A stretch of DNA of 62,440 nt, the filler included, from an uncultured Methanosarcinales archaeon (GTDB lineage: Archaea > Nanobdellota > Nanobdellia > Woesearchaeales > B54-G15): assembly GCA_964519225.1 (NCBI GenBank). It is 6 parts of 6 records of this genome, joined end to end, with 100 filler letters (N's around TTAATTAATTAA, not from the genome) between each part and the next. Parts side by side here need not be neighbours in the genome. Positions count along the whole stretch, not along the records: positions 1 to 14,083 come from CAZFJK010000021.1; 5 more parts are not named here. One strand, given 5' to 3'. Numbering within the stretch: the stretch's first letter is position 1; the number at the start of each line of letters is the position of its first letter. The notes below the pieces were generated by a model. That model was not told where the DNA came from. It ran no database searches and saw only the letters and a list, made by a program, of their open reading frames with translations. A program made the translations under genes and the position numbers. Below are positions 1 through 62,440 of this stretch, piece after piece.

Positions 1-65
1 TGCACGCTGAAAAAGAGGCATTTTTGTTCTGGAATGTAGAAGAGGTATAAAAGAATTTCTGGTTT

Positions 66-376
66 TGAGACTATAATGGGACTAAATTGGGACTAAGGTG
101 GGACTAACGTGGGACTAGTGTGAGACTAAATTATCGACGATAAGTCTCAATTTTGTGAGACTAATGTGAGACTTATGTGAGACTAAGTTGAGACTAAAGT
201 GAGACTATGTTAAAATAAGAGGGTTTTTCGTCGATAAAAAGATCTTTTTGGTCCTGTTCTAGTTTTTGGGACTAAAATGAGACTGTAGTGAGACTAACGT
301 GAGACTAAAATGGGACTAATTATCGACGATAAAACAGGAAAATTGAGACTAAAGTGAGACTAAGCTGAGACTAAAT
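66..376 (+). repeat. Non-coding array of 19 direct 11-bp repeats (TGRGACTANNN) in four blocks, separated by three 13-bp palindromes TTATCG(A/T)CGATAA
   Basis: Blocks start at 66 (6 copies), 156 (5), 267 (5) and 344 (3), with an exact 11-nt period inside each block. Palindromes at 131-143, 225-237 (one mismatch) and 320-332. One inverted copy at ~141-149. Confidence 0.95.
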
Positions 377-900
377 GATTGGGGAGAGGGAATAATGAAG
401 GCTTTTATTGTTAGGAGAAGTGAGTAAAAGCAAGGAGTAAAGAAGTTAAAGGTGAAGTTAAAGGTGAATGAGTAATGAGTTTGAGGTAAAGCGAAAGTGA
501 GTTTTGCAAAATTGAGTTTGGAGAATGAAATGGATCTGAAAAGGATGGGAAAGTGAGGGTTTACGGAGGAATTTCCAAGTCTTTAAGAATTATTTTCATT
601 ATAGAAAATAAATAAGTAAATGAAAAAGTGAGAGTTCGAGGAGAAGATGGTAGATTTGATAGGAAATTAAAATCAGGTTCATTTTTGAGAGTAATGAGTT
701 TGATTGATTAAAGATTATATTTTTCCATATTGAAAAATATAAAGAAAACGAAAAAGTGAGAGTTTGAGTAAGTAGATTATGAGCTGAATGGTTTTGGATT
801 TGGGTAAGAAAAGTAGCGGAGTAGTGGAGATAACAGTTAGGCATTATGCTATTTTGGTTATTTCTGGGTTATTCTTTTGGATTTTTAGGATAGGAAAGGT

Positions 901-1575
901 TTAAGTAAGAAAAGTGAGAGTTCGTAAGAAACGTAAGAGTTTATTTTCTGAGGGGAAAAGAATGGAAACACAGAGTTTCCCTCTTCTGAAATTTATATTT
1001 ACTCGTGATTTCTCGGCTATGTTACTAATACATCTTGAAGATTCCCTAAATATGTTGTTCATACGTAAAGTCCACTTGAGTCCGTGAGATGAGATTTTTT
1101 CTACAATTTTAGTAAGAGGGATTATTGAAATGGTTGTTCCTTTTACATTATTAAGGGTAAAGTCTTTCTTGTTCGGAAATATGATAAGTTCAGTTCCGAA
1201 TGGGATAATTATGCTAAAATATCGAGAATATTTCGATGCTAAAAAGAAATTAGTGATTGTTTGATCAAATCTTCCCCCAAAAGCTCCCACAATATAAACT
1301 AAAGAAGATTTCCTTTCTCTCGCTAAACTTAAAGCCAGTTCTCCATCTGTTTTATCTTTATCTTTTGGAAATCGATGGATTAATACTTCCTTCTGCGGAA
1401 GGCAGGATAAAGAATCTAAATCTCCAACTACTTCGTGTACTTTGATTTTGAAAGATTTTGCTTTAGCGAAACCGCCATCTGCGGCGATTATTAGCGATGA
1501 ATTTTTAGCTAAGAATTTGTATAATGCTTTAGAATTTTGCTTATAGTCCCCATTTAAAAATATAAGTGTTTTCAT
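901..1575 (-). CDS. thiN: Thiamine pyrophosphokinase
   Basis: Motifs LNG, IIAADGG, VGDLDS, KDKTDGELAL, GAFGGRFDQ, GLKW...ISN. Confidence 0.9.
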   Translation of the reverse strand: MKTLIFLNGDYKQNSKALYKFLAKNSSLIIAADGGFAKAKSFKIKVHEVVGDLDSLSCLPQKEVLIHRFPKDKDKTDGELALSLARERKSSLVYIVGAFGGRFDQTITNFFLASKYSRYFSIIIPFGTELIIFPNKKDFTLNNVKGTTISIIPLTKIVEKISSHGLKWTLRMNNIFRESSRCISNIAEKSRVNINFRRGKLCVSILFPSENKLLRFLRTLTFLT

Positions 1576-1665
1576 CTGTTTCTTAACTTAATTTTTGTAT
1601 AAAAAAGTTTGTTTTAGAAAAATCGAAAAATACATAATATTTTGTTTGCTCTTTTTAAAATTCAA

Positions 1666-2292
1666 ATGAGAAAGAAAGAACTTGCGATTTTTTTGTCGGG
1701 GTTGAGAGGATTTGCTGTGAGGAGGGAATCGCTGGAGCAGAGAGAAAGTGAAAGTGAGATTATTGCTGATGTGTTGTGGAAAGCCTATATGCTCGGAGAT
1801 ATTGAAGGTAAGATTATTGCTGATCTTGGTTGCGGCACGGGTATAATTGGAATAGGATGTTTGCTTCTTGGAGCTAAAAAGGTGTATTTTGTTGATATCG
1901 ACGAGGATGCGATTAAAGTTTTGAAAGAAAACCTTCGCAAACTTGAAGGAAGTTTGAGGAAGAAGGCTGTTATCATTTTAAAGGATGTTAATAAATTGAG
2001 CAGAAAGGATGTGAAAGGTGTTGAAGTTGTTATTCAAAATCCGCCTTTTGGTGTGAAGAAAAGGCTTGACAGGGTTTTCTTAGAAGTTGCCTTTAAGCTT
2101 GTGAATGTTGTTTATTCTTTTCATAGGCTTGACGTTGAAAGATTTGTGTATGCTTTTAGCAGGGATCATGGCTTTAGAGTAACGCATTTATGGAAATACA
2201 AATGGCCGATGAAGGCTGTTGCAAGAAAGCACAGGAAACGGATAAGATATTTACCTGTTGGCTGCTGGAGATTGGAAAGATTTTTAAAATAA
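1666..2292 (+). CDS. METTL5-like SAM-dependent RNA methyltransferase
   Basis: ADLGCGTG SAM motif and NPPFG catalytic motif. Start moved to ATG 1666. Confidence 0.85.
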   Translation: MRKKELAIFLSGLRGFAVRRESLEQRESESEIIADVLWKAYMLGDIEGKIIADLGCGTGIIGIGCLLLGAKKVYFVDIDEDAIKVLKENLRKLEGSLRKKAVIILKDVNKLSRKDVKGVEVVIQNPPFGVKKRLDRVFLEVAFKLVNVVYSFHRLDVERFVYAFSRDHGFRVTHLWKYKWPMKAVARKHRKRIRYLPVGCWRLERFLK

Positions 2293-2312
2293 AAGAAAAA
2301 GGTTAGGCTGAA

Positions 2313-2591
2313 ATGGAAGTCAAGATTGTTAAGGAAGAGAAGAATAAAATGATTATTGAGCTTCCGAAAGAAGGACACACTTTTCTAAATGCCCTGAAAG
2401 AAGAGCTGTGGAATGACAAACACGTCAAGGTTTCTGGATACAGGATAGATCATCCGCTTGTCGGCATTCCTAGATTGATAGTTGAAACTGATGGAAAAGA
2501 AACGCCAAAGAAAGCTTTGATTGCTGCTGCTGAAAGACTTAAAAAGCAAGGAAAGAAGTTCAAGGAATTGATCGGAAAGCTTAGGATTTAA
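2313..2591 (+). CDS. rpoL: RNA polymerase subunit Rpo11 (L)
   Basis: EGHTFLNALK...GYRIDHPL signature. Confidence 0.95.
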   Translation: MEVKIVKEEKNKMIIELPKEGHTFLNALKEELWNDKHVKVSGYRIDHPLVGIPRLIVETDGKETPKKALIAAAERLKKQGKKFKELIGKLRI

Positions 2592-2603
2592 TTTTAATTT
2601 AGA

Positions 2604-3212
2604 ATGAAAAAGTATAGCGTAGAAGAAGCAAAAGAATTGATTGCGCTGGCAAGAAAAGCAATTGAAGATTTCTATGTCGACAAGGATACTGAAGCAGAGA
2701 TTTCTGATGAAATAAAAGAGAAATATAGCGAGAAAAGAGGAGTTTTTGTAAGTATATATGTTGATGGAGAATTGCAGGGCTGTATTGGATTTGCCTATCC
2801 TGTTTTTCCTTTGTGGAAAGCAGTAATAAAAGCTGCTGTTGGGGCTGCTTTTGAGGATCCTAGGTTTCCGCCTTTGCTCAAAGAAAGCTATAGGAGATGC
2901 AGAATTGAACTGACGATACTGACTGAGCCTGAACCTATTGAAATTGAGGAGCCAGAAGATTATTTGAAAAAGATAAAGATAGGAAAGCATGGACTGATGG
3001 TAAAGGATGCTTTTGGAAGTGGTTTATTGCTGCCTCAGGTTGCTGTTGATGAGAAATGGAGCGTTGAAGAGTTTTTGAACTATACTTGTATGAAAGCCGG
3101 ATTGGATGCTGATTGCTGGCGTAACAAAAGAAGGAATGTTTATTGGTTTGAGGCGCAGGTTTTTAGCGAAAAAGATGGAAAGGTTGTTGAAAAACGCTTG
3201 GAGGTGAAATAA
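2604..3212 (+). CDS. AMMECR1-domain protein
   Basis: GVFVS, GCIG, AAFEDPRF, GLLLPQVA and C-KAG motifs. Confidence 0.9.
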   Translation: MKKYSVEEAKELIALARKAIEDFYVDKDTEAEISDEIKEKYSEKRGVFVSIYVDGELQGCIGFAYPVFPLWKAVIKAAVGAAFEDPRFPPLLKESYRRCRIELTILTEPEPIEIEEPEDYLKKIKIGKHGLMVKDAFGSGLLLPQVAVDEKWSVEEFLNYTCMKAGLDADCWRNKRRNVYWFEAQVFSEKDGKVVEKRLEVK

Positions 3213-3431
3213 ATGTTTTGGTTTGGTTGGACGGCTGGCTTCGGGATTGGCTTTTCTTTGTTGCTTGCTTTGGTTATGATATGGAGTATGATCTGGAAAG
3301 GTATAGCTTTGTGGAAGGCAGGAAGGAATGGCCAGCTTGGTTGGTTTGTGGTTTTGTTTATAATCAACACTGCAGGAATACTTGATATAATTTATTTGAT
3401 ATGGTTTCAGAAAAAGAAGCGGAAAAGATAA
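3213..3431 (+). CDS. Small membrane protein (DUF5652-like)
   Basis: WKGIALWKAGRNGQLGWF...NTAGILDIIY pattern; hydrophobic. Confidence 0.7.
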   Translation: MFWFGWTAGFGIGFSLLLALVMIWSMIWKGIALWKAGRNGQLGWFVVLFIINTAGILDIIYLIWFQKKKRKR

Positions 3432-3465
3432 AAATTTAAATATGATTTCTGGTGCCTAAGCGATA

Positions 3466-3963
3466 ATGTTTGTCAGAAAGAAAAAAATAAAGGGTAAAGA
3501 GTATGCCTATCTTGTTGAAAACAAATACATTAATGGCAGGGTAAAGCAGAAAGTTAAAAGATATCTTGGAAAGGTTTTCAAATTTGATAGGAGCGGTGAT
3601 TTTCCTGTTACGACGGTATTTGATAAAAGCCGGGTTGATGCGATAAAAGATTTGTTAAAAAAAGAGTTGATTTTAAGGGGGTTTAAAGTAAAAGGTGATA
3701 CATTAGAGCGTGAGAATGTTGTTGTTGATTTGAAGAAAGGCGAAGTTTACTTTAAAGGAAGAAAAGCATGCATAGAGCTGAATGAGGGTTTTCTTTGCGG
3801 CTATACGTTAAGAAAGCTTTATAGATTGGAAGATGGAGATGGCTATGCTGTGGCTAATGCTCTGCTCAGTGCTGGAATTAAGCTAAGCAAGGATGATTTT
3901 GTTAAGTTTTTTGAACGATATTATGGAGGTGAAGCTGATGAGCGCGAGCAAGCAGATCAATGA
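3466..3963 (+). CDS. Hypothetical protein with basic N-terminus
   Basis: ORF with upstream TTTAAATA TATA-like box and host-like codon usage. Confidence 0.65.
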   Translation: MFVRKKKIKGKEYAYLVENKYINGRVKQKVKRYLGKVFKFDRSGDFPVTTVFDKSRVDAIKDLLKKELILRGFKVKGDTLERENVVVDLKKGEVYFKGRKACIELNEGFLCGYTLRKLYRLEDGDGYAVANALLSAGIKLSKDDFVKFFERYYGGEADEREQADQ

Positions 3964-4666
3964 GATTAATCCAAAATGGCCTGTTCATGTTGGTATAATA
4001 CTTGATGGAAACAGGAGGTTTGCAAAGAGATTGATGCTCGAGCCATGGAAAGGGCATGAATACGGAAAGGAAAAGTTGAAGAAATTATTTGAGTGGTGCA
4101 AGGAATTTGGTGTTAGAGAATTGACTTTATATTGTTTTAGCATGCAAAACTTTAACAGGCCGAAGAGGGAATTTGATTATTTGATGAAGATTTTTATTGA
4201 TGCTGCAAATGAAGCGCTTGAAGATAAGAGAGTTCATGAAAATAAAATAAGGATAAGGGTGATTGGTAGAAAGCATTTGTTGCCGAAAGAAGTTCAGGAT
4301 GCTTTTACGCGACTTGAAGAAGCGACTAAAGATTATGATGAATATTTGATTAATCTTGCTATTGCTTACGGCGGAAGAGAGGAAATAATCGACGGGATTA
4401 AGAAACTTGCTGAACACGTGCGGCTTGGAAAGGTTAAAGTTGATGAGATAAATGAAGGCGTGTTTAAGGAGTATCTCTATCTTGCTGATGAACCCGATAT
4501 GATAATAAGAACCGGAGGTGAGCAGAGGACGAGCAATTTTCTTCTGTGGCAAAGTATCTACAGTGAATGGGTCTTTTTAAAAAAGACGTGGCCCGAGTTT
4601 GAGAAAGAGGATTTTGAATGGTGTTTGAATGAATATGCAAGGCGTGAGCGAAGGTTTGGAAGATGA
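3938..4666 (+). CDS. uppS: cis-Prenyltransferase (undecaprenyl-diphosphate synthase family)
   Basis: HVGIILDGNRR, YGGREEI, IIRTGGEQRTSNFLLWQ and RRFG motifs. SD GGAGGTGA before ATG 3938. Confidence 0.95.
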   Translation: MSASKQINEINPKWPVHVGIILDGNRRFAKRLMLEPWKGHEYGKEKLKKLFEWCKEFGVRELTLYCFSMQNFNRPKREFDYLMKIFIDAANEALEDKRVHENKIRIRVIGRKHLLPKEVQDAFTRLEEATKDYDEYLINLAIAYGGREEIIDGIKKLAEHVRLGKVKVDEINEGVFKEYLYLADEPDMIIRTGGEQRTSNFLLWQSIYSEWVFLKKTWPEFEKEDFEWCLNEYARRERRFGR

Positions 4667-5201
4667 ACAGCGTGAAAGTAAAAGCAGATGGTTCCTGAAG
4701 CTTATTCTTGCTGTGTTTCTTCTGCTTTTGATTGTTCTTTTTGTTGTTCCCTATTATGGCGTTAAGCTTGATCCCGAACCTGAAAGGATTATTTCGATTG
4801 AAGAAGCTCTGGAAGGAAGACGGTATGCTAAAGACCTGATAAAGTTTGTTGCTGATAAGGTTGTTGCAAATGCTTGCATGAGCGGGAATAAGGTTTGTCA
4901 TGCAAAAGCACTGTTTTATTTTGTAAGGGATAATTTCAAGTATGTGGCTGATCCGATCGGAAAAGAATATATTGAAAGGCCGGAGGAATTCCTGCTTGCT
5001 GGCGGCGGTGATTGTGAAAGCGGAAGTTTGTTTCTCGTTGCTTTGCTTGAAAGGGTTGGCATTAAAGCAGAGGTTGTTGCAAAGAGGGGGCATGCGTTTG
5101 TAAGGGCTTATTTGCCTGAAATATTAAAAAAATATAAGAAGGATGGTTATGTCTATCTTGATTGGACCTGCAAGCAATGCGGGTTTGGTGAGTTGAGGTA
5201 A
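4629..5201 (+). CDS. Membrane-anchored transglutaminase-like protein
   Basis: N-terminal TM helix; GDC...GHA...LDWT catalytic triad pattern. Start uncertain. Confidence 0.75.
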   Translation: MNMQGVSEGLEDEQRESKSRWFLKLILAVFLLLLIVLFVVPYYGVKLDPEPERIISIEEALEGRRYAKDLIKFVADKVVANACMSGNKVCHAKALFYFVRDNFKYVADPIGKEYIERPEEFLLAGGGDCESGSLFLVALLERVGIKAEVVAKRGHAFVRAYLPEILKKYKKDGYVYLDWTCKQCGFGELR

Positions 5202-5202
5202 A

Positions 5203-5526
5203 ATGAAAGACGAGGGAAAGGAGCATAAACGCGTTTGGATTTATGAAAAATTAGATAGAATTTGGGAAGAATATCTCTGGGCAGGAATTCATATGGTTGA
5301 AGCGGTAAAAGCAAAGGCATGGGATCAATTTTGGGAATATTTGGATTACGCAGATTGTTTGGAAGAATTGCTTAAGGAGTTTTCTATTGATGAGCACGGT
5401 GATTTTTTTCAAAAGAGATTTGGAGATGTTTGCGAGAAGGTTTTTGGAAAAAACTATGCGCGTTTGGCTGATGGGCTTTTAAAGGAATATTTAAGAGTAA
5501 GCGGAATGTTTCCTGAGCTATTGTGA
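5203..5526 (+). CDS. Hypothetical protein
   Basis: ORF directly after the previous stop, with SD GAGG. Confidence 0.6.
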   Translation: MKDEGKEHKRVWIYEKLDRIWEEYLWAGIHMVEAVKAKAWDQFWEYLDYADCLEELLKEFSIDEHGDFFQKRFGDVCEKVFGKNYARLADGLLKEYLRVSGMFPELL

Positions 5527-5577
5527 ATGTTGTGAATGATAACATTTTTAAAATAGACGGTTTTTTTGCTTGGAAAA

Positions 5578-5745
5578 ATGGAACTGATCTGCAATTCATG
5601 CAAGACAAGGATAGCGAATCAGCCTGGAAGCGTTGTTTTTCCATGCCCAAAGTGCGGAAAGTATCAGATAGTAAGATGCTATAGATGTAGAAGGGCTGCT
5701 GTGAAGTATAGGTGCCCTGAATGCGGATTTGAAGGACCTAACTAA
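5578..5745 (+). CDS. Small Zn-ribbon protein (DUF1610/HVO_2753-like), absent from ORF track
   Basis: Translated by hand: MELICNSCKTRIANQPGSVVFPCPKCGKYQIVRCYRCRRAAVKYRCPECGFEGPN. Four CxxC motifs; sits in its usual position upstream of EF-1beta. Confidence 0.9.
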   Translation: MELICNSCKTRIANQPGSVVFPCPKCGKYQIVRCYRCRRAAVKYRCPECGFEGPN

Positions 5746-5759
5746 TGAGGTGTTTTTGA

Positions 5760-6035
5760 ATGGCAGATGTTGTTGTTACCCTGAAGGTTATGCCAAAGGG
5801 TGTTGATGTGGATTTGAATGCGCTGGCTGAGAAGGTCAAGGAAAAGATTTCTGCTTTTGGCGGTGAAGTCGGAAAGGTTGAAGAAAAACCCGTTGCTTTT
5901 GGGCTGAAGAGTTTGATGATCTATTTTGTTATGCCTGAGGAAAAAGGAAGTACAGAGCCTTTGGAGAAGGAGATCGAAATGTTTGATGATGTTGAAAGCG
6001 TTGATGTTGTTGATGTTAGGCGGGCTGTAGGTTGA
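5760..6035 (+). CDS. ef1b: Elongation factor 1-beta
   Basis: KVMP...PVAFGLKSL motif; SD GAGGTG. Confidence 0.95.
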   Translation: MADVVVTLKVMPKGVDVDLNALAEKVKEKISAFGGEVGKVEEKPVAFGLKSLMIYFVMPEEKGSTEPLEKEIEMFDDVESVDVVDVRRAVG

Positions 6036-6042
6036 TTTTGAT

Positions 6043-7086
6043 TTATTTTGTTAATTGTTTTATTGTTTTTATTATGTCTTCTTCTTTTGCTGTTGTTCTT
6101 ATGCCGTAATCGCTGAAATGAGTTCTTGCTGCTTTGAAACCTGCTTTTTTTAGATTTGCCATCAGAGATGTGAGCTTTGGTATTTGAAGTTGATTCTTTT
6201 TGCAAAGAGCATGGTACTGCATGAATGGAAAATTCAGTATTTTGCATTCTTCTGCTATTCTTTTAAGCATGGTTGCTTCGTGCATTTTCGCTATGGCTTT
6301 GGCAAGTGCATTATTCCAGAGAGGGCCTGTCCAGAGAGGACCGATTTTATCTTCTATTGTTTTGTGGTACGCTAAAAGCCTGTCTGTTTTTGTTGCACCT
6401 TTTTTGCAAATGAAGAATGCGCGATAGTAGTGCTGTTTGTAATATGAATATATCGGCGTTAGGGCTTTTTCGTACTGCGCTGCAATGAGTTGGACTTTTC
6501 TTATTAGAATGCGGAGAGCAAATTCATGAGCTGAAGGATGTTTTGCTGCGGGCTTTGCCCAGTATTTTCTGAGGCATGTTTTTGGATATGTTCCTGCTAG
6601 CGGAGCTGTGTCTGTTGCTGTTACTGCGAGTATTGCATTTCGGCTGAGGGCTTTTATTGCAGCGTCGAGGAATGGATTTGGACTGCCAAAGGGATCTATG
6701 TCAATGTAATCAAAACCTTTGTTTTCAATGAGGAATAAGTTTGCATCTTGATTAAAGATCTTTGCTTTGGTTTTGGGTATTTTGTTTAAAGCGAGATTCT
6801 TTTTTATTGCTTGGGTGGCTTTTTTGTTAATGTCGTTGAAGAGAATTTCTTTTACCGCTTGATTTGCTTCAAGGATTAATCTTATACCGCGAATTCCTGA
6901 GCCTGCCAATGGAAGTGCTATCCTGAACTTCCTTTTTTCTTTATTTGCGATGTAGGAAACGATCAGAACAGAGATTGTTCTGTTCAGAGCCATTGCAGGA
7001 TTGTAGAAAACCGGCATGTCTTTTGTCGGAATCTGTTTTGTTCTTGGAATATATGTTTTTGCTTTTCCTTCTATGATTTGGGGCAT
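6043..7086 (-). CDS. trm1: tRNA (guanine26-N2)-dimethyltransferase
   Basis: VFYNPAM.LNR, GSGIRGIR, DIDPFGSP, TATD and GPLWTGPL motifs. Confidence 0.92.
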   Translation of the reverse strand: MPQIIEGKAKTYIPRTKQIPTKDMPVFYNPAMALNRTISVLIVSYIANKEKRKFRIALPLAGSGIRGIRLILEANQAVKEILFNDINKKATQAIKKNLALNKIPKTKAKIFNQDANLFLIENKGFDYIDIDPFGSPNPFLDAAIKALSRNAILAVTATDTAPLAGTYPKTCLRKYWAKPAAKHPSAHEFALRILIRKVQLIAAQYEKALTPIYSYYKQHYYRAFFICKKGATKTDRLLAYHKTIEDKIGPLWTGPLWNNALAKAIAKMHEATMLKRIAEECKILNFPFMQYHALCKKNQLQIPKLTSLMANLKKAGFKAARTHFSDYGIRTTAKEEDIIKTIKQLTK

Positions 7087-7141
7087 TTTCTTTTAAGAAG
7101 AAATGATAAAAAATAAAACTTGTGGTTTTGTATGAAAAGTT

Positions 7142-7492
7142 ATGAATGCAAAGTTGTGTTTAAAGGAAATTGGGAAATTGGGCGGGATAGAAAAGATAGT
7201 TTTGCATTATAAATGGTACTTGCACATGAATGAGAAGGAACGCGCAAGGGATTATCTAATATTACGAATTGAGCATGAACACGGCGTAGTTGAATTCGGC
7301 TTTAGGCCGACTCGATTACGCGATGAAACAGCTGTTAGAGAATATCTGCTTGGCTTTTTAAAGAAGACTTTGCAAAAGAGGAGCATAAAAAGAAAATTAA
7401 GGAAAGAAGGTTCGCTCATTTGTTTATATCAGAATGTTCCTATTTACTCCAAGCGCTTCGATGAGTTTTTGCGTCAATACTTGAATGGTTGA
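7142..7492 (+). CDS. Hypothetical protein
   Basis: 116-aa ORF; no recognised motif. Confidence 0.5.
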   Translation: MNAKLCLKEIGKLGGIEKIVLHYKWYLHMNEKERARDYLILRIEHEHGVVEFGFRPTRLRDETAVREYLLGFLKKTLQKRSIKRKLRKEGSLICLYQNVPIYSKRFDEFLRQYLNG

Positions 7493-8008
7493 ATCGTTTT
7501 CTATTGTTATGTCTGCCATTTGCATGCATTTTTTGACTTGCTGACCATGTGAGGATTCGTCTTTGCCGAGATCTCTTTCATCGATTTTAATGAATTCCTC
7601 CCAAGTTTTTGGATCTGAAGGTCTATTGCGAGAAAGCATGAATTGAAAGCGTTTTTCTCTTGGTGCTGTAATGCTTATCAAAATGAAGTTTTCATTAAAT
7701 GCTGTTTTGAATGCCATTACTTCAGCTGGATTTCTGATGCCGTCGATGACAAAGCGATTGTTTTGGGTATGTTTGACTTTTTCTATGATTCTGTCTGCAA
7801 GAACAGAGTTTCCAAATTTTAGACGGAGTTCATTTCCGATGTCTTGGAGCTGTTTTGTTGTATAGTTCGCTAAGCCGCGATTTCTTGCTTCTTCGCGGAC
7901 TATGTCCGAAAGGGAAAAATAAGTAAAGCCTTTTGATTTAAGGAAATCTGCAATGACGCCTTTGCCGCTGGCTTTTGGTCCGGTTAGGCCGATAATAAGC
8001 TTATGCAT
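7424..8008 (-). CDS. P-loop nucleotide kinase (dephospho-CoA/dNMP-kinase-like)
   Basis: IGLTGPKASGKG Walker A, VIDGIRNPAE, ADITIEND. Confidence 0.8.
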   Translation of the reverse strand: MHKLIIGLTGPKASGKGVIADFLKSKGFTYFSLSDIVREEARNRGLANYTTKQLQDIGNELRLKFGNSVLADRIIEKVKHTQNNRFVIDGIRNPAEVMAFKTAFNENFILISITAPREKRFQFMLSRNRPSDPKTWEEFIKIDERDLGKDESSHGQQVKKCMQMADITIENDSTIQVLTQKLIEALGVNRNILI

Positions 8009-8225
8009 TTTTATTATTGCATCCGAGACAATAAAGGTATCTTTTATAACCGAGGATTTTCTTCTGGATTTGCTTGTTTTTTACAAGTTTTGATAGAGTC
8101 TTAAGAAAGTTTTGGTGTGTTGGTGCTTTGTTGAATTTTTGTTTAAAGAGAAGCTCGAGCTCTTTTGCTGTTAACCAACGCTTTTTGTTCTTTTCCATTA
8201 ATTCAAGAATGTCAAACCAATACAT
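8001..8225 (-). CDS. Small winged-helix-like protein
   Basis: Basic 74-aa ORF (WLTAKEL...LSKLVKNKQI...YLY), coupled to both neighbours. Confidence 0.5.
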   Translation of the reverse strand: MYWFDILELMEKNKKRWLTAKELELLFKQKFNKAPTHQNFLKTLSKLVKNKQIQKKILGYKRYLYCLGCNNKNA

Positions 8226-8227
8226 TT

Positions 8228-8893
8228 TCAGCTGGGATATTTTTCTATCTGTTGTCTAAGTTTTTCTAATTTTTGTTCGTCGTTTAAAAAAGATTTGATA
8301 GTACACATATTTGCTGGGGATGGATGCGGAATGGCTACGTAAGGATAGTCACGATAAAATGATTGAAAAAAATTCTCTACATGCTTTCCTAAAGTAAGGA
8401 AAAGCTTTACGCTGTTTTCAGGAAGTTCTCTTTTGAATCTGATTGTTGCGCATATAAGGGTTTGTGGAAAATATCTCGGGTCAAAGGGCTTTGGTTTGTT
8501 GTTTATTTTTGCCGGGCATTTGATAAGAGAGGTTAGATGTACTTTTTCTTCTAAAGATTCTGGTTGAAAGATTTGTTCTGAATCATTGAAGCCGAGTATT
8601 TGCGGAATATATAATGCTTCAAGCATTTCTGCAAGATTCCTTCTCAGTCTTCCAGAAAAAGCTGCTCTTGATAATGCTTCTACTGGATGTGTGCCTTGAT
8701 TTACCAATTCCTGATAAGTTTTAACTTGCTGCGGTCCTGGTGAGAAGCCGATTATAGCAATGATCGGGTTTTTTGGTGAGTTGCCGATCGGACAATAAGT
8801 TAAAGTGAGCTTTTTTCCTCGATTATTGTATACTTCGAGCTCTTCAAAAGGTTTTGTAGTGCACAGATAACACTGAGGTATTGACAGGCTCAT
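8228..8893 (-). CDS. Uracil-DNA glycosylase superfamily protein
   Basis: IIGFSPG (motif A-like), AF.G, TSLIKCP, LG and PHPSPAN (motif B). Confidence 0.75.
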   Translation of the reverse strand: MSLSIPQCYLCTTKPFEELEVYNNRGKKLTLTYCPIGNSPKNPIIAIIGFSPGPQQVKTYQELVNQGTHPVEALSRAAFSGRLRRNLAEMLEALYIPQILGFNDSEQIFQPESLEEKVHLTSLIKCPAKINNKPKPFDPRYFPQTLICATIRFKRELPENSVKLFLTLGKHVENFFQSFYRDYPYVAIPHPSPANMCTIKSFLNDEQKLEKLRQQIEKYPS

Positions 8894-8945
8894 AGGAAGA
8901 TTATTTTAGGAAAGATTTTAAAATTTATTGGCAAAATGGAGAGTT

Positions 8946-10706
8946 ATGCAGATCAGAAAAGTTATTTGTACTGTGATGGGGCATGTTGATCACGGAAAGA
9001 CGACGATTTTAGATAGAATTAGGAATACTGCTGTTGCTAAAAGCGAACCCGGTTTGATAACGCAGGCTATTGGGGTAAGCATAATTCCCATTGAAGCTGT
9101 TAGGAAGATTTGCGGAAAACTGCTTGATGCGCTGAAAGTAAAGATAACTGTTCCTGGATTGCTTTTTATTGATACGCCTGGTCATGCTGCCTTTACTGCT
9201 TTGCGAAGGCGGGGAGGCAGCTTAGCTGACATAGCTATTTTGGTTGTTGATATAAATGAAGGAAGCATGCCGCAAACAGTTGAGTGTATTGAAATCCTGA
9301 AGGCTTTTAAGACGCCGTTTGTTGTTGCTGCAAATAAGATTGATTTGATTCCCGGATGGAAAAAGCAAAGCGATTTGTTGCTTGAAAATATTGAGAAGCA
9401 GGACGCCAAAGTGATTGGTGAATTTGAAGGAAAGCTATACGAGCTTGTTGCAAAGCTGAACGAGTTTGGTTTTAATGCGGACAGGTTTGACAGGGTAAGG
9501 GATTATACGAGAGAAGTAGCTATAGTTCCGATAAGTGCTGCAACTGGTGAAGGTGTTGCTGAGCTTTTGATGGTATTGATCGGTTTAGCGCAGCGCTATC
9601 TTGAGGAAAGTTTAAAATGCGATCTTGATGGGCCTGCGAAAGGAACTGTTCTTGAGGTAAAAGAAGAGAAAGGAGTAGGTATTACTGTTGATGCGGTAAT
9701 TTACGACGGTCATTTGAAGATTAATGATACTTTGCTTATAGCAGGACTTGACGATGTTATTGTTACGAAGGTCAGGGCTTTGCTTGAGCCTGCACCCTTG
9801 GCTGAGCTTAGGCTTGGAAAAAAGTTCCAGAGGGTTAAGGAAGTTAAAGCTGCAACTGGTGTAAAGATCGTTGCACCGATGCTTGAGAGGGCTGTTGCAG
9901 GAATGCCGTTGAGGAGCTGTAAGCCTGATGAGGTTGATGTTGTTAAAGAGGAGTTGATGAAAGAAGTTGAAGAGGTTTTGATTGAAACAGAAAAGGTTGG
10001 TGTTATAGTGAAGGCTGATTCTCTCGGCAGCTTGGAAGCGGTTGCTAAGTTGCTTAGAGAGAAAGGCATTCCTATTAAAAGGGGAAGCGTTGGAGAGATA
10101 AGCAGGAAAGATGTTGCTGAAGCTATAGCTAATCTCGGAGTTGATCCTCTTTATGGAGTTATTCTCGGATTCAATGTTGGTGTTGCAAAGGATGTGAGTG
10201 TTCCTAGTCAGATTAAGGTTATAACTTCTGATATTATCTATAAGCTGATTGAAAAGCTAGAGGAATGGCAGGAAGCTGTCAGGAAAGCTGAAGAGGAAAA
10301 GGAATTTGCAAAATTGGTTAGGCCGTGCAAGGTTGAGATTTTGAGGGGTTATGTTTTCAGGCAGAGCAATCCTGCTATAGTCGGTGTTAGTGTCGTTGAA
10401 GGTGTGCTAAGGCCTAATACGCCGATGATGCGGGTTGATGGAAAAAGCGTTGGATATGTGAAGGGTATTCAAAGTGAAGGACAGAATGTAGAGAAGGCTG
10501 AAAAAGGAAAACAGGTTGCTATTTCTTTGCCTGATGTTATTGTTGGAAGGCAAGTCAAAGAGGGCGACATTTTGCTGAGCGATGTTCCTGAAGATGATTT
10601 TAGAAAGTTGAAGCGATTAAAGAAATTTTTGAGTAAGGAAGAGATAGAGCTTTTGAAGGAGATCGCGCAAATAAAGAGAAAGAAAAATCCTGTTTGGGGG
10701 ATATGA
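8946..10706 (+). CDS. infB: Translation initiation factor aIF5B (IF-2)
   Basis: GHVDHGKTT, GLITQAIG, DTPGH, NKID, KADSLGSLEA and FRQSNPAIVGV motifs. Confidence 0.97.
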   Translation: MQIRKVICTVMGHVDHGKTTILDRIRNTAVAKSEPGLITQAIGVSIIPIEAVRKICGKLLDALKVKITVPGLLFIDTPGHAAFTALRRRGGSLADIAILVVDINEGSMPQTVECIEILKAFKTPFVVAANKIDLIPGWKKQSDLLLENIEKQDAKVIGEFEGKLYELVAKLNEFGFNADRFDRVRDYTREVAIVPISAATGEGVAELLMVLIGLAQRYLEESLKCDLDGPAKGTVLEVKEEKGVGITVDAVIYDGHLKINDTLLIAGLDDVIVTKVRALLEPAPLAELRLGKKFQRVKEVKAATGVKIVAPMLERAVAGMPLRSCKPDEVDVVKEELMKEVEEVLIETEKVGVIVKADSLGSLEAVAKLLREKGIPIKRGSVGEISRKDVAEAIANLGVDPLYGVILGFNVGVAKDVSVPSQIKVITSDIIYKLIEKLEEWQEAVRKAEEEKEFAKLVRPCKVEILRGYVFRQSNPAIVGVSVVEGVLRPNTPMMRVDGKSVGYVKGIQSEGQNVEKAEKGKQVAISLPDVIVGRQVKEGDILLSDVPEDDFRKLKRLKKFLSKEEIELLKEIAQIKRKKNPVWGI

Positions 10707-10895
10707 AAAGATAAAATAAGCAGTTCTGTTAACTTATCTCCGAGCCAAGGATTTTTCCGCCTAATCGCTGTTAAATGCCTAGACGAGCGTTAGCGAGGAG
10801 AACGCAATGGGTCAAGGATTTGCGTAACAAATCCGAAGAAGTTGAGAATTTGACTTTAGAAGAAACTTTAAATATATTAGATCTAATTATTTTTT

Positions 10896-11219
10896 ATGAA
10901 TAACTTATTTGAGTCTTTCAAGAAAAGATGGCACAAAAAATCTGAAGAATTTAAAAAACTCAAATTAGATGGGCAAGCTTGTATGAGTATTTACAAGATG
11001 TTTCTTAAAGAATATTTGTATTTGATGCGATATGTTAAGAAAGAATCTATACAAAATTTTTATCTTGAAAGAGAACAACTAGCAAATGATGTTAAAGAAG
11101 CTTTAGACGTAGCATTTTGTAATCATAAAAGATTTCTACGTAGGACTAGTTGGTGGTATAGATTATTTTCTGGGAACAAAAAATTAGATTTTAGTATGTT
11201 CAAATTTCCAAAAACTTGA
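10896..11219 (+). CDS. Hypothetical protein, AT-rich, flanked by inverted repeats
   Basis: 107-aa ORF with TTTAAATA ~20 nt upstream. Confidence 0.55.
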   Translation: MNNLFESFKKRWHKKSEEFKKLKLDGQACMSIYKMFLKEYLYLMRYVKKESIQNFYLEREQLANDVKEALDVAFCNHKRFLRRTSWWYRLFSGNKKLDFSMFKFPKT

Positions 11220-11373
11220 ATGCCGAATTCTCAATTGCATTTAACTCGTGTTATGCGATCGAACAGAGCGAGGTTTGGGAATATAGCGAAGCGGAATAAT
11301 GCACGTTGTGTACTCGGGTTGGGAATAGAAAAAAATAGAAAGATTTAATAAATTTGAATATTTTTTAAACAAA

Positions 11374-11514
11374 ATGAAAAGTGAAATGGTAACTATTCCT
11401 AAGGCGGAATATGAAGAATTAAAAATGAAAGCTGAAATAGATACGGAATTCTTAAAACAACTAATCGAAAGTTTAAAAGATATTAAATACAAAAGATTGA
11501 AAAGAATTAAGTAG
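11374..11514 (+). CDS. Putative small antitoxin (46 aa), absent from ORF track
   Basis: MKSEMVTIPKAEYEELKMKAEIDTEFLKQLIESLKDIKYKRLKRIK; resembles the short partners of RelE toxins; convergent with the RelE-like gene. Confidence 0.65.
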   Translation: MKSEMVTIPKAEYEELKMKAEIDTEFLKQLIESLKDIKYKRLKRIK

Positions 11515-11821
11515 ATTTCAATAATTCTTTTATTTCTTCGCCAAAAGTCCTAAGCAATAGCCTAATGGAATTTATAACTCTTTGTTGATCCTTCTTTGTG
11601 CTTATAGCCACAAAAACAACGGATTCTTCTTTTTCGTAAATTATAAAATAAACTCGGTAATTTTTAAATTTCTTTTCTCTGAACCATGGAAAATCTATAG
11701 GTTTTCCGACATATGGATTTTTAACTATTTGATTTTCTATTTTGTCCAGCCAATTTTTGAATGTGGGGTTTATTTTTCTTAATTCTTTTTCGAATCTGTT
11801 TGTATGAAAAACTTTGTACAT
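11507..11821 (-). CDS. RelE/ParE-family toxin
   Basis: MYKVFHT..FEKE...NPYVGKP..FREKK...RVYF..Y...V.FVAIS.KKDQ pattern. Confidence 0.75.
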   Translation of the reverse strand: MYKVFHTNRFEKELRKINPTFKNWLDKIENQIVKNPYVGKPIDFPWFREKKFKNYRVYFIIYEKEESVVFVAISTKKDQQRVINSIRLLLRTFGEEIKELLKST

Positions 11822-12091
11822 GAAATTTTAGATAAAAACTTGCTATAAAATTTTTACTTTTCGTAGGTCGCATAAACTTAATGGACATAACTGATTGGAC
11901 TTCATTAAATTTTTTTCATTTGCGGAAAAGTTAGCATCACACAAAAGTTTACTTAACTATTTATGAAGGAATGGATGTGAGACTTAATTTTTAAACTGTT
12001 AAAATATTCGGATGCAAAAGATTATCTTGTATGTCCGAAAAATTTTTATCAAATTTTCTGATTTAGAAGATCTAAAACATTGCCTCAGAAA

Positions 12092-12571
12092 ATGATGTTG
12101 AAGTTTCTTCGGAAACGAGAAGTAAAAAGATTTGATCGCTTGATTGAAAAGCAATGGGGAAGCAGGTTTAGGTTGGCTGATTATGGTATTCTGTTTAAGG
12201 AAAAAACAAGGAAGATTTATATTGTGAGTAGAGACATTGATAGGATTACTGGAAAAGAGAGATTGTTTAGGATTGATTCTGTGGGACTTTATTTCGGTGA
12301 GCTAACGAAATGGAATTTGCTTAGGTTAAGCATAGAAGGAAGTCAGCTTGTTGGAAAAAGTGCAAAGAAGAATGTTGTTGAATTTAATGCAAGGCAAATC
12401 AAGGAATGGATAAAAGGAGAAGACGTTGAAGTTGATGGTTTTGATGGAGAAGGTTTTGCTTTGATAAAACATGAAAGCGACTTCTATGGCTGTGGAAAGG
12501 TGCTGAAAAAGAATGGAAAGGTGTTTATTTTGAACTTTGTTCCGAAAGCGAGAAGGATTAAAAAGATTTGA
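12092..12571 (+). CDS. NIP7/RsmF-C-like PUA-domain protein
   Basis: GLYFGE...RLSIEGSQLVG...W.KGED...GCGK...NFVPKARR. Confidence 0.7.
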   Translation: MMLKFLRKREVKRFDRLIEKQWGSRFRLADYGILFKEKTRKIYIVSRDIDRITGKERLFRIDSVGLYFGELTKWNLLRLSIEGSQLVGKSAKKNVVEFNARQIKEWIKGEDVEVDGFDGEGFALIKHESDFYGCGKVLKKNGKVFILNFVPKARRIKKI

Positions 12572-12802
12572 TTACGGCTTTCTTTCTGCCTCTTTGAGAA
12601 CGTCCTCTATTGGCTTCTTCTCTTTTGCTTTTTTTATTTCTGCTTCTAGATCAACGCCAAGGTCTTTGAGTGCTTTAAGATGGGCTTGAATGAGTTGTTC
12701 AACGATAGCAACAAGTCTGACGAGTTCTGCTCTTTCTTTGACGAGCGTTGACAATGCTCCTTTATGAAAGCCGATTTGTTCTTCTTTTGTTTGTTCTGAC
12801 AT
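12572..12802 (-). CDS. Conserved hypothetical coiled-coil protein
   Basis: EEQIGFHKGALSTL.KER.EL...H.KALKDLGV; start set at ATG 12802. Confidence 0.65.
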   Translation of the reverse strand: MSEQTKEEQIGFHKGALSTLVKERAELVRLVAIVEQLIQAHLKALKDLGVDLEAEIKKAKEKKPIEDVLKEAERKP

Positions 12803-12856
12803 TTTAGATTGTGTGGGACAGAAATAGTTATAAAGTTTTTGAAAATTTTTTTGATT

Positions 12857-13825
12857 ATGGCTGTTCTTGTTACTGGCGGTGCTGGATATATAGGAAGTCA
12901 TGTTGTTAGAGCTCTTTGGGATAAGGGCAGGAAAATAGTTGTTGTGGATCGTTTTTCTCCTGAAAAAAGCGGGGCAATTCTAAAATGGGCTAGATTTTAT
13001 AAAGGTGATTTTGGCGATGCGTCGCTTTTAGAGAAGATTTTTTCTGAAAATGAAATCGATGCTGTTATGCACTTTGCTGCTTACATAAGGGTTGATGAAA
13101 GCATGGAAAAGCCGTTGATGTATTTTGAAAATAATGTTGCTAAGACGATCGTTCTTTTAAGGGAAATGCAAAGACACAATGTTGAGCGGTTTGTTTTTTC
13201 TTCAACGTGTGCTGTGTATGGAACGCCTAAGTATTTGCCTTTGGATGAAAGGCATCCTTTGAATCCTGAAAGTGTTTACGGAATGACGAAGATGATGGTT
13301 GAAGATATTTTGAAGAGTTTGTCCGCTGCTGGAAAGCTTATGTTTGTTAGCTTGAGGTATTTCAATGCCGCGGGGGCTGATTGGAAAAGTGGGATAGGTT
13401 ACTATAAGAAGTTACACTTGATTCCAAAGATATTGGATGTTGTACTTGAAAAAGAACCTGAGCTGAAAGTTTTTGGAACAGACTATGACACAAGGGACGG
13501 AACATGTATAAGGGATTATATTCATGTTCTTGATCTAGCTGATGCGCATGTTCTCGCGCTTGAATATTTGGAAAATAGCGGAAGAAGTGATTTCTTTAAT
13601 CTTGGAAGTGGAAAGGGCTACACTGTTAAGGAAGTGATTAAAGCAGTTGAAGAAGTATGCGGAAAGAAGATTCCTTTTGCTGAAGCTGGCAGACGGCAAG
13701 GTGATGTTAGTGCATTGTTTGCTGATAACAGAAAAGCAAGAGCTGTTTTAGGATGGGAGCCAAAGAGAGAGCTGAAAGAGATTATTTCATCGGCTTGGGA
13801 ATGGCATAGGAGGGTTTTTGCGTGA
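12857..13825 (+). CDS. galE: UDP-glucose 4-epimerase
   Basis: VTGGAGYIGSH, YxxxK (YGMTK), LRYFNAAGA and GTCIRDYIHV motifs. Confidence 0.95.
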   Translation: MAVLVTGGAGYIGSHVVRALWDKGRKIVVVDRFSPEKSGAILKWARFYKGDFGDASLLEKIFSENEIDAVMHFAAYIRVDESMEKPLMYFENNVAKTIVLLREMQRHNVERFVFSSTCAVYGTPKYLPLDERHPLNPESVYGMTKMMVEDILKSLSAAGKLMFVSLRYFNAAGADWKSGIGYYKKLHLIPKILDVVLEKEPELKVFGTDYDTRDGTCIRDYIHVLDLADAHVLALEYLENSGRSDFFNLGSGKGYTVKEVIKAVEEVCGKKIPFAEAGRRQGDVSALFADNRKARAVLGWEPKRELKEIISSAWEWHRRVFA

Positions 13826-14083
13826 GTTCATTAGCAAGACAATATATTGCTATGTCATTTTAATTTCTGCTTTACGAATTTGGTGGAGCCGATCTCTAAT
13901 TGCGAACCACATATTCACTTTGTTGTTCTCTTTCAATGTAAAATTGTAAAGCAAATTAGTTCTTCCATCGAAAGTGATATTAAGAAATAACGGACTCTAA
14001 GCATTTATTTAGTTTTTCTACATAAATTTCAAATAATCTTTCGTCGTAAGTTTTCTTTTTCATAGGGACGTGATGTGCTTCTT

Positions 14084-14183
14084 NNNNNNNNNNNNNNNNN
14101 NNNNNNNNNNNNNNNNNNNNNNNNNNNTTAATTAATTAANNNNNNNNNNNNNNNNNNNNNNNNNNNNNNNNNNNNNNNNNNNN
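14084..14183. other. Artificial contig linker
   Basis: N44-TTAATTAATTAA-N44. Confidence 0.98.
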
Positions 14184-15885
14184 GTTCTTTTCCATCGACA
14201 GCCTTTCCTCTTATCCCAAGCTCCTTTGCTATTGCCTCTGCTGTTAACTTATAATCTCCTGTTAGCATAATTACTTTTATTCCGGCTTCTTTGCAACGCT
14301 GGACTGCAATCTTGGCTTCCTTTCTCGGCGGATCAATCATTCCCTGCAATCCTACAAACACCATATCTTTTTCTTCGGGTTTATCGTTAAAAGCAAAACC
14401 AAGAACTCTCAGTGCTTGCTTTGCAAATCTTTCATTTACAGCAAGAATCTTTCGCTTTAATTGTCTGGTTAATCTTTCAACCCTTCCGTTGATGTAAATC
14501 CTGTTGCACAACTCGAGCAAAACTTCAGGAGCCCCCTTACAATAAAGAATTTTTTTCTTGCCAATCTTATGCACAGTACTCATCCGCTTTCTTTCACTGC
14601 TAAATTCTATCTCAGATATTCTCGGATATTTTAATTCAAGCTCTTCCTTGACAAAGCCGGCCTTTGCAGCACTTACAATAAGCGCTCCTTCAGTCGGATC
14701 TCCAATTACTTTTTCACCCTGCAATCTTGCATTGTTGCATAAAGCACCAATCCTTAAGATTAGCTCAATTTCCTTTGGTTTTATTTCCTTATCATTAAAA
14801 TAGAATTTTCCGATCGGTTTATAACCTCTGCCGCTCACGCTATATTCCTTCCCATTCATCCAGATCTTTCTTACTGTCATTTCATTATGAGTTAAAGTTC
14901 CTGTTTTATCCGTGCATATCACAGTAACGCTGCCAAGAGTTTCAACGCTTGGTAATTTTCTTATCAAAGCATTCTTTTTTACCATCCTCTGTATGCCTAA
15001 AGCCAAAGAAATCGTGACAACAGCTGGCAGACCTTCGGGAATTGCAGCAACAGCAAGTGAAATAGCTGTCATAAACATTGTGAATTTGTTAATGCCCGCA
15101 AGAATGCCCATCAAAAACACGAGCCCACAAATCACTAATGCTCCAATACCAAGAAATTCTCCAAGTTTTTTAAGCTTAATCTGAAGCGGCGTTAGCTTTG
15201 TTTCCTTTGTTTGTATCATTCGTGCTATTTTTCCTATCTCTGTTTGCATGCCTGTTGCAGTAACGACTGCCTTGCCCCTACCTCTCGTCACGACGGTACC
15301 TGAAAAAACCATGTTGTGCTGGTCAGCTATCGGCAATGTTTCATGATACGTCATGATTGTTTTCTTTACAGGAACACTCTCTCCTGTTAATGCTGCTTCC
15401 TGCGTTTCAAGTTCATGTTCTTCAAGTAATCGAGCATCAGCAGGAACTTTCATACCTTCTTCCAATATTATCACATCGCCAGGAACAAGATATTTTGCAT
15501 CTATTACCTGTTCAACGCCATTCCTAACAACCCTTGCTTCTATCGTGACGAGCTTTTTCAGGGCTTCAATTGCTTTCTCGGCTTTATATTCTTGAATAAA
15601 ACCTAACACAGCGTTTATGACTAATATAGCAGCTATAACAGAAGCATCAAGAAGATGGCCAATAGCAAGCGAAATGAGGATAGCAACAATCAAAATGCCG
15701 ACCATAAATGATCTGAACTGGCTGATAAAAATCTTAAATGGCGAAATTCTTTCTTCTTCTTTTATCTCATTCAAACCGTATTGCTCCAACCGCCGCTTTG
15801 CTTCTGCCTTGCTTAATCCATGTCTACTACTGCCAAGTTCTTCCAACACCTCTTTTGGCGTTTTTTTGTAGCATTCCACCTTCAA
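14184..15885 (-). CDS. P-type cation (Ca2+-type) ATPase, 3'-truncated at contig end
   Basis: TGES, PEGLP, DKTGTLT, KGAPE, DPPR and TGD motifs. Confidence 0.93.
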
Positions 15886-16013
15886 CCAATTTAAATCATT
15901 GCTTTTTATAAAATTTATGTTAAATTTATATTTAACTTTTTTAAATTTTAAACTTAAAAAACTAAAATAATTAAACGAAAAATTTAAATATATTTTGAGC
16001 TTCCCCTAAAAGC

Positions 16014-16331
16014 ATGCCTTTTGGTTTGATCACAGGAACTAAATGGGAAATTTTGCAGTTGCTTGCAAAAAAGAAACAATCTCCATCAGAATTAGCAAAA
16101 AAACTCAGAACAACAATCGCAAATGTTAGCACTCAATTACGTTTGCTACAGACGGCTGGCTTAATCAAAAGCGAAAAAGCTCGACTTGGCAAAGGAAAAC
16201 CAAGAACAGTATACTCGCTTGCTGATAGGTTTGCTTTCATTGTTCTTCTTGCTGACGGTGTTGCAAAAGCAGAACGAATCAAACTAACAACAGACCAGCT
16301 GAAGGTGTTGAAAAAATGGCTCAAAGCCTGA
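16014..16331 (+). CDS. ArsR-like HTH transcriptional regulator
   Basis: ILQLL...SPSELA...ANVS.QL.LL..AGLI...GKPR..Y winged HTH. Confidence 0.85.
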   Translation: MPFGLITGTKWEILQLLAKKKQSPSELAKKLRTTIANVSTQLRLLQTAGLIKSEKARLGKGKPRTVYSLADRFAFIVLLADGVAKAERIKLTTDQLKVLKKWLKA

Positions 16332-16365
16332 ATCTTATGCTCGGCGGAACTTGGCGAATTCAAAA

Positions 16366-16414
16366 GCCAGTGAGGGGTGGTCGAACAGGGCTTACAAGCC
16401 CATTCCTCGCTGGC
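16366..16414 (+). promoter_or_regulatory. Stable RNA hairpin between the regulator and the surface-protein gene
   Basis: 15-bp stem GCCAGTGAGGGGTGG / CCATTCCTCGCTGGC with three G-U pairs on the + strand. Confidence 0.55.
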
Positions 16415-16461
16415 AAAATTTTTAAGTTTGAATAGAAAAATAAAAACTAAACAAAAAAACA

Positions 16462-19158
16462 ATGAAAAACAAAGACCTAAAAGAGGTGTTGATTGGAATC
16501 GTAATTATTTTCATAGTCTTACTCATATTCTTCTTAGGAGCAAAATACACAGGATTTCTTATTTATTCAACACAACCACCTTCGCAAGCATTTCAAGAAC
16601 AAGAAACTGGGCAAACCGACTATGCAATACAAGCGATTCAAAACATAAGTTCGTGCCAAAATCTGACAAATCCAGATACGATTTATCGACTAAACCAGAC
16701 AGTTACAGCAAACTCAACAAATAAATGGTGTTTCAAAATTATGGCTCAGAACATCACGCTTGACTGTTCAGGCCATTCGATTATTAGTGTTGGCATAGGA
16801 GGGGCAATTCTTATCAAAGACCAACAAAACATTTCGGTAGTTAATTGTACAATTATGAATTTTGCTTCGCATGTGCCTTATTTAGGAACAATGCATATTC
16901 AAAATTGCAGTGGAATTAACATAACCAATTCCCAAGTCATAAATTCAAGTCCACAAGAAGCAGCCATTTATTTTAGAGATACTACAAACGGAGTTTTGAA
17001 AAATATTACCATTACTAACGCAATAGGAAACGGTATTTCATTTTACAATTCAACAGATATCCATCTTCAAAATTCATACATAGCAAATAATTCTCTTTAT
17101 GGAGTCTCCATACAAGAGTACTCCAATAACATCACAATAACTCAAAATCAAATACACCATAACTCGTATGGCATATATTTTGATGGCACGCCTTACAGTT
17201 GCAATATCTTAAATAACCATTTTGAAAATAACACATACTATTCAATTTTCTTTACATATTTCAACCAACCTAATTGTAATCATTCCATTCAAAACAATAC
17301 GATGGAAGAAAATCTGTTGATCTTGTATTATCACGATGCTTCAGGCATAACCGTTGAAAACAACGACTCTATTGGCGAATTAATTTTCTGCAATATATCT
17401 TCTTCCAGCGCTAAAAACTTAACAATACCAAAAGAAACATTCATAGTAAGGAAGGCTTGGAATCTTTCTTTCAGTAATTCCATATTCCCATCTTCTAAGT
17501 ATATAGCAATGCATTTCGCCAACATTCATGATTCACACATAGAAAATATAACTGTACTGAATGCTTCGTACTCCGCATTGTATTATTTTAAGTCTTCAAA
17601 TATCACACACAAAAATTTAACATTCTTCAAAAGCGGTTATGCAAGTGGAGGATCAGCTTTGTTTTTCGAAATAACACCAGCCAACCCGTCAGAAAATAAC
17701 ACATTCAATAATTTCAAAATCTATGAGACACCGAATTTCATTCATTATGACTCTCAAGTCACTTCTCCAAACAATTTCACAAATCTTACCCTCGGCTATA
17801 ACGAAACTTTCGGGAAAGTGTTTTGGCCTTTCCTAAATCTTACATTTGCGCACATCAATTCTTCAACATCAAAGTTTGATCCAGAACTAATCGCGATAGA
17901 TACGACAATAAACACACAGCTTGCCCAAAACGCAACCCTTTTCCTTTATTCAGCAGACACACCAACAATTTACTATGCCTCTGGATTTTATTCTACTAAA
18001 AATGATATAATCAGTTCACGCACTCAATGTCCTCCAACGAGATGCAGTGGTATAAACTATAACGCAACGACGAAACTCACTATCATAAACCTGACCCGGT
18101 TTTCTTCCTATGCAGCATCTTACTGTGGTGATGGAATATGCGCTCCTAACGAAGATCACTCCTCTTGTCCAGCAGACTGTCCAGCGCCGCCTTCTGGAGG
18201 CGGACCTTCTGTTATAAGAGTCAAACCAATTAAAGCACCCCTGGCTTGTATTCCCTCTCGTACAATAATAAGCTCCACACCCTGCGTCCTGAATATCTCA
18301 CCAGGAGCAATCTACGGCGGTAAAAAAACAATTACTTATAAAATAATCAATTCCACTTGCGGGATTACTTATCAAACAGTAACTGTTTCGTGTAATCCTT
18401 TTGTTGCACTTCCCTATACTGCAGCACTACCTGTTAGTGTTATTTTCATAGGACATTTCATCACTCCGTCTTTCACAACATCTACTCCATCTTATACCCC
18501 AGCAACGGGCGGCTCTGCTATTTTTGTAATAAAACACAACGGCAGTTTCGTCTTGCCAAATGTTACAATAAATGTTACACCAAATGTGACAGAAGAAGCT
18601 TCTCCTATTACAGGAAAAATGACATCGCTGGGCATAACTTCAACTAAACTTAAAGGAATGGCTTATGAAAAATGCAAGGCTTTATTCAAACTCCAAAATG
18701 TTTCTTTTGAAAAAAAAGATCTTGCTCCAAACGAAGAATTAAAAGCGAAGATAGAATTTACAACGCCTTGGACTATCTTTTCTCAAATACCATTAATTTT
18801 CAGGCTTTACTCAAACAATGTACCAATTAAAGACTTTGTTTATCCGATAAATGTTGATGTCCCTGATTTCATGTTCGACATAATACCTTCTGATGATTCA
18901 TTCGCTGTCTGCCTTCTATTCAATCCTGCAAAACTTCCCTGTACTAATGCGGCATATGAATTTGAATTAAACCTCAACAAAAATCACTGGACAAGCATAG
19001 CAGATCATTACGGCCCAATCAGAACTACAAAGCCCGTTCTAATAGCGTACGAATTTTCAACCGATCCAGCTATGCTAAAAAAAATTAAAACAGCGTCGCT
19101 CAAGCTTTATTGCAAAGGAAAAATTATTAAAAAGAAAACAATTCCATTGTGGAGGTGA
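16462..19158 (+). CDS. Large membrane-anchored/secreted parallel beta-helix (NosD/CASH-like) surface protein
   Basis: N-terminal TM; N/I/S/T-rich PbH1-like repeats; CGDGIC...E...CPADC motif; many NxS/T sequons. Confidence 0.8.
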   Translation: MKNKDLKEVLIGIVIIFIVLLIFFLGAKYTGFLIYSTQPPSQAFQEQETGQTDYAIQAIQNISSCQNLTNPDTIYRLNQTVTANSTNKWCFKIMAQNITLDCSGHSIISVGIGGAILIKDQQNISVVNCTIMNFASHVPYLGTMHIQNCSGINITNSQVINSSPQEAAIYFRDTTNGVLKNITITNAIGNGISFYNSTDIHLQNSYIANNSLYGVSIQEYSNNITITQNQIHHNSYGIYFDGTPYSCNILNNHFENNTYYSIFFTYFNQPNCNHSIQNNTMEENLLILYYHDASGITVENNDSIGELIFCNISSSSAKNLTIPKETFIVRKAWNLSFSNSIFPSSKYIAMHFANIHDSHIENITVLNASYSALYYFKSSNITHKNLTFFKSGYASGGSALFFEITPANPSENNTFNNFKIYETPNFIHYDSQVTSPNNFTNLTLGYNETFGKVFWPFLNLTFAHINSSTSKFDPELIAIDTTINTQLAQNATLFLYSADTPTIYYASGFYSTKNDIISSRTQCPPTRCSGINYNATTKLTIINLTRFSSYAASYCGDGICAPNEDHSSCPADCPAPPSGGGPSVIRVKPIKAPLACIPSRTIISSTPCVLNISPGAIYGGKKTITYKIINSTCGITYQTVTVSCNPFVALPYTAALPVSVIFIGHFITPSFTTSTPSYTPATGGSAIFVIKHNGSFVLPNVTINVTPNVTEEASPITGKMTSLGITSTKLKGMAYEKCKALFKLQNVSFEKKDLAPNEELKAKIEFTTPWTIFSQIPLIFRLYSNNVPIKDFVYPINVDVPDFMFDIIPSDDSFAVCLLFNPAKLPCTNAAYEFELNLNKNHWTSIADHYGPIRTTKPVLIAYEFSTDPAMLKKIKTASLKLYCKGKIIKKKTIPLWR

Positions 19159-19164
19159 TTATCG

Positions 19165-19368
19165 ATGTATGTGTTCGGCATAGATTTGCCATTGCCGGAA
19201 ATAATTTTTGTCATTACGATAATAAGCGTAATCATCTTAGGAGAACTTGCAATAGTTCTATGGATCGCAATGAAAAAATTAAAAGAAATCAACAGACTCG
19301 TTTATGGAATAAGAGAAGTACGCGACAAAGAAATCGAGTTAATAGAAAAACTGAAGAAAAGATTATAA
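19165..19368 (+). CDS. Small membrane protein
   Basis: SD GGAGGTGA; one TM helix followed by a charged tail. Confidence 0.65.
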   Translation: MYVFGIDLPLPEIIFVITIISVIILGELAIVLWIAMKKLKEINRLVYGIREVRDKEIELIEKLKKRL

Positions 19369-19374
19369 TTATAG

Positions 19375-20100
19375 TTATCTCCCCTTCGCTTCGCTTACTT
19401 TAACTTCTGCCGCAGGAACTAACTCATTTATAATATCTTGAGGTATCTTTGCTTCCTTGAGTTTATCTCTTATGACTTTTGGGTCTTTTCCAGACATTGA
19501 CGCGACGATCGTTTTTGCCTTGGCCATTAATTCCGCCCTCTTCTTCTCCAATTCTGCTTTTAATCGTGCTTTCTCTTCCTCGACCTTCTTCTTTTTCTCT
19601 TCACTCATTTCTGTTCTTTCTTCACTAATCTCTTTATCAAACTTTCCCTCGTCAACAAGCTTAAGCGCTTCTCTAGCCTGAACACCTTCAACCATTATTC
19701 CCATTGAATCGCACGTTCCGATAATTTCTTTTACTTTTTCTTTTAGTGTTTTTCCAGTTAGACTATCTTCCTTCATTTTTGCTATTTTTATTACCTGCTC
19801 GATAACTAAATTGCCGACAAAGTCTTCCTGCGGATTGCTGCTTCCTTTTTCAACGCCGGCTTCTTTTTTAATCAGCTCGGATGCCGGAGGCGTTCCAACA
19901 CTTACAGTAAATTCTTTTGTTTCAGTATCCACCTCTACTTTAACTGGGACTTGCATTCCTTTAAAAGAAGCAGTTTTCTTGTTTATTTCCGCAACTACCT
20001 GACCAATATTCACGCCTAATGGACCTAAAGCTGGACCAAGCGGCGGAGCAGCAGTTGCTTTTCCTCCTTCAACCAAAACTTCAACAGTTTTCTTTGGCAT
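19375..20100 (-). CDS. rpl11: Ribosomal protein uL11 with C-terminal extension
   Basis: [24 protein letters not shown] and GTCDSMGI motifs. Confidence 0.95.
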
Positions 20101-20131
20101 AGCTAAACCTCAAAATTCTTCTTTTTAAAAT

Positions 20132-20593
20132 TTATCCTTCTTCAGATTCTTCGCCTTCCCGTCTTATAACTTTAACTGCATCAATCTTTACTGTAATAGG
20201 AATTGGCACAGCAGCTTCAAGCAGTTCGACGACAACTTCCTCCTTAAGCTTATCAACCCTTGTAACCTTTGCCTGCTCTCTTTTAAACGGCCCACTGATT
20301 ATTTCAACGATGTCATTCTTTCTTATATCGACTTCTCTTTTAGTCGGTTCAACCATATGTTCGATTTCTTCATATGAAAGCTCTCCCGGAAGAACGCCTC
20401 TCGCATATGGTACACCAGCTGCGGCTCTTTCAACGTCAGCTTTACTTTCTGCCTCAACAAATATATAACCCTTCATTCCATGCGCCCTTACGATAGACCA
20501 AACCCTCAAGCCCTTTTTCTCAACGTGCGAAATAATAAAATCCATAACCTGATCTTCTCTATTTGCGGTTGTTCGCAAAGCAAAAATTGGCAT
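20132..20593 (-). CDS. spt5: Transcription elongation factor Spt5/NusG
   Basis: GYIFVEA NGN domain; VEIISGPFK KOW motif. Confidence 0.95.
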   Translation of the reverse strand: MPIFALRTTANREDQVMDFIISHVEKKGLRVWSIVRAHGMKGYIFVEAESKADVERAAAGVPYARGVLPGELSYEEIEHMVEPTKREVDIRKNDIVEIISGPFKREQAKVTRVDKLKEEVVVELLEAAVPIPITVKIDAVKVIRREGEESEEG

Positions 20594-20600
20594 TTTTTAA

Positions 20601-20813
20601 TCACCCGATTAATTGCTTAATCATATGGATTATGAAACCAATAGCACCGATTATCAAAATACCAGCTCCGCTCACTTTAACAATAAGCTTAAATTCCTCT
20701 TTTGTTGGTTTTCTTGTTACTTTAAGCACTCTTTTACATTCATACCAGAACCTTTTTAATTTATAAAATATTCCCGGTTTATGCTCACCGCCACTAACGC
20801 TTTGCTGTACCAT
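20601..20813 (-). CDS. secE: Protein translocase SecE/Sec61-gamma
   Basis: RVLKVTRKPTKEEF...G.GILIIG.IGFII. Confidence 0.92.
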   Translation of the reverse strand: MVQQSVSGGEHKPGIFYKLKRFWYECKRVLKVTRKPTKEEFKLIVKVSGAGILIIGAIGFIIHMIKQLIG

Positions 20814-20840
20814 TGGACAAAGAAAGAAGAACAAAGGTTT

Positions 20841-22067
20841 TTAAATCTTTGGGTTCTTCATGGAAGCGAGTTTAATGAAATCAGACACATCCATTACATT
20901 AATACCCTCTATTTTTATAGTCCTTTTATTAGGAACTATAATTATTTTTTTTCCATCAAAAAAATTTAGTTTCTCTCTTATTTTTTCAATTTCTTTTTTT
21001 GTTAAAGAATCTTTCCACTTAACTTCACCTAATATTTTTATTTTTTTGAATTCGATAAGAGCTATATCTACCTCCGGCTCTTCAAGAACAGCACACTTCA
21101 TACCAAGAAGCTTACTTAAAAATTCTCTAAAGAACTTTTCTACATGAAACCCTATTTTCTCTTTAACAACTTTTTCTATAAACTTATTAGAAATCTCTCC
21201 TTCAATATAGTTATATTTTTCATCAAGGTAAAAATGAAGATCCAATAAGGGAGAAACGTGTTCATACCTAAATTTTTTCTTTTTATAAACTTCTAATTTT
21301 CTAAGTAAACCAATTTTTACTAAAACATTCAAATAATTTTGAATTAAACCTGGATTATCCTTCGGAATAAGCCTCTTTGAATAAAGAAAACTTGATATTT
21401 CAGTGCTTACTGTTTTATTGGATGCAACAGCCCTTAAAATTCCTTCATAGACTTCAGAGAGTTTTCTTTCTTCTTCTGAAAAAATCTCTCCTATAAGTTC
21501 TTTTATAGCGAGTTTGTTATTTTCCAAATACTCAGCCAGATATTTACGGATTGGCTTCCTATAGGGCGGTGCTAAGATTGGTTCTCTTAAATATACACTT
21601 GCCTCTATAAGTTCTTTTTCCCTAACGTGTGATTTTAGCGCTTTGATCACATCCCGTTCATCGATCAGTCCAAAAATCATTAAAGGAAAAAGCCCGAGCA
21701 AGGGGCTACCTTTTCCGAGAAGTTTTTTCGAGAGCCATAATGTTGACGAAACCACTATTAATTTTCCTTTTTTTCCAGAATAATGCAGATAATCAAAAAA
21801 AGCCGATGGCAATCTATGAAATTCATCGATGATTATTCTTTTTTTACCGAGGTCTCTTTTAAATAATTCAAAGAAAGTTTCATAGCCAAGATGATTTCCA
21901 TCCTTGTCAAAAACAGTCCGGTCCTTTCGCACAAAGAAGTATTCATCCCACTTGATGAAATTTTTCACAAAAAAAGTCTTTCCTGTTTTTCTTCTTCCAC
22001 AAATATAAACCCAATCACCGAACTTCGAAATTTTTTTCTCATCCTGCATCCTTTTTATTATAACCAT
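20841..22067 (-). CDS. Archaeal ATPase with C-terminal PD-(D/E)xK-like domain (COG1672/DUF234 type)
   Basis: GRRKTGKT Walker A, IIIDEFH Walker B, EVDIA...GEVKW. Confidence 0.8.
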   Translation of the reverse strand: MVIIKRMQDEKKISKFGDWVYICGRRKTGKTFFVKNFIKWDEYFFVRKDRTVFDKDGNHLGYETFFELFKRDLGKKRIIIDEFHRLPSAFFDYLHYSGKKGKLIVVSSTLWLSKKLLGKGSPLLGLFPLMIFGLIDERDVIKALKSHVREKELIEASVYLREPILAPPYRKPIRKYLAEYLENNKLAIKELIGEIFSEEERKLSEVYEGILRAVASNKTVSTEISSFLYSKRLIPKDNPGLIQNYLNVLVKIGLLRKLEVYKKKKFRYEHVSPLLDLHFYLDEKYNYIEGEISNKFIEKVVKEKIGFHVEKFFREFLSKLLGMKCAVLEEPEVDIALIEFKKIKILGEVKWKDSLTKKEIEKIREKLNFFDGKKIIIVPNKRTIKIEGINVMDVSDFIKLASMKNPKI

Positions 22068-22249
22068 GAACATAATGATTAGAAACATATATAAAAAGAT
22101 TTCTATAATCTAATAAATTGTAAGTTACACAAAAAATTTATTTAATTTAAGTCTTTAAACAGCATCAGAACATTTATACCTTTACACCTCTTCATCAAAG
22201 AAAAACCCTATAACCCTATTCGCTTATCAGCAAATTAGCAGTTCTCATT

Positions 22250-23371
22250 TCAATCCACAAACTCTATTCCAAGCTCATCTTGGATTTCTTTTTTCTTTTT
22301 GTCAGTAAACTTGTAGTCTCTTCCAAATATTTGGCTGCTCTTTACGCCCGTAACTATAAGCATAACCCTAATAGTTTTTTGCAAGTCCTTATAGATTTGA
22401 GCTCCCCAGATTATCTTTGCATTTTCGTCAAGCCTTTCGCTTATTGCCTCGACAACCTTTCTTGCTTCATCTAATGTTAGATCTTCGCCGCCACTTACAT
22501 TTATCAATGCACCGTTAGCTCCGCTAACATCCACATCAAGCAGTGGATTAGCAATAGCCTTTTCAACAGCTTCAATAGCTCTGTTTTCAGTATCGCTTTC
22601 GCCGACACCAATCAATGCAACACCACCATTAGACATTATAGTTCTTATATCTGCAAAATCCAAATTAATTAATCCTGCTTTAGTAACCAATTCAGCAATA
22701 CCTTTAACAGCATTAGTTAGGATTTCATCAGCAACTTTAAACGCTGTGTGCAATGGCAAATCTGGAGCAAGTTCAAGCAACTTCTCATTCGGAATCACAA
22801 TTAGCGTGTCGACCAATTGTTCAAGCTTTTCCAAACCAATCATAGCATTTTCATAGCGCACATAGCCTTCCATCTTAAAAGGCAAAGTTACTACCGCAAC
22901 AGTCAGTGCTCCCATCTTCTTTGCGATTTCAGCTATTATTGGAGCACTACCCGTCCCTGTTCCGCCACCGAGCCCACAGGTAATAAAAATCATATCAGAG
23001 CCAGAAAGCATTTTCTTTAGCTCAAGTTCGCTTTCCCGCGCAGCTTCTTCTCCAAGCTTAGGATTACTACCAGCACCAAGTCCACTGGTAATTTCTTTTC
23101 CAATCAAAATCTTTTTGTCCGCGCTTGTATAAAGAAGGTCTTGCGCATCAGTATTAACAGCAATCAGTTCAACGCCCACGATCCCAACTTCTTTCATTCT
23201 AGTAATTGTATTATTTCCAGCACCACCAGTGCCAACGACCTTTATCTTTGCTCTTTGCTGCGCGAGCATTGCCTCAAGCTCAGCATCAACAACACTGCTG
23301 TTATTTTTTTCTTCTATCTTAGGTCCTGCAGAAGGTTGGACTTGAGCATAGCTATCATTAGAATAATCCAT
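22250..23371 (-). CDS. ftsZ: Cell division protein FtsZ
   Basis: [20 protein letters not shown] and NLDFAD motifs. Confidence 0.98.
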
Positions 23372-23598
23372 CTTACCACCTCTCTTAACTTTTTTGATAA
23401 CGAAGCCTGATATATAAATATTGTTATTCTACGGTAGTTGTGTTTTGCAAAAAGCGCCGAGTTGTTAACGTAAATTTTTTGAGAAATGGATAAGTGCATA
23501 CAACTCACAAAAGTAATAGGATATAGTTAATCGCTAATATAGGCAAAGGAAACGTAGTAATGATATACATCAACTTACGTGCGCTTTTGTAAAAATAC

Positions 23599-25347
23599 TC
23601 ATCCACTCAGTGCTCTCCATATTTCTCTAGCTTTCAGCTCTTCGCTCTTTTTCATATTTTCCAGTTCTTTAGCTCTTAGCTCAGTACCCATCTCTCGAAT
23701 AGACTTCACCAACGCTTCAAATGCGTCTAACGCATAATAGTCTTTTCGGAGTTCCATCGCAATGTTTAAAAGCCCCATCTCACTTTTTAGAAGGTATTTT
23801 AGGATTTTTTTCAATAAACTTCCTTTTAAGCTCCAGACATCCCTTATTTCCAGTCCACTAAGCATTTTCATTATTCCATCCCCATACTCATTCACAAGCT
23901 CGATCACATAATCAGCAGCTTTAAGTACTGGGATAATATCCATTATAAAGCTACCCACACTATCCCTTCTTTTTTCATCTTTTATGAGTTCCTTTAAGTA
24001 AGCAATAACTTTCTTACTACGCAATTGCGGAAGTGCATCAAGCATCTCTTCTTCCCTTAGAATTTCCCCCGGAATTTCACATATCGGGAGCCGAAGGTAC
24101 GGAATGATATCTTCTAATCCATCATCTTTGTATGTTTTAAAGATTTTAATTACTTCTCTAAAAACTCTAGGATTCTTCATATATTTGATACTTTCTGCCA
24201 CGCTTAAAAGGATTTTTGAGTTTTTACTGTTTAAAATGCTCACTAAATTCTGGATATCTTCAGACCGTGGATGTAATCTACTTACAAGTACGAATGAATG
24301 TACAATTTCTTTTGCTATTTCTTTTGATTCTATATAAGATCTTAAAAGTTTAGCAACTTCTTTAACAGTTTCAGCTTTCTTTGTAAAATATGTTATTCCT
24401 GTCAAAGCATAAAGTATTTTCCCTACTGTTTTAGAATCATGTTTTTTATTATACGCTCTTAAAGTTTTTAAACACTCCTCAACAACTGTAGGGTCCTTTA
24501 AGCGATAAGCTATATATAGAACAGAAAAACCTACATAGTCTACATCTTCAAATTTAAATTCTTTGAGATATTTAACAGCACTTTCAACAGCACCAGGCAA
24601 ACCTAGAGCAATGCCTACTATACTAGGTAGATAAAGAATTGTGTTGCGTCCATATATGATGTCGGATTCTACCCTTTTTCTGTATTCCTTAGTAATTATT
24701 TCAATAATCTCTTTCTTTCTTAATATCCTCGCGGCTTCAATGACATTTTCCGGTTTTAAATCTTCATATCGATAAAAGAGGTCATGAAAATACCCATTAG
24801 TAAACAGTACGGGAGTAAATAAGAAAAATCTGATAGTTTCCACCAAACTATCAACGCCATTCCACCCAAATTCTGCATACTCTTTAACCGTTTTAATAAC
24901 TTCCTTTGCAGCTTCAGGCGACCATGCAACAATAAATGGGAGACTAAAACCTACTCTGTAACCTACTTGCTCACCATATTTCCGTTCCACAGTTTTAAGA
25001 ACATCAATAACTAATTTTTCTTCTAATGTTTCTGCGATTCTCCTACTTTCAAGTGAGCGGTCCTCAGGCCACCTAACAAAAGCGTCACAAATTCCTTCCA
25101 CCAAGCCACAAAATCCTTTATATTCACTAAGGGCCCTAGTATAATTTCTCGCAGCTTCAAGATCTCTCTTTCTAAGTATTTCACCAAACCCCTCAGCCAC
25201 TTTAGGCGCTAACTCTCCGTGTTCCTCTATTTGTTTCAAAACATTATCGTCAACATTTTCTAAGTTTTTTAATATCTCTTTAGTTTCCTTAAGATCCGTA
25301 TTAGTGAATCCACCTATAATATATGCCATAATGGCAGATGATCGCAT
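23599..25347 (-). CDS. Hypothetical alpha-helical protein
   Basis: 582-aa ORF with amphipathic-helix-like composition; no recognised motif. Confidence 0.6.
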   Translation of the reverse strand: MRSSAIMAYIIGGFTNTDLKETKEILKNLENVDDNVLKQIEEHGELAPKVAEGFGEILRKRDLEAARNYTRALSEYKGFCGLVEGICDAFVRWPEDRSLESRRIAETLEEKLVIDVLKTVERKYGEQVGYRVGFSLPFIVAWSPEAAKEVIKTVKEYAEFGWNGVDSLVETIRFFLFTPVLFTNGYFHDLFYRYEDLKPENVIEAARILRKKEIIEIITKEYRKRVESDIIYGRNTILYLPSIVGIALGLPGAVESAVKYLKEFKFEDVDYVGFSVLYIAYRLKDPTVVEECLKTLRAYNKKHDSKTVGKILYALTGITYFTKKAETVKEVAKLLRSYIESKEIAKEIVHSFVLVSRLHPRSEDIQNLVSILNSKNSKILLSVAESIKYMKNPRVFREVIKIFKTYKDDGLEDIIPYLRLPICEIPGEILREEEMLDALPQLRSKKVIAYLKELIKDEKRRDSVGSFIMDIIPVLKAADYVIELVNEYGDGIMKMLSGLEIRDVWSLKGSLLKKILKYLLKSEMGLLNIAMELRKDYYALDAFEALVKSIREMGTELRAKELENMKKSEELKAREIWRALSG

Positions 25348-25519
25348 GCGTAAAAAGCAGCGATTACTTTTTTTATTTTTTTTGGTGCTAGGCTACACAC
25401 TTTAGATCACATACTACACTTATTAATACCTTCTCTAGAAAATTACATTCCTCAACTCAATAAATTATTCTTGAAAAGTAGCTTCAACTCCAATCAATCG
25501 TTTTATTTCACTTTTTATT

Positions 25520-25619
25520 NNNNNNNNNNNNNNNNNNNNNNNNNNNNNNNNNNNNNNNNNNNNTTAATTAATTAANNNNNNNNNNNNNNNNNNNNNNNNN
25601 NNNNNNNNNNNNNNNNNNN
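25520..25619. other. Artificial contig linker
   Basis: N44-TTAATTAATTAA-N44. Confidence 0.98.
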
Positions 25620-26059
25620 AGAGCAGCAGTCCGCAAGTCTTTTCCTACTGAACGAGCATAATCCATTGTAGCTTGAACTGCCTTTTCCATTAATTCAGGT
25701 GCGATATTGAATCTCAGAAACAGTGTCTCGATTGACTCAATTGTTTCGTCGCCATAGGTGGTCGTCATCTGTAGGGCAGAAGCCAAATCGGTCAGCTTTT
25801 TATAAGTTTCTTCCGAATATGCCCCTACATTCTTAAGAGCTTCAGCAAGTGCAAAGTCTGCCTTTTCCTGCTCCATTGCCTCTTCGGTTGTACTCTTGAG
25901 CCACTTGATTACTTCATAAGAGCCAAAAGCTAAGCCGAAAGCACCCGCCAGCTTTTTCGCAGTCTTAAGCAATCCACCGAGTCTATTGTCAATGCGTGAC
26001 AGGTCTTTCGACATTTTGTCTACAAGAGCAAAAACTACATTTATCCTTTTTTCAGCCAT
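25620..26059 (-). CDS. Phage tail tape-measure-like protein, N-terminal part (truncated)
   Basis: Ala/Gly-rich N-terminus, EQEKA...LA.AL...LASALQ.TTTYGDE...A.MDYA...G.DL.TAA; SD GGAGG. Confidence 0.7.
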
Positions 26060-26364
26060 TTTCTTTTCCCTCCTCTGGTTTGTGGTTTATTCTCCCGCAC
26101 CGGAATAAATCCCAGTGCCAAAATCCCAAAAGCTTTGATTTATGTCGTTTTTCTCTATCATCCCAGCAATCCCTTGAAAATACAGGGATTTTCAACTGTG
26201 TCAGTGTGCCATATTTGTGCCAAAAATTTTTATAAAATGGTGTAAAATGATGTAAATAATGTAAACAATGTAAAACTTCCTGATGAGGCTTTTTTGAAGT
26301 TATATCAAGGCTTTTCCTCATCATTGCTATGTTCCTCCTCATTGGGGTCTTTTACCCTATGATT

Positions 26365-26410
26365 GGACTCATAATCCGTTGGTTCGGGGTTCGAGTCCCT
26401 GCGGGCCCAC
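26365..26410 (+). mobile_element. att site: 3' half of a tRNA(CAT) (Ile2/Met) without its 5' half
   Basis: GGA-CT-CAT-AA-TCC anticodon arm, GGTTCGAGTCC T-arm and CGGGCCCA acceptor strand; the upstream sequence is not tRNA-like. Confidence 0.75.
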
Positions 26411-26845
26411 GTTTTATTTTTGGGGAATTCCCAGAAAAATCAAGCTTTCCGCCATTTCAACTACTCTCTTCCAAAACCATCATTCATATCAATTTTACCA
26501 AAAAATGAAAATTTTTGGTGTAGAGGGGAAAAAACTCAAACCTGCTTGGTGAATAATCTTACCTCCAAATAATATTTTGCTGATTCTGTGACGCTGAACA
26601 GGCAGATTTTCAGCAACTGAGCTATTTCATCTAGTCCAAATGTTCTGGCTCTTCTTGCAAGGTGATGGAAATGCCAACCTGCCCAATTGTTTATCATGTA
26701 GGGTCACTTTCTTCTGAATCTTCAATAAAATTAAAAGAGAAATAACACGACTCCGTATTTTTATCTTTCGCATCCAGCAAAGTGTAACCTAAGAAATAGC
26801 AAAAATTGAGTTTAGATCAGAAAAATAAGAAGATAAAGTGATTCG

Positions 26846-28585
26846 TTACCTCTCTTTTTTCTTCGCATTTTCATTTTTACTTTCTAACTTCTTTTTTAAC
26901 TGTAATGCTAGCTCATAATTTGGATTAATAGCCAAAGCTTTATTGACGCTAGTGAGAGCTTCTTCATGTTGACCTAAGAGTGTATGGACTAATGCTTTAT
27001 TATACCAAGCCTTTTCGTTATTCGGGTTAAGATGTAGAATTTTCCCAAAATACTCTAAAGCTTGAGTATAGTTGCCAAGATTTGATAGTGCTATTCCTTT
27101 ATTTAGTAAGGCAGACTCATAATGGGGATCTATTTCCAGCGCTTTGTCTAAATATGTGAGAGCCTTGTGGGATCTTGCCATTTTGTTCAGTAAGTTTCCT
27201 AAATTATTATATGCTTCCTTTAAATTGGGATTAAGCTCAATAGCTTTTCTGTAGTAGAGTTCTGCCAGCTTGTAAAGTCCTTTATTAGCTAAATTGATAC
27301 CCAAATTTACTATTAGATCTGGTGAAGCATTCATAGGCATAGGGATAACTAACATCTGTATAGTCCATCCCGGTGCTACATAAGAGGTTATGATTTTGTT
27401 CTCCCAGAATATAGTATAAGGACTTCCTAACTCATCCGTATAAAGCACAGGTTGAGTTAAACAAACAGTATCCAAATCCAAATGTTTTTCAAGCCATCCC
27501 CTAACAAACTCCTCAACTTTCCCGAGTATTAGTTCTGGCCCTACATTTAACTTAATGAGTTCGGGTAGCTGAAGAACTGGCTTTCCTGCAACTTCAGATA
27601 CATCGATATAGATGACTTTTCGTCCCTTACCTAGGCTTCCAAGTTGTTTGTTAGCCTTATGTAAATTTTTCCTTAATTTCTTACAAATTTCGTTATATTT
27701 GTTTGGATTTCTTAATATTATAATTTTAGGATTCTTGATTTTTGGAGTACCATCAAATACTCCGAAATAAGACGTACTAAGCAAAAATTCTATATTTTCA
27801 GGATTTGGTGGTACTTGAATTGGTGTCACATATTCAATTAATTCGGGTAAGTTCTGTACATCTACGTATATATCATTGTCTTTTACTGCTGTATCTTCTT
27901 TAACGGCTTTTTTAACAGTTTTGACAACCCTTTCTATATCTCTTTTCTCCTTTGGAGTCCTTATCAGAGTTATGTCTATTAAAGCATTTACATCTTCCTG
28001 AAATAACCAAGATCCAATTTCAATCGCTGTCTCAACATAATTATCATTCCTTGTAAGCCTTTTACACTCTGCGTACACATCCAGATCACCCTTTTTAGCA
28101 TAAATATCAGGCTTACCTTCCTCAAGCAAGTCTAAGAAAGTAACTTCAAATCCACGAGAAGCATAGTTAGAAGCTACAAGAACATGATGCATGAATGATT
28201 CAAATTTATCTTTCCTATAATCCAGTAATTGACCCATAATAGCGCTGTCGTCGAGTGATACAACGCCGTGTTTCAGTAGGTTGTCAAAAGCGTACGTGAA
28301 TATTAGTATTTTCATAAATTCTTCTATATCTGTAGAAAATCTTAAATCGAATGAATAATTTCTATTCCTAATATTATACAAAATTTCATACCATTTAGCC
28401 ACTCTATGGACATTTGGTTCTATAAGATATTTTAATTCTTCAGGCTTACCTTTTGGTGCTAGGCTCTTCAGTTTTCTATATTGTTCTGCAATATAATCTT
28501 TTCCAAATATCTTGGTGAGAAAATCAATCAACGAATCAATTAGCTCCTTTGGAGTTCCAATTTTATCCCATCCTATAGGACTCAT
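26846..28585 (-). CDS. PD-(D/E)xK nuclease-like domain plus C-terminal TPR repeats
   Basis: KPDIYA...YAECKR motif; about four TPRs (AYNNLG, ALLNKG, AWYNKA). Confidence 0.7.
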   Translation of the reverse strand: MSPIGWDKIGTPKELIDSLIDFLTKIFGKDYIAEQYRKLKSLAPKGKPEELKYLIEPNVHRVAKWYEILYNIRNRNYSFDLRFSTDIEEFMKILIFTYAFDNLLKHGVVSLDDSAIMGQLLDYRKDKFESFMHHVLVASNYASRGFEVTFLDLLEEGKPDIYAKKGDLDVYAECKRLTRNDNYVETAIEIGSWLFQEDVNALIDITLIRTPKEKRDIERVVKTVKKAVKEDTAVKDNDIYVDVQNLPELIEYVTPIQVPPNPENIEFLLSTSYFGVFDGTPKIKNPKIIILRNPNKYNEICKKLRKNLHKANKQLGSLGKGRKVIYIDVSEVAGKPVLQLPELIKLNVGPELILGKVEEFVRGWLEKHLDLDTVCLTQPVLYTDELGSPYTIFWENKIITSYVAPGWTIQMLVIPMPMNASPDLIVNLGINLANKGLYKLAELYYRKAIELNPNLKEAYNNLGNLLNKMARSHKALTYLDKALEIDPHYESALLNKGIALSNLGNYTQALEYFGKILHLNPNNEKAWYNKALVHTLLGQHEEALTSVNKALAINPNYELALQLKKKLESKNENAKKKER

Positions 28586-28687
28586 CCTATCTCCTTCAGT
28601 ATTTCAGTAATCAATCATAATTAAAAGCTTTTCACCTTCGCCCTAAAAGCACCAATGCCTTGGGACAGTCAACGCCCCCATTGTTTA

Positions 28688-29095
28688 TCATGATTGCAAG
28701 TTTAGAGGAGCTATGAAGTGCTTCAAATCCACCCATTTAACTCTGCCAAATATGGGGTAGAGCAAAATCTGCTTATCCTTATAATTTATTTTTGGTCTTT
28801 CCGAACTTTCTACAATTTCGATTTTTCCATCAATAACAATCTGGATTATGTAATTTCCCCTCACAAGAAAATTTGCAGCATCCTGCAGGAGGTTTCTTAT
28901 TTTTCTTGAGATTTTTTCTGGTTCTTCGGAATAGTAAAGCAGGTTCTCTATGCCAAAAACAGCAAAGTTAAGCGGGAGTTCTTCCTCCCTGTAAACTTGC
29001 CTCAAAAATTCAATTATACTTATTCTTTCGGTGAATACCTGATCTGAATGTTCTCTTTTTTCAATGATATTAAAGCCTATATCCATGCCTGCCAT
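28688..29095 (-). CDS. Hypothetical protein, last gene of the defence operon
   Basis: Starts 3 nt after the methylase stop; SD GGAGG. Confidence 0.7.
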   Translation of the reverse strand: MAGMDIGFNIIEKREHSDQVFTERISIIEFLRQVYREEELPLNFAVFGIENLLYYSEEPEKISRKIRNLLQDAANFLVRGNYIIQIVIDGKIEIVESSERPKINYKDKQILLYPIFGRVKWVDLKHFIAPLNLQS

Positions 29096-29098
29096 TAT

Positions 29099-31960
29099 TT
29101 ACACCTCCAAATGTTTCTGCTTAATCCATCTGTCCTTAAGGAACTTTATTAAGTCTTTGTAAGTTTTATCGTTCTCAATTTCATAGAGGTATTCAAGGGT
29201 TTTGATTACAGGTTCTGAAGACCACAGAGTTTTTTCATCATCGCTTAGGGATTCCTCAAACTTGAAGATTGTTCCCTCTTTCCAGAGATGGTATAGGTAG
29301 TGAACCCTATCAATGGCAGATAACTCTCTTTTTGATTCTATGATCTTCGCTCTCTCCTTTGGTGTCAGGATTAAAAGCTGGCTTCCCTCTTTTTCAACAA
29401 GTCCTGAGTCCAAAACCTCTTTCATTGGAATATTTCTCATTTTTAAAGCTTTGTTCAGGGAATCGTAGGATATGCTCGTTTTTCCAGCCATGTAGAATAG
29501 ATATACCGCCGTTATGGTGTCGGTTTCTGCTGCAACCTGATTGAAGCGGGTGTGCATCAGTTGAGAGTCAACTATTTCTCTGATTGTAGATAATGCCTCA
29601 TCAATGGATACTCTCTTACCGTTCTTATAAACCTCTGGATAGTGCTTAGAGTAGAGTTCAAGGCACTTTCCTATGGTTATGACGAATATATCCTCTTGAG
29701 AGAGATTTCTCTTTCTCGCCTCCAAGCGTTTTATCTCATCCTGAACTTTAAAGTAAATTTCATCTTCTATCTGCGACCAGTATCTTTTTTCTGGCTTTTC
29801 CTTTCGCTTTCTGCAAACAACAACCATGTCATAGCGAACATTTGCTTTCTGAAAGATATGGGTAGATGTGCTTTTTTCTGACTGGACAGGATAAATCGCT
29901 GAGATATAAAAGCCTGCATTTAGAACAGATTGCAAGACCGCTCCCCAAGCTTTCTCTTCCTGATGATGAAACGTGAAGACCATCAAGCCATCGTCTTTCA
30001 ATTTTCTACCTGCCTCTTTGAAAACAGCTGTTAAACCTTCAATAAAATCTTTCTCGTCTTTTTCTTGAACATCATTCACTATTATCTCCGTTGCATTTGG
30101 CACATGCTCGCTTCTGAAGTATTCGTATTTGTCCTTCAATGCTAAGCGAAGCCATGCATAGTAAAATTCGGAGAGTTCAGAATACATCACATTGCCATAA
30201 TAGGGCGGGTCTGTTATCACCGCATCAACGGATTTGTCTGGAATATCAAGGTAAGAAGAATCCCCACAGGTTATCATCACATTTGCATTGTTATTGAATA
30301 CATTGCCAATCTTTCCAATTATCTGCATTTTCATAGGTTTTTCCTGAGTTTTGCCATTTTGGATGTATTTTTCGAAAGTTCTAAGATTGTATTGTTTGCC
30401 AAACAAGACTTTATCAAAAATATGCTCAAAAGTTCCAAGACCATAACCACAGCCCCATGGATTATTCTCTACAGGATTAATAGATGGATGAAAAGCGTGT
30501 TTGCTAAACAGCTCTTTAAGCTTGTTTGCAGCTCTATTATATTCACAAAGCATATTTTGATAGTTTAAATCATCTGAAAAAGTAATCACCAACAACTCTC
30601 TCACATTCTCATCCACATCCAGCTCCAAAATCGCCTTCAAAAGTTTTCCAAGGCTCAAAAGCTGTCTTTCATTGAACATATCTTTCCAGTATTTGTAGCC
30701 GTGATTTTCAATAAGTCTTGGATAAGTTTCCTGACCTTTGGGAATCTCAGTATCCGGTATATACTTCCCAAGCCACTCTTTCTCCACACCCTTAAATTCT
30801 TCTCTTGCTTTTTCAAAAAGAGTGAAATCAAACTCCTCTGCCTGCTTGTAATCCTTCCTTTCACAATGTGGGCAGTAATACTCAACAGCATAAAGTCTCT
30901 CTTCTGGCTTCCCCGTCTTCTTAATCGCCTCTACAATCACATTTTTTTGTCCACAATCTGGATTTGTGCAGAAGAAAAACTTGTCAATTACATTTTGGAT
31001 AGGTTTTATCTCAGGACTTTTGCACTTAGGACATTTTGTTTTATTACCGATACTTTTCACTTTGAATTTATGACCACATCTCAAACACTGCGTATTTTTT
31101 TCTGGATTAAATATGGTTTCACATCTGGAACATTTTGCGTCTGCCTCGCTATCCTTAACAACAAAAATATTTCCGCATTTGGGACAAATCACATGATAAC
31201 CCTTCCCATCCCTTGTTTTTGCTAGCATATAGCCTCTGAAAAGCGAGACTTTGGTTCCACAGGCAAGGCAGGGAACTTCCTTTATCCAGAAAGAATACAT
31301 TATATCAGCAAAGATGTTTCTCTTACCATCAATCTTTGACCTATCTTCAAACCAGTACTGCTCATAAACTTCCCTTGGATCATCTGCGTTCTTTAATTTC
31401 TCAATCACTTCTTTTAAAACATCCTCAGGTTCTCTGTTATGAATCTTTGCGTATTCTTCTAAACAATGCGGGCATATAGTCTTGTAGTATTTTTTTATTT
31501 CGTCAGTGATTTGATTTTCCAACATCCCAAATGCTTTCTTTAACTCCTCAATATCTACCGGCTCCACAATCTTCTTAACCAAAAACCATGCAACTGGATT
31601 CAAATCCTGAGCAACAACCTTACAACCCGTCCTTAATGCTTCAACAACAGTAGTTCCACCACCCATCATGGGATCAAGAACAATTTTCTCGCCAAAATCA
31701 ACATCTTTGAGATACAAAAGCCAGGGATTTTTCAGCTCCTCTTTTGTTATCTTTCGCCATTTACCTGTTCTTTCATCAAAAACTCTGGTATTTTCATCAA
31801 CAAGAGTATAGAGAACAATTGTCCTGAATACACTTCCAAGCCTTCTCGCCCACCATTTGTGGATAAAAAGCACGGGTCTATACTTTTCTTTTGCATGAGC
31901 TTCCCTTTCTGCAATCTCATTTACATCCTCTATGGGAAAATCTTTTTCAATAGGCTTCAT
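29099..31960 (-). CDS. Zn-ribbon-containing adenine DNA methylase (DUF1156/COG1743 type)
   Basis: IHKWWARR, VLDPMMGGGTT, multiple CxxC, VITDPPYY, FTFHH. Confidence 0.9.
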   Translation of the reverse strand: MKPIEKDFPIEDVNEIAEREAHAKEKYRPVLFIHKWWARRLGSVFRTIVLYTLVDENTRVFDERTGKWRKITKEELKNPWLLYLKDVDFGEKIVLDPMMGGGTTVVEALRTGCKVVAQDLNPVAWFLVKKIVEPVDIEELKKAFGMLENQITDEIKKYYKTICPHCLEEYAKIHNREPEDVLKEVIEKLKNADDPREVYEQYWFEDRSKIDGKRNIFADIMYSFWIKEVPCLACGTKVSLFRGYMLAKTRDGKGYHVICPKCGNIFVVKDSEADAKCSRCETIFNPEKNTQCLRCGHKFKVKSIGNKTKCPKCKSPEIKPIQNVIDKFFFCTNPDCGQKNVIVEAIKKTGKPEERLYAVEYYCPHCERKDYKQAEEFDFTLFEKAREEFKGVEKEWLGKYIPDTEIPKGQETYPRLIENHGYKYWKDMFNERQLLSLGKLLKAILELDVDENVRELLVITFSDDLNYQNMLCEYNRAANKLKELFSKHAFHPSINPVENNPWGCGYGLGTFEHIFDKVLFGKQYNLRTFEKYIQNGKTQEKPMKMQIIGKIGNVFNNNANVMITCGDSSYLDIPDKSVDAVITDPPYYGNVMYSELSEFYYAWLRLALKDKYEYFRSEHVPNATEIIVNDVQEKDEKDFIEGLTAVFKEAGRKLKDDGLMVFTFHHQEEKAWGAVLQSVLNAGFYISAIYPVQSEKSTSTHIFQKANVRYDMVVVCRKRKEKPEKRYWSQIEDEIYFKVQDEIKRLEARKRNLSQEDIFVITIGKCLELYSKHYPEVYKNGKRVSIDEALSTIREIVDSQLMHTRFNQVAAETDTITAVYLFYMAGKTSISYDSLNKALKMRNIPMKEVLDSGLVEKEGSQLLILTPKERAKIIESKRELSAIDRVHYLYHLWKEGTIFKFEESLSDDEKTLWSSEPVIKTLEYLYEIENDKTYKDLIKFLKDRWIKQKHLEV

Positions 31961-33900
31961 GATCCATCCCCTTTACTTGGATTAAGTAATGCCATTTCAT
32001 ACAAAAATTGAGATGGCTCCACCGGTTGCTGCAGTCCTGAGCGGGTAGACTTAAAATCAACATAACTTATGAACAACTTTTTCTTAGTCCTTGTAATTGC
32101 TACAAAGCAATTTCTCCTTTCTTCTTCCAATTCTCTTATATCGCCTTTTTCAGCTTTTCTAATTGCTCTATAATCAGGCCAGACACCTTGATTGAGAGAT
32201 ATAATAAATACATAATCAAACTCTAATCCTTTGGAGGCATGCCCTGTTAAAATTGCCACACCTTTTCCTTCTCTTTTAGACGACATAGCAAGAAAATTCA
32301 AAAACTCACCCAAATCGTCGGTCTTATGCTGCTTTTTAAAGTCCTTATACAGACTTTCAACAAATTCTATATCCTCTAAAATCTCCTCAGAATTCTGTTT
32401 TTTGATAACTTCAAACATTTGATTAAGATAATCTTTCAGATTGCCGTTTTCATCTTTTTCTAAAACAAGAGCAAGTTCAGCATTTATTTTTTTGAGATTT
32501 TCTATGGCTATATCAAAGAGAGTAATATCTGGGGTTTCTACCAAGTCTTCGTAATCCAAACCGAGATTTTCACATATTCTGTAGAACGAAATTTTATTGT
32601 TTCTATTAACCTTCAATTTAAGAAAGTCAAGAACGAGGTTAATGTCTTTACTTATAATTTTTTCCTGTAGCATTGGAACGTAATATGGTATGTTCTCCTC
32701 ATCTAATTTTTTTATTACCTCATTTAGAACATATCTATTCCTGGCTATAACACAAAATTTGTTATTTTGATGTACAGGTATCCATTCAATTTCTTGAGAA
32801 ATTTCTTTTATTTTGTTTACAATAAATTTAGCTTCTTCTGATTGGGTCTGAAAATTATTCAATTCAACTACCTTTTTATCTGTATTGATTTCTTTAGTGG
32901 AACGAATAGGTTCCTTTCCACTTAATCTAAATTTGTTATGGCTTATTAAATTATTAGCGATTTTCAAAATTTCCGAAGGGCATCTAAAACTTTCATAAAG
33001 TTGAATAACTTCCATATTGTAATATTCTTTGAGCTCAACGAGATATTCAAATTTAGCATCATTCCATTCAAATATCAGTTGATCTTCATCTGCTACTATA
33101 AAGAGGTTAGGACATTCTTTATCACATAGAAGCTTTATAAGCTCTAACTGTGCCTTGTTTGTATCCTGTCCCTCATCTATCAATATATGCCTGTAAACCC
33201 TTCTTTGGAGAGCAGCCACAAAGGGGTTTTCCTTAAGCAAACGAACAGCATAATAAAGAAGGTCGGAAAAATCTAATACATTGTTTTTCTTTAAGGTTTG
33301 GTGGTATAAATCAAAAATAAAGATAAAATCTTCAGAATATCTCCCTTTTAAAAGTCCATTTTTTAATTCTTTTGGACCAATAAGCTTGTTTTTCAACTTC
33401 CTATAAGCATAGTAAAATCCGGGTATTGTATTTTCTATTATCCTTGTATTTGCATACTTCTCTATGAGGATAGGGGTTTCTTTTCCCTGTATTTCTTTTA
33501 ACACTCTTTCTTTAACGGCATCAATCAGAAGAGCTATTAAGTCTTCGTGATTGTTAAATATTACGAAGTCGGAATTTAACCCTACATATTCTCCATAAGC
33601 CCTGAGCAGATCGTGACAATAGCTATGAAATGTCCCAATGTAAGTTCTTTTAATCTGTTCATCGACAAGCGATTCAACTCTTTCCCTCATCTCTTTAGCA
33701 GCCTTATTCGTGAAAGTTAGGGCGAGGATTTTAAATTTCTCTTTAGGCGTTTTGCTTAAAATGTAAGCAATTCTTAAGGTTAAAACCCTTGTTTTTCCTG
33801 CGCCTGGTCCTGCAAGGACAAGAAGAGGACCTTTTGAATATGTAACGGCTTTTCTTTGTTGTGGTGTTAGATTATTTAAAAATTTGTTTGTTGATTTCAT
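31957..33900 (-). CDS. UvrD/Rep-family helicase (GajB-like)
   Basis: LTPQQ, AGPGAGKT, TFTNKAA, TFHS, DEGQD, H.SKGLEF and EEERR..FVAITR motifs. Confidence 0.92.
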   Translation of the reverse strand: MKSTNKFLNNLTPQQRKAVTYSKGPLLVLAGPGAGKTRVLTLRIAYILSKTPKEKFKILALTFTNKAAKEMRERVESLVDEQIKRTYIGTFHSYCHDLLRAYGEYVGLNSDFVIFNNHEDLIALLIDAVKERVLKEIQGKETPILIEKYANTRIIENTIPGFYYAYRKLKNKLIGPKELKNGLLKGRYSEDFIFIFDLYHQTLKKNNVLDFSDLLYYAVRLLKENPFVAALQRRVYRHILIDEGQDTNKAQLELIKLLCDKECPNLFIVADEDQLIFEWNDAKFEYLVELKEYYNMEVIQLYESFRCPSEILKIANNLISHNKFRLSGKEPIRSTKEINTDKKVVELNNFQTQSEEAKFIVNKIKEISQEIEWIPVHQNNKFCVIARNRYVLNEVIKKLDEENIPYYVPMLQEKIISKDINLVLDFLKLKVNRNNKISFYRICENLGLDYEDLVETPDITLFDIAIENLKKINAELALVLEKDENGNLKDYLNQMFEVIKKQNSEEILEDIEFVESLYKDFKKQHKTDDLGEFLNFLAMSSKREGKGVAILTGHASKGLEFDYVFIISLNQGVWPDYRAIRKAEKGDIRELEEERRNCFVAITRTKKKLFISYVDFKSTRSGLQQPVEPSQFLYEMALLNPSKGDGS

Positions 33901-35690
33901 AATATCCCCACTTCTTTCTTAAGCCTATCAAGAAGATTTTTTATAATTTTAGGCAGGTCTAAATTATGCTCTATAATATGTTCTGCTAATGCTTCCGAAA
34001 ACAGAATTTTATATTCTGTTTGATCTAAAAATTTATCAAGAAGCTCGTTCGCAGACGAACTTCTGTTATCTGGTTGATTCTTATATTTTGACCATAAAGA
34101 ATTCAGTCTGTCGTGCTGGGTTATTATCTCAAGAATTTTATCTTTACCGTAAGAATGAACCATGTATTTTTCAAAATCCATTCCCGAGGGCATATAAAAA
34201 ACATTGTCATTATCTAGATTGTAGTCTGTGTTAGAGAGTATGTTTTTCACTTCATTAATTCCATCTCCATCAGAAAGTAATAACCACTTTATATTAAAGG
34301 CGTGAGGATGAGCAATCTTAAGAAACGGAGCATAAGTTTTGCCGTTACATGGTATTATAGTAATTCCTAATTCTCCAGGGGTTCTCTTTAAATAATATGG
34401 AATAATTCTTTCCAGAAAAATCTTTTCTGTATCTCCTTCACAAAGTAAAAACAAAGAAGCAAAGAAAAGTTCAGGATTTCGGTATTGGACAAATCTTTTA
34501 ATTTTTAATTCCTCTTCTTTATTCAGGAACCTGTTGTGCTCATAAGCTTGTTCAGGAAGACCGTATTTAAATCGAAAGTTCTTTTTAAACTTGGGAATCT
34601 TAGATAACTTCGTAATTCCGTTATCTAAACGAAATACTACATAATCATAAATATCCGCCTGCTCCACGATATACGGGGAATGGGTACTTATTATTTTCTG
34701 ACCTTTTATTTGTGAAATCTGATGGAAAAGAGCCCTCTGAACATGAGGATGAACATGGGCTTCAGGTTCTTCAATTCCAATGATTGCTGTTGCTTCTTCA
34801 TTTTCAAGTATCTTGGGAAGTAATATTTCAAGATATGCAGAAAATACAAGTAGAACAACGATATTCTGTGTTCCAGCCCCATGTTTTGCTATAGGTAGTG
34901 ATAAACTTGTGTTGGGCAATTTTAGATAAATATTCAAGTCATCAAGAATTTCCCAGCTTCTGCGAGCAAAAGCTTGAAGAGAGATTGCATCTTGTGTGAT
35001 TTTAATACTCCTTTCAAGATTTTTTAATTTTGTCTTAAGTTGTTCAATTGTTTCATTGTCTGAAAGCACAATATTATCTATTTTACGAAGTAGCTCTTCT
35101 ATTTGGTCTTTCTTGTCCGAATAATCAATAATTGATTTTATTCTTCCCCAAAATGACCCTTTTGTTTTTATTTCTTTATTAATATCCCTTAATGCAGGTA
35201 TGTAGAAGAATGGGAAAAAACTTAAATGATCTTTTTTAACTTCTGAATTTCTTGCAAGTTTCTTGTTGTTTTCATCAACAAAATATCTATCTTCTGTAAA
35301 TTTACCTTTTTCTTTGTCAAATCTACATTCATAACAGATACGGAAAAATTTAATTGGGTTATCTTGACATTGTGCTTTATCAAATCTTATGACTTTATCG
35401 AAAGTACTTACAATATTGTCCGAAAATCTTTCATCTGGGGTTTCCCTGAATTCTACAACTATTTTTAAAGGTCCTGCAGTTTTGGGGTCAAAATCTTTCC
35501 CTTCCGCATAAAAGTCGTCCTCATTGGGCGTCATTCTCCTTTCCCAGCCGATTGCCAGATTTAATGCATGCAAAAAGGATGTTTTCCCTGCGTTATTAGG
35601 ACCAATTAATACATTGATATTTTTTGATAGTTCGACACTCGTGTTTTTATGACTTCGAAAATTATATATTTCAACTTTATGTATGTGCAT
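33897..35690 (-). CDS. OLD-family ATP-dependent nuclease (ABC ATPase + TOPRIM; GajA-like)
   Basis: NFRS, GPNNAGKT, GAGTQ signature, IEEPEAHVHP, STHSP; TOPRIM CEGDTE and DGD. Confidence 0.9.
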   Translation of the reverse strand: MHIHKVEIYNFRSHKNTSVELSKNINVLIGPNNAGKTSFLHALNLAIGWERRMTPNEDDFYAEGKDFDPKTAGPLKIVVEFRETPDERFSDNIVSTFDKVIRFDKAQCQDNPIKFFRICYECRFDKEKGKFTEDRYFVDENNKKLARNSEVKKDHLSFFPFFYIPALRDINKEIKTKGSFWGRIKSIIDYSDKKDQIEELLRKIDNIVLSDNETIEQLKTKLKNLERSIKITQDAISLQAFARRSWEILDDLNIYLKLPNTSLSLPIAKHGAGTQNIVVLLVFSAYLEILLPKILENEEATAIIGIEEPEAHVHPHVQRALFHQISQIKGQKIISTHSPYIVEQADIYDYVVFRLDNGITKLSKIPKFKKNFRFKYGLPEQAYEHNRFLNKEEELKIKRFVQYRNPELFFASLFLLCEGDTEKIFLERIIPYYLKRTPGELGITIIPCNGKTYAPFLKIAHPHAFNIKWLLLSDGDGINEVKNILSNTDYNLDNDNVFYMPSGMDFEKYMVHSYGKDKILEIITQHDRLNSLWSKYKNQPDNRSSSANELLDKFLDQTEYKILFSEALAEHIIEHNLDLPKIIKNLLDRLKKEVGIL

Positions 35691-36585
35691 ACTTCTCCAC
35701 CTCCAGCACGGGAACAAAACATTCCATCAGACTCAAACCACCGTGTATATAAATGCTATATTTTCCAGGAACAGGCCACAGATAGCGGGATTTTGTTATA
35801 TAGTATCCATTGAATTCCTTTACATATCCCTCCTTTATTAAGTCTTCAACATCAAGGTTGTCCATTTCCACATATCTTTTGCTGCCAAAAATCTGCTGAA
35901 ATTTTCTCTTTGCTTTTTCAGATACAGGAAAAACAAAACCCGCCTCTGTCCTTATATATCCATGGTCCGATGTAATGATTATCCTCTCTGACTTCAATTT
36001 TGATAAAATTTCAAGAACAATTTTTTCCACAATTTTATACAACTCTTCAAGCGATGAAATTACAGTGTGTCCGGTTTTTATTTTATCCAGCATTACATCC
36101 GGGAAATAAGACCAGATGTATCTCTCATCGCTTGTGAGCCTTATATTTTCGGGATTGCTTATCTGTGAAAAATCACTCATGGATTTCTTTATTTTCCCTC
36201 TAAAAAATTCGGTATCCGAAGGTACAGCAGAAAAGTTAAGTTCATGTTTTACATCGTATCCTTTGCTTTTCAAAGATTTATATAGTAAAGCACTTTCCCT
36301 AATGCTCATTCCATCCATGATTACAATGGCAGCATCTGGATATAGTTGGAAAACATCTTTTTCCTCTAAAGATGCTTTTGCAAACAGGGAATAAAATTCC
36401 CAGTAAGATTTCAAAATGAACTCTTCAAAATCTCTTACTTCCTCCTCGCCTTTGTAATAATAATCTCCAATCTTATTACCCTTTTCAGCTTCATTTAACC
36501 ATATTTTTAAGAGTCTCTCTCCTACTGATTGGACAGGGTCATTACTTTCAATGAGTTCCATTATGAAATCAGTTTCAATTCTCAT
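35677..36585 (-). CDS. PglZ-like alkaline-phosphatase-fold protein
   Basis: IVIMDGMSIRE, PSDT, ITSDHGY and HGGLSLMECFVP motifs; SD GGAGG. Confidence 0.8.
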   Translation of the reverse strand: MRIETDFIMELIESNDPVQSVGERLLKIWLNEAEKGNKIGDYYYKGEEEVRDFEEFILKSYWEFYSLFAKASLEEKDVFQLYPDAAIVIMDGMSIRESALLYKSLKSKGYDVKHELNFSAVPSDTEFFRGKIKKSMSDFSQISNPENIRLTSDERYIWSYFPDVMLDKIKTGHTVISSLEELYKIVEKIVLEILSKLKSERIIITSDHGYIRTEAGFVFPVSEKAKRKFQQIFGSKRYVEMDNLDVEDLIKEGYVKEFNGYYITKSRYLWPVPGKYSIYIHGGLSLMECFVPVLEVEKYAHT

Positions 36586-36718
36586 CTTTTTCCCTCCATA
36601 ATATGACTTCTGCCTCAATTTCACTTTCTTCTTGATGAGGAAGTTGCTTGACAAATTTCATAATTTCCTGTTTGGAAAGTTTCTGTTTGAACTTATATTT
36701 TACAGAAATTTCTTCAAA
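36575..36718 (-). CDS. C-terminal fragment of the upstream operon gene (identity not visible)
   Basis: Open frame FEEISVKYKFKQKLSKQEIMKFVKQLPHQEESEIEAEVILWREKDEN* overlapping the PglZ start. Confidence 0.6.
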   Translation of the reverse strand, partial: FEEISVKYKFKQKLSKQEIMKFVKQLPHQEESEIEAEVILWREKDEN

Positions 36719-36818
36719 NNNNNNNNNNNNNNNNNNNNNNNNNNNNNNNNNNNNNNNNNNNNTTAATTAATTAANNNNNNNNNNNNNNNNNNNNNNNNNN
36801 NNNNNNNNNNNNNNNNNN
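36719..36818. other. Artificial contig linker
   Basis: N44-TTAATTAATTAA-N44. Confidence 0.98.
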
Positions 36819-37024
36819 TAACTCTTCTTAAACCTTCCAACAGCATCAATCAAATCAACATGTCCCATGAATAAAGCTCTGCAACAATATCTCTTTAAAC
36901 CCAGATCGTCCAGAACCTTTTTTCTGCTTTCACCAGCCTCAACTCTGCGCTTAAATTCTTCCCATAAATGAGCAACAGGCTTTCCACAGCTGAAACAGCG
37001 AATCGCGATAATGATTTTAATCAC
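36819..37024 (-). CDS. rpoN: RNA polymerase subunit Rpo10 (N)
   Basis: IRCFSCGK...LDDLGLKRYCCR. Start is either GTG 37024 or ATC 37015; the stop is cut by the linker. Confidence 0.95.
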
Positions 37025-37109
37025 CCCTGCTTATCACCCTTGCTTATCCAATCTAAACCAGCAGCAGTTACTTTGTATTTAAAGCTTTCGCCAATTGGGG
37101 CTTATCATA

Positions 37110-37457
37110 TCAACCCAAAATAGAATCCAGTATTTTAATAACCTCTTCAAATTTCTTCTTTTTTAGCTTTCCTATTTTTTTAAGAATGAGTTTTTTATCT
37201 ATTTTAAGTATATTTTCAACTTTTATACAACACTTACACAATAGTTTTCCTTCTTCCAAATCATCATTGCTAATACTTATTGAGTACAGATCTTTATAAA
37301 TATTTGATGTTACTCCAACAACAATTACATCTTGAGAACTAACATTAAATCTATCATTGCTAATGACAACAACAGGTCTAACCTTTTTACCTGATTGATC
37401 AGAAAATGGAAATGGTATTAAGCATATTTCTCTTTGTTTTATAGATGCTTTTTCCAT
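37110..37457 (-). CDS. PemK/MazF-family toxin
   Basis: ICLIPFPFSD..G.K.RPVVVISND.FN...DVIV..VTS. Confidence 0.88.
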   Translation of the reverse strand: MEKASIKQREICLIPFPFSDQSGKKVRPVVVISNDRFNVSSQDVIVVGVTSNIYKDLYSISISNDDLEEGKLLCKCCIKVENILKIDKKLILKKIGKLKKKKFEEVIKILDSILG

Positions 37458-37666
37458 ATTTCCTTGTCTTTTTTATTCTCCCATAATTTTTTCAATGAGC
37501 TCTCAGCTAAAGCCATCCATCCAAACTTTTCTTTGGATAATGATTCTAATTTAGAAATAATTAATTGTCTTACAAATTCTGATTTTGATATATGGTATTT
37601 ATTTTTCAGGAGATCATCAAGTTTTTTTGCTTGCTCATCCGGTAATTTAATTGTTATTGTTTTCAT
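37439..37666 (-). CDS. Ribbon-helix-helix antitoxin
   Basis: MKTITIKLP...LD.L......SKSEFVR; overlaps the toxin start. Confidence 0.82.
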   Translation of the reverse strand: MKTITIKLPDEQAKKLDDLLKNKYHISKSEFVRQLIISKLESLSKEKFGWMALAESSLKKLWENKKDKEIWKKHL

Positions 37667-37780
37667 AGTAATCCCTCCGTATTACTTATATTTAAGCTTT
37701 TCTACCAAAATCAAACCCTGAACTTTAAGATAAAAAAGTAAATGCAACGTGTATAGAATTTCGCAAAAAGAGTATTTGTT

Positions 37781-38179
37781 CTACCTATAACTCTTCTGCC
37801 TTTTAGCTCTTGCGCTTTTGCTGTTTCCTGGCTTATGCGGTTCTTTTCGTCTTACATCAGCAACCAACAAATGCCTGTCGTAATTCAAAAATACCTTTTC
37901 AAGTTTCTTGCTGTACTTTGCCAATGCTCTTGCTATTGCGAGCCTTACTGCTTCAGCCCTTGCCATAAATCCACCGCCGCGTACATTAACATCAATATCG
38001 ACCTTCTTTGCAACATCACCTGCAAGAATCAATGGCTCGCTGATAAAAGTCCTAACCAATTCAGGCTGAACAGTATCAAGTAACATGCTATTTATCCTAA
38101 CAACACCCTTTCCTTTATCATAAAGCGTAGCTCTCGCAATAGCACTCTTTCTCTTTCCGCTTGTATGTATAATCTTCAT
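37781..38179 (-). CDS. rps9: Ribosomal protein uS9
   Basis: GKRKSAIARA, V.GGG, DRHLLVAD.RRKE and QKSYR motifs. Confidence 0.96.
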   Translation of the reverse strand: MKIIHTSGKRKSAIARATLYDKGKGVVRINSMLLDTVQPELVRTFISEPLILAGDVAKKVDIDVNVRGGGFMARAEAVRLAIARALAKYSKKLEKVFLNYDRHLLVADVRRKEPHKPGNSKSARAKRQKSYR

Positions 38180-38595
38180 TTTCCTTTCCAGCCAATCTCT
38201 TTGCACAAATCACCGAGCTTGATAAATTTTATTGTTTTAAGCTTGCTTGCATCAGCTTCCTTTATCTTAACACTCTTTTTATCTTTAAATTCATCGGGAA
38301 CACCAACATAGCACATGACCCTTTTAAAAGCAGCCCTGCCTCTTGCGGTTTTCCTAGGAAGCATTCCTCTTATCATTCTTCTCAAAACCCTATCTGGCTT
38401 ACTCGGATAAAAAGGACCTTTATAAGGATGTCCTCGTAATCGCCTTTCCTTGAACTTTTCAATAATCCATCTTTTATTTCCACTAATCACAGCTTTCTCG
38501 CTATTCACAACAACGATATTTTCACCTAACAAAGCCTTTTTAGCTACAACGCTTGCAAGCCTTCCAGCAATAGCATTCGTTGCATCAACTATCAT
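38176..38595 (-). CDS. rpl13: Ribosomal protein uL13
   Basis: GRLASVVAK, RR.IRGMLP.K. Confidence 0.96.
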   Translation of the reverse strand: MIVDATNAIAGRLASVVAKKALLGENIVVVNSEKAVISGNKRWIIEKFKERRLRGHPYKGPFYPSKPDRVLRRMIRGMLPRKTARGRAAFKRVMCYVGVPDEFKDKKSVKIKEADASKLKTIKFIKLGDLCKEIGWKGK

Positions 38596-38596
38596 T

Positions 38597-38956
38597 TTAA
38601 CCAAGCAACCTCACATTACTTCCTTTTGGATTTTTTTCAAGCAGCTCCCTTATGCCGATTGCTTTTCCAACCTTGTTTATCTTTTCAATCGCCTGACTTG
38701 AAAAATCAAAGGCAGCAACAGTAACCTTTTTTCTCAACTCGCCAATACCCAAAACCTTTCCAGGAACAACCACTGTTTCATTATCTTTTGCATATTTCTC
38801 AATCTTGTAAACATTCACAATCCTTCTCTGCCTGCTCGGCTTTGCAAGATCTTCAGCAACCCTTTTCCAGATAGGAGCATTATTTTTATAGCTAGCTCTA
38901 CGCAAATCATCAATCAACTTCCTCAGCTCCAATCTCATCGGTCCTGTTCTCTTCAT
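38597..38956 (-). CDS. rpl18e: Ribosomal protein eL18
   Basis: IWKRVAE.L.KP.R.R, VVPGKVLG.G, NPKGS. Confidence 0.96.
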   Translation of the reverse strand: MKRTGPMRLELRKLIDDLRRASYKNNAPIWKRVAEDLAKPSRQRRIVNVYKIEKYAKDNETVVVPGKVLGIGELRKKVTVAAFDFSSQAIEKINKVGKAIGIRELLEKNPKGSNVRLLG

Positions 38957-38961
38957 TTTTA

Positions 38962-39097
38962 TGCGGGGGGTGGGATTCGAACCCACGAAGGCGCTAAGCC
39001 AGCGGATGTCTCACCTGCCCTCAAGCAGGCAGACAGTTCCAGCAAAACACTGGCTAAGTCTTGAGTCCGCCCCCTTTGACCACTCGGGAACCCCCGC
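38962..39097 (-). tRNA. tRNA-Leu(CAA) with 52-nt intron at 37/38 (39008-39059)
   Basis: Cloverleaf with long variable arm; BHB with CTCA/TGAG central helix and bulges AG^A and AC^A. Confidence 0.95.
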
Positions 39098-39892
39098 CTA
39101 CTTGAGAGCATCTACAAGTTGATCGCATTTCTCGTTCAATTCATCAACAGCCTGTTTTAAAATCTCTTTAACACCAAGCTGTCCAAAACTTTCAACATAA
39201 AAAACAAAGTTCTTTTCATCAGGCTCAACCTTAACAGCGCCATTGCTAATATCAACACAAGCATTACACAGGTTACAATCGTACAGCTTATCCTTTTTCA
39301 CAGCAAGCTTTCCTCCTTTCAACTCAAAAACACCAACTGGACAATTACTCATAACCTCGTCAGGATTCTTCACATTTCCAATATCGATGATAGGAACATT
39401 CTTATAATAAACATGCGCAGGGCTCCACTTGCTGTGCTCCTTTCCTTTTCCGAGCACAGCAACAGCTTCTAACTCAAGTGCCTGACCTTTCATCAGCTTT
39501 ACTATCGGCATCTCACCGAAAACAGGCTTTGCTTTTGGATCCTTGCTTTTCAAATCCTTTGCCCTAACCACAACACCGTCCTTATCAGCCTTAACGCTCA
39601 AATGAAGCTTTAACTGGCATTTCGCACATCCAGCACCTTTGCAGCTGCATTTCTCAGGCAATTCGTAGCTTTTCAAATCAGTTTTTATCGGAAGCAAACC
39701 AAGTCTTAAAGCAATCATCTCATCATACAGAGCACTGCTGTTTTCCCTGAATTCAACATCTTCTATAGCTAAAGTTGGAACTTCCTCAACAATAATCCTT
39801 CTGATAGCATTCATAAAATAAGGACTGCTGTTCTTTACCAAAAACAAAACAGCATTATTCTTTTCATCCTTATCTAAAATCTCAACTTCCAT
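39098..39892 (-). CDS. rpoD: RNA polymerase subunit Rpo3 (D) with Fe-S/Cys motifs
   Basis: NAIRR.I..EVPTLAIE, DEMIALRLGL.P, GKEHSKW, CNLCNAC. Confidence 0.96.
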   Translation of the reverse strand: MEVEILDKDEKNNAVLFLVKNSSPYFMNAIRRIIVEEVPTLAIEDVEFRENSSALYDEMIALRLGLLPIKTDLKSYELPEKCSCKGAGCAKCQLKLHLSVKADKDGVVVRAKDLKSKDPKAKPVFGEMPIVKLMKGQALELEAVAVLGKGKEHSKWSPAHVYYKNVPIIDIGNVKNPDEVMSNCPVGVFELKGGKLAVKKDKLYDCNLCNACVDISNGAVKVEPDEKNFVFYVESFGQLGVKEILKQAVDELNEKCDQLVDALK

Positions 39893-39894
39893 CT

Positions 39895-40293
39895 TTATAC
39901 CCTCCTTCCTCTTTTTCCACCTTTCTTTCTGCAACCATCATGCGGAATTGGCGTTACATCCTCAATCACTCCGATCTTCAACCCATGTCTTGATAATGCC
40001 CTTATTGCAGCCTGAGCTCCAGGACCAGGATTCATAGGACCATTATGTCCGCCAGGAGCCCTGATCTTAACATGAACAGCATTTATTCCTTTATCAAGTG
40101 CAATTTCAGCGACCTTTTTAGCAGCCATCATCGCAGCAGTAGGACTGCTTTCAAGTCTGTCGGCTTTAACATGTTGTCCGCCGCTTGAAATAGCAATCGT
40201 TTCACTTCCAGTGATATCAGTAATATGAATTATTGTATTATTATAACTCGAATAAATATGCGCTATTCCCCATCTTACTTTCTTCTCGGCCAT
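39895..40293 (-). CDS. rps11: Ribosomal protein uS11
   Basis: [31 protein letters not shown]. Confidence 0.97.
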
Positions 40294-40303
40294 TTTATCC
40301 TTT

Positions 40304-40861
40304 TTATCCTTCTTGCTTTACTTCTTCAACCTTTTGTTCAGCTTTTTTCAATTTGCTTATCTCAACATGATCCTCTTTGCTGAAAGGCGAATCAGGAGCA
40401 AAACAAATCTTATCCTCTTCATCTTTCTCTACCAGATAACTCGGAACATTTACTTTTTTATCACCGACCATAATATGCTTATGCACAATAAACTGCCTTG
40501 CCTGTTTCATACTCAAAGCCAGACCCTTCTTAAAAACAACGCTTTGCAACCGCCTGTTCAAGATATCCCTTACATTCAAATCCAAAACATCTTCGACCTT
40601 TGCACCCTCATTAAGCAAACCAAGTCTGATAAGCTTTCTCAGCAAAAGCTCACCTTCTTTCTTTTCCTGCTCTCCTCTTGCAGCAATCAACTTTTTAGCC
40701 TGTGCCCTGAATCTCCTCAAAATCGATTCAGCCTTCCATATCTCTTTTTTTCTCCTAAGTCCAAACTCTTTCATCAATTCTTTTTCTTCAGCAATTCTTG
40801 CAGCCATCCACGGATGTGGTGGCTTCTCATACTGTTTCCTTAATCTTCGAGGATCTCCCAT
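40304..40861 (-). CDS. rps4: Ribosomal protein uS4
   Basis: [21 protein letters not shown] and ARQFIVH.HI motifs. Confidence 0.97.
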
Positions 40862-40863
40862 TT

Positions 40864-41346
40864 TTACTTCCTACCGCCTTTTTTCTTTTTCTTAACACCT
40901 AAAGCCTTACCTTTATTCTTCCTAAAGTTACTCTTTGTTCTTTGTCCCCTGACGGGCAATCCAAGAGCATGCCTCACGCCTCTGTAACATTTAATCTTCC
41001 TCAATCTTCTTATGTCAGCATCCCACTGAAGCTTTAGATCAACACCAACGAGATGTTTATCTTCACCGCTTTCCAAATCCTTTCTTCTGTTATAAAGCCA
41101 AGCAGGGATTCCATACTTATTCGGATTTTTCAAAACATCCTCAATCTTATCAATTTCCTCATCACTTAAATAACCGGTTTTCATCGTTTTGTCCAGGCCA
41201 AGAACAGCACAAACAGCATTAGCAAAAGGAATCCCAACACCAACAATATCTTTTAGTCCAATAACTAAATGTTTCCTTCCGTCGATATCAGTATTTGCAA
41301 TTCTTACAACGTGTTTGAATTCCTTTTCAGCTTTTGCATCGCTCAT
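40864..41346 (-). CDS. rps13: Ribosomal protein uS13
   Basis: VRIANTD, IPAWLYNRRKD, YRG.RH..GLPVRGQRT. Confidence 0.97.
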   Translation of the reverse strand: MSDAKAEKEFKHVVRIANTDIDGRKHLVIGLKDIVGVGIPFANAVCAVLGLDKTMKTGYLSDEEIDKIEDVLKNPNKYGIPAWLYNRRKDLESGEDKHLVGVDLKLQWDADIRRLRKIKCYRGVRHALGLPVRGQRTKSNFRKNKGKALGVKKKKKGGRK

Positions 41347-41482
41347 CTTAATCAGCAACAAAAAGCTAAGAGGACTGCAGACAGAAATAGTGCTGCCCAC
41401 AGCCCTCTAAAGCTATACGCCGGTCAGCAAAATACCGACCGACTCGGGCTTTTCTTCAATCTGAATTGAACTTATTTATAAA
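41347..41482 (-). promoter_or_regulatory. TATA box and structured 5' leader of the S13 operon
   Basis: TTTATAAA at 41475-41482; two hairpins (41419-41443 and 41364-41414) with G-U pairs on the - strand. Confidence 0.6.
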
Positions 41483-41540
41483 TGTTTTTCTTAAATTCCC
41501 TCAAAAATAGTCTCACAACTAGAAGAAAATATTAATTTTA

Positions 41541-41640
41541 NNNNNNNNNNNNNNNNNNNNNNNNNNNNNNNNNNNNNNNNNNNNNNNNNNNNNNNNNNNN
41601 NNNNNNNNNNNNNNNNNNNNNNNNNNNNNNNNNNNNNNNN
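41541..41640. other. Scaffold gap (100 N, true size unknown)
   Basis: Plain N run; the 5' part of pyrF is missing. Confidence 0.95.
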
Positions 41641-41642
41641 GA

Positions 41643-41855
41643 AATAAACCCAATGAAATAGTAAAGATCAGAAAAGCATTAGAACAAAAAGGCATTTCTC
41701 CAACATTTTATGCTCCGGGATTTATAGCACAGGGTGGAGAAATAACCAAAGCTGCAAGAGCTGCAGGAAACAATTGGCACGCAATCGTCGGAAGAGGAAT
41801 TTATAAAGCGAAAGATATAAGAAAAGCAGCATTAGAACTCACAAGCAAGTTATGA
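41643..41855 (+). CDS. pyrF: Orotidine-5'-phosphate decarboxylase, C-terminal fragment
   Basis: Hand translation ...YAPGFIAQGG...AIVGRGIYKAKD...* matches the PG..QGG / IVGR.IY C-terminus. Confidence 0.8.
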   Translation, partial: NKPNEIVKIRKALEQKGISPTFYAPGFIAQGGEITKAARAAGNNWHAIVGRGIYKAKDIRKAALELTSKL

Positions 41856-41934
41856 AAGCACAAAGCTTTAAGAAAACTTTGCGAAATCTTTTTAAACACG
41901 TTCCTATTCTCGCAGAAAAACAAAAAGAAAAGCT

Positions 41935-42054
41935 GGGGCTGTGGGGTAGCTTGGCCTAGCCTTTCGGCTTTGGGAGCCGAAGACCCCGGTTCAAAACTCC
42001 ATCAGGAATCAGTCAGCACATATCCGCGATGGAGTGAATATCCGGGCAGCCCCA
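41935..42054 (+). tRNA. tRNA-Pro(TGG) with 45-nt non-canonical intron at 59/60 (41996-42040)
   Basis: Acceptor GGGGCTG/CAGCCCC; anticodon arm TCGGC-TTTGGGA-GCCGA; strict BHB in the T-loop. Confidence 0.92.
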
Positions 42055-42065
42055 CTCCTTTAAAA

Positions 42066-42275
42066 ATGGTAAGCAAACTCGGTTCTGCAAAACGCTTTGG
42101 AGCACGCTATGGAAAGACAGTAAAAGAGCGTTTTGCAAAAATCGAAGCTCTGCAAAGAGCAAAGCATAAATGTCCTTATTGCTCAGCTGTTCGCGTAAAG
42201 AGAATTGCAGCCGGAATTTGGCAATGCAGAAAATGCAATGCAAAATTCACAGGCAAAGCCTACTCTCCTGCTTAA
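42066..42275 (+). CDS. rpl37ae: Ribosomal protein eL43 (L37Ae)
   Basis: RFGARYG, CPYC...VKR.AAGIW.C.KC...F.G.AY. Confidence 0.95.
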   Translation: MVSKLGSAKRFGARYGKTVKERFAKIEALQRAKHKCPYCSAVRVKRIAAGIWQCRKCNAKFTGKAYSPA

Positions 42276-42276
42276 A

Positions 42277-42414
42277 ATGGTAGAATACAAATGTTTCCAA
42301 TGCGGAAGACGCGTCGCACAAGAATACGTAAAGAAAAGGATTCGTTGTCCGTATTGCGGCAGCAAAATAATTTACAAGCCCAGAACAGTCGTAACAAAAG
42401 TTAAAGCAAGATAA
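42277..42414 (+). CDS. rpoP: RNA polymerase subunit Rpo12 (P)
   Basis: YKC..CG...IRCPYCGSKI.YK.R....VKAR. Confidence 0.93.
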   Translation: MVEYKCFQCGRRVAQEYVKKRIRCPYCGSKIIYKPRTVVTKVKAR

Positions 42415-42415
42415 A

Positions 42416-42739
42416 ATGAAAAAAGAAACAGAACAAAAAATAGGTCAGCTTCAGCTAATGGAACAAAGCCTTCAGGCATTGCTCGTCCAAAAACAGCAGT
42501 TTCAAACGCAGCTTGTAGAGCTCGAATCTGCTTTAAAAGAACTCGAGAAAAAAGACTACGCTTATAAAATCGTTGGCTCGATCATGGTTAAAGCAACAAA
42601 AGAAGAAATAGAAAAAGAACTCAAATCAAAAATAGAACTCGTAAAACTCAGAATAAAATCAATAGAAAAACAGGAAGCAAATATAAAAGAAAAAGCTTCT
42701 TCCTTGCAGAAGGAAATAATGAGCGAACTGAAAAAATAG
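42416..42739 (+). CDS. pfdB: Prefoldin beta subunit
   Basis: Coiled coil with YKIVG..MV hairpin; usual position after rpoP. Confidence 0.9.
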   Translation: MKKETEQKIGQLQLMEQSLQALLVQKQQFQTQLVELESALKELEKKDYAYKIVGSIMVKATKEEIEKELKSKIELVKLRIKSIEKQEANIKEKASSLQKEIMSELKK

Positions 42740-42756
42740 CTTTCTGAAAATCAAAA

Positions 42757-43035
42757 ATGCCACGCAAAAAAGCAAAGGAAATAAATCTCGAAGCCTTGGA
42801 AGAAGCATTCAGAATGCTTGAAGAAGCAAAGAATGACTTCTTAACGCCGAAAAACGTCAAAGCCAAAATAGATCAGGTTGAGACAATCCTGAAAGAAAAC
42901 GATAATGAAATTCAGATAAGAATAAACAAAGCCCTTCACGAACTCGAGGAAATTGCCGATGATATAAATCTTCAGCCATTTACAAGAACTCAGCTCTGGA
43001 ACATTGTAAGCATATTGGAAAAGATCATTGCTTAG
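42757..43035 (+). CDS. UPF0147-family protein
   Basis: D...PKNV...L.EI.DD.NL.PF.RT..WNIVS.LE. Confidence 0.8.
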   Translation: MPRKKAKEINLEALEEAFRMLEEAKNDFLTPKNVKAKIDQVETILKENDNEIQIRINKALHELEEIADDINLQPFTRTQLWNIVSILEKIIA

Positions 43036-43585
43036 CTTTCTTCGCTTTTACTTTTTGCCTTTTCACCCTCACAACCTTCTTAACTAAAAAAGAATTCGGA
43101 ACATAAATCAGGTCATTTCCATTTTTCACTATGGTTTCAGCAACACCAACTTTTTCGATCTTTCCTTCAACACCGTTAAGCTTTATCCTGTCACCCGCCT
43201 TAAAAAGCTTATTCCTGTAAATCATATAGCCAGCAAACGCATTTGGAATAAAATCCTTCAGCGCAAGCAAAATCGCAACTATAGTCAAAACTATGGCACC
43301 GATAAAAACAATCGACAAAACAACAGTACTTAATCCAAGCTCAGCCAAAGCCCAAATCACAGCAATGAAATAAATCAGGTATTTAACAAAGTGCGATATA
43401 CCTTCCTCAAGCGCAATTCTTACACCAGCTTTCCTTAAACTTTTATCGAGCTCAAGCTCTTTCAAGCCTCTATGACAGAGCTTTTCTAAAATCTTTCCTA
43501 CGACAAATCCGCCAAGGAGGATTACTGCAGCAACAATAACCCTAACTAAAAAATCAGCAATCTCAATGCCGAAGATAGCAACCAT
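43025..43585 (-). CDS. Small mechanosensitive-channel (MscS-like) membrane protein
   Basis: TM helices then KD...N..AG...F.AGD.I....G.IE...VPNS. Confidence 0.8.
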   Translation of the reverse strand: MVAIFGIEIADFLVRVIVAAVILLGGFVVGKILEKLCHRGLKELELDKSLRKAGVRIALEEGISHFVKYLIYFIAVIWALAELGLSTVVLSIVFIGAIVLTIVAILLALKDFIPNAFAGYMIYRNKLFKAGDRIKLNGVEGKIEKVGVAETIVKNGNDLIYVPNSFLVKKVVRVKRQKVKAKKAKQ

Positions 43586-43778
43586 TCCAGCAAAAGCAGG
43601 CATCAAATTTATAAATATTTTCTCAAAAATCAAAATCAAAGAAGGCCATAATTCTTGGATAATACTCCATTAAAAATAGCATTATTTTAGGATTATATTT
43701 AAAAATTTCGTTTTTCTTTCTCCGTTTTAAAAATAAACCAATAAATTTTAATCTTCGTTCGTCTAAACAAAACAAACT

Positions 43779-44903
43779 ATGCCAACAAACGTTACAGCAG
43801 AATATGCAGCAGCAGAACGCCGCTATCAGCAGGCAAAATCCATTCAGGAAAAAATAGCTGCTTTAGAAGAAATGCTAAAAACAGTACCGAAGCACAAAGG
43901 CACAGAAAACCTCAGGCAAGAACTGAAAAGCAGACTTGCAAAATTAAAACGAGAACTGGAACGAAGAAAAAAACAACAAAAAGCTGCTGCTTCAACAGAA
44001 ACAATCAAAAAAGAATCACCTGCTTTAATCGTCGCAATCGGCTTTCCCAACAGCGGAAAAAGCACAGTCATAAATCAACTAACAGGAACAAAACTCCAAG
44101 TAGCTGAATATCCATTTACAACATCTACTCCTGCTGTAGCAACCTTAAATATAAAAGGCGCAAAACTACAGCTTGTAGAACTCCCGGGCTTTGTTCTCAA
44201 CGCAGAAGAAAGCAATACACAGCTTTTTGCCCTGTCACGAATAGCAGATCTCGCTTTACTAATAACAGATCCCTTCTCACCGTTGGAAGAACTAATAAAA
44301 GCATTCGACAGGGCAAACATAAAATTAAATCGAGAAAAGCCAAACATAAAGATAAAGAAAAACATGGTCGGCGGCATAGACGTCATCGGCTTTGAAAACA
44401 TAACGAATGCAAAAAAAGAGCAGGTAATTGCAGCAGCAAGGGAATTCTACACAAACGCAGTAATCGAAATCAAATCAAAATGCACCATCGAACTTTTCAA
44501 ATCCGCTTTAGATCCAAGCACAAAATTCCTTCCTGCAATAATCATTTTAACACGGACAGATTTAGCAACGCAGGAACAAATAACTGCTTTTCGCGAACGC
44601 TTTCAACATTTTGAAATCATACCTTCAACAGAAAAAGAAAAAATCATTACAGCAATCTGGAAAAAACTCAAACTCATAAAAATATATACAAAAGAACCAG
44701 GAAAAAAACCAAAACTCGATGAGCCTATTTGCCTAAAAAAAGGCAGCACAGTAAAAGACGCAGCAGAACAAATCCATAAGGATTTCATAAAAAAGTTTCG
44801 CTTTGCAAGGATCTGGGGAAACTCAGCCAAGTTTCCAGGCGCAAAAGTCGGATTATCCCACAAACTCCAAGACGAAGATATAGTTGAATTTCATGTGAGA
44901 TAA
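43779..44903 (+). CDS. DRG/OBG-family GTPase with TGS domain
   Basis: PKHKGTE, GFPNSGKST, YPFTT; C-terminal TGS (IHKD...FARIWG.SAKFPG..VGL.H.L.D.DIVE). Confidence 0.9.
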   Translation: MPTNVTAEYAAAERRYQQAKSIQEKIAALEEMLKTVPKHKGTENLRQELKSRLAKLKRELERRKKQQKAAASTETIKKESPALIVAIGFPNSGKSTVINQLTGTKLQVAEYPFTTSTPAVATLNIKGAKLQLVELPGFVLNAEESNTQLFALSRIADLALLITDPFSPLEELIKAFDRANIKLNREKPNIKIKKNMVGGIDVIGFENITNAKKEQVIAAAREFYTNAVIEIKSKCTIELFKSALDPSTKFLPAIIILTRTDLATQEQITAFRERFQHFEIIPSTEKEKIITAIWKKLKLIKIYTKEPGKKPKLDEPICLKKGSTVKDAAEQIHKDFIKKFRFARIWGNSAKFPGAKVGLSHKLQDEDIVEFHVR

Positions 44904-45062
44904 GCCGCCAGAGATTAGCATTTATCATGCACACTTCCTTAAAAAGAAAATTTCTTAAACTAAGAGAATAATAATTATGAATAGAAAAAAATAATTTGAT
45001 ATATCATCAAAAATTTATCTTTTTTATAAGAGTTGAAGAAAAATAAAAAGAGGGTAGTTAAT

Positions 45063-46472
45063 ATGATGATGCTATTTGAGGAAATGGTAAAAAAGAACAA
45101 CCTTTTTTTGTTGAACAGAGGCACTAATCTACGCATAACTCCAACTGTAAATTTACAGAACGAAATCCTAACTGTATTTAACAATCTTGCGGAAGACCCT
45201 TCATGGTCATTTGAAAATCTATCCAGAAAAGAAACATCCTATGCAACCCATGGTTATCATAGGTATCCTGCTAAATTTATCCCACAGTTAGCAAGAAGAT
45301 GTATTGAGGATTATTCAAATAAAGATGAAATTGTCTGTGATCCTTTCATGGGCTGTGGAACAACACTGGTTGAAGCATTAATTTCTGGAAGAAAGGCTGT
45401 CGGTGTAGATATAAATCCCGTAGCATGGTTAATCACAAAGGCTAAAACTGTTCCGATAGAGCCAAAAAAATTAAGAAAAGAAATTAACAAAGTATTATCA
45501 GATCTTTCAGCTTTTATAGAGTTTAGAAAAAACAAAATAAAACCATTTACAGAGATGAATATAAAATCAGCAATCCCTGACAACGAAAGAATAAGATACT
45601 GGTTTCCACATGATAACATAAGGGAAGAGTTGGGAATAATTCTTGGTAGAATCAACAAAATAAGAGAAGAAGACATTAGAAATTTCTGTTTATGTGCTTT
45701 TTCCCAAATTCTAAAAAATTGTTCCGTATGGTTAATGAAGAGTGTTAAACCGACAAGAGACTTAAAAAAGAAACCTGCCGATCCTCTTCAAATTTTTAAG
45801 AAGCACATAAACTACATGATAAGAGGAAATGAGCAATTATTCAAAGTAATGCCAGAACATATAAGACAAAATTTAGATGAATAGTTAATTGCTGAAAGAA
45901 GAGATGCGAGAGATTTACCATGCAAGTCTAATTCTGTAAGTCTAATTGTTACATCCCCACCTTATGTTACTTCTTATGAATATGCAGACTTACACCAATT
46001 AACTGCTCTCTGGTTAGAATATACTAAAAACGTCGCTGAATTTAGGGAAGGTTTTATTGGCTCAATGTACAAAAGAACTTTCATTTGTGATGGAATAAAA
46101 AGCGAGATTGCTAAAAAGGAAATTGAAGAATTAGAAAAAAAATCAAAAAGAGAAGCAGATGCAGTGAGAGATTACTTTTTTGAAATGCAACAATGTTTTG
46201 AAGAAATGCACAGAGTTCTAAAACCTGGTGGAAAAGCCTGTATTGTGATAGGAAATACAGAATTGAAGAAAGTAGAGATTCTAAATGCTGAAGTGTTCGT
46301 CGAGATCATGCTAAACCTTGGCTTCAGGGTCCATAAAATAATCAAAAGAAGAATCCCATCAAAAATATTACCATCCACCAGAGATTCGAAAACTGGGAGA
46401 TTTGCATCAAATCATAAAGCTGATAGATTAGCTTACGCATACGAATATATTTTAGTTATGGAGAAACTGTGA
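45063..46472 (+). pseudogene. N4-cytosine-type DNA methyltransferase interrupted by one in-frame TAG (45882-45884)
   Basis: YPAKF and DPFMGCGTT before the stop; the same frame continues LIAERRDAR...VTSPPY... and joins ORF 46065-46472. Confidence 0.8.
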
Positions 46473-46481
46473 GGTGTAAAA

Positions 46482-47174
46482 ATGAAGTTTGAGGATCTAG
46501 TAACATTATACAAAGAAAAGAAAAAGAAGTATGGGGTTGAAGCGTACAAGCATATATCTGAACTGCTGAGAGAGGCTAAGGAATTACATAAAAAAGATTG
46601 GTTAAAGAAACCAACACCAAATAAAGATCATGAACAATCTTGGAGAGCGTTCAAAGGGAAAAATTTCGAAAAGTTGATAATTCATATAATAAAAGATGAA
46701 GTCGAAAGTTTAGGATTAAAAGTGGTTGATGGGAACACATTGGAAAGAACAAACAGTAAGAACCTGCCAAGAGAATTAAGCCAAGTAAAAAGAAATCTTC
46801 TGATTGATTATGGAGAATTTGGTCATCATTTGCCAGACGTTGATATAGTTATCTATGATCCTAAAACCCTAAAGATAATAGCAGTTATTTCAAGCAAAAT
46901 TACATTAAGGGAAAGAATTGCACAAACAGGTTATTGGAAACTAAAATTAATGCAAGATGAAGTTACCAAACATATTAAAGTATTCTTCATAACACCCGAT
47001 GAAGATGGAACTCTGAAAACAAAAAAACCTGCGAAGAAGGGTAGAGCAATAGTTGAGGTTGATACCGATGGAAGCTATGTAATGAGTGAGGAAGAAGTCG
47101 AAGAAAGTGATAAAGTGAAGATGTTTGATAAGTTTATTGAAGACTTAAAGAGGTTAATAAATGAAAGAAGATAA
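46482..47174 (+). CDS. Type II restriction endonuclease, BsaWI/CCGG-family-like
   Basis: QSW.AFKG.NFE, LPDVDIV and S.K.TLRER motifs; flanked by methylases. Confidence 0.75.
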   Translation: MKFEDLVTLYKEKKKKYGVEAYKHISELLREAKELHKKDWLKKPTPNKDHEQSWRAFKGKNFEKLIIHIIKDEVESLGLKVVDGNTLERTNSKNLPRELSQVKRNLLIDYGEFGHHLPDVDIVIYDPKTLKIIAVISSKITLRERIAQTGYWKLKLMQDEVTKHIKVFFITPDEDGTLKTKKPAKKGRAIVEVDTDGSYVMSEEEVEESDKVKMFDKFIEDLKRLINERR

Positions 47175-47378
47175 GCCTGTCTTATATCCAACAACTCTAT
47201 GGGATTTTCCTAAACAAAGTTATGGCAAGACACCGAAAGGAGACTGGAAATTTAATGGTGTTACTCCCGCTGGGGTAATTTATAATTTGATTGTAAGGTA
47301 TACAAAGCCAGGAGATTTAGTAGTTGATCCGATGTGCGGAAGTGGAACAACAATTGATGTTTGTAAAGAAGAAGGAAG
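47161..47378 (+). CDS. Second DNA methyltransferase, N-terminal fragment
   Basis: TTLWDFP...RYTKPGDLV.DPMCGSGTT. Confidence 0.8.
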
Positions 47379-47478
47379 NNNNNNNNNNNNNNNNNNNNNN
47401 NNNNNNNNNNNNNNNNNNNNNNTTAATTAATTAANNNNNNNNNNNNNNNNNNNNNNNNNNNNNNNNNNNNNNNNNNNN
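47379..47478. other. Artificial contig linker
   Basis: N44-TTAATTAATTAA-N44. Confidence 0.98.
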
Positions 47479-47520
47479 ATTTAAATAAGGTATATACTTA
47501 GCTTCATGTTGAAGCACTAT

Positions 47521-47982
47521 TTGCACACTAGAGTGTTGATGTGGTAATATGTTAATTTTACCTCTGTTTCCCTTTTGAAAGAGAGCTACCCTACACTCTT
47601 GACAACCTTGGGTGAAATGTGACATACTTTAAAATTTTCCCCTCTTACACTCCTCAAAACTACTTCTTGCAAACCAACATGTTGATGCATTAACATAGCC
47701 GACTTCATTTAAATCCCTTAGAAAAGCATCTGAAAGAACTCTTGACAACCTGGGTTAGAAAATGGTAAACTTGGAAATTTTGGTTTCGTACATCCCTCGG
47801 AACTATCACTTGCAAACTAGGATGGTGGTGGGGTAAAATGATGAACTTTCTCAATCCTTCCTCGAAGAGAAGTATTGAGGAACTCTTGACGACCTTAGTT
47901 GAAAAGTTGTATACTGAAAAATTTTGGTTGTATATCCTAACAAAATCAATACTTGCAAGCCAGAGTAATGATAGTGTAAATT
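47521..47982 (+). repeat. Degenerate tandem repeat (~143-146 bp, 3.5 units), each half carrying a sigma70-like promoter motif
   Basis: TTG-hexamers at 47521, 47599, 47667, 47742, 47810, 47886 and 47953, each followed after exactly 18 nt by (T/C)ANNNT; ACTCTTGAC(A/G)ACCT occurs three times. Confidence 0.8.
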
Positions 47983-48237
47983 TTCCCACTTTGCTTTAGG
48001 AGCTTTGTAACAAAATATAATGCTCGAAATTCTAAGTAACTTTCTTGACCAGAGATATTTTATAACGGCGGACTCATTGAATTTTCTCAATGTTTGCTTT
48101 ATATAATGATTGTGGTAGCTTAGGATAAGAGCAAGATATGTTATAATAATGTCAATTATATGTGATGCTGCTGAGTAAGAAGATAAATATAAACACATTA
48201 AGTCCATATCCCTCAGCTATCTTAAGGAGGTAAATGT

Positions 48238-49227
48238 ATGACAGATAAAGCTATGTGGATGGTAAGAGCTGGTGAAGGTGCTTATCTTTTCCATGAATTT
48301 AGAGATAAGAATGTTGTTGCCATAAGCTGGAATGAGGTAGGAGACCTTTCTAATATATCCAGCCCTGAAGAAATAAAGAGGATTGTTAAAGAGAAGTATC
48401 ATTATAGGCTGGGTAAATTAAATATGACAGCTGCACAACTCAGTAAATTTAGATTTGACTTCAAAAAAGGGGACTATGTTGTAACTTATAATCCAGAGGA
48501 AAGAATCTATCTGGTGGGGGAAATCATTGGTGATTACGAATACAATCCTAAGTTGTTGGAATATTTCCATATTCGGCGGGTTAAGTGGTTGGGTGATGTT
48601 CCAAGAGATAAGCTTTCAACTCCGACAAAAAACACTTTAGGAGCTATTTCTACGTTATTTGAGTTAAGTGAAAGTGCAAAGGAGGAAATTCTCCAAATTT
48701 TAAAAGGAAAGGAAGAAATTCCTGAAGGTATTGAAAGTGCTGAGGAAGAAATGGAATCTATCAAAGAAGATATGATAGCTAAGGCGCATGAGTTTATTAA
48801 AGACAAAATTTTGAGCTTAAATTGGGAAGAGATGGAAGAATTAGTTGCTGGTATTCTGAGAGGTATGGGTTACAAGACAATGATCACACCGAAGGGACCT
48901 GATAGAGGACGGGATATTTATGCTTCTCCGGACGGTTTAGGATTAGAAGAACCAAGGATTATTGTAGAGGTAAAACACAGGACGGGTCAGGTAGGAGGGA
49001 AAGAAATGAGGAGCTTTATAGGTGGTCTCCGACAAGGGAATAAAGGTTTGTATATTTCAACAGGAGGGTTCTCTAAAGATGCAAAATATGAAGCCGAACG
49101 CTCCAATATACCGGTAACACTAATTGATCTGGATATATTAGCTAATCTTATAACTCAATATTATGATAACTTTGATGAAGAGACTAAAAAACTTATTCCA
49201 CTTGTGAAGATATATTGGCCAGCATAG
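48238..49227 (+). CDS. Mrr-family restriction endonuclease
   Basis: MWMVRAG N-terminus; EELVA..L..MGY, GPDRGRD...VEVKH and ISTGGFS..A..EA. Confidence 0.88.
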   Translation: MTDKAMWMVRAGEGAYLFHEFRDKNVVAISWNEVGDLSNISSPEEIKRIVKEKYHYRLGKLNMTAAQLSKFRFDFKKGDYVVTYNPEERIYLVGEIIGDYEYNPKLLEYFHIRRVKWLGDVPRDKLSTPTKNTLGAISTLFELSESAKEEILQILKGKEEIPEGIESAEEEMESIKEDMIAKAHEFIKDKILSLNWEEMEELVAGILRGMGYKTMITPKGPDRGRDIYASPDGLGLEEPRIIVEVKHRTGQVGGKEMRSFIGGLRQGNKGLYISTGGFSKDAKYEAERSNIPVTLIDLDILANLITQYYDNFDEETKKLIPLVKIYWPA

Positions 49228-49465
49228 TATATATAAAATGGAAGGATATTTATCTAAAGGCGGAAAAAATGCTTAAAAGATTTGGACAGGATGTAGATGC
49301 ACTTTACTATTATCATAGAATGCCCCTATTGGGGTCACCTTACAGGTGTATATTAGGCTTAGTCAACATTTCATCCAAATTACCGGCTCTGCATTTTACT
49401 TGGCTGTTTAATGATGTGCTTTGCAAAAATCGAGTCGATAGGATAAAATAATCATAACAGAAGAA

Positions 49466-50623
49466 ATGAGTATACTAAAGGAACCTGAAGATTATAAAAG
49501 TTGGGATAAACTAATCCACCATTGTGAAGAAATTGAAGGCTTAACTGACTTTGAGAAAGAAAAAGCTAAGCGTGCCTTTCTATTCTTAAAAAAGGAATTC
49601 GGGAACAATTTTCTGAATGATGCTTTCCATAGAAGACATCCAATCTACCAATATTTGATAAACCTAGCGCCATGGACTCGTAGATGGATAATATGGTTCG
49701 CAGAGGCACTTAAAGAATTGAAAGAGCAAGAAAATTATTCTAGTTTGTTCAATCGAATAATAGATGAAAATAAATTTGATGAAGGACTTTCAGTGCTAGA
49801 GATAGGTTATAAGTTTTCAAAAGCCGGGTTTAAAATAACTATAGATCCTTCTGTTAGAATTTCAGGTAGGGAGAAAAAACCAGATTTAAAGTTAATAGAT
49901 AGAGATAACGGGGAAGAAATGTATGTGGAAGTCTCTGTTTTGGGTGAAAGTAAAATAATGAGTAATGCTTTTCAGACAATGCAAAGGATTTTTGAAGTTT
50001 TATGGCGCTCTGTTCCATTTATACACTATTGTGGGCGTATTCATAAGACCTTATCCGATAAACACTTAGATCAGGTCGTTAATAAAGTTGAAAAACTTGT
50101 GGAGAGGACTAAAAGAAATGATTCCTTTGAGGAATTAATTATTGAAGATGTTATTGAAATAGGGGTAGCACCAAAAAGTGACCACCACCTTTTACAGAAA
50201 TGGGCAGTAGAGAGAGGATTAAGAGTAGGGGAATTTTCAGGCCCATCATACGATGTAGATGAAATATTGAGAACAAAGAGAAAAATTGAAAAAGAACAAA
50301 AGCAATTACCATCAAATTATCCTAACATCATGGTTATCAGGAATAACGATCTATTCTTTGACACTCACGATATCAGAAAGGCAATTAGCGAATTAGAAGA
50401 AGAAATATACAGGTATCCCCACGTATTGTTTGGAATAATAGAAGGAGGATATGTGGGTAGCGGAGAGAATATAATCTCTATGAAAGATCAGCACGTGTTT
50501 ATCCAAAAAAACAAGATTAATTTACTTGTGGAGCAATATATTATTCTGTTTAATCAATTCTGCGAATATAGGATTTTACCAGCGACAATTACAAAGATAT
50601 ATAATGCTTTCAGAAATTACTAA
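49466..50623 (+). CDS. Hypothetical protein with PD-(D/E)xK-like motif
   Basis: KKPDLKL...MYVEVS; located in a defence cluster. Confidence 0.6.
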   Translation: MSILKEPEDYKSWDKLIHHCEEIEGLTDFEKEKAKRAFLFLKKEFGNNFLNDAFHRRHPIYQYLINLAPWTRRWIIWFAEALKELKEQENYSSLFNRIIDENKFDEGLSVLEIGYKFSKAGFKITIDPSVRISGREKKPDLKLIDRDNGEEMYVEVSVLGESKIMSNAFQTMQRIFEVLWRSVPFIHYCGRIHKTLSDKHLDQVVNKVEKLVERTKRNDSFEELIIEDVIEIGVAPKSDHHLLQKWAVERGLRVGEFSGPSYDVDEILRTKRKIEKEQKQLPSNYPNIMVIRNNDLFFDTHDIRKAISELEEEIYRYPHVLFGIIEGGYVGSGENIISMKDQHVFIQKNKINLLVEQYIILFNQFCEYRILPATITKIYNAFRNY

Positions 50624-50826
50624 CTTTAAAAATGGAGGTACAGGGTGCATAACATACCACCAAGCGAGATGCTTCACCACTATTATAGCTCACTCTTTGG
50701 GTTGCGTTATAGGAGCATATCTTGTTTTGCTGTTGCGTGTCATCTCAAATCCTCGCTTCGCTTGAATTTGGAGTATGTCCCGAACGTTAGGCTAAAATTT
50801 TGTAGTTGTCTTAAGGAGGTGCAAAT

Positions 50827-52668
50827 ATGCCTAGAAACAAACAGCTTAAACTGATAGCGGATGAAGGAGAAACTAAAGAAGTAATCCCTCCAGGGAAGAT
50901 TAAATGTTTTATTACAGGTAAACTTAGAAAAGATACACCCGAAGAAAGAATACGCCAAGATGTAGCGAGAAGCCTCGTTGAGGAATATGGATACAACAAG
51001 GATGATATTGATATTGAATTTCCTATCAAGATGGGTAGGGATAGAAAAAGAGTTGATATTGCTATTTTTGAAGAAGGAAATGAACATAAACAGGAAAATA
51101 TTTATACTATCGTAGAAGTCAAAACTGAAAATATTAAACCATCCGATAAGAAAGAAGGTATAGAACAACTTAAAAGTTATGTCGCTGCATGTATAAATAC
51201 CCGGTTTGCTCTTTGGGTTGGAAGTGAAAGGTTAGCGTTTAAGATTGTAGAAGAGAAGGGAAAGAAAAAACTAGAAGAAATTCCTGATATTCCCAAAAGA
51301 GGAGAAACAACAATACCGAAGCCCACCCGTGGTTCTCTTGTTCCGGCCGTAAACTTAAAACAGGTATTTAAGAGAGTCCATAATTATATCTACGCTAATC
51401 AAGGATTTCAAAAAGATAAAGCATTTGAAGAACTCTTAAAACTAATTTTTATCAAAGTTTACGATGAGCAATACAGCCCTTCCTTACAATTTTACATTCT
51501 CCCTGGAGAGGATATAGACAAGGTCAGAGAGCGATTGAACAAGCTTTTTAAGAAAGTTCAAACTCGTTATAAGTACATTTTCAAAGGTAATGAGATTATT
51601 GAATTGAATAATACAGTGTTAAAGTATGTAGTTTCAGAGCTTCAGAGGTTTAGCCTTGTTGATACGCAAACTGATGTTAAAGGAGAAGCCTATGAAGAAA
51701 TCGTTGGTCCTAATTTAAGAGGAGATAGAGGAGAGTTCTTTACACCTCGTAATGTCTGCAACATGAGTATTGAAATGCTGTTCTCTCTTATTCCAGAAGA
51801 CAAACTAACAAGTCCGGGTGGTATGAAAATCCTTGACCCTGCCGTTGGAACAGGAGGTTTCCTTATCGCTGGCGTTCAGAAAATAAAACAGGTGTTTTTA
51901 AACCGTGGCTTCAGATTTGACCAATTACGAGATCTGGTAAGGGATGTTGCCAATGCTAATTTCTATGGCATAGATTTCAATCCATTCCTTGTTAAAGTAG
52001 CTCAAATGAATATGGTTATGCATGGAGATGGCTCCGCCAATATAGTTCATGCTAATTCTCTTGAAAATCCTTCAGATTGGAACAGTGATGCAAAGGAAAA
52101 GATAAAGTTTGGTGAATTTGATTTGGTAGTTACAAATCCACCTTTTGGGACAAAAGCAGTGGTAGATAATCCAGATATACTAAGTCAATTTGAATTAACG
52201 ACTTTTAGAACAAATTCACCACGAACGGCTCTACCCCCAGAACAATTGTTCATTGAGAGATGTTTAGATTTTCTTAAACCCGGTGGTTATCTTGGTATTG
52301 TCTTGCCTGACAGCATATTGAGCAATCCAGGATTAAAGTGGATAAGGGAATGGATACTAAAGAAAGCATATATCATAGCGAGTATTGATCTACCGGTAGA
52401 AACCTTTGAACCCCACACAGGAACACAGACAAGTATTCTGATTCTGAAAAAGAAAACGCCTGAACAACAAAAATTACAAGAAGATCATCAAATATTCATG
52501 GCTATTCCCGAAAAAGTTGGACACGATCGCAGGGGTAACCCAATATACAAAACCACACCAGACGGGGAAATAGAGCTTGATGAAAATGGAAATCCAATAA
52601 TTGAAGATTATTTACCTTCAGTTGCCAAAGCATTCAAAGAATGGTTAAAAAGGAAAGGGATGATATGA
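50827..52668 (+). CDS. Fused restriction/N6-adenine methylase subunit (HsdR-N nuclease + HsdM-like; type IIB/IIG-like)
   Basis: PEE.IRQ...RVDIAIF...VEVK, GEFFTPR, DPAVGTGGF and TNPPFG motifs. Confidence 0.88.
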   Translation: MPRNKQLKLIADEGETKEVIPPGKIKCFITGKLRKDTPEERIRQDVARSLVEEYGYNKDDIDIEFPIKMGRDRKRVDIAIFEEGNEHKQENIYTIVEVKTENIKPSDKKEGIEQLKSYVAACINTRFALWVGSERLAFKIVEEKGKKKLEEIPDIPKRGETTIPKPTRGSLVPAVNLKQVFKRVHNYIYANQGFQKDKAFEELLKLIFIKVYDEQYSPSLQFYILPGEDIDKVRERLNKLFKKVQTRYKYIFKGNEIIELNNTVLKYVVSELQRFSLVDTQTDVKGEAYEEIVGPNLRGDRGEFFTPRNVCNMSIEMLFSLIPEDKLTSPGGMKILDPAVGTGGFLIAGVQKIKQVFLNRGFRFDQLRDLVRDVANANFYGIDFNPFLVKVAQMNMVMHGDGSANIVHANSLENPSDWNSDAKEKIKFGEFDLVVTNPPFGTKAVVDNPDILSQFELTTFRTNSPRTALPPEQLFIERCLDFLKPGGYLGIVLPDSILSNPGLKWIREWILKKAYIIASIDLPVETFEPHTGTQTSILILKKKTPEQQKLQEDHQIFMAIPEKVGHDRRGNPIYKTTPDGEIELDENGNPIIEDYLPSVAKAFKEWLKRKGMI

Positions 52669-54113
52669 TGATGGAAGGAGTCCAAATTGTTGATGTTCCC
52701 GTTCATTGGGTAAATGAAGGTGAAAAGAGACTTGATGCTGGATTTTATGCCCAAGATGTAATTGCGGCGAAAATACTTATAGATAAGATTGAACATAATC
52801 TAAAAATACAGCCGATTAGCAAGCTCTCAAGCCAGATATTCTGGCCGGGTAGATTCAAAAGGCATTATGTTTCTAAAAAAAAGGGTGAGCCATTTCTTAT
52901 GCCAAGTGAAGCTTTCATGTTTTTACCCAAACCCACCAAATATGTTATTAACTATCCAGAGGACGTTGTAATAAAAAGAGGTTGGCTGTTAATAACCCGT
53001 TCAGGTACAATAGGTAGAACTTTGATCGCGACAAACTACCTTGAAAATTTTGTTTTGTCCGACGATTTAATAAGAATTATCCCAAAAAAAGATGCAAGTT
53101 ATGGATACTTATACTGTTATCTTAACACATGGATAGGACAAGCTTTTCTTACCAAAGACCAGTATGGAGCCACGGTTAAGCACATAGAACCTCACCATGT
53201 TGCTAACATCCCTATTCCTCGTATCCCCAAGTTAGAAGAAGAAATAAATCAAAAAATCCTTCAAGCTCATAAATTGCGAGAAGAAGCCCAGGAGCTTCTT
53301 TTAAAAGCAGAGGAAATGTTATATTCAGAACTTGGATTACCCAAAATAGATGAAAATGATATTGAATATTTTGGTGGCAAAGTAGGAAGACTTGTTAAAG
53401 CTTTTGAAGTTAAGGCAAGTAAACTGGATTATAGGTTGGATGCGAGTTACCATGTGCCGATAGCACACTTAATAGTTTCAAATCTAATAGCATCAACCTC
53501 CGGAGAGATAAAAAAATTAAAAGATGTTGCAGATTCGTTTGTGCCACCGAGATTTAAAAGACCTTACATAAAAGACCCGAATGACGGTATTCCACTTCTA
53601 CAAGGAACTCACATTCCTCAAATTAAACCTTTGGGCATCAAGTATATTTGGAAAAGAATGGAAAATATACAAGCTTATATTGTAAAGAAGAATTGGATAC
53701 TGGTTACTTGTTCAGGAACTATAGGGAGATTGGCTTTAGTAAGTGATTACTGGAATGGCTGGGCTGCAACTAACCATCTATTGAGAATCATGCCTAAAGA
53801 GGAGAAAATTAATCCCGGTTATTTAACCGGATTTTTACATAGTGTATATGGACAAGTTCAATTCCAACGACTTATTTATGGTGGTGTTGTAGATGAAATA
53901 GGCGAGGCAGGAGAACTCTTTAATAATATCTTGATTTTGAAACCTAAAGATAAATCTATTGAAGACAAAATCGGCTCTTTAGTAATCGAAGCATATAACA
54001 AAAAAGATAAAGCGAATCAAATTGAAGAAGAAGCCATAAAACAACTGGAAGAGACTTTAACAGAAATTGCTGAAAGAGTCTTAATTGAAAAACCAAATGA
54101 ATTTAGTCAATAA
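52665..54113 (+). CDS. Specificity subunit (HsdS-like, two TRDs)
   Basis: Two repeats of RLDA.(F/Y)...L.T.SGTIGR...Y....L.(T/S)..GQ; ATGA overlap with the methylase. Confidence 0.85.
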   Translation: MMMEGVQIVDVPVHWVNEGEKRLDAGFYAQDVIAAKILIDKIEHNLKIQPISKLSSQIFWPGRFKRHYVSKKKGEPFLMPSEAFMFLPKPTKYVINYPEDVVIKRGWLLITRSGTIGRTLIATNYLENFVLSDDLIRIIPKKDASYGYLYCYLNTWIGQAFLTKDQYGATVKHIEPHHVANIPIPRIPKLEEEINQKILQAHKLREEAQELLLKAEEMLYSELGLPKIDENDIEYFGGKVGRLVKAFEVKASKLDYRLDASYHVPIAHLIVSNLIASTSGEIKKLKDVADSFVPPRFKRPYIKDPNDGIPLLQGTHIPQIKPLGIKYIWKRMENIQAYIVKKNWILVTCSGTIGRLALVSDYWNGWAATNHLLRIMPKEEKINPGYLTGFLHSVYGQVQFQRLIYGGVVDEIGEAGELFNNILILKPKDKSIEDKIGSLVIEAYNKKDKANQIEEEAIKQLEETLTEIAERVLIEKPNEFSQ

Positions 54114-55542
54114 AGTGTTTAATAATCCCTCTTTGCTCCAGCAACTAGGGTTGGCCATACTAACTCTACTAGTGCCCTTAGGCACAGGTTTGGTTGTAGA
54201 AATGTTGAGGGATAGGGCGTTAAATGAATTCAAAGAATTAGACTTGAGAGTAGTCTTAGATAGAGTATTTAGACTAAAAAAACTTGTCATTGTCGTATTA
54301 ATTGCGTTTTTAATTCCCTTATTTATAAAGTTATTACCGACTCCGAGCAAAATGTTCTTGATTGTAGCTTATGCAGCGGCCATTATAGCTTTGATTGTAA
54401 TACTCTTAGACTTTTACTATTGGGTGAAGGGAGACAGATGGAAATTTAGATATGCTTTCCTAAAACATGCCGGTAAAGAAGAATTAGAGAAGGTGTGGGG
54501 AATAATTTGGATAGCTCCTATTAAAGAATACCAACGGGAAAGGGAACTTTTTGAGATTTTTAGAAGCCAGATTGAAAGGAATCTGAGTCTAAATAAGAAA
54601 AAGCCTTTGATTAAGGATTTAAGGCGCTCTTATACCATGATAGTGAATTTTAAAAACGCGTTGAAGAAAAGGAGTAGCGCATTTCTTGTAAATTTAGTAC
54701 TCTCTCATTTGGAATTACACTATGAAGTTTGGCGGAAAGAAAAACATTATAGAGAAAATAATGCTAATACAAATTTATGGTTTGAGTATGACAAAGCCTC
54801 GGCAGCATTGAGTGAAATGTTGGAGGATATTTTTAAGATCTTTTTGGAACAGAGAATGTCAATTAATTTGATCTTAGAGGAAATAGATAATTTTTGCAAA
54901 GGATTGAATAATAAGGAATATCTGAACGATCTTTTTAGTATATTTACGCCGATACTTTTAGATAATGCGGACAAGATCAAGTGGCAACATTTTCCTCAAC
55001 ATTGGCTGATTACAAAAGATAATATCTTGAGCAAAGGAAATCCTATACCCAATGTAATCTTTGGGATTTTTTTAGAATGGTGTCACGGAAGAATTATACA
55101 GACTCAATTGGAGTTTGATGCCAAATTGGAAAGGGTCCTACATGAGCTATTCCCCACACTAGATCCTACTTTATGGTCTGAATTTCTGCTTTTAGCTTTT
55201 TCTCAGGGGGATCCAAGCAGTAGAATACAGACTGTATTAGAGAGAAGAAAGAGTTTTGGATTGATGAGCAGGACATTTTTCTCAGGAGAAACGAGTATTG
55301 AAAATATCGAAGATACATATTATAAAGTAAAGGAAATACAAAGAAAGGCAGTTATAGAATTTATATACATATTCCCTACATGGCAAGCAGAATTCTCGTC
55401 AGAGAATTTAAAAATGTATAAAAAAGAGTTAGAAAGACTTAAATATGAAGGAGACTCATCAAAGGAGTCAAGAAGAACCCATTTGTTAGAATTAGTAAAT
55501 ATGATGTTGGAGTATGTTTCACAAACAAACGAGCTTTCTTAA
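54097..55542 (+). CDS. Hypothetical protein with N-terminal TM helices and a helical soluble domain
   Basis: About three hydrophobic segments; overlaps the hsdS-like stop. Confidence 0.65.
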   Translation: MNLVNKVFNNPSLLQQLGLAILTLLVPLGTGLVVEMLRDRALNEFKELDLRVVLDRVFRLKKLVIVVLIAFLIPLFIKLLPTPSKMFLIVAYAAAIIALIVILLDFYYWVKGDRWKFRYAFLKHAGKEELEKVWGIIWIAPIKEYQRERELFEIFRSQIERNLSLNKKKPLIKDLRRSYTMIVNFKNALKKRSSAFLVNLVLSHLELHYEVWRKEKHYRENNANTNLWFEYDKASAALSEMLEDIFKIFLEQRMSINLILEEIDNFCKGLNNKEYLNDLFSIFTPILLDNADKIKWQHFPQHWLITKDNILSKGNPIPNVIFGIFLEWCHGRIIQTQLEFDAKLERVLHELFPTLDPTLWSEFLLLAFSQGDPSSRIQTVLERRKSFGLMSRTFFSGETSIENIEDTYYKVKEIQRKAVIEFIYIFPTWQAEFSSENLKMYKKELERLKYEGDSSKESRRTHLLELVNMMLEYVSQTNELS

Positions 55543-55707
55543 TCATTCTTGAGCATCAGAGAACCTTTGTAGAACACTCCCTTTTGTCCTCTCTTTGACA
55601 AAAAATTGTCATTTCATGAAAAAATTGAAACAGATGAGAGGAATGAGTGGGGGTTATAGGATCGGCGGAAAGCCTGATCTTTCAATATATTCCCCCAAAA
55701 TAAAAAA

Positions 55708-55745
55708 TGGGCCGTGCAGGACTCGAACCTGCGGCCACCGGATTA
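55708..55745 (-). tRNA. 3' half of a tRNA (bacterial Lys-like), cut by the contig end
   Basis: TAATCCGGTGGCCGCAGGTTCGAGTCCTGCACGGCCCA; the anticodon is not fully visible. Confidence 0.7.
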
Positions 55746-55845
55746 NNNNNNNNNNNNNNNNNNNNNNNNNNNNNNNNNNNNNNNNNNNNTTAATTAATTA
55801 ANNNNNNNNNNNNNNNNNNNNNNNNNNNNNNNNNNNNNNNNNNNN
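55746..55845. other. Artificial contig linker
   Basis: N44-TTAATTAATTAA-N44. Confidence 0.98.
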
Positions 55846-56164
55846 GAATAAGAGTCTCGAGAATTTTTGGAAAGAAGATTTTAAAAGTTCAAAAAAATAT
55901 TTGGAACGCTTATTGAATATATGTCCGTACCATCCATATGCAAAACACTTATTAGCCCTAGTTTCTGATAAAATTAAAACTGGAAAAGAAGAAGTTGCCC
56001 TTTCAAAACAAAAGCCGAAGAATACTGGTTCGCGCAATATCGCTATTTACGCATTTATTTTTGGGTTGGTGGTCGGATTAGGCCTTTTATTACTTTTGTA
56101 CATAAAAGGAGGTTTTCTTAAAAAAGTTCTAAAAAAGCTTAAGATAATCAAAAATTTTAAATAA
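55846..56164 (+). CDS. C-terminal fragment of a membrane-anchored protein
   Basis: Open frame from the contig start; C-terminal TM plus basic tail. Confidence 0.55.
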
Positions 56165-56167
56165 AGA

Positions 56168-56548
56168 TTGCTTTGCCGCAAACTTATGACACTCGATAAG
56201 TTAGTGGAATGTGGCGAAGAGGCAAAAGTCACTGGTAGAAAATCTTTTAGCAGGCAAGTGCTTTATGAAGATATTAAGAACATATTAATATCACCAGTTA
56301 GAGGGCATATTGAATCAAGAAAAATAAAAATTCAAGTGGTTCATGAATGGAATGACAGCAAGAGCTATATTCAAGTGAATGTATTCGGCTTTGTTAACGG
56401 ACACGATGAGAATGATAGTTCTTATTGTTTAAGCAAAAGATATTCAGCTGATGCTGTTAAAAGAGAGCTAGAAGAAAAAGGATATTTCTGTGCATTCGGT
56501 CACAGGATATATCTTCCATCTTCGATTTCTTTCGGAACGTTTAAATAG
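56168..56548 (+). CDS. Hypothetical protein
   Basis: ORF only. Confidence 0.5.
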   Translation: MLCRKLMTLDKLVECGEEAKVTGRKSFSRQVLYEDIKNILISPVRGHIESRKIKIQVVHEWNDSKSYIQVNVFGFVNGHDENDSSYCLSKRYSADAVKRELEEKGYFCAFGHRIYLPSSISFGTFK

Positions 56549-56570
56549 TTCATACTAATAAGATTTTTGC

Positions 56571-58295
56571 ATGAAGAAAATTGAAAAAGAGATTTTGATA
56601 TGCGCTTTAGAGAACGCTGTTAAATTCGGCGGTAAAGCAAATGTTGGCGCAGTTATAGGAAAGATTATCGCTTCTAATCCAGAACTTAAAAGAAAAATAA
56701 AATCAATTTCAGAATTGGCTAAAAAAATCGTTGAAGAGGTTAATTCTCTACCATTAGAAGATCAAAAAAAGAAGCTTAAGAAGATTTCTCCTTCTGCATT
56801 GATAGAAAAGAAAAGGAAGAAAAAGAAAGAAGAAAAAGAAAAAAGATTGCCAGAACTGAAAAACGCACAAAAAGGAAAGGTAGTAATGCGTTTTGAACCG
56901 AGTCCGAGCGGACCGTTGCATATAGGACATGCAATTACAATCGGACTTAACATCCTTTACTGTAAAAAGTACGACGGAAAATTAATTCTGAGAATCGCCG
57001 ATACAAATCCGGAAAATATTGACCCCGAAAGTTACAGAATGATTATTAACGATTCTCGCTGGTTGCTCTCTGCTGCTGATTCTGTTCCCATGGAAACCTA
57101 TTTCCAATCGGAAAGGCTCGGATTTTATTATGATTATGCAGAGCAGTTAATTGCACTTGGCAAGGCATATGTTTGCACATGTAATACTGACGAATTCAGA
57201 ACTTTGCTGTTTAAAGGAAAGGCCTGTCCTTGCAGAAAGCTTTCTGAAAAAGAGCATTTGCTTAGATGGGATAAGATGTTTGCTGAATATAAACCTGGAG
57301 AAGCTGTTGTGAGGATCAAAACCGACTTAAAGCACAAGAATCCTGCAATAAGAGACTGGGCCGCCTTAAGAATATGCGAAAAACCACACCCAAGGAAAAA
57401 GGATGCGAGGGTTTGGCCTTTGATGAACTTTGCTGTGGCTATTGACGACATGCTGATGGGAGTAACGCACACCATTAGGGGTAAAGATCACCAGGACAAT
57501 GCAGAGAAACAGGCATATGTTTTTAGATATTTCAAAAAAACTCCGCCAATAAACTTATTTATAGGAAGGATTAATTTTGTTGACCTTGAATTAAGCGCTT
57601 CAAAAACAAGGAAATTAATTGAGTATGGCGAATTCGATGGATGGAGTGATATAAGATTGCCTTTTTTGATTGCTTTGCGTAGAAGAGGATATCAAGCAAA
57701 AGCGTTTTTGCAGCTTGCTGAAAGTTTTGGAGTAAGCAAGCATGATAAAGTCGTTAATGCTGATGAATTCTATAAAATTTTAAATGCACTTAACAAAGAC
57801 ATAGTTGAGCCAAAGGCAAATAGATATTTCTTTGTTCCAGATCCTGTTTTAGTTAAAATCGAAAATGCTCCTGAAAAAGAAGTTAAAATAAAGCTACATC
57901 CCGATTTTCCGAGACGCGGAACCAGGACGTTTAAAACAAAAGGAAGATTTTATTTGTGGAAGGAAGATACTAAGCGAATAAAAGAAGGAAAGCTGTATAG
58001 ACTTATGGATTGTCTTAATTTTCGAAAAGAAGGAAGAAAATTTGTTTTTGATTCTGAGGATTATGAAAAATACAAGCAGAAAGGTGAAGCGATCTTTCAC
58101 TGGTTGCCTGCTGATGAAAAACAGCTAATTAAAGTTGAATTGTTGATGCCTGACAAAACATTGCTAAAAGGACTTGGAGAAAAAAGATTAAGCGAAGTTG
58201 ATGTTGGCTCTGTTGTTCAGCTCGAGAGAATAGGATTCTCAAGGCTGGATAGTAAGCAAAAAAACAAAGTTGTTTTTTGGTTCGCACATAGATAG
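56571..58295 (+). CDS. gltX: Glutamyl-tRNA synthetase (archaeal type)
   Basis: ALENA.KF.G, RFEPSPSGPLHIGH, AYVC.C, IRGKDH and QLERIGF.RLD motifs. Confidence 0.96.
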   Translation: MKKIEKEILICALENAVKFGGKANVGAVIGKIIASNPELKRKIKSISELAKKIVEEVNSLPLEDQKKKLKKISPSALIEKKRKKKKEEKEKRLPELKNAQKGKVVMRFEPSPSGPLHIGHAITIGLNILYCKKYDGKLILRIADTNPENIDPESYRMIINDSRWLLSAADSVPMETYFQSERLGFYYDYAEQLIALGKAYVCTCNTDEFRTLLFKGKACPCRKLSEKEHLLRWDKMFAEYKPGEAVVRIKTDLKHKNPAIRDWAALRICEKPHPRKKDARVWPLMNFAVAIDDMLMGVTHTIRGKDHQDNAEKQAYVFRYFKKTPPINLFIGRINFVDLELSASKTRKLIEYGEFDGWSDIRLPFLIALRRRGYQAKAFLQLAESFGVSKHDKVVNADEFYKILNALNKDIVEPKANRYFFVPDPVLVKIENAPEKEVKIKLHPDFPRRGTRTFKTKGRFYLWKEDTKRIKEGKLYRLMDCLNFRKEGRKFVFDSEDYEKYKQKGEAIFHWLPADEKQLIKVELLMPDKTLLKGLGEKRLSEVDVGSVVQLERIGFSRLDSKQKNKVVFWFAHR

Positions 58296-58323
58296 ATTAA
58301 ATCAAACCGCACTCAAATAAAAA

Positions 58324-59019
58324 ATGAATATACTCGCCGCTGCGTTGATTGTAACATTAATAAATTCATCTTTTGGATTTGTTGGACTTTTTAGTTTGTT
58401 CGTTAAGAAAAGAAAGCTTGATGCAATTGCAAGTTCCCTTATTGCGTTGTCTGCTGGCACATTGCTCGGAGGAGGATTATTTCATCTATTAAAGGAATCT
58501 TTTATTCCATCGATGGTTGTGATTGGCTTTTTGGCTTTTTTCTTGTTGGAGGAAGTATTACACTGGCACAGGTGCAGGATATGTGCTATTCATCCATATT
58601 CATATTTGATTTTAATCGGAGATGCCATTCATAATTTCATTGATGGCATGGTAATTATTACCTCTTTTCTTGTGAGTTTTAAGCTAGGATTGGTAACAAG
58701 CTTTTTGATATTGCTTCATGAGTTTCCCCAAGAACTTGGAATATTTGGTGTTTTGGTTAAGGGCGGTTTTGAACGAAAAAGAGCGATGCTCTATGCTTTT
58801 CTTGTTCAGACCACATCAATTCTCGGTGTAGTTGTTGGCTCATTATTTGTTAGTACCGTTGAACATATTTCGGCATACATTATTCCTTTTGCTGCAGGCG
58901 GATTTATTTATATTGCTGCAAGCGATTTGATTCCAGCAATACATCAAGAAAAAGGAATTCAAAAATTGAAAAGCATATTATGGATGGTGGTTGGAATTCT
59001 TTTGCTTGCATTTATTTAA
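58324..59019 (+). CDS. ZIP-family metal transporter
   Basis: GDAIHNFIDG and HEFPQELG motifs. Confidence 0.9.
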   Translation: MNILAAALIVTLINSSFGFVGLFSLFVKKRKLDAIASSLIALSAGTLLGGGLFHLLKESFIPSMVVIGFLAFFLLEEVLHWHRCRICAIHPYSYLILIGDAIHNFIDGMVIITSFLVSFKLGLVTSFLILLHEFPQELGIFGVLVKGGFERKRAMLYAFLVQTTSILGVVVGSLFVSTVEHISAYIIPFAAGGFIYIAASDLIPAIHQEKGIQKLKSILWMVVGILLLAFI

Positions 59020-59029
59020 ATAAGATTGC

Positions 59030-60934
59030 CTATCTCACTCTTATTGCTTCTAAATTTCTTGGAGCTGTGGTTTCGAGTTTGTATGCTTTGTGGATAGAAG
59101 AAGCTAAGTCAAGGCATCTGACGCTTTCTCCATGTTGAACAATAACTTTTTTTGGTCTTGGCGTACAGCGATAAACATAGTTCATTAATTCGCGTCTATC
59201 AGAATGTGCTGTTATCTCAAGCTTAAGAACTTCCATTTTGATTTGAACAAGTTCTTGCTTTGTTCCATTCTTAAAGACAAATTCTCTCTCTCCTTGCTGG
59301 ATTCTTCTACCAAGAGAACCTTCACCTTGATAGCACGTGAAGATCAATGTGTTTTTAGGATTGTCGCATAAGTGCTTAAGGTATTCAACTGACGGACCTC
59401 CTACAAGCATACCACTAGTGGCTTGAATAACGCATGGGCCTTCTTCTTCGATAATTTTCATCCTTTCCTTTTTGCTGCCTACCCTTTTGAAAATGCTTGA
59501 CAAGAAAGGATTTTGATCGCGATGAAATATCAAACGCCTGATTGAGCTGTTTAGATATTCAGGATATGCTGTGTGTATTGCTGTAATATCCCAAACCATT
59601 CCATCGATATAAACAGGAATCGGCTCAAGTTCTTTTTTTCTTATGAGCTCTTCAATCATCAACATGACTTCTTGGCCTCTACCTGAACCAAGAACAGGCA
59701 TCAAAACCTTGCCATTGCGTTCTATTGTTCTTTTTATTGCTTCTGCAAGTTCTTTGTCGGCTTCTTTTTGCGGCGGCATTATATTTGTTTTTCCACCATA
59801 TGTGCTTTCAAGTATTAAAGTTTCACACCTAGGGAATTGCGTGTTTGCAGGATCAAGCAGTCGTGTTCTGCCAAATTTAAGATCACCTGTATAAACAATA
59901 TTGTGAAGGCCGTTTGCAATATGCAGATGAACTAATGAACTTCCTAGGATATGGCCTGCATTGTACAAAGTGATTCTAACGTCAGGTGTAATGTCAGTAA
60001 CTTCTTCATATTCAAGTGTTATTGTATGTTTAACCATTTCTTTAATCTCTTCTGATGTAAACAGCGGTTCTTTTCCTTCTGAACGCATGATCTTTACAAA
60101 ATCAAGAAGCAGTAATGTTCCTGTATCCCTTGTTGGTGCTGTCATATAAACAGGTCCTCTGTAACCGAATTTGAAAAGATACGGCACAAGGCCTATATGG
60201 TCAAGATGTGCATGCGACACAATAACAGCATCAAGTTCTTTTATACTGAATTCAGGTGCATCAAGAAAAGGATATGCTTCCTTGCTATCTGAGGGCAACG
60301 CTGTATTGATCCCGCAATCAAGGAGAACCCTGCTTTCTGGAGTTTGCAAAAACAAACAGCTTCTACCGACTTGTCTTGCTCCGCCGAGGAAGGTTATTCT
60401 GATCCATTCTTTTTTCTTTCCCCTTAGCCAGCCGTCGTAGATTCTATGGCCTACTCTATCTAAGAATTTTCTTCTGTATTCGCTTTCTTGATAAAGGACA
60501 GCTCTTATACTTTCGATTAGCTTGCTTCTTATTGCTGGAGATCTTCTTATTAGGGGTACCCAGAATGTCTTTTCTCTTATTTCTTTTAGAATCTCGCCTT
60601 GCTTTCCTATTGCCAATCCAGGTTTCTCAACTTCTATAATAACGCGGCTTCTTTGCGGGTCAAACAAAATATTAGTTATTCCTGCTTCGGATGGAATTAT
60701 TTTTTCTATTTTTTCTTTTGCTTTTTCTACTTCAAGTACTATGCTCGGGTCTGGTCTCAGTTCTATTCTTTTTTTGAATTCATCAACTATGGCTTTAATT
60801 ACGCCTTTGTTATCGATAAAGAAGTCTCTATCTGAGGTATAAAGTACTATATTCGCTCCTTCAAAACATGCTGTTGTTATTCTTGTTTCAGCTTGCGGAA
60901 TGCGTTTTAATATTTCTTTTAAAATATCTGTCAT
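59030..60934 (-). CDS. beta-CASP ribonuclease aCPSF1 (KH + metallo-beta-lactamase)
   Basis: KPGLAIGK, VGRSC, SHAHLDH, AGHILGS, ESTYG and HGE motifs; adjacent to psmB. Confidence 0.95.
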   Translation of the reverse strand: MTDILKEILKRIPQAETRITTACFEGANIVLYTSDRDFFIDNKGVIKAIVDEFKKRIELRPDPSIVLEVEKAKEKIEKIIPSEAGITNILFDPQRSRVIIEVEKPGLAIGKQGEILKEIREKTFWVPLIRRSPAIRSKLIESIRAVLYQESEYRRKFLDRVGHRIYDGWLRGKKKEWIRITFLGGARQVGRSCLFLQTPESRVLLDCGINTALPSDSKEAYPFLDAPEFSIKELDAVIVSHAHLDHIGLVPYLFKFGYRGPVYMTAPTRDTGTLLLLDFVKIMRSEGKEPLFTSEEIKEMVKHTITLEYEEVTDITPDVRITLYNAGHILGSSLVHLHIANGLHNIVYTGDLKFGRTRLLDPANTQFPRCETLILESTYGGKTNIMPPQKEADKELAEAIKRTIERNGKVLMPVLGSGRGQEVMLMIEELIRKKELEPIPVYIDGMVWDITAIHTAYPEYLNSSIRRLIFHRDQNPFLSSIFKRVGSKKERMKIIEEEGPCVIQATSGMLVGGPSVEYLKHLCDNPKNTLIFTCYQGEGSLGRRIQQGEREFVFKNGTKQELVQIKMEVLKLEITAHSDRRELMNYVYRCTPRPKKVIVQHGESVRCLDLASSIHKAYKLETTAPRNLEAIRVR

Positions 60935-60969
60935 TTTCTATCTTAATCGATTTCAGAAGATAACAGCTT

Positions 60970-61608
60970 TCAGCTTTTTTCAAGGTCAATTTTGATTTCT
61001 TTTGTAAGCACTTTTTTAACGCCTTTGTCTGTAATTGTATAAACATCGATTCCATTGCCGCTTGCTGAATCTCGCTGCAAAGCACTGTTGATTGATTTTA
61101 TGGCGAGTTTTATTGCGTCTTTAACAAGTATATCTTTTTTGTACGATGCTTCGAGCAATCCATAAACCAATTCTGAACCGCTGCCTGTCGAGACAAAGTC
61201 TTTTATTTCTGTAATGCTTCCGTCCGGGCTAACGTCGTACAGATGGAAACCTTCTACGTCAACGCCTGCAACGATGAATTGGCTTATTCCCGGAATCAGG
61301 CTTAGCTTTCTTATGTTTTCATAAACCAATCCTGCAAGTAAACTTGCCGCTTCTTTAACTAAAGGTTTTTTTCCTGTTCTAATTTCTTTGAGTTTTAGTT
61401 CTGCTCTGATTATCTTAACAAGCAGTTGAATGTCTGAAACTGTTCCTGCTGTTGTAACGGCTATTTCGTCTGTGATTTTGACTATCTTTTCTACTCTTTT
61501 TGCTGCAATGAAGTGGCCTGCTGTTGCTCTTTTGTCTGCCGCTAGGACAATGCCATCTTTGCATAGCAAGCCTAAAGTTGTAGTACCGGTTTTCAATTCT
61601 TTTTCCAT
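60970..61608 (-). CDS. psmB: Proteasome beta subunit
   Basis: KTG/TTT propeptide junction, AAD.RAT.G, TGSGS, RDSASG.G; SD GAGGTG. Confidence 0.96.
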   Translation of the reverse strand: MEKELKTGTTTLGLLCKDGIVLAADKRATAGHFIAAKRVEKIVKITDEIAVTTAGTVSDIQLLVKIIRAELKLKEIRTGKKPLVKEAASLLAGLVYENIRKLSLIPGISQFIVAGVDVEGFHLYDVSPDGSITEIKDFVSTGSGSELVYGLLEASYKKDILVKDAIKLAIKSINSALQRDSASGNGIDVYTITDKGVKKVLTKEIKIDLEKS

Positions 61609-61872
61609 CAACAACACCTCAGAATTCTTATGTTGAAGAAAATGGAAGAAATATATAAATATTTCGAAATTGAATTTTGGGTTTCCCAAAGGATATATTT
61701 GGATAAGAATCTTCTTTTTTAGGAAAAAAAGAAGCAAAAAAGATGAAACTAACATGTGCAATTTAATGAAGTCCTTGTTAGAAGATTTGGGCGGAGCTTT
61801 CTGCAGAGCTGTTAGTTTCCTTTTACGGAGTAAAAGTTCGAGCCGAAGCAAGAAAGTTTGAGAGCCTGTTTT

Positions 61873-62394
61873 TTATCCGATGTGTTCGGAAGGAACTAAT
61901 CTTTTAATAGTCTGTGCAAATCCAAATTCCAATAGCTCTTCTGTTAACATGTCAATATACTCATGTGGCATCAATAGTATCCAACTCCAATCCCACAAAC
62001 TCGTTATTACAACTCGTCTCAAGTAAGCTTCTATAATTTCATGTACTAATGTTTCATCTATATTATTCTGTGAACCTCCTACACCCACAACAACTTCTAA
62101 TCCGGATCCAGAACAATACCCCGCTCCAACTTTTAGTCGTTTAGAATACTTTATACGCAATCCTTCCTCAACCATTTTTTTTAAGAATTCATCAGAGAGG
62201 GCAGGCGCTCGTTCATGTAACTCGAATATTAAATTCTCTAGACTGGAATTAGAACCATAAGAACTCTTATACCTCTCTAAAGCACCGTATAGGATTCTCT
62301 GCTTAAAAAAAATGGGATCTAATGGAGGATTTGGATTAAACCCCTCTTCTTTTTTGAAGGTGAAACAATTAAATCTCTCAGATGCCCTTCCCAC
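61873..62394 (-). CDS. Hypothetical protein (HExxE-like motif), start uncertain
   Basis: ETLVHEIIEAY resembles a degenerate zincin motif. Confidence 0.45.
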   Translation of the reverse strand: MGRASERFNCFTFKKEEGFNPNPPLDPIFFKQRILYGALERYKSSYGSNSSLENLIFELHERAPALSDEFLKKMVEEGLRIKYSKRLKVGAGYCSGSGLEVVVGVGGSQNNIDETLVHEIIEAYLRRVVITSLWDWSWILLMPHEYIDMLTEELLEFGFAQTIKRLVPSEHIG

Positions 62395-62440
62395 TAATTC
62401 TTTTATATAGGTGGGATATCTACCAGTTCTACGTTGGTCC

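Follow-up and report, generated by a model that had tools for sequence, protein, structure and literature searches.

A phased 11-nt repeat array beside a coiled-coil/winged-helix gene in a Woesearchaeales archaeon, a candidate protein-docking platform

Described systems comparable to the array

In plasmid R388, the stbS site at the promoter of the StbA gene itself was described as 9-bp repeats separated by 2-bp spacers, five in each of two sets, and the system involves no plasmid NTPase. StbA is a small HTH protein which acts both as an autoregulator and as a centromere-binding protein. The locus presented here resembles stbS in having direct repeats of 11-bp period, grouped in sets at the promoter of a neighbouring HTH-protein gene, and in lacking a linked NTPase gene. 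However, stbS is a site of 10 repeats on a bacterial plasmid, whereas the array lies on an archaeal chromosome and contains 19 repeats in four blocks with palindromes between them. Further, StbA has an N-terminal tri-helical HTH and no long coiled coil; it is unrelated in sequence to wHTH1, the coiled-coil/winged-helix protein encoded next to the array. StbA also has a regulon of further operators, while none was found for the wHTH1 array.

KfrA of plasmid RA3 combines an HTH with a long coiled coil, has an operator of five 9-bp direct repeats in the promoter of its own gene and a second alpha-helical partner, KfrC, encoded nearby, and plays an accessory role in stable maintenance. The locus described here likewise codes for a coiled-coil protein of DNA-binding type, with direct repeats next to the promoter of its gene and with another alpha-helical protein encoded nearby. 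In contrast, the HTH of KfrA is N-terminal and followed by a tail of about 300 aa, while wHTH1 begins with the coiled coil, ends with the wHTH and has no Pfam KfrA match, and KfrA works beside a ParA/ParB system.

pSK1 Par is a single protein with wHTH, coiled coil and anchor, which segregates or anchors DNA without a dedicated NTPase (PMC11500499). RacA of B. subtilis and RocS of S. pneumoniae have the same three parts and likewise no dedicated NTPase, and RacA binds repetitive centromere-like sites. On the basis of its structural model, wHTH1 appears to share with these three proteins the combination of a winged helix and a long coiled coil in one chain. However, Par, RacA and RocS are described with a MerR-type wHTH at the N-terminus and an anchor at the C-terminus (DUF536, amphipathic helix or DivIVA binding), whereas in wHTH1 this order is reversed and no MerR-type, DUF536 or anchor match was obtained in Pfam.

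The initial annotation had likened the array to parC of plasmid R1, in which the repeats are 11 bp long. Similar blocks of direct repeats are found upstream of tubR, where tubC can hold two kinds of iterons and TubR is a winged-helix protein. For parC, the title of a cited reference names 'ten direct repeats flanking the promoter'. The likeness holds for the architecture, since in these type II (parC/ParR) and type III (tubC/TubR) systems direct-repeat blocks also lie upstream of the gene for the binding protein, around its promoter, and both complexes double as repressors. It fails for the motor: a ParM or TubZ gene is required in the operon and is present in none of the 27 array loci studied here. 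Moreover, ParR is a ribbon-helix-helix protein, and ParMRC and TubZRC are plasmid or phage systems.

The unit length has a parallel in SARP regulators, for which a heptamer plus 4 nt gives 11 bp and the monomers bind on the same face. The array shares with the tandem sites of SARP and OmpR-PhoP regulators the direct repeat of a heptamer and a 4-nt spacer; these regulators, however, use 2-3 units at many promoters and a Trans_reg_C-type domain, as opposed to 19 units at one locus and a protein with no Trans_reg_C match. Finally, archaeal oriC regions also consist of short repeated elements (ORB/mini-ORB) in a long intergenic region, and in one family of relatives (f119) an ORB is embedded in the array. 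The heptamer itself is not an ORB, no ORB pair flanks an unwinding element, and the array is not beside orc1. By these comparisons, the array looks to be built like a plasmid centromere rather than a replication origin. No paper describing it was found in open-access full text.

Anatomy and conservation of the array

The DNA analysed here, referred to as the window, is 62,440 nt long including filler; positions 1-14083 are contig C21, so that the window start is a contig end, and the remainder consists of other contigs joined by N runs. The genome (G000) comprises 869 kb in 53 contigs and contains the array once, within a non-coding region of about 880 nt. Table 1 lists the features of the locus.

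Table 1. Features at and around the array (window coordinates unless stated otherwise)
Feature	Position	Strand	Remarks
wHTH1 (coiled-coil + winged-helix) gene, 5' end	1-22	-	First 7 codons, ATG at 20-22; gene intact in congener G001
wHTH1 gene, remainder	C12 end, 25242-25901	-	tblastn of G001 residues 9-226, 90% identity
TATA-like box TTTTATA	46-52	-	About 25 nt upstream of the ATG; read from the sequence; identical in G001
Block 1	66-128	+	Six 11-nt units (TGRGACTAA + 2 variable nt)
Perfect palindrome TTATCGACGATAA	131-143	.	One substitution in G001 (TTGTCGACGATAA)
Single inverted heptamer AGTCTCA	143-149		After the first palindrome
Block 2	156-207	+	Five units, 2-nt offset relative to block 1
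Imperfect palindrome TTTTCGTCGATAA	225-237	.	Same letters in G001
Block 3	267-318	+	Five units
Perfect palindrome TTATCGACGATAA	320-332	.	Same letters in G001
Block 4	344-375	+	Three units; register shared with block 3 (33 nt = 3 x 11 after its last unit)
Module 1	586-642	+	Inverted repeat TTATTTTC-N6-GAAAATAA, A/T-rich TATA-like tract, then AAGTGAGAGTT (626-636)
Module 2	714-770	+	ATATTTTTC-N6-GAAAAATAT, TATA-like tract, then AAGTGAGAGTT (754-764)
Module 3	905-925	+	AAGTGAGAGTT (912-922), within the 3' tail of the thiamin pyrophosphokinase ORF
Thiamin pyrophosphokinase ORF, convergent	901-1575	-	

Between positions 66 and 376, GRGACT occurs 19 times, starting at 67, 78, 89, 100, 111 and 122, at 157, 168, 179, 190 and 201, at 268, 279, 290, 301 and 312, and at 345, 356 and 367. 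The recount agreed with the initial annotation in the number of copies, in the exact 11-nt period within blocks and in the 6+5+5+3 arrangement; the fuller motif TGRGACTA fits 17 of the 19, with exceptions at 168 (ending in ACTT) and 279 (ACTG). In the whole 62-kb window, TGRGACTA was found 18 times against 2.68 expected, a number reached by none of 100 shuffles (maximum 7). Each unit consists of a conserved heptamer (core TGRGA[C/A][T/A], in the window TGRGACTAA) and a short variable spacer. For the three palindromes, the centres at 137, 231 and 326 and the spacings of 94 and 95 nt were reproduced; the outer two are perfect, whereas the middle one has one mismatch to the consensus proposed for all three. 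That the array is not coding was borne out, no ORF of at least 50 aa overlapping 66-376 on either strand, and an Rfam scan gave nothing at the gathering threshold and, up to E=5, a single chance-level row of a microRNA family.

Outside the array, the 869-kb assembly contains no two heptamers spaced by 11 or 22 nt, and the 53 contigs no further perfect palindrome TTATCGACGATAA. An independent contig of 4591 nt from a public run covers window positions 1-1700 with 10 substitutions and with indels only at 894 and 1601, the length of the array being unchanged. Another sample from the study behind this run gave pieces identical to the window over 1-176, 217-452 and 1-301. In the public runs identified, the organism is present at about 4-9x, in the form of contigs.

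In the congeneric genome G001, the same array is located mid-contig, and its 311 nt align with zero indels. Between the two genomes, only 1 of 114 positions of the heptamer core with its leading T and 1 of 39 palindrome positions have changed, compared to 5 of 19 R positions, 7 of 35 spacer positions and 26 of 66 positions of inter-block filler (core versus filler, Fisher test, p = 2e-12). Because the core is nearly unchanged while the filler has diverged, the array is, as judged from this substitution pattern, under purifying selection.

The motif search in relatives, which had been proposed along with the genome-wide one, identified three consecutive units in 32 of 401 genomes of the order, and a reversed control pattern in 2 of 401. 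In nine of 11 further genomes, an 11-nt array with variant heptamers (TGGGAAT, TGAGACA or mixtures) is kept upstream of the wHTH1 gene, while in the other two (G014 and G017) the gene has no adjoining array. The number of heptamers per locus is mostly 4-14 in other families, and other loci combine copies of both orientations (forward/inverted, for example, 9/5, 5/5 and 11/6). These mixed orientations, together with the lack of an Rfam match and of an ORF, point to recognition at the level of DNA rather than RNA. A TCGACGA-type box forms a second conserved element between the blocks. It is present in 10 of 17 loci with a second wHTH gene and in 2 of 10 without one; a link between box and gene was dropped, the association being too weak and confounded by phylogeny.

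The three modules downstream of the array form a further conserved element; module 1 is the same as in G001 at 44 of 50 positions (591-640), with divergent flanks. In modules 1 and 2, the part with the inverted repeat and the A-rich tract is similar to a segment of the unwinding region adjacent to orc1 on contig C3. TTTTC-N6-GAAAA inverted repeats were considered as a conserved dif-like element and rejected as not general: they are clear in G000, G001 and L100/G051 and weak in L096/G144. A sigma-70 promoter scan did not rise above the level of shuffled sequence, the model being bacterial and not applicable to an archaeon.

The wHTH1 gene, its product and its neighbours

The contig break falls inside the wHTH1 gene and not within the repeats; in G001 the gene is intact and codes for 226 aa. 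Upstream of its start codon a TATA-like box is present, and the purine-rich stretch preceding this box is BRE-like. Since the box is only about 25 nt from the ATG, the wHTH1 mRNA is predicted to be leaderless or near-leaderless, with promoter function regarded as putative. TATA-like boxes between ATG and array were also seen in the other loci displayed.

A wHTH1 homologue directly adjoins the array in all 27 loci examined over +/-8 kb, it is the sole neighbour common to them, and in 26 of 27 it is divergent with the same repeat polarity. The downstream neighbours vary between families, while the pair of gene and array is constant. At the window locus, the operon reads wHTH1-wHTH2-117 aa-XerA, and the methyltransferase-rpoL side is divergent. 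A second coiled-coil/wHTH gene is next in the operon in 17 of 27 loci. The XerA recombinase gene, three genes off and co-directional (NCBIfam 248 bits, cut-off 220), is found within 4.5 kb of the array in 11 of 27. The initial annotation had suggested to look for cdc6/orc1, rep, parA/segA or RHH genes nearby; none of these, and no ParM/TubZ gene, is near the array in the 27 loci. In G000, ParA/MinD-like genes are present on contigs C2 and C13 only.

The AlphaFold model of wHTH1 (mean pLDDT 77) predicts long helices at residues 8-118 and 124-151 and a wHTH at 154-218. The recognition-helix region LCSKS.FYR is invariant, and a short conserved N-terminal motif, MWxFxKK, is the only anchor candidate. 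In a fold search against the PDB only generic winged helices were retrieved, none at E<=1e-3, and a sequence-profile search against the PDB returned coiled-coil noise only. The family comprises 224 representative clusters at E<=1e-30 and is present in 155 of 401 genomes of the order; among the 150 clusters listed, lengths are about 140-410 aa, with no ATPase-sized fusions. For 24 members, Pfam gave only weak wHTH matches to FUR (11/24) and PadR (4/24) and none to DUF536, KfrA, TubR or Trans_reg_C. Neither Pfam nor NCBIfam gave a Rep-family match for wHTH1, one wHTH and a coiled coil being all that was identified, in contrast to the tandem winged helices of a Rep initiator, and no ATPase, helicase-loading or Rep domain was found.

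The motif CSKA.FYRY goes with genomes of the GAGACT type and CSKS.FYR[IL] with those of the GGGACT type. This covariation was rejected as independent evidence, since the split follows clades and some GGGAAT-type genomes have the same recognition-helix motif as the GGGACT type.

Possible roles of the array

The reading preferred here, although held at slightly less than even confidence, is that the array serves the protein encoded next to it, wHTH1, as its cognate docking platform, with an autoregulatory and possibly a centromere-like or chromosome-anchoring role. The anatomy of the array, its uniqueness, the selection on it, its conservation in the order and its linkage to the gene are established; judged by association of gene and site, binding of wHTH1 to the array is likely. 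Autoregulation of the operon by the resulting complex is probable, and a role in segregation or anchoring is possible, if somewhat doubtful. The suggestion of a two-protein site used for replication or segregation is retained in part, with selection, the second box and two adjoining coiled-coil/wHTH genes as candidate binders on its side, and replication initiation given up.

Because each 11-bp unit is a heptamer followed by a short spacer of variable sequence, winged-helix domains on neighbouring units would be placed head to tail on nearly one face of the DNA, an arrangement known from SARP and PhoP regulators with 7+4 repeats and from StbA with 9+2 repeats. The protomers may then be held in pairs or bundles by their coiled coils, so that a polar nucleoprotein filament of four blocks would form. 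The palindromes of TCGACGA type which separate the blocks would be distinct sites for a dimeric factor, which might conceivably be the second coiled-coil/wHTH protein. Since the array begins 13 nt upstream of the wHTH1 BRE/TATA, the complex would be expected to feed back on its own operon. The single locus per genome, its size of as many as 19 sites and its retention throughout an order of archaea suggest a structural job beyond autoregulation; the array could act in the manner of a centromere or anchor the chromosome, as in the NTPase-less systems pSK1 Par, RacA, RocS, StbA/stbS and KfrA. The XerA gene in the neighbourhood and, in f119, the ORB inside the array would fit such a link with chromosome handling.

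Against a docking or centromere role speak the absence of a motor NTPase gene (ParA, ParM, TubZ) near the array in 27 of 27 loci, the domain order of wHTH1, which reverses that of RacA, RocS, Par and KfrA, and the 4-14 heptamers of most families, which would also suit a plain operator. The missing DUF536, KfrA and TubR matches, the array-less loci of G014 and G017 and the unclean covariation count in the same direction, as does the location of the array upstream of BRE/TATA, where archaeal sites more typically activate than repress.

Rather unlikely is a purely transcriptional role of the array, as an operator or as an upstream activating element, with wHTH1 as an ordinary autoregulated transcription factor which tunes its own operon and perhaps the methyltransferase-rpoL side. 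The array abuts the wHTH1 BRE/TATA, and its heptamer number in most families and the lack of a linked NTPase gene would suit such a role; however, no regulon was identified, a second paired site being absent from the genome. SARP/PhoP-type regulators are described as using the 7+4 geometry purely for transcription, and KfrA and StbA are repressors too, but 19 sites in 310 bp, with blocks and inter-block boxes free of indels between species, are more than autoregulation needs, and the pair of gene and array stays constant though its downstream neighbours change between families.

A more specific form of the docking platform is doubtful as well, namely that the array is a kinetochore-like site of an NTPase-independent anchoring or segregation system specific to Woesearchaeota-type DPANN archaea. 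Here, a polar wHTH1 filament would tether the single chromosome via the conserved coiled-coil tip to a cellular structure, perhaps the membrane or the site of division. Its expression or its assembly might be coupled to the cell cycle, as suggested by the Orc1 box inside the array in one family and by XerA in the operon in others.

A replication origin or accessory site, as proposed at the outset, is improbable, whether the repeats are taken as iterons for a non-Orc initiator (wHTH1 resembling WhiP or a plasmid Rep) or as an element coupled to Orc1. The only orc1/cdc6 gene of G000 is on contig C3 (single Cdc6_C match). In a whole-genome regex scan with the ORB consensus, canonical ORBs were found only on C3 (17.6 kb), with weaker ones beside orc1, where at about 30.05-30.4 kb ORB-like elements in both orientations surround a stretch rich in A/T. 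Upstream of tbp-mcm, G000 has another three ORBs. The same regex gave no ORB in positions 1-1000 of C21, array included, in line with the earlier statement that the motif is unlike archaeal ORB boxes. In relatives, the distance of the wHTH1 gene to orc1 ranges from 25 kb (f119) to 280-360 kb, and in G016, G236 and G253 orc1 is on a contig other than that of the array, so that a constant distance to orc1 was discarded. An origin would agree with the iteron-like phasing, the long non-coding region, the likeness of modules 1 and 2 to the orc1-adjacent segment and the nearby XerA, and in f119 a canonical Orc1-binding ORB, searched with a pattern taken from the f119 loci themselves, is inside the array in 5/5 genomes. 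However, the window's array has no ORB, a canonical locus exists beside the single orc1, and wHTH1 lacks an ATPase, helicase-loading or Rep domain.

The GC-skew inversion looked for at the array was not seen: over C12/C21 all 19 windows are positive, and a 138-kb contig of G016 shows no sign change. This carries little weight, because the canonical orc1/ORB locus on C3 shows no switch either (30/30), and GC skew was therefore set aside as undiscriminating. The genome has a very strong strand skew which is unexplained by gene direction; only on contig C10 do sign changes occur, and these track gene direction. Among the results which the initial annotation had named as speaking against it, the absence of a skew inversion and of a nearby initiator or partition gene was observed, while the array proved to be conserved and correctly assembled.

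An RNA-level element, with transcribed repeats acting as a protein sponge or processed to a repeat RNA, is very improbable: strongly conserved short motifs in a long non-coding region would be compatible with it, but other loci contain copies in both orientations, the strict phasing at 11 nt corresponds to the helical repeat of DNA, Rfam offers only the chance-level row, and the motif is tied to the gene of a DNA-binding protein. An assembly artefact or neutral microsatellite, to which the position 66 nt from a contig end might point, is refuted by the break outside the repeats, the independent contig spanning the array, its mid-contig location in G001 and the selection seen in its substitutions.

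Chromosome segregation and organisation are poorly understood in archaea and essentially unexplored in DPANN archaea with their tiny genomes. With this locus a defined pair is available, a DNA array that is unique and under strong selection and a protein family not yet characterised, conserved across an order, which can be used in binding, structural and plasmid-stability work without cultivating the organism. Even as an operator alone, the array would stand out among archaeal cases of tandem winged-helix binding by its unusual size and its phasing. A centromere-like role would mean that segregation without an NTPase reaches beyond bacterial plasmids and the chromosomes of Firmicutes to those of archaea, and should the kinetochore-like reading be true, archaea would have in this system their first equivalent of RacA, RocS or pSK1 Par.

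The phased array and its conservation

The array consists of 19 GRGACT heptamers arranged in four blocks (6+5+5+3), with a spacing of exactly 11 nt within each block. The fuller word TGRGACTA is fitted by 17 of the 19 copies, and 18 such sites were counted in the 62-kb window versus 2.68 expected, a number reached by none of 100 shuffles. The phased heptamers described in the initial annotation were thus borne out by motif scan and shuffle test. Three palindromes had also been placed between the blocks; the outer two are perfect, while the middle one reads TTTTCGTCGATAA. Neither the array nor the perfect palindrome recurs elsewhere in the 53 contigs of the source genome, and a second heptamer pair 11 or 22 nt apart is absent from the rest of it. 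No ORF of at least 50 aa overlaps the array, and an Rfam search of the region revealed no family match.

Coordinates of the features (window positions unless a contig or locus is named)
Feature	Position	Strand	Remark
wHTH1-to-XerA gene run, source genome	contig C12 23281-25901 and window 1-22		
wHTH1-to-XerA gene run, congener G001	locus L016 6653-9250		
wHTH1 ATG	20-22	minus	remaining 218 codons at the end of contig C12
Heptamer starts, by block	67-122, 157-201, 268-312, 345-367		
Perfect palindrome TTATCGACGATAA	131-143 and 320-332		
Middle palindrome copy TTTTCGTCGATAA	225-237		
Inverted heptamer	143-149		single copy, just after first palindrome
Module 1 inverted repeat TTATTTTC-ATTATA-GAAAATAA	591-612		
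Module 2 inverted repeat ATATTTTTC-CATATT-GAAAAATAT	717-740		
Word AAGTGAGAGTT, exact copies	626-636, 754-764, 912-922		
Word AAGTGAGAGTT, weaker copies	near 497 and 550		
Thiamin pyrophosphokinase gene	901-1575	minus	
ParE-like ORF	11507-11821	minus	104 aa
Canonical ORBs	C3:17.6 kb		three, upstream of tbp-mcm
A/T-rich stretch next to orc1	C3:30.05-30.4 kb		ORB-like elements on its flanks, both orientations
Segment similar to modules 1 and 2	C3 ~30,195-30,240		A/T-rich core of the orc1-adjacent region
Family f119 array loci	L050-L054 and L102-L105		G119, G199, G257, G305, G339

Window positions 1-14083 represent contig C21, to which N runs join the other contigs of the window. The contig break of C21 falls inside the adjoining gene and outside the repeats; judged against the congeneric genome G001, contigs C12 and C21 are direct neighbours, separated by a gap of about 2 nt. 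In a public run, a contig of 4591 nt covers window positions 1-1700 with 10 substitutions and with indels only at 894 and 1601, and most of the array is also covered by identical fragments obtained from another sample of that study. This independent contig, together with the entire locus lying mid-contig in G001, speaks against a collapsed or misassembled repeat, which had been considered at the first annotation.

The alignment of the array between the source genome and G001 extends over 311 nt with zero indels. Substitutions were identified at 1 of 114 positions of the heptamer core with its preceding T and at 1 of 39 palindrome positions, versus 26 of 66 in the inter-block filler (core versus filler, Fisher test, p = 2e-12). 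The R position was changed in 5 of 19 copies, the eighth position in 4 of 19, and the spacers at 7 of 35 positions. Immediately downstream (377-590), 90 of 214 aligned positions differ, in addition to insertions.

Conservation in relatives was likewise confirmed. Three GRGACT words separated by N5 were found in 32 of 401 sampled genomes of the order, a tally including G207 and G132, both flagged as unpublished, versus 2 of 401 for the pattern read backwards. Two of the 32 (G015 and G162) were dropped; without the associated gene, these look like chance or coding repeats. The largest arrays were those of the source genome and G001, with 19 and 18 heptamers, and other loci contain 4-14. In several loci forward and inverted copies are mixed, which points to recognition as double-stranded DNA rather than RNA.

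Upstream of the adjoining gene, 11 further genomes without the strict GRGACT pattern were inspected, and nine of them have arrays of variant heptamers phased at 11 nt: TGGGAAT in G002, G019, G024 and G012, TGAGACA in G028, and mixed heptamers in G010, G018, G039 and G040. Here, TCGACGA-like boxes sit between the blocks. With these variants included, what stays constant throughout the order is TGRGA[C/A][T/A], repeated every 11 nt. G014 and G017 have no array at this position.

The adjoining coiled-coil/winged-helix gene and its neighbourhood

The source genome comprises 869 kb in 53 contigs (36.5% GC, 97% complete). The organism was treated as a Woesearchaeota-type DPANN archaeon, because the genome contains archaeal markers (RpoL, aEF-1beta, aIF5B, Trm1) and one Orc1/Cdc6 gene, no DnaA match was found in it, and homologues of the protein wHTH1 are attributed to sources such as 'Candidatus Woesearchaeota archaeon'.

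Neighbourhoods of 8 kb on either side were clustered for 27 loci, none from flagged genomes. In all 27 the array is directly adjoined by the gene for wHTH1, a coiled-coil and winged-helix protein. The gene is divergent from the array in 26, giving the same repeat polarity relative to the gene; in G033 it is inverted. A second gene of this kind, wHTH2, comes next in 17 loci. The opposite flank carries a methyltransferase gene in 14 of the 27 loci and RpoL in 14, and the recombinase XerA (XerA_Arch model, 248 bits, cut-off 220) is encoded within 4.5 kb in 11. XerA is the archaeal chromosome-dimer recombinase. In G001, wHTH1, wHTH2, a 117-aa protein of no known family and XerA are encoded co-directionally with gaps of 3-125 nt, an arrangement that looks like an operon.

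At about 228 aa, wHTH1 of the source genome is close in length to the 226-aa protein of G001. No curated family was found for it; only weak winged-helix matches were obtained, of FUR type for 11 and of PadR type for 4 of 24 members. An AlphaFold model with 24 homologues (mean pLDDT 77) contains helices at 8-118 and 124-151 and a winged helix at 154-218, and Foldseek retrieved generic winged helices only. The recognition-helix region LCSKS.FYR is invariant in the family. The family alignment also has a short N-terminal motif, conserved as MWxFxKK (aromatic then basic residues). It lies at the coiled-coil end farthest from the DNA-binding domain and could serve as a tethering or interaction peptide.

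A profile search of 1.84 billion proteins, with E<=1e-30 as the threshold, gave 224 representative clusters; for the 150 matches listed, sizes range from 141 to 411 aa and there is no ATPase-sized fusion. At E<=1e-10, family members were identified in 155 of the 401 order genomes, 11 flagged ones included.

Modules between the array and the methyltransferase gene

The word AAGTGAGAGTT has only three exact copies in the source genome. In many other families it is again present in the interval from the array to the methyltransferase gene, often 4-9 nt ahead of the start codon of the latter, and related words are also present inside the methyltransferase coding sequence. AAGTGAGnG was found in 15 of 17 loci with a second wHTH gene versus 0 of 10 without; judged from this distribution, it could be the site of the second wHTH protein or could reflect mere shared ancestry.

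The AAGTGAGAGTT modules directly adjoin the methyltransferase gene in other families; in this genus the two are separated by a thiamin pyrophosphokinase gene. Some 23 codons at the 3' end of this gene overlap module 3 and are almost identical in G001, with 1 difference in 100 nt. Modules 1 and 2 open with an inverted repeat (8-9-bp arms, 6-bp spacer), followed by an A-rich tract. This geometry recalls a Xer recombination site, XerA being encoded three genes away. The inverted repeat was identified only in the source genome, G001, one clear further case (L100 in G051) and one weak match (L096 in G144). Elsewhere in the window, a ParE toxin family match (type II toxin-antitoxin; 31.4 bits, cut-off 23) was obtained.

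Possible roles: replication origin or docking platform

Replication initiation, as proposed in the initial annotation, is not supported, as the array of the window contains no Orc1-binding origin box (ORB) and the orc1/ORB locus lies elsewhere, on contig C3. In G257 and G305 some 25 kb separate the wHTH1 gene from orc1; the distance is 280-360 kb in G017, G086 and G099 (very large or single contigs), and in the remaining relatives compared, the two lie on different contigs. In family f119, a canonical ORB (mini-ORB plus G-string) is located between two GAGACT blocks in 5 of 5 genomes, in loci without a second wHTH gene and about 25 kb from orc1 where both share a contig. Because G199 and G305 have a separate ORB next to orc1, the ORB in the array suggests an Orc1 input into the locus rather than origin function.

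Strand GC skew is very strong in the source genome: means are about 0.12-0.37 (absolute) for most contigs of at least 10 kb, and the sign stays constant along entire contigs as long as 80 kb. Gene direction accounts for this only in part. The sign is unchanged across C12/C21, likewise at the canonical orc1/ORB locus, and a 138-kb contig of G016 has no switch at the array. With no sign change at the canonical locus either, the skew weighs neither for nor against an origin at the array. Two explanations are conceivable: an active origin at some other site, or a different cause of the skew. The 28-kb contig C10 is the only one with sign changes, which track three co-directional gene blocks (+, -, +); by eye, its gene set appears virus- or mobile-element-like.

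A nucleoprotein site, possibly for segregation, had also been proposed. This is partly supported by the pairing of a conserved array with the wHTH1 gene. Genes for ParA, ParM, TubZ, Rep and Orc were all absent from the conserved neighbours of the 27 loci. Related arrangements are described for several bacterial systems. Winged-helix monomers of SARP regulators bind head-to-tail on one helix face to a 7-bp word with a 4-bp spacer, giving an 11-bp period, and PhoP uses 11-nt repeat units. The plasmid proteins StbA, TubR, ParR and KfrA bind grouped repeats that adjoin or overlap the promoters of their own genes. Likenesses are seen to StbA/stbS, with two sets of five 9+2-bp repeats and described as lacking a plasmid NTPase, to TubR/tubC and ParR/parC, each with a direct-repeat array at the binding protein's own promoter, and to KfrA, combining an HTH with a coiled coil and a second alpha-helical partner. 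RacA, RocS and pSK1 Par, with winged helix, coiled coil and terminal anchor, are described as segregating or tethering DNA without a dedicated motor.

From the SARP/PhoP-like 7+4 geometry and these analogues, we infer that wHTH1 would dock on the array as its platform. The complex would also regulate its own gene, since 13 nt separate the array from the putative BRE/TATA of wHTH1. The array may in addition serve a structural, centromere-like or anchoring function, because there is one locus per genome without a regulon, the spacing is strictly kept, and XerA and Orc1 are associated with it. No paper on this array or the wHTH1 family was found in open-access full text. We would class the locus as a known kind, a direct-repeat array with the gene of its putative binding protein; new would be its place on an archaeal chromosome and its uncharacterised coiled-coil/winged-helix protein.

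Follow-up and report, generated by a model that had tools for sequence, protein, structure and literature searches.

The window analysed here is a stretch of 62,440 nucleotides, made of contigs chained via N spacers, from an archaeal assembly of 53 contigs. One of these contigs, CAZFJK010000024.1 (C24, window 25620-36718), carries on its minus strand a run of six open reading frames: the end of an ATPase gene, pglZ, the gajA and gajB genes of a Gabija pair, a methylase gene and a small gene termed ORF135. Successive genes overlap by 11, 14, 4 and 4 nt, with a 3-nt gap before ORF135, and the upstream truncation of the operon is the end of the contig. An earlier note, made from the sequence alone, had given the same genes, order, strand and junctions, all of which were re-derived as stated, and its family calls (PglZ, OLD/TOPRIM, UvrD and zinc-ribbon adenine methylase) are borne out by Pfam and PADLOC matches. 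The pglZ/gajA junction is spanned by independently assembled contigs from runs X1 and X2 (one sample, possibly the source sample), and the junction between ORF135 and the adjoining TPR gene in X1 and in X3, from a separate study, with 0 differences. No independent contig bridges the gajB/methylase junction among the pieces listed; five related loci (L001, L034, L049, L052 and L064) show the same junction.

The first gene, which encodes a DUF499-like AAA+ ATPase, is represented by its last 47 codons (36575..36718, minus strand), cut at the contig end. A DUF499/BrxC-like ATPase had been predicted at this position, and the stub shares 89% identity with residues 761-806, which lie at the C-terminal end of an 807-aa ATPase encoded at locus L001. 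The identity of the ATPase is judged on this orthologue, only 47 aa being present in the window; it matches PADLOC HmaC (9.5e-24), DUF499 (3.3e-11) and NF042962 (2.1e-19, falling far short of the cut-off set for this model). Its sole match in the host assembly is the 47-aa end, and the remainder of the gene was not found in the 53 contigs. The standalone PglZ (302 aa, 35677..36585, minus strand; PF08665, E 1.8e-6) belongs to the alkaline-phosphatase-fold nucleases, and 40 of 40 aligned homologues keep its residues D91, T125, D207/H208 and H281. Its structural model matches PorX (E 2.5e-8) and the BREX PglZ 9zn5 (E 3.9e-5), and from motif position we infer that T125 and H281 correspond to T538 and H741 of PMC12205998. 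PglZ is predicted to be the primary effector of the core; none was found among 18 candidate stretches of viral contigs. The methylase (953 aa, 29099..31960, minus strand; PF01555, PF06634) is a DUF1156 N6-adenine methyltransferase with a zinc-ribbon-rich insert, which matches HmaB, DUF1156_MTase and PglXI in PADLOC and has motif I at 96, DPPY at 584 and seven CxxC pairs.

ORF135 (135 aa, 28688..29095, minus strand) lies downstream of the methylase in close and distant relatives alike, and has no match in Pfam, PADLOC or NCBIfam. Most of the 50 VIA-align matches listed for its model (pLDDT 88.9) are AAA+/RecA cores with middling Z scores of 3.3-4.5; BrxB itself is absent among those 50, which excludes nothing. 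Foldseek gave no match at E<=0.001, an hhalign comparison with the first 270 residues of the ATPase gave nothing, and the 91 scanned of 114 homologues gave no Pfam match to BrxB or BrxF and nothing meaningful. Walker A is missing in 24 aligned members, as in an inactive P-loop protein. The predicted complex of PglZ with ORF135 scored 0.91, against 0.00 for the best of three controls, the mark for this score being reached by 116 of 157 solved pairs and 2 of 215 mismatched pairs. Contacts agreed between runs by at least 98%, the pLDDT of the partner was at least 90, and the interface on PglZ comprised residues 1-13 and 52-64. The pass may reflect likeness, since solved BrxB-PglZ complexes exist. 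PglZ is thus predicted to bind ORF135, which looks like a BrxB/iSTAND-like protein in these models, in line with the BrxB-like accessory proposed earlier.

Between pglZ and the methylase gene lies the Gabija pair. GajA (597 aa, 33897..35690, minus strand) is a class 2 OLD ABC-ATPase with a TOPRIM nuclease (PADLOC GajA PDLC00067, E 8e-108 over 2-595); it has AAA_15 and OLD-like TOPRIM domains, intact Walker A, signature, Walker B, H-loop and TOPRIM E/DxD motifs, and matches to the class 2 OLD structures 6njv and 6nk8. GajB (647 aa, 31957..33900, minus strand), whose gene adjoins gajA downstream with the 4-nt overlap, is a UvrD/PcrA-like SF1 helicase (PADLOC GajB PDLC00114, E 3e-152 over 6-640) in which the helicase motifs were found; among solved structures it is nearest to PcrA (E 5.8e-68), and the chains of solved GajB match at E about 1e-10. 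It is the sole PF00580 match in the assembly, and no RecB/AddA-type helicase was seen there.

The interval occupied by this pair is a slot of variable content. In a census of 32 close loci with the slot closed by a methylase, collapsed to 27 groups and labelled by hand from the locus listing, Gabija is present in 4 groups, no cargo in 11 and other defence cargo in 12; this last includes Ppl+Schlafen, MNT-HEPN, HD+DarG-C, PDC-M28, a gene of about 345 aa and TnpB. (The census, the PglZ tree and the identity comparisons used a PglZ query minus its first four residues.) Among 47 close loci with a visible slot, 7 contain Gabija, which is hence not a one-off insertion, and 5 the ~345-aa gene, of no assigned family; in distant loci the slot is empty in 21 of 21. 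The nearest PglZ to that of C24 (91%) is that of L017, where the slot is empty. Exchange of cargo is precise: between L034, which holds Gabija, and L032, whose cargo is different, identity is 96.4% in the 3364 bp that run to the pglZ end and 94.6% once the methylase gene begins, the breakpoints being gene ends. Gabija loci occur in five places in the PglZ tree, and L001 and L034 share 89% identity in GajA and 69% in PglZ; in these comparisons the histories of cargo and core disagree. With 23 of the 27 close groups lacking Gabija and other cargos overlapping pglZ as tightly, the fixed six-gene hybrid envisaged in the earlier note is not supported; judged from sequence, Gabija is not an obligate part of the operon, and the slot appears to hold exchangeable passengers. 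Integron-type cassettes were considered as the means of exchange and rejected for the slot, as cargos abut the flanking genes and leave no room for attC-like sites, and as blastn matched C24 elsewhere in the genome at a tRNA flank and a short methylase stretch only.

The GajA proteins of the slot have a history of their own. All six that the tree contains, from loci collected through PglZ and not GajA, fall into one 16-row clade (SH-aLRT 99 in a quick tree) with divergence down to 62% identity, and gajB lies directly upstream of the methylase in every Gabija locus reaching that far. All slot GajA proteins with known context form one old clade, which differs from the published account in its accessible part. 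Bacillota and methanogens have sister GajA clades, at 43-57% identity. GajA-centred searches found no context for the slot clade outside the slot: the search of 401 genomes of the phylum of G001 returned G001 itself only (0 of 400 others), further sets of 5, 79 and 40 other genomes gave 0 each, viral contigs 1 weak fragment only, and plasmids a best match of 29-31% identity. A 670-aa GajA relative (P0242), examined as a possible PglZ-GajA fusion, carries a C-terminal duplication and no PglZ piece.

Two features lie just beyond the range of the earlier note, namely an inserted TPR gene and a stump of the operon's helicase gene. The TPR protein (579 aa, 26846..28585, minus strand; TPR families) is encoded at the ORF135/helicase junction between copies of a 13-bp direct repeat, CATGATAAACAAT, at 28680-28692 and 26686-26698, and in L023 the flanks of the insertion are joined directly. 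Family searches assigned no family to its N-terminal 420 aa, where by eye we spotted a motif that we take to be PD-(D/E)xK-like. The stump (about 30 codons, 26608..26697, minus strand) is 79% identical to residues 6-34 of a 531-aa SF2 helicase of G001; the full gene was not found in the host assembly, where other matches were weak (26-32%). In relatives the helicase is 526-536 aa long and PbeA/DndF-like (PbeA 7.7e-79, TIGR04095 5.6e-64, BrxHI/II only 6e-10), with no match to a nuclease domain. The motor gene of relatives is this helicase, a HerA-like gene or none, and the SF2 helicase is often lost in the family. With its helicase broken and the ATPase unrecovered, this strain may have a crippled core. 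Further along lies the 3' half of a tRNA(CAT) gene (26365..26409, plus strand) with no encoded CCA, at which ARAGORN found no whole tRNA, and which is likely, from its sequence, to be the attachment site of an integrated element. Contig C27 ends in a similar half-tRNA plus flank (70% over 165 bp), and this tRNA flank and a short methylase match are the only blastn hits of C24 in the rest of the genome. The tetranucleotide correlation of C24 is 0.962 (median 0.981; ninth lowest among 65 windows), and the contig may have been mis-binned into the archaeal assembly; an archaeal host is favoured by the half-tRNA without CCA and by the like element end of C27.

We consider it probable, at roughly 70%, that the locus is a BREX-related restriction-modification operon, consisting of a four-gene core and a hotspot of exchangeable defence cassettes between pglZ and the methylase gene, in which Gabija is an independent passenger. 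By analogy with MANTIS and type I BREX, the ATPase would load the methylase onto DNA, the methylase would mark host sites with N6-methyladenine, and the subcomplex of PglZ with the BrxB-like ORF135 would cut or block unmarked invader DNA. Gabija, a self-contained nuclease-helicase defence in the slot, would be co-expressed with the operon as a second layer, presumably blind to the methyl mark; the role of a backup guarding the BREX-like core, suggested in the earlier note, is plausible. Homologous recombination within the conserved genes on either side would exchange the cassettes, given that breakpoints fall at gene ends and that there is no intergenic DNA.

One diverged GajA clade with gajB before the methylase wherever this is visible could also mean specialisation and not mere passage. 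The Gabija lineage would then have adapted to the BR core and would fire on viral inhibition of that core (compare PrrC/EcoprrI and PARIS/Ocr), being optional yet functionally coupled. Its presence as one old clade in the slot of five backbone lineages speaks for this, as does the status of gajB as the only PF00580 match; because the host assembly shows no RecB/AddA-type helicase, the RecBCD-based licensing reported for Pseudomonas Gabija cannot apply as such. However, the slot also takes six or more unrelated cargos, Gabija can stand there behind Ppl+Schlafen or MNT-HEPN, its sister clades occur in Bacillota and methanogens, and the monophyly would equally follow from one mobile lineage that moves within a single vent and sediment community, so that we regard a specialised guard as unlikely. 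Also doubtful is a broader proposal, in which the four genes for ATPase, PglZ, methylase and iSTAND-like protein would be a complete helicase-independent BREX-like system, the smallest found, and a fourth BR lineage with an optional, swappable motor (PbeA/DndF-like helicase, HerA or none), one Gabija lineage being its long-resident dedicated guard, licensed by core inhibition instead of RecBCD and hence working in bacteria and in a small-genome archaeon.

The TPR insertion and the truncated helicase beside an att-like site could instead mark a decaying island, in which the core has ceased to restrict, leaving just Gabija and perhaps the methylase as working parts. Of 17 close relatives in which the region can be seen, 13 have a long, open helicase frame, which suggests that the helicase is normally useful; however, PglZ, the methylase and ORF135 are full length with intact motifs, and a helicase-free core exists naturally, since such a helicase is missing altogether from the distant loci examined (12 of 12), and we find decay distinctly improbable. 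Least credible is the earlier proposal of a six-gene hybrid that restricts through GajAB as its methylation-gated effector, which in this strain would also have to replace the broken SF2 helicase: tight translational coupling, the breakage itself and the PcrA-like length of GajB, which could be a true translocase, would suit it, but most relatives (23 of 27 close groups) lack Gabija, alternative cargos in the same slot are coupled to pglZ as tightly, L001 and L049 have Gabija together with an open helicase gene, and L023, L024 and L046 have lost the helicase and have no Gabija.

The distribution of the locus is of broader interest. A nearly identical locus is present in Desulfofervidaceae bacteria (79-85% protein identity) and none was found in 400 other genomes of the host's phylum, which points to transfer across domains and raises the question of how Gabija spares self DNA without RecBCD. 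The four-gene core, with its 302-aa PglZ and 135-aa BrxB-like partner and with or without a helicase, offers a much smaller test bed for BREX, whose restriction mechanism is still open; it could show whether restriction is the work of the PglZ nuclease and whether it requires a motor. New defence genes may likewise be hunted in the slot between pglZ and the methylase gene.

Among known systems, type I BREX resembles the locus in its metal-dependent PglZ nuclease, whose N-terminal part binds BrxB (PMC12205998), and differs in that its PglZ is multi-domain and about 880 aa long and that BrxA, BrxL and PglX are missing here. The single-domain PglZ, with BrxA, PglX/BrxL and type-specific genes unrecognised in the complete relatives examined, sets the locus apart from BREX types 1-6. 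MANTIS / Gao_RL (Type-1/2 BR; bioRxiv 10.64898/2026.09.23.753747) shares a DUF499-type AAA+ ATPase and a DUF1156-type methylase, and from it comes the model of loading and hemimethylation applied above by analogy; unlike the locus, it has MtsB and the helicase-nuclease MtsD and no PglZ, and neither a helicase-nuclease fusion effector nor an MtsB/DUF3780 match was seen here. Hma (Payne et al., bioRxiv 10.1101/2024.01.29.577857) provides the best PADLOC matches for the methylase (HmaB) and ATPase (HmaC), and has embedded genes in 62.7% of its systems; its definition comprises just a helicase, a methylase and an ATPase, whereas our locus adds PglZ and ORF135 and has no HmaA-type helicase. The cargo itself agrees with Gabija in its two adjacent genes, their order, the near-full-length PADLOC matches and the intact catalytic motifs, and differs in a PcrA-sized GajB (647 aa against about 494 for solved GajB) and in being embedded in another system, in an archaeal assembly without a second UvrD-family helicase; the reported specificity of Gabija lies in DNA-end sensing and RecBCD inhibition, not in methylation.

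The closest likeness is to Type-3 BR (Rakesh & Krishnan, PMC12839542 / bioRxiv 10.1101/2025.10.09.681413), which is common in archaea and, in the accessible text, combines a DUF499-type ATPase, a DUF1156 N6-methylase with extra zinc fingers, a standalone PglZ and a small inactive STAND protein, in neighbourhoods without conserved standalone nucleases. The core appears to fit 4 of its 5 parts: the ATPase (on the L001 orthologue), the zinc-finger methylase, PglZ with its metal-binding residues and, tentatively, ORF135 as the inactive STAND protein. The fifth part as published there, a BrxHII helicase of Swi2/Snf2 type and about 940 aa, was not found at the locus or its relatives, the window holding a stump only and the family a short PbeA/DndF-like SF2 helicase instead. 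The available text of PMC12839542, supplements aside, does not state a GajA+GajB pair inside Type-3 BR ('UvrD' has 0 occurrences); it does describe defences embedded in BR systems as backup effectors, OLD/TOPRIM, HEPN-MNT and Schlafen included. The undescribed system suspected in the earlier note thus largely matches a catalogued subtype, as far as that text goes, and the locus varies a known layout; it is not a fused system of a new kind.

The window strings together several contigs with N spacers between them, and the locus takes up most of one of them (contig C24, 11,099 bp) in a host assembly of 0.87 Mb that is 97% complete; a contig near it bears a ribosomal protein and RNA polymerase operon that we take to be of archaeal type. 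Re-checking of the sequence confirmed exactly the six minus-strand ORFs (28688-36718) of the earlier note, with their order, their overlaps of 11, 14, 4 and 4 nt and their 3-nt gap. The identities proposed for PglZ, the OLD nuclease (GajA), the UvrD helicase (GajB) and the DUF1156 N6-methylase are upheld by Pfam, PADLOC and NCBIfam, in which the sixth ORF (ORF135, 135 aa) has no match. The gene missing upstream had been predicted to be a DUF499/BrxC-like ATPase, and its stub is indeed 89% identical to the end of the DUF499/HmaC-like ATPase of relatives.

Through homologues of PglZ we reached 83 loci, of which 9 lie in GTDB genomes and 74 in metagenomes; their gene order is constant and runs from the ATPase through pglZ, any cargo and the methylase to a homologue of ORF135. 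In close relatives the ATPase has about 810 aa; by profile matches it is DUF499/HmaC-like. PglZ consists of one domain (about 300 aa), its metal ligands are invariant in the alignment, and its model has a PorX/PglZ fold. The confident model of ORF135 (pLDDT 88.9) resembles a P-loop core without Walker A, with middling structural matches (best Z 4.5, rmsd 3.5, 101 aligned). The predicted PglZ-ORF135 complex scores 0.91, where the best of three controls scores 0.00; of solved pairs 116 of 157 attain the mark of the complex, of mismatched pairs 2 of 215. Because BrxB-PglZ structures are already solved, the score measures likeness to BrxB-PglZ, not binding. The runs concur on at least 98% of contacts, the partners have a pLDDT of 90 or more, and the predicted interface lies on the N-terminal helices of PglZ; on these models ORF135 would be BrxB-like, as had been suggested. 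In a search of 400 further genomes from the phylum of the host the PglZ family was not found, and its closest named carriers are Desulfofervidaceae, one Methanosarcinales archaeon and one Aenigmatarchaeota archaeon; the host likely gained the locus horizontally.

The gene after pglZ is visible in 68 of the 83 loci, leaving out 15 that end too early; 47 are close (PglZ identity about 47% or more) and 21 distant, and the contents of the slot between pglZ and methylase were labelled by hand from the gene listing. The Gabija pair (gajA and gajB) fills the slot in 7 of the 47 close loci and so is not unique to the window, while the slot is empty in all 21 distant loci. L009 and L059 are examples of complete relatives with an empty slot. 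In 32 close loci the methylase bounds the slot on its far side; these form 27 groups at 97% PglZ identity, 4 with Gabija, 11 empty and 12 with other cargo, and with 23 of 27 groups lacking the pair, a fixed six-gene hybrid, as once proposed, is not supported. Other cargos are Ppl with Schlafen, MNT-HEPN, HD with a DarG-like gene, PDC-M28, TnpB and an unassigned gene of about 345 aa. Embedded cassettes are described for Hma systems too (10.1101/2024.01.29.577857). Within the PglZ tree (50 rows: the window and the 49 labelled loci whose alignment covers 240 residues or more), Gabija loci occur at five places, next to neighbours without Gabija. Loci L034 and L032, the clearest pair, are 96.4% identical to the end of pglZ, carry unrelated cargo, and are 94.6% identical again from the methylase start codon. 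Identities are also incongruent, at 89% for GajA and 69% for PglZ between L001 and L034, and 62% and 70% between the window and L031. Every cargo kind overlaps or abuts pglZ, and tight coupling is therefore a property of the slot and no sign of partnership.

The 345-aa gene, found in 5 of the 47 close loci (L032:3540-4400, L038:10894-11931, L039:1555-2610, L040:1483 and L046:10901-11929), is, from its embedded position, a candidate for a new defence gene; the copy in L038 matches nothing in NCBIfam or PADLOC. At L019:10894-12632 and in L021, L022 and L056 the slot contains a pair of genes, one for an HD-domain (dGTPase-like) protein and one for a 170-aa protein like the C-terminus of DarG. At L051:12011-18934 the operon is broken after MNT-HEPN, with Ppl and Schlafen further on and on the opposite strand, which suggests that part of the locus was inverted.

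The SF2 helicase that close relatives encode downstream of ORF135 has 526-536 aa and most resembles PbeA and TIGR04095 (DNA phosphorothioation restriction enzyme), not BrxHII. Its frame is long and open in 13 of the 17 close loci with the region visible (one of the 13 runs off its contig), meets an early stop in L023 and is shortened in L050; tblastn gave no helicase match in L024 or L046. None of the 12 distant loci examined has the SF2 helicase, and 6 of them have a HerA-like gene in its position. In L081, L083, L085, L087, L088 and L089, a distant clade whose ATPases have about 1000 aa, a HerA-like gene directly follows the ORF135 homologue, with no helicase there. The window retains a stump of the helicase gene, 30 codons long; between it and ORF135 lies a 2-kb insert that carries a TPR gene and is flanked by a 13-bp direct repeat, and the junction of the insert was recovered also from a second study's contigs. 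The N-terminal 420 aa of the inserted TPR protein (27326-28585, minus strand) match unnamed Atlas clusters of 423-460 aa (score 0.94) but no curated family. Farther on, beyond the stump, come a half tRNA(CAT) and, starting about 300 bp past it, the N-terminal part of a tape-measure-like gene (25620-26059, minus strand; PF06791, E 0.0015, below cut-off), which suggests that a provirus or satellite adjoins the defence island in tandem; the locus therefore lies where an integrated element ends. A second defence cassette on contig C27 (47479-55745; genes 48238-55542, plus strand) also ends in a half tRNA, whose flank is 70% like that on C24, and encodes a PDC-S02/Mrr-like nuclease (329 aa), an unassigned protein (385 aa), a type I-like methylase (613 aa), a specificity subunit (490 aa) and another unassigned protein (485 aa).

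We hypothesize, with a probability of roughly 0.7, that the core would methylate and restrict, with Gabija as a co-expressed second layer. By analogy to MANTIS (10.64898/2026.09.23.753747), ATPase-assisted loading would allow the core to methylate host sites; PglZ-ORF135 would restrict, by analogy to type I BREX (PMC12205998); and Gabija would be blind to methylation (PMC12904381). That Gabija is instead a specialised guard of the core seems to us unlikely. In favour of this reading, and against passage by pure chance, all slot GajA proteins in the tree form one clade (16 rows, SH-aLRT 99; the tree is a quick one and some of its branches are long) whose depth equals that of the PglZ divergence, and wherever a Gabija locus extends far enough, gajB stands immediately before the methylase. 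The GajA subfamily numbers roughly 75 members at 43% identity or more, and GajA searches of viral contigs, plasmids and other genomes yielded no gene context for further members of the clade; gajB is the sole UvrD-family match in the host assembly, which also has a NurA gene. A second UvrD-like gene follows the helicase at L038:16767-20894 and L036:13994-15285, the L038 copy having 908 aa, a Cas4-like C-terminus and an OLD-like gene after it, the reverse of the Gabija order. That the core is decaying is quite improbable in our estimation. Catalytic motifs are intact in all four enzymes (PglZ, GajA, GajB and methylase). A methylation-gated effector role for Gabija, as first proposed, is very improbable, Gabija being optional and cargo exchangeable in the slot.

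Under the favoured reading of a methylating and restricting core with a second layer, the locus would work like a Type-3 BREX-related (BR) system carrying an embedded Gabija. Going by titles and the beginnings of abstracts, largely outside the subscription journals, we found no paper on this four-gene core in which the helicase is PbeA-like or missing. The earlier interpretation is partly supported: judged by the portion of the Type-3 BR description available to us (10.1101/2025.10.09.681413; PMC12839542), the core has four of its five parts, ORF135 being the putative iSTAND, whereas in place of the BrxHII by which that type is recognised the helicase is PbeA/TIGR04095-like in relatives and a stump in the window, and the locus is therefore filed as a variant within a known kind of system.
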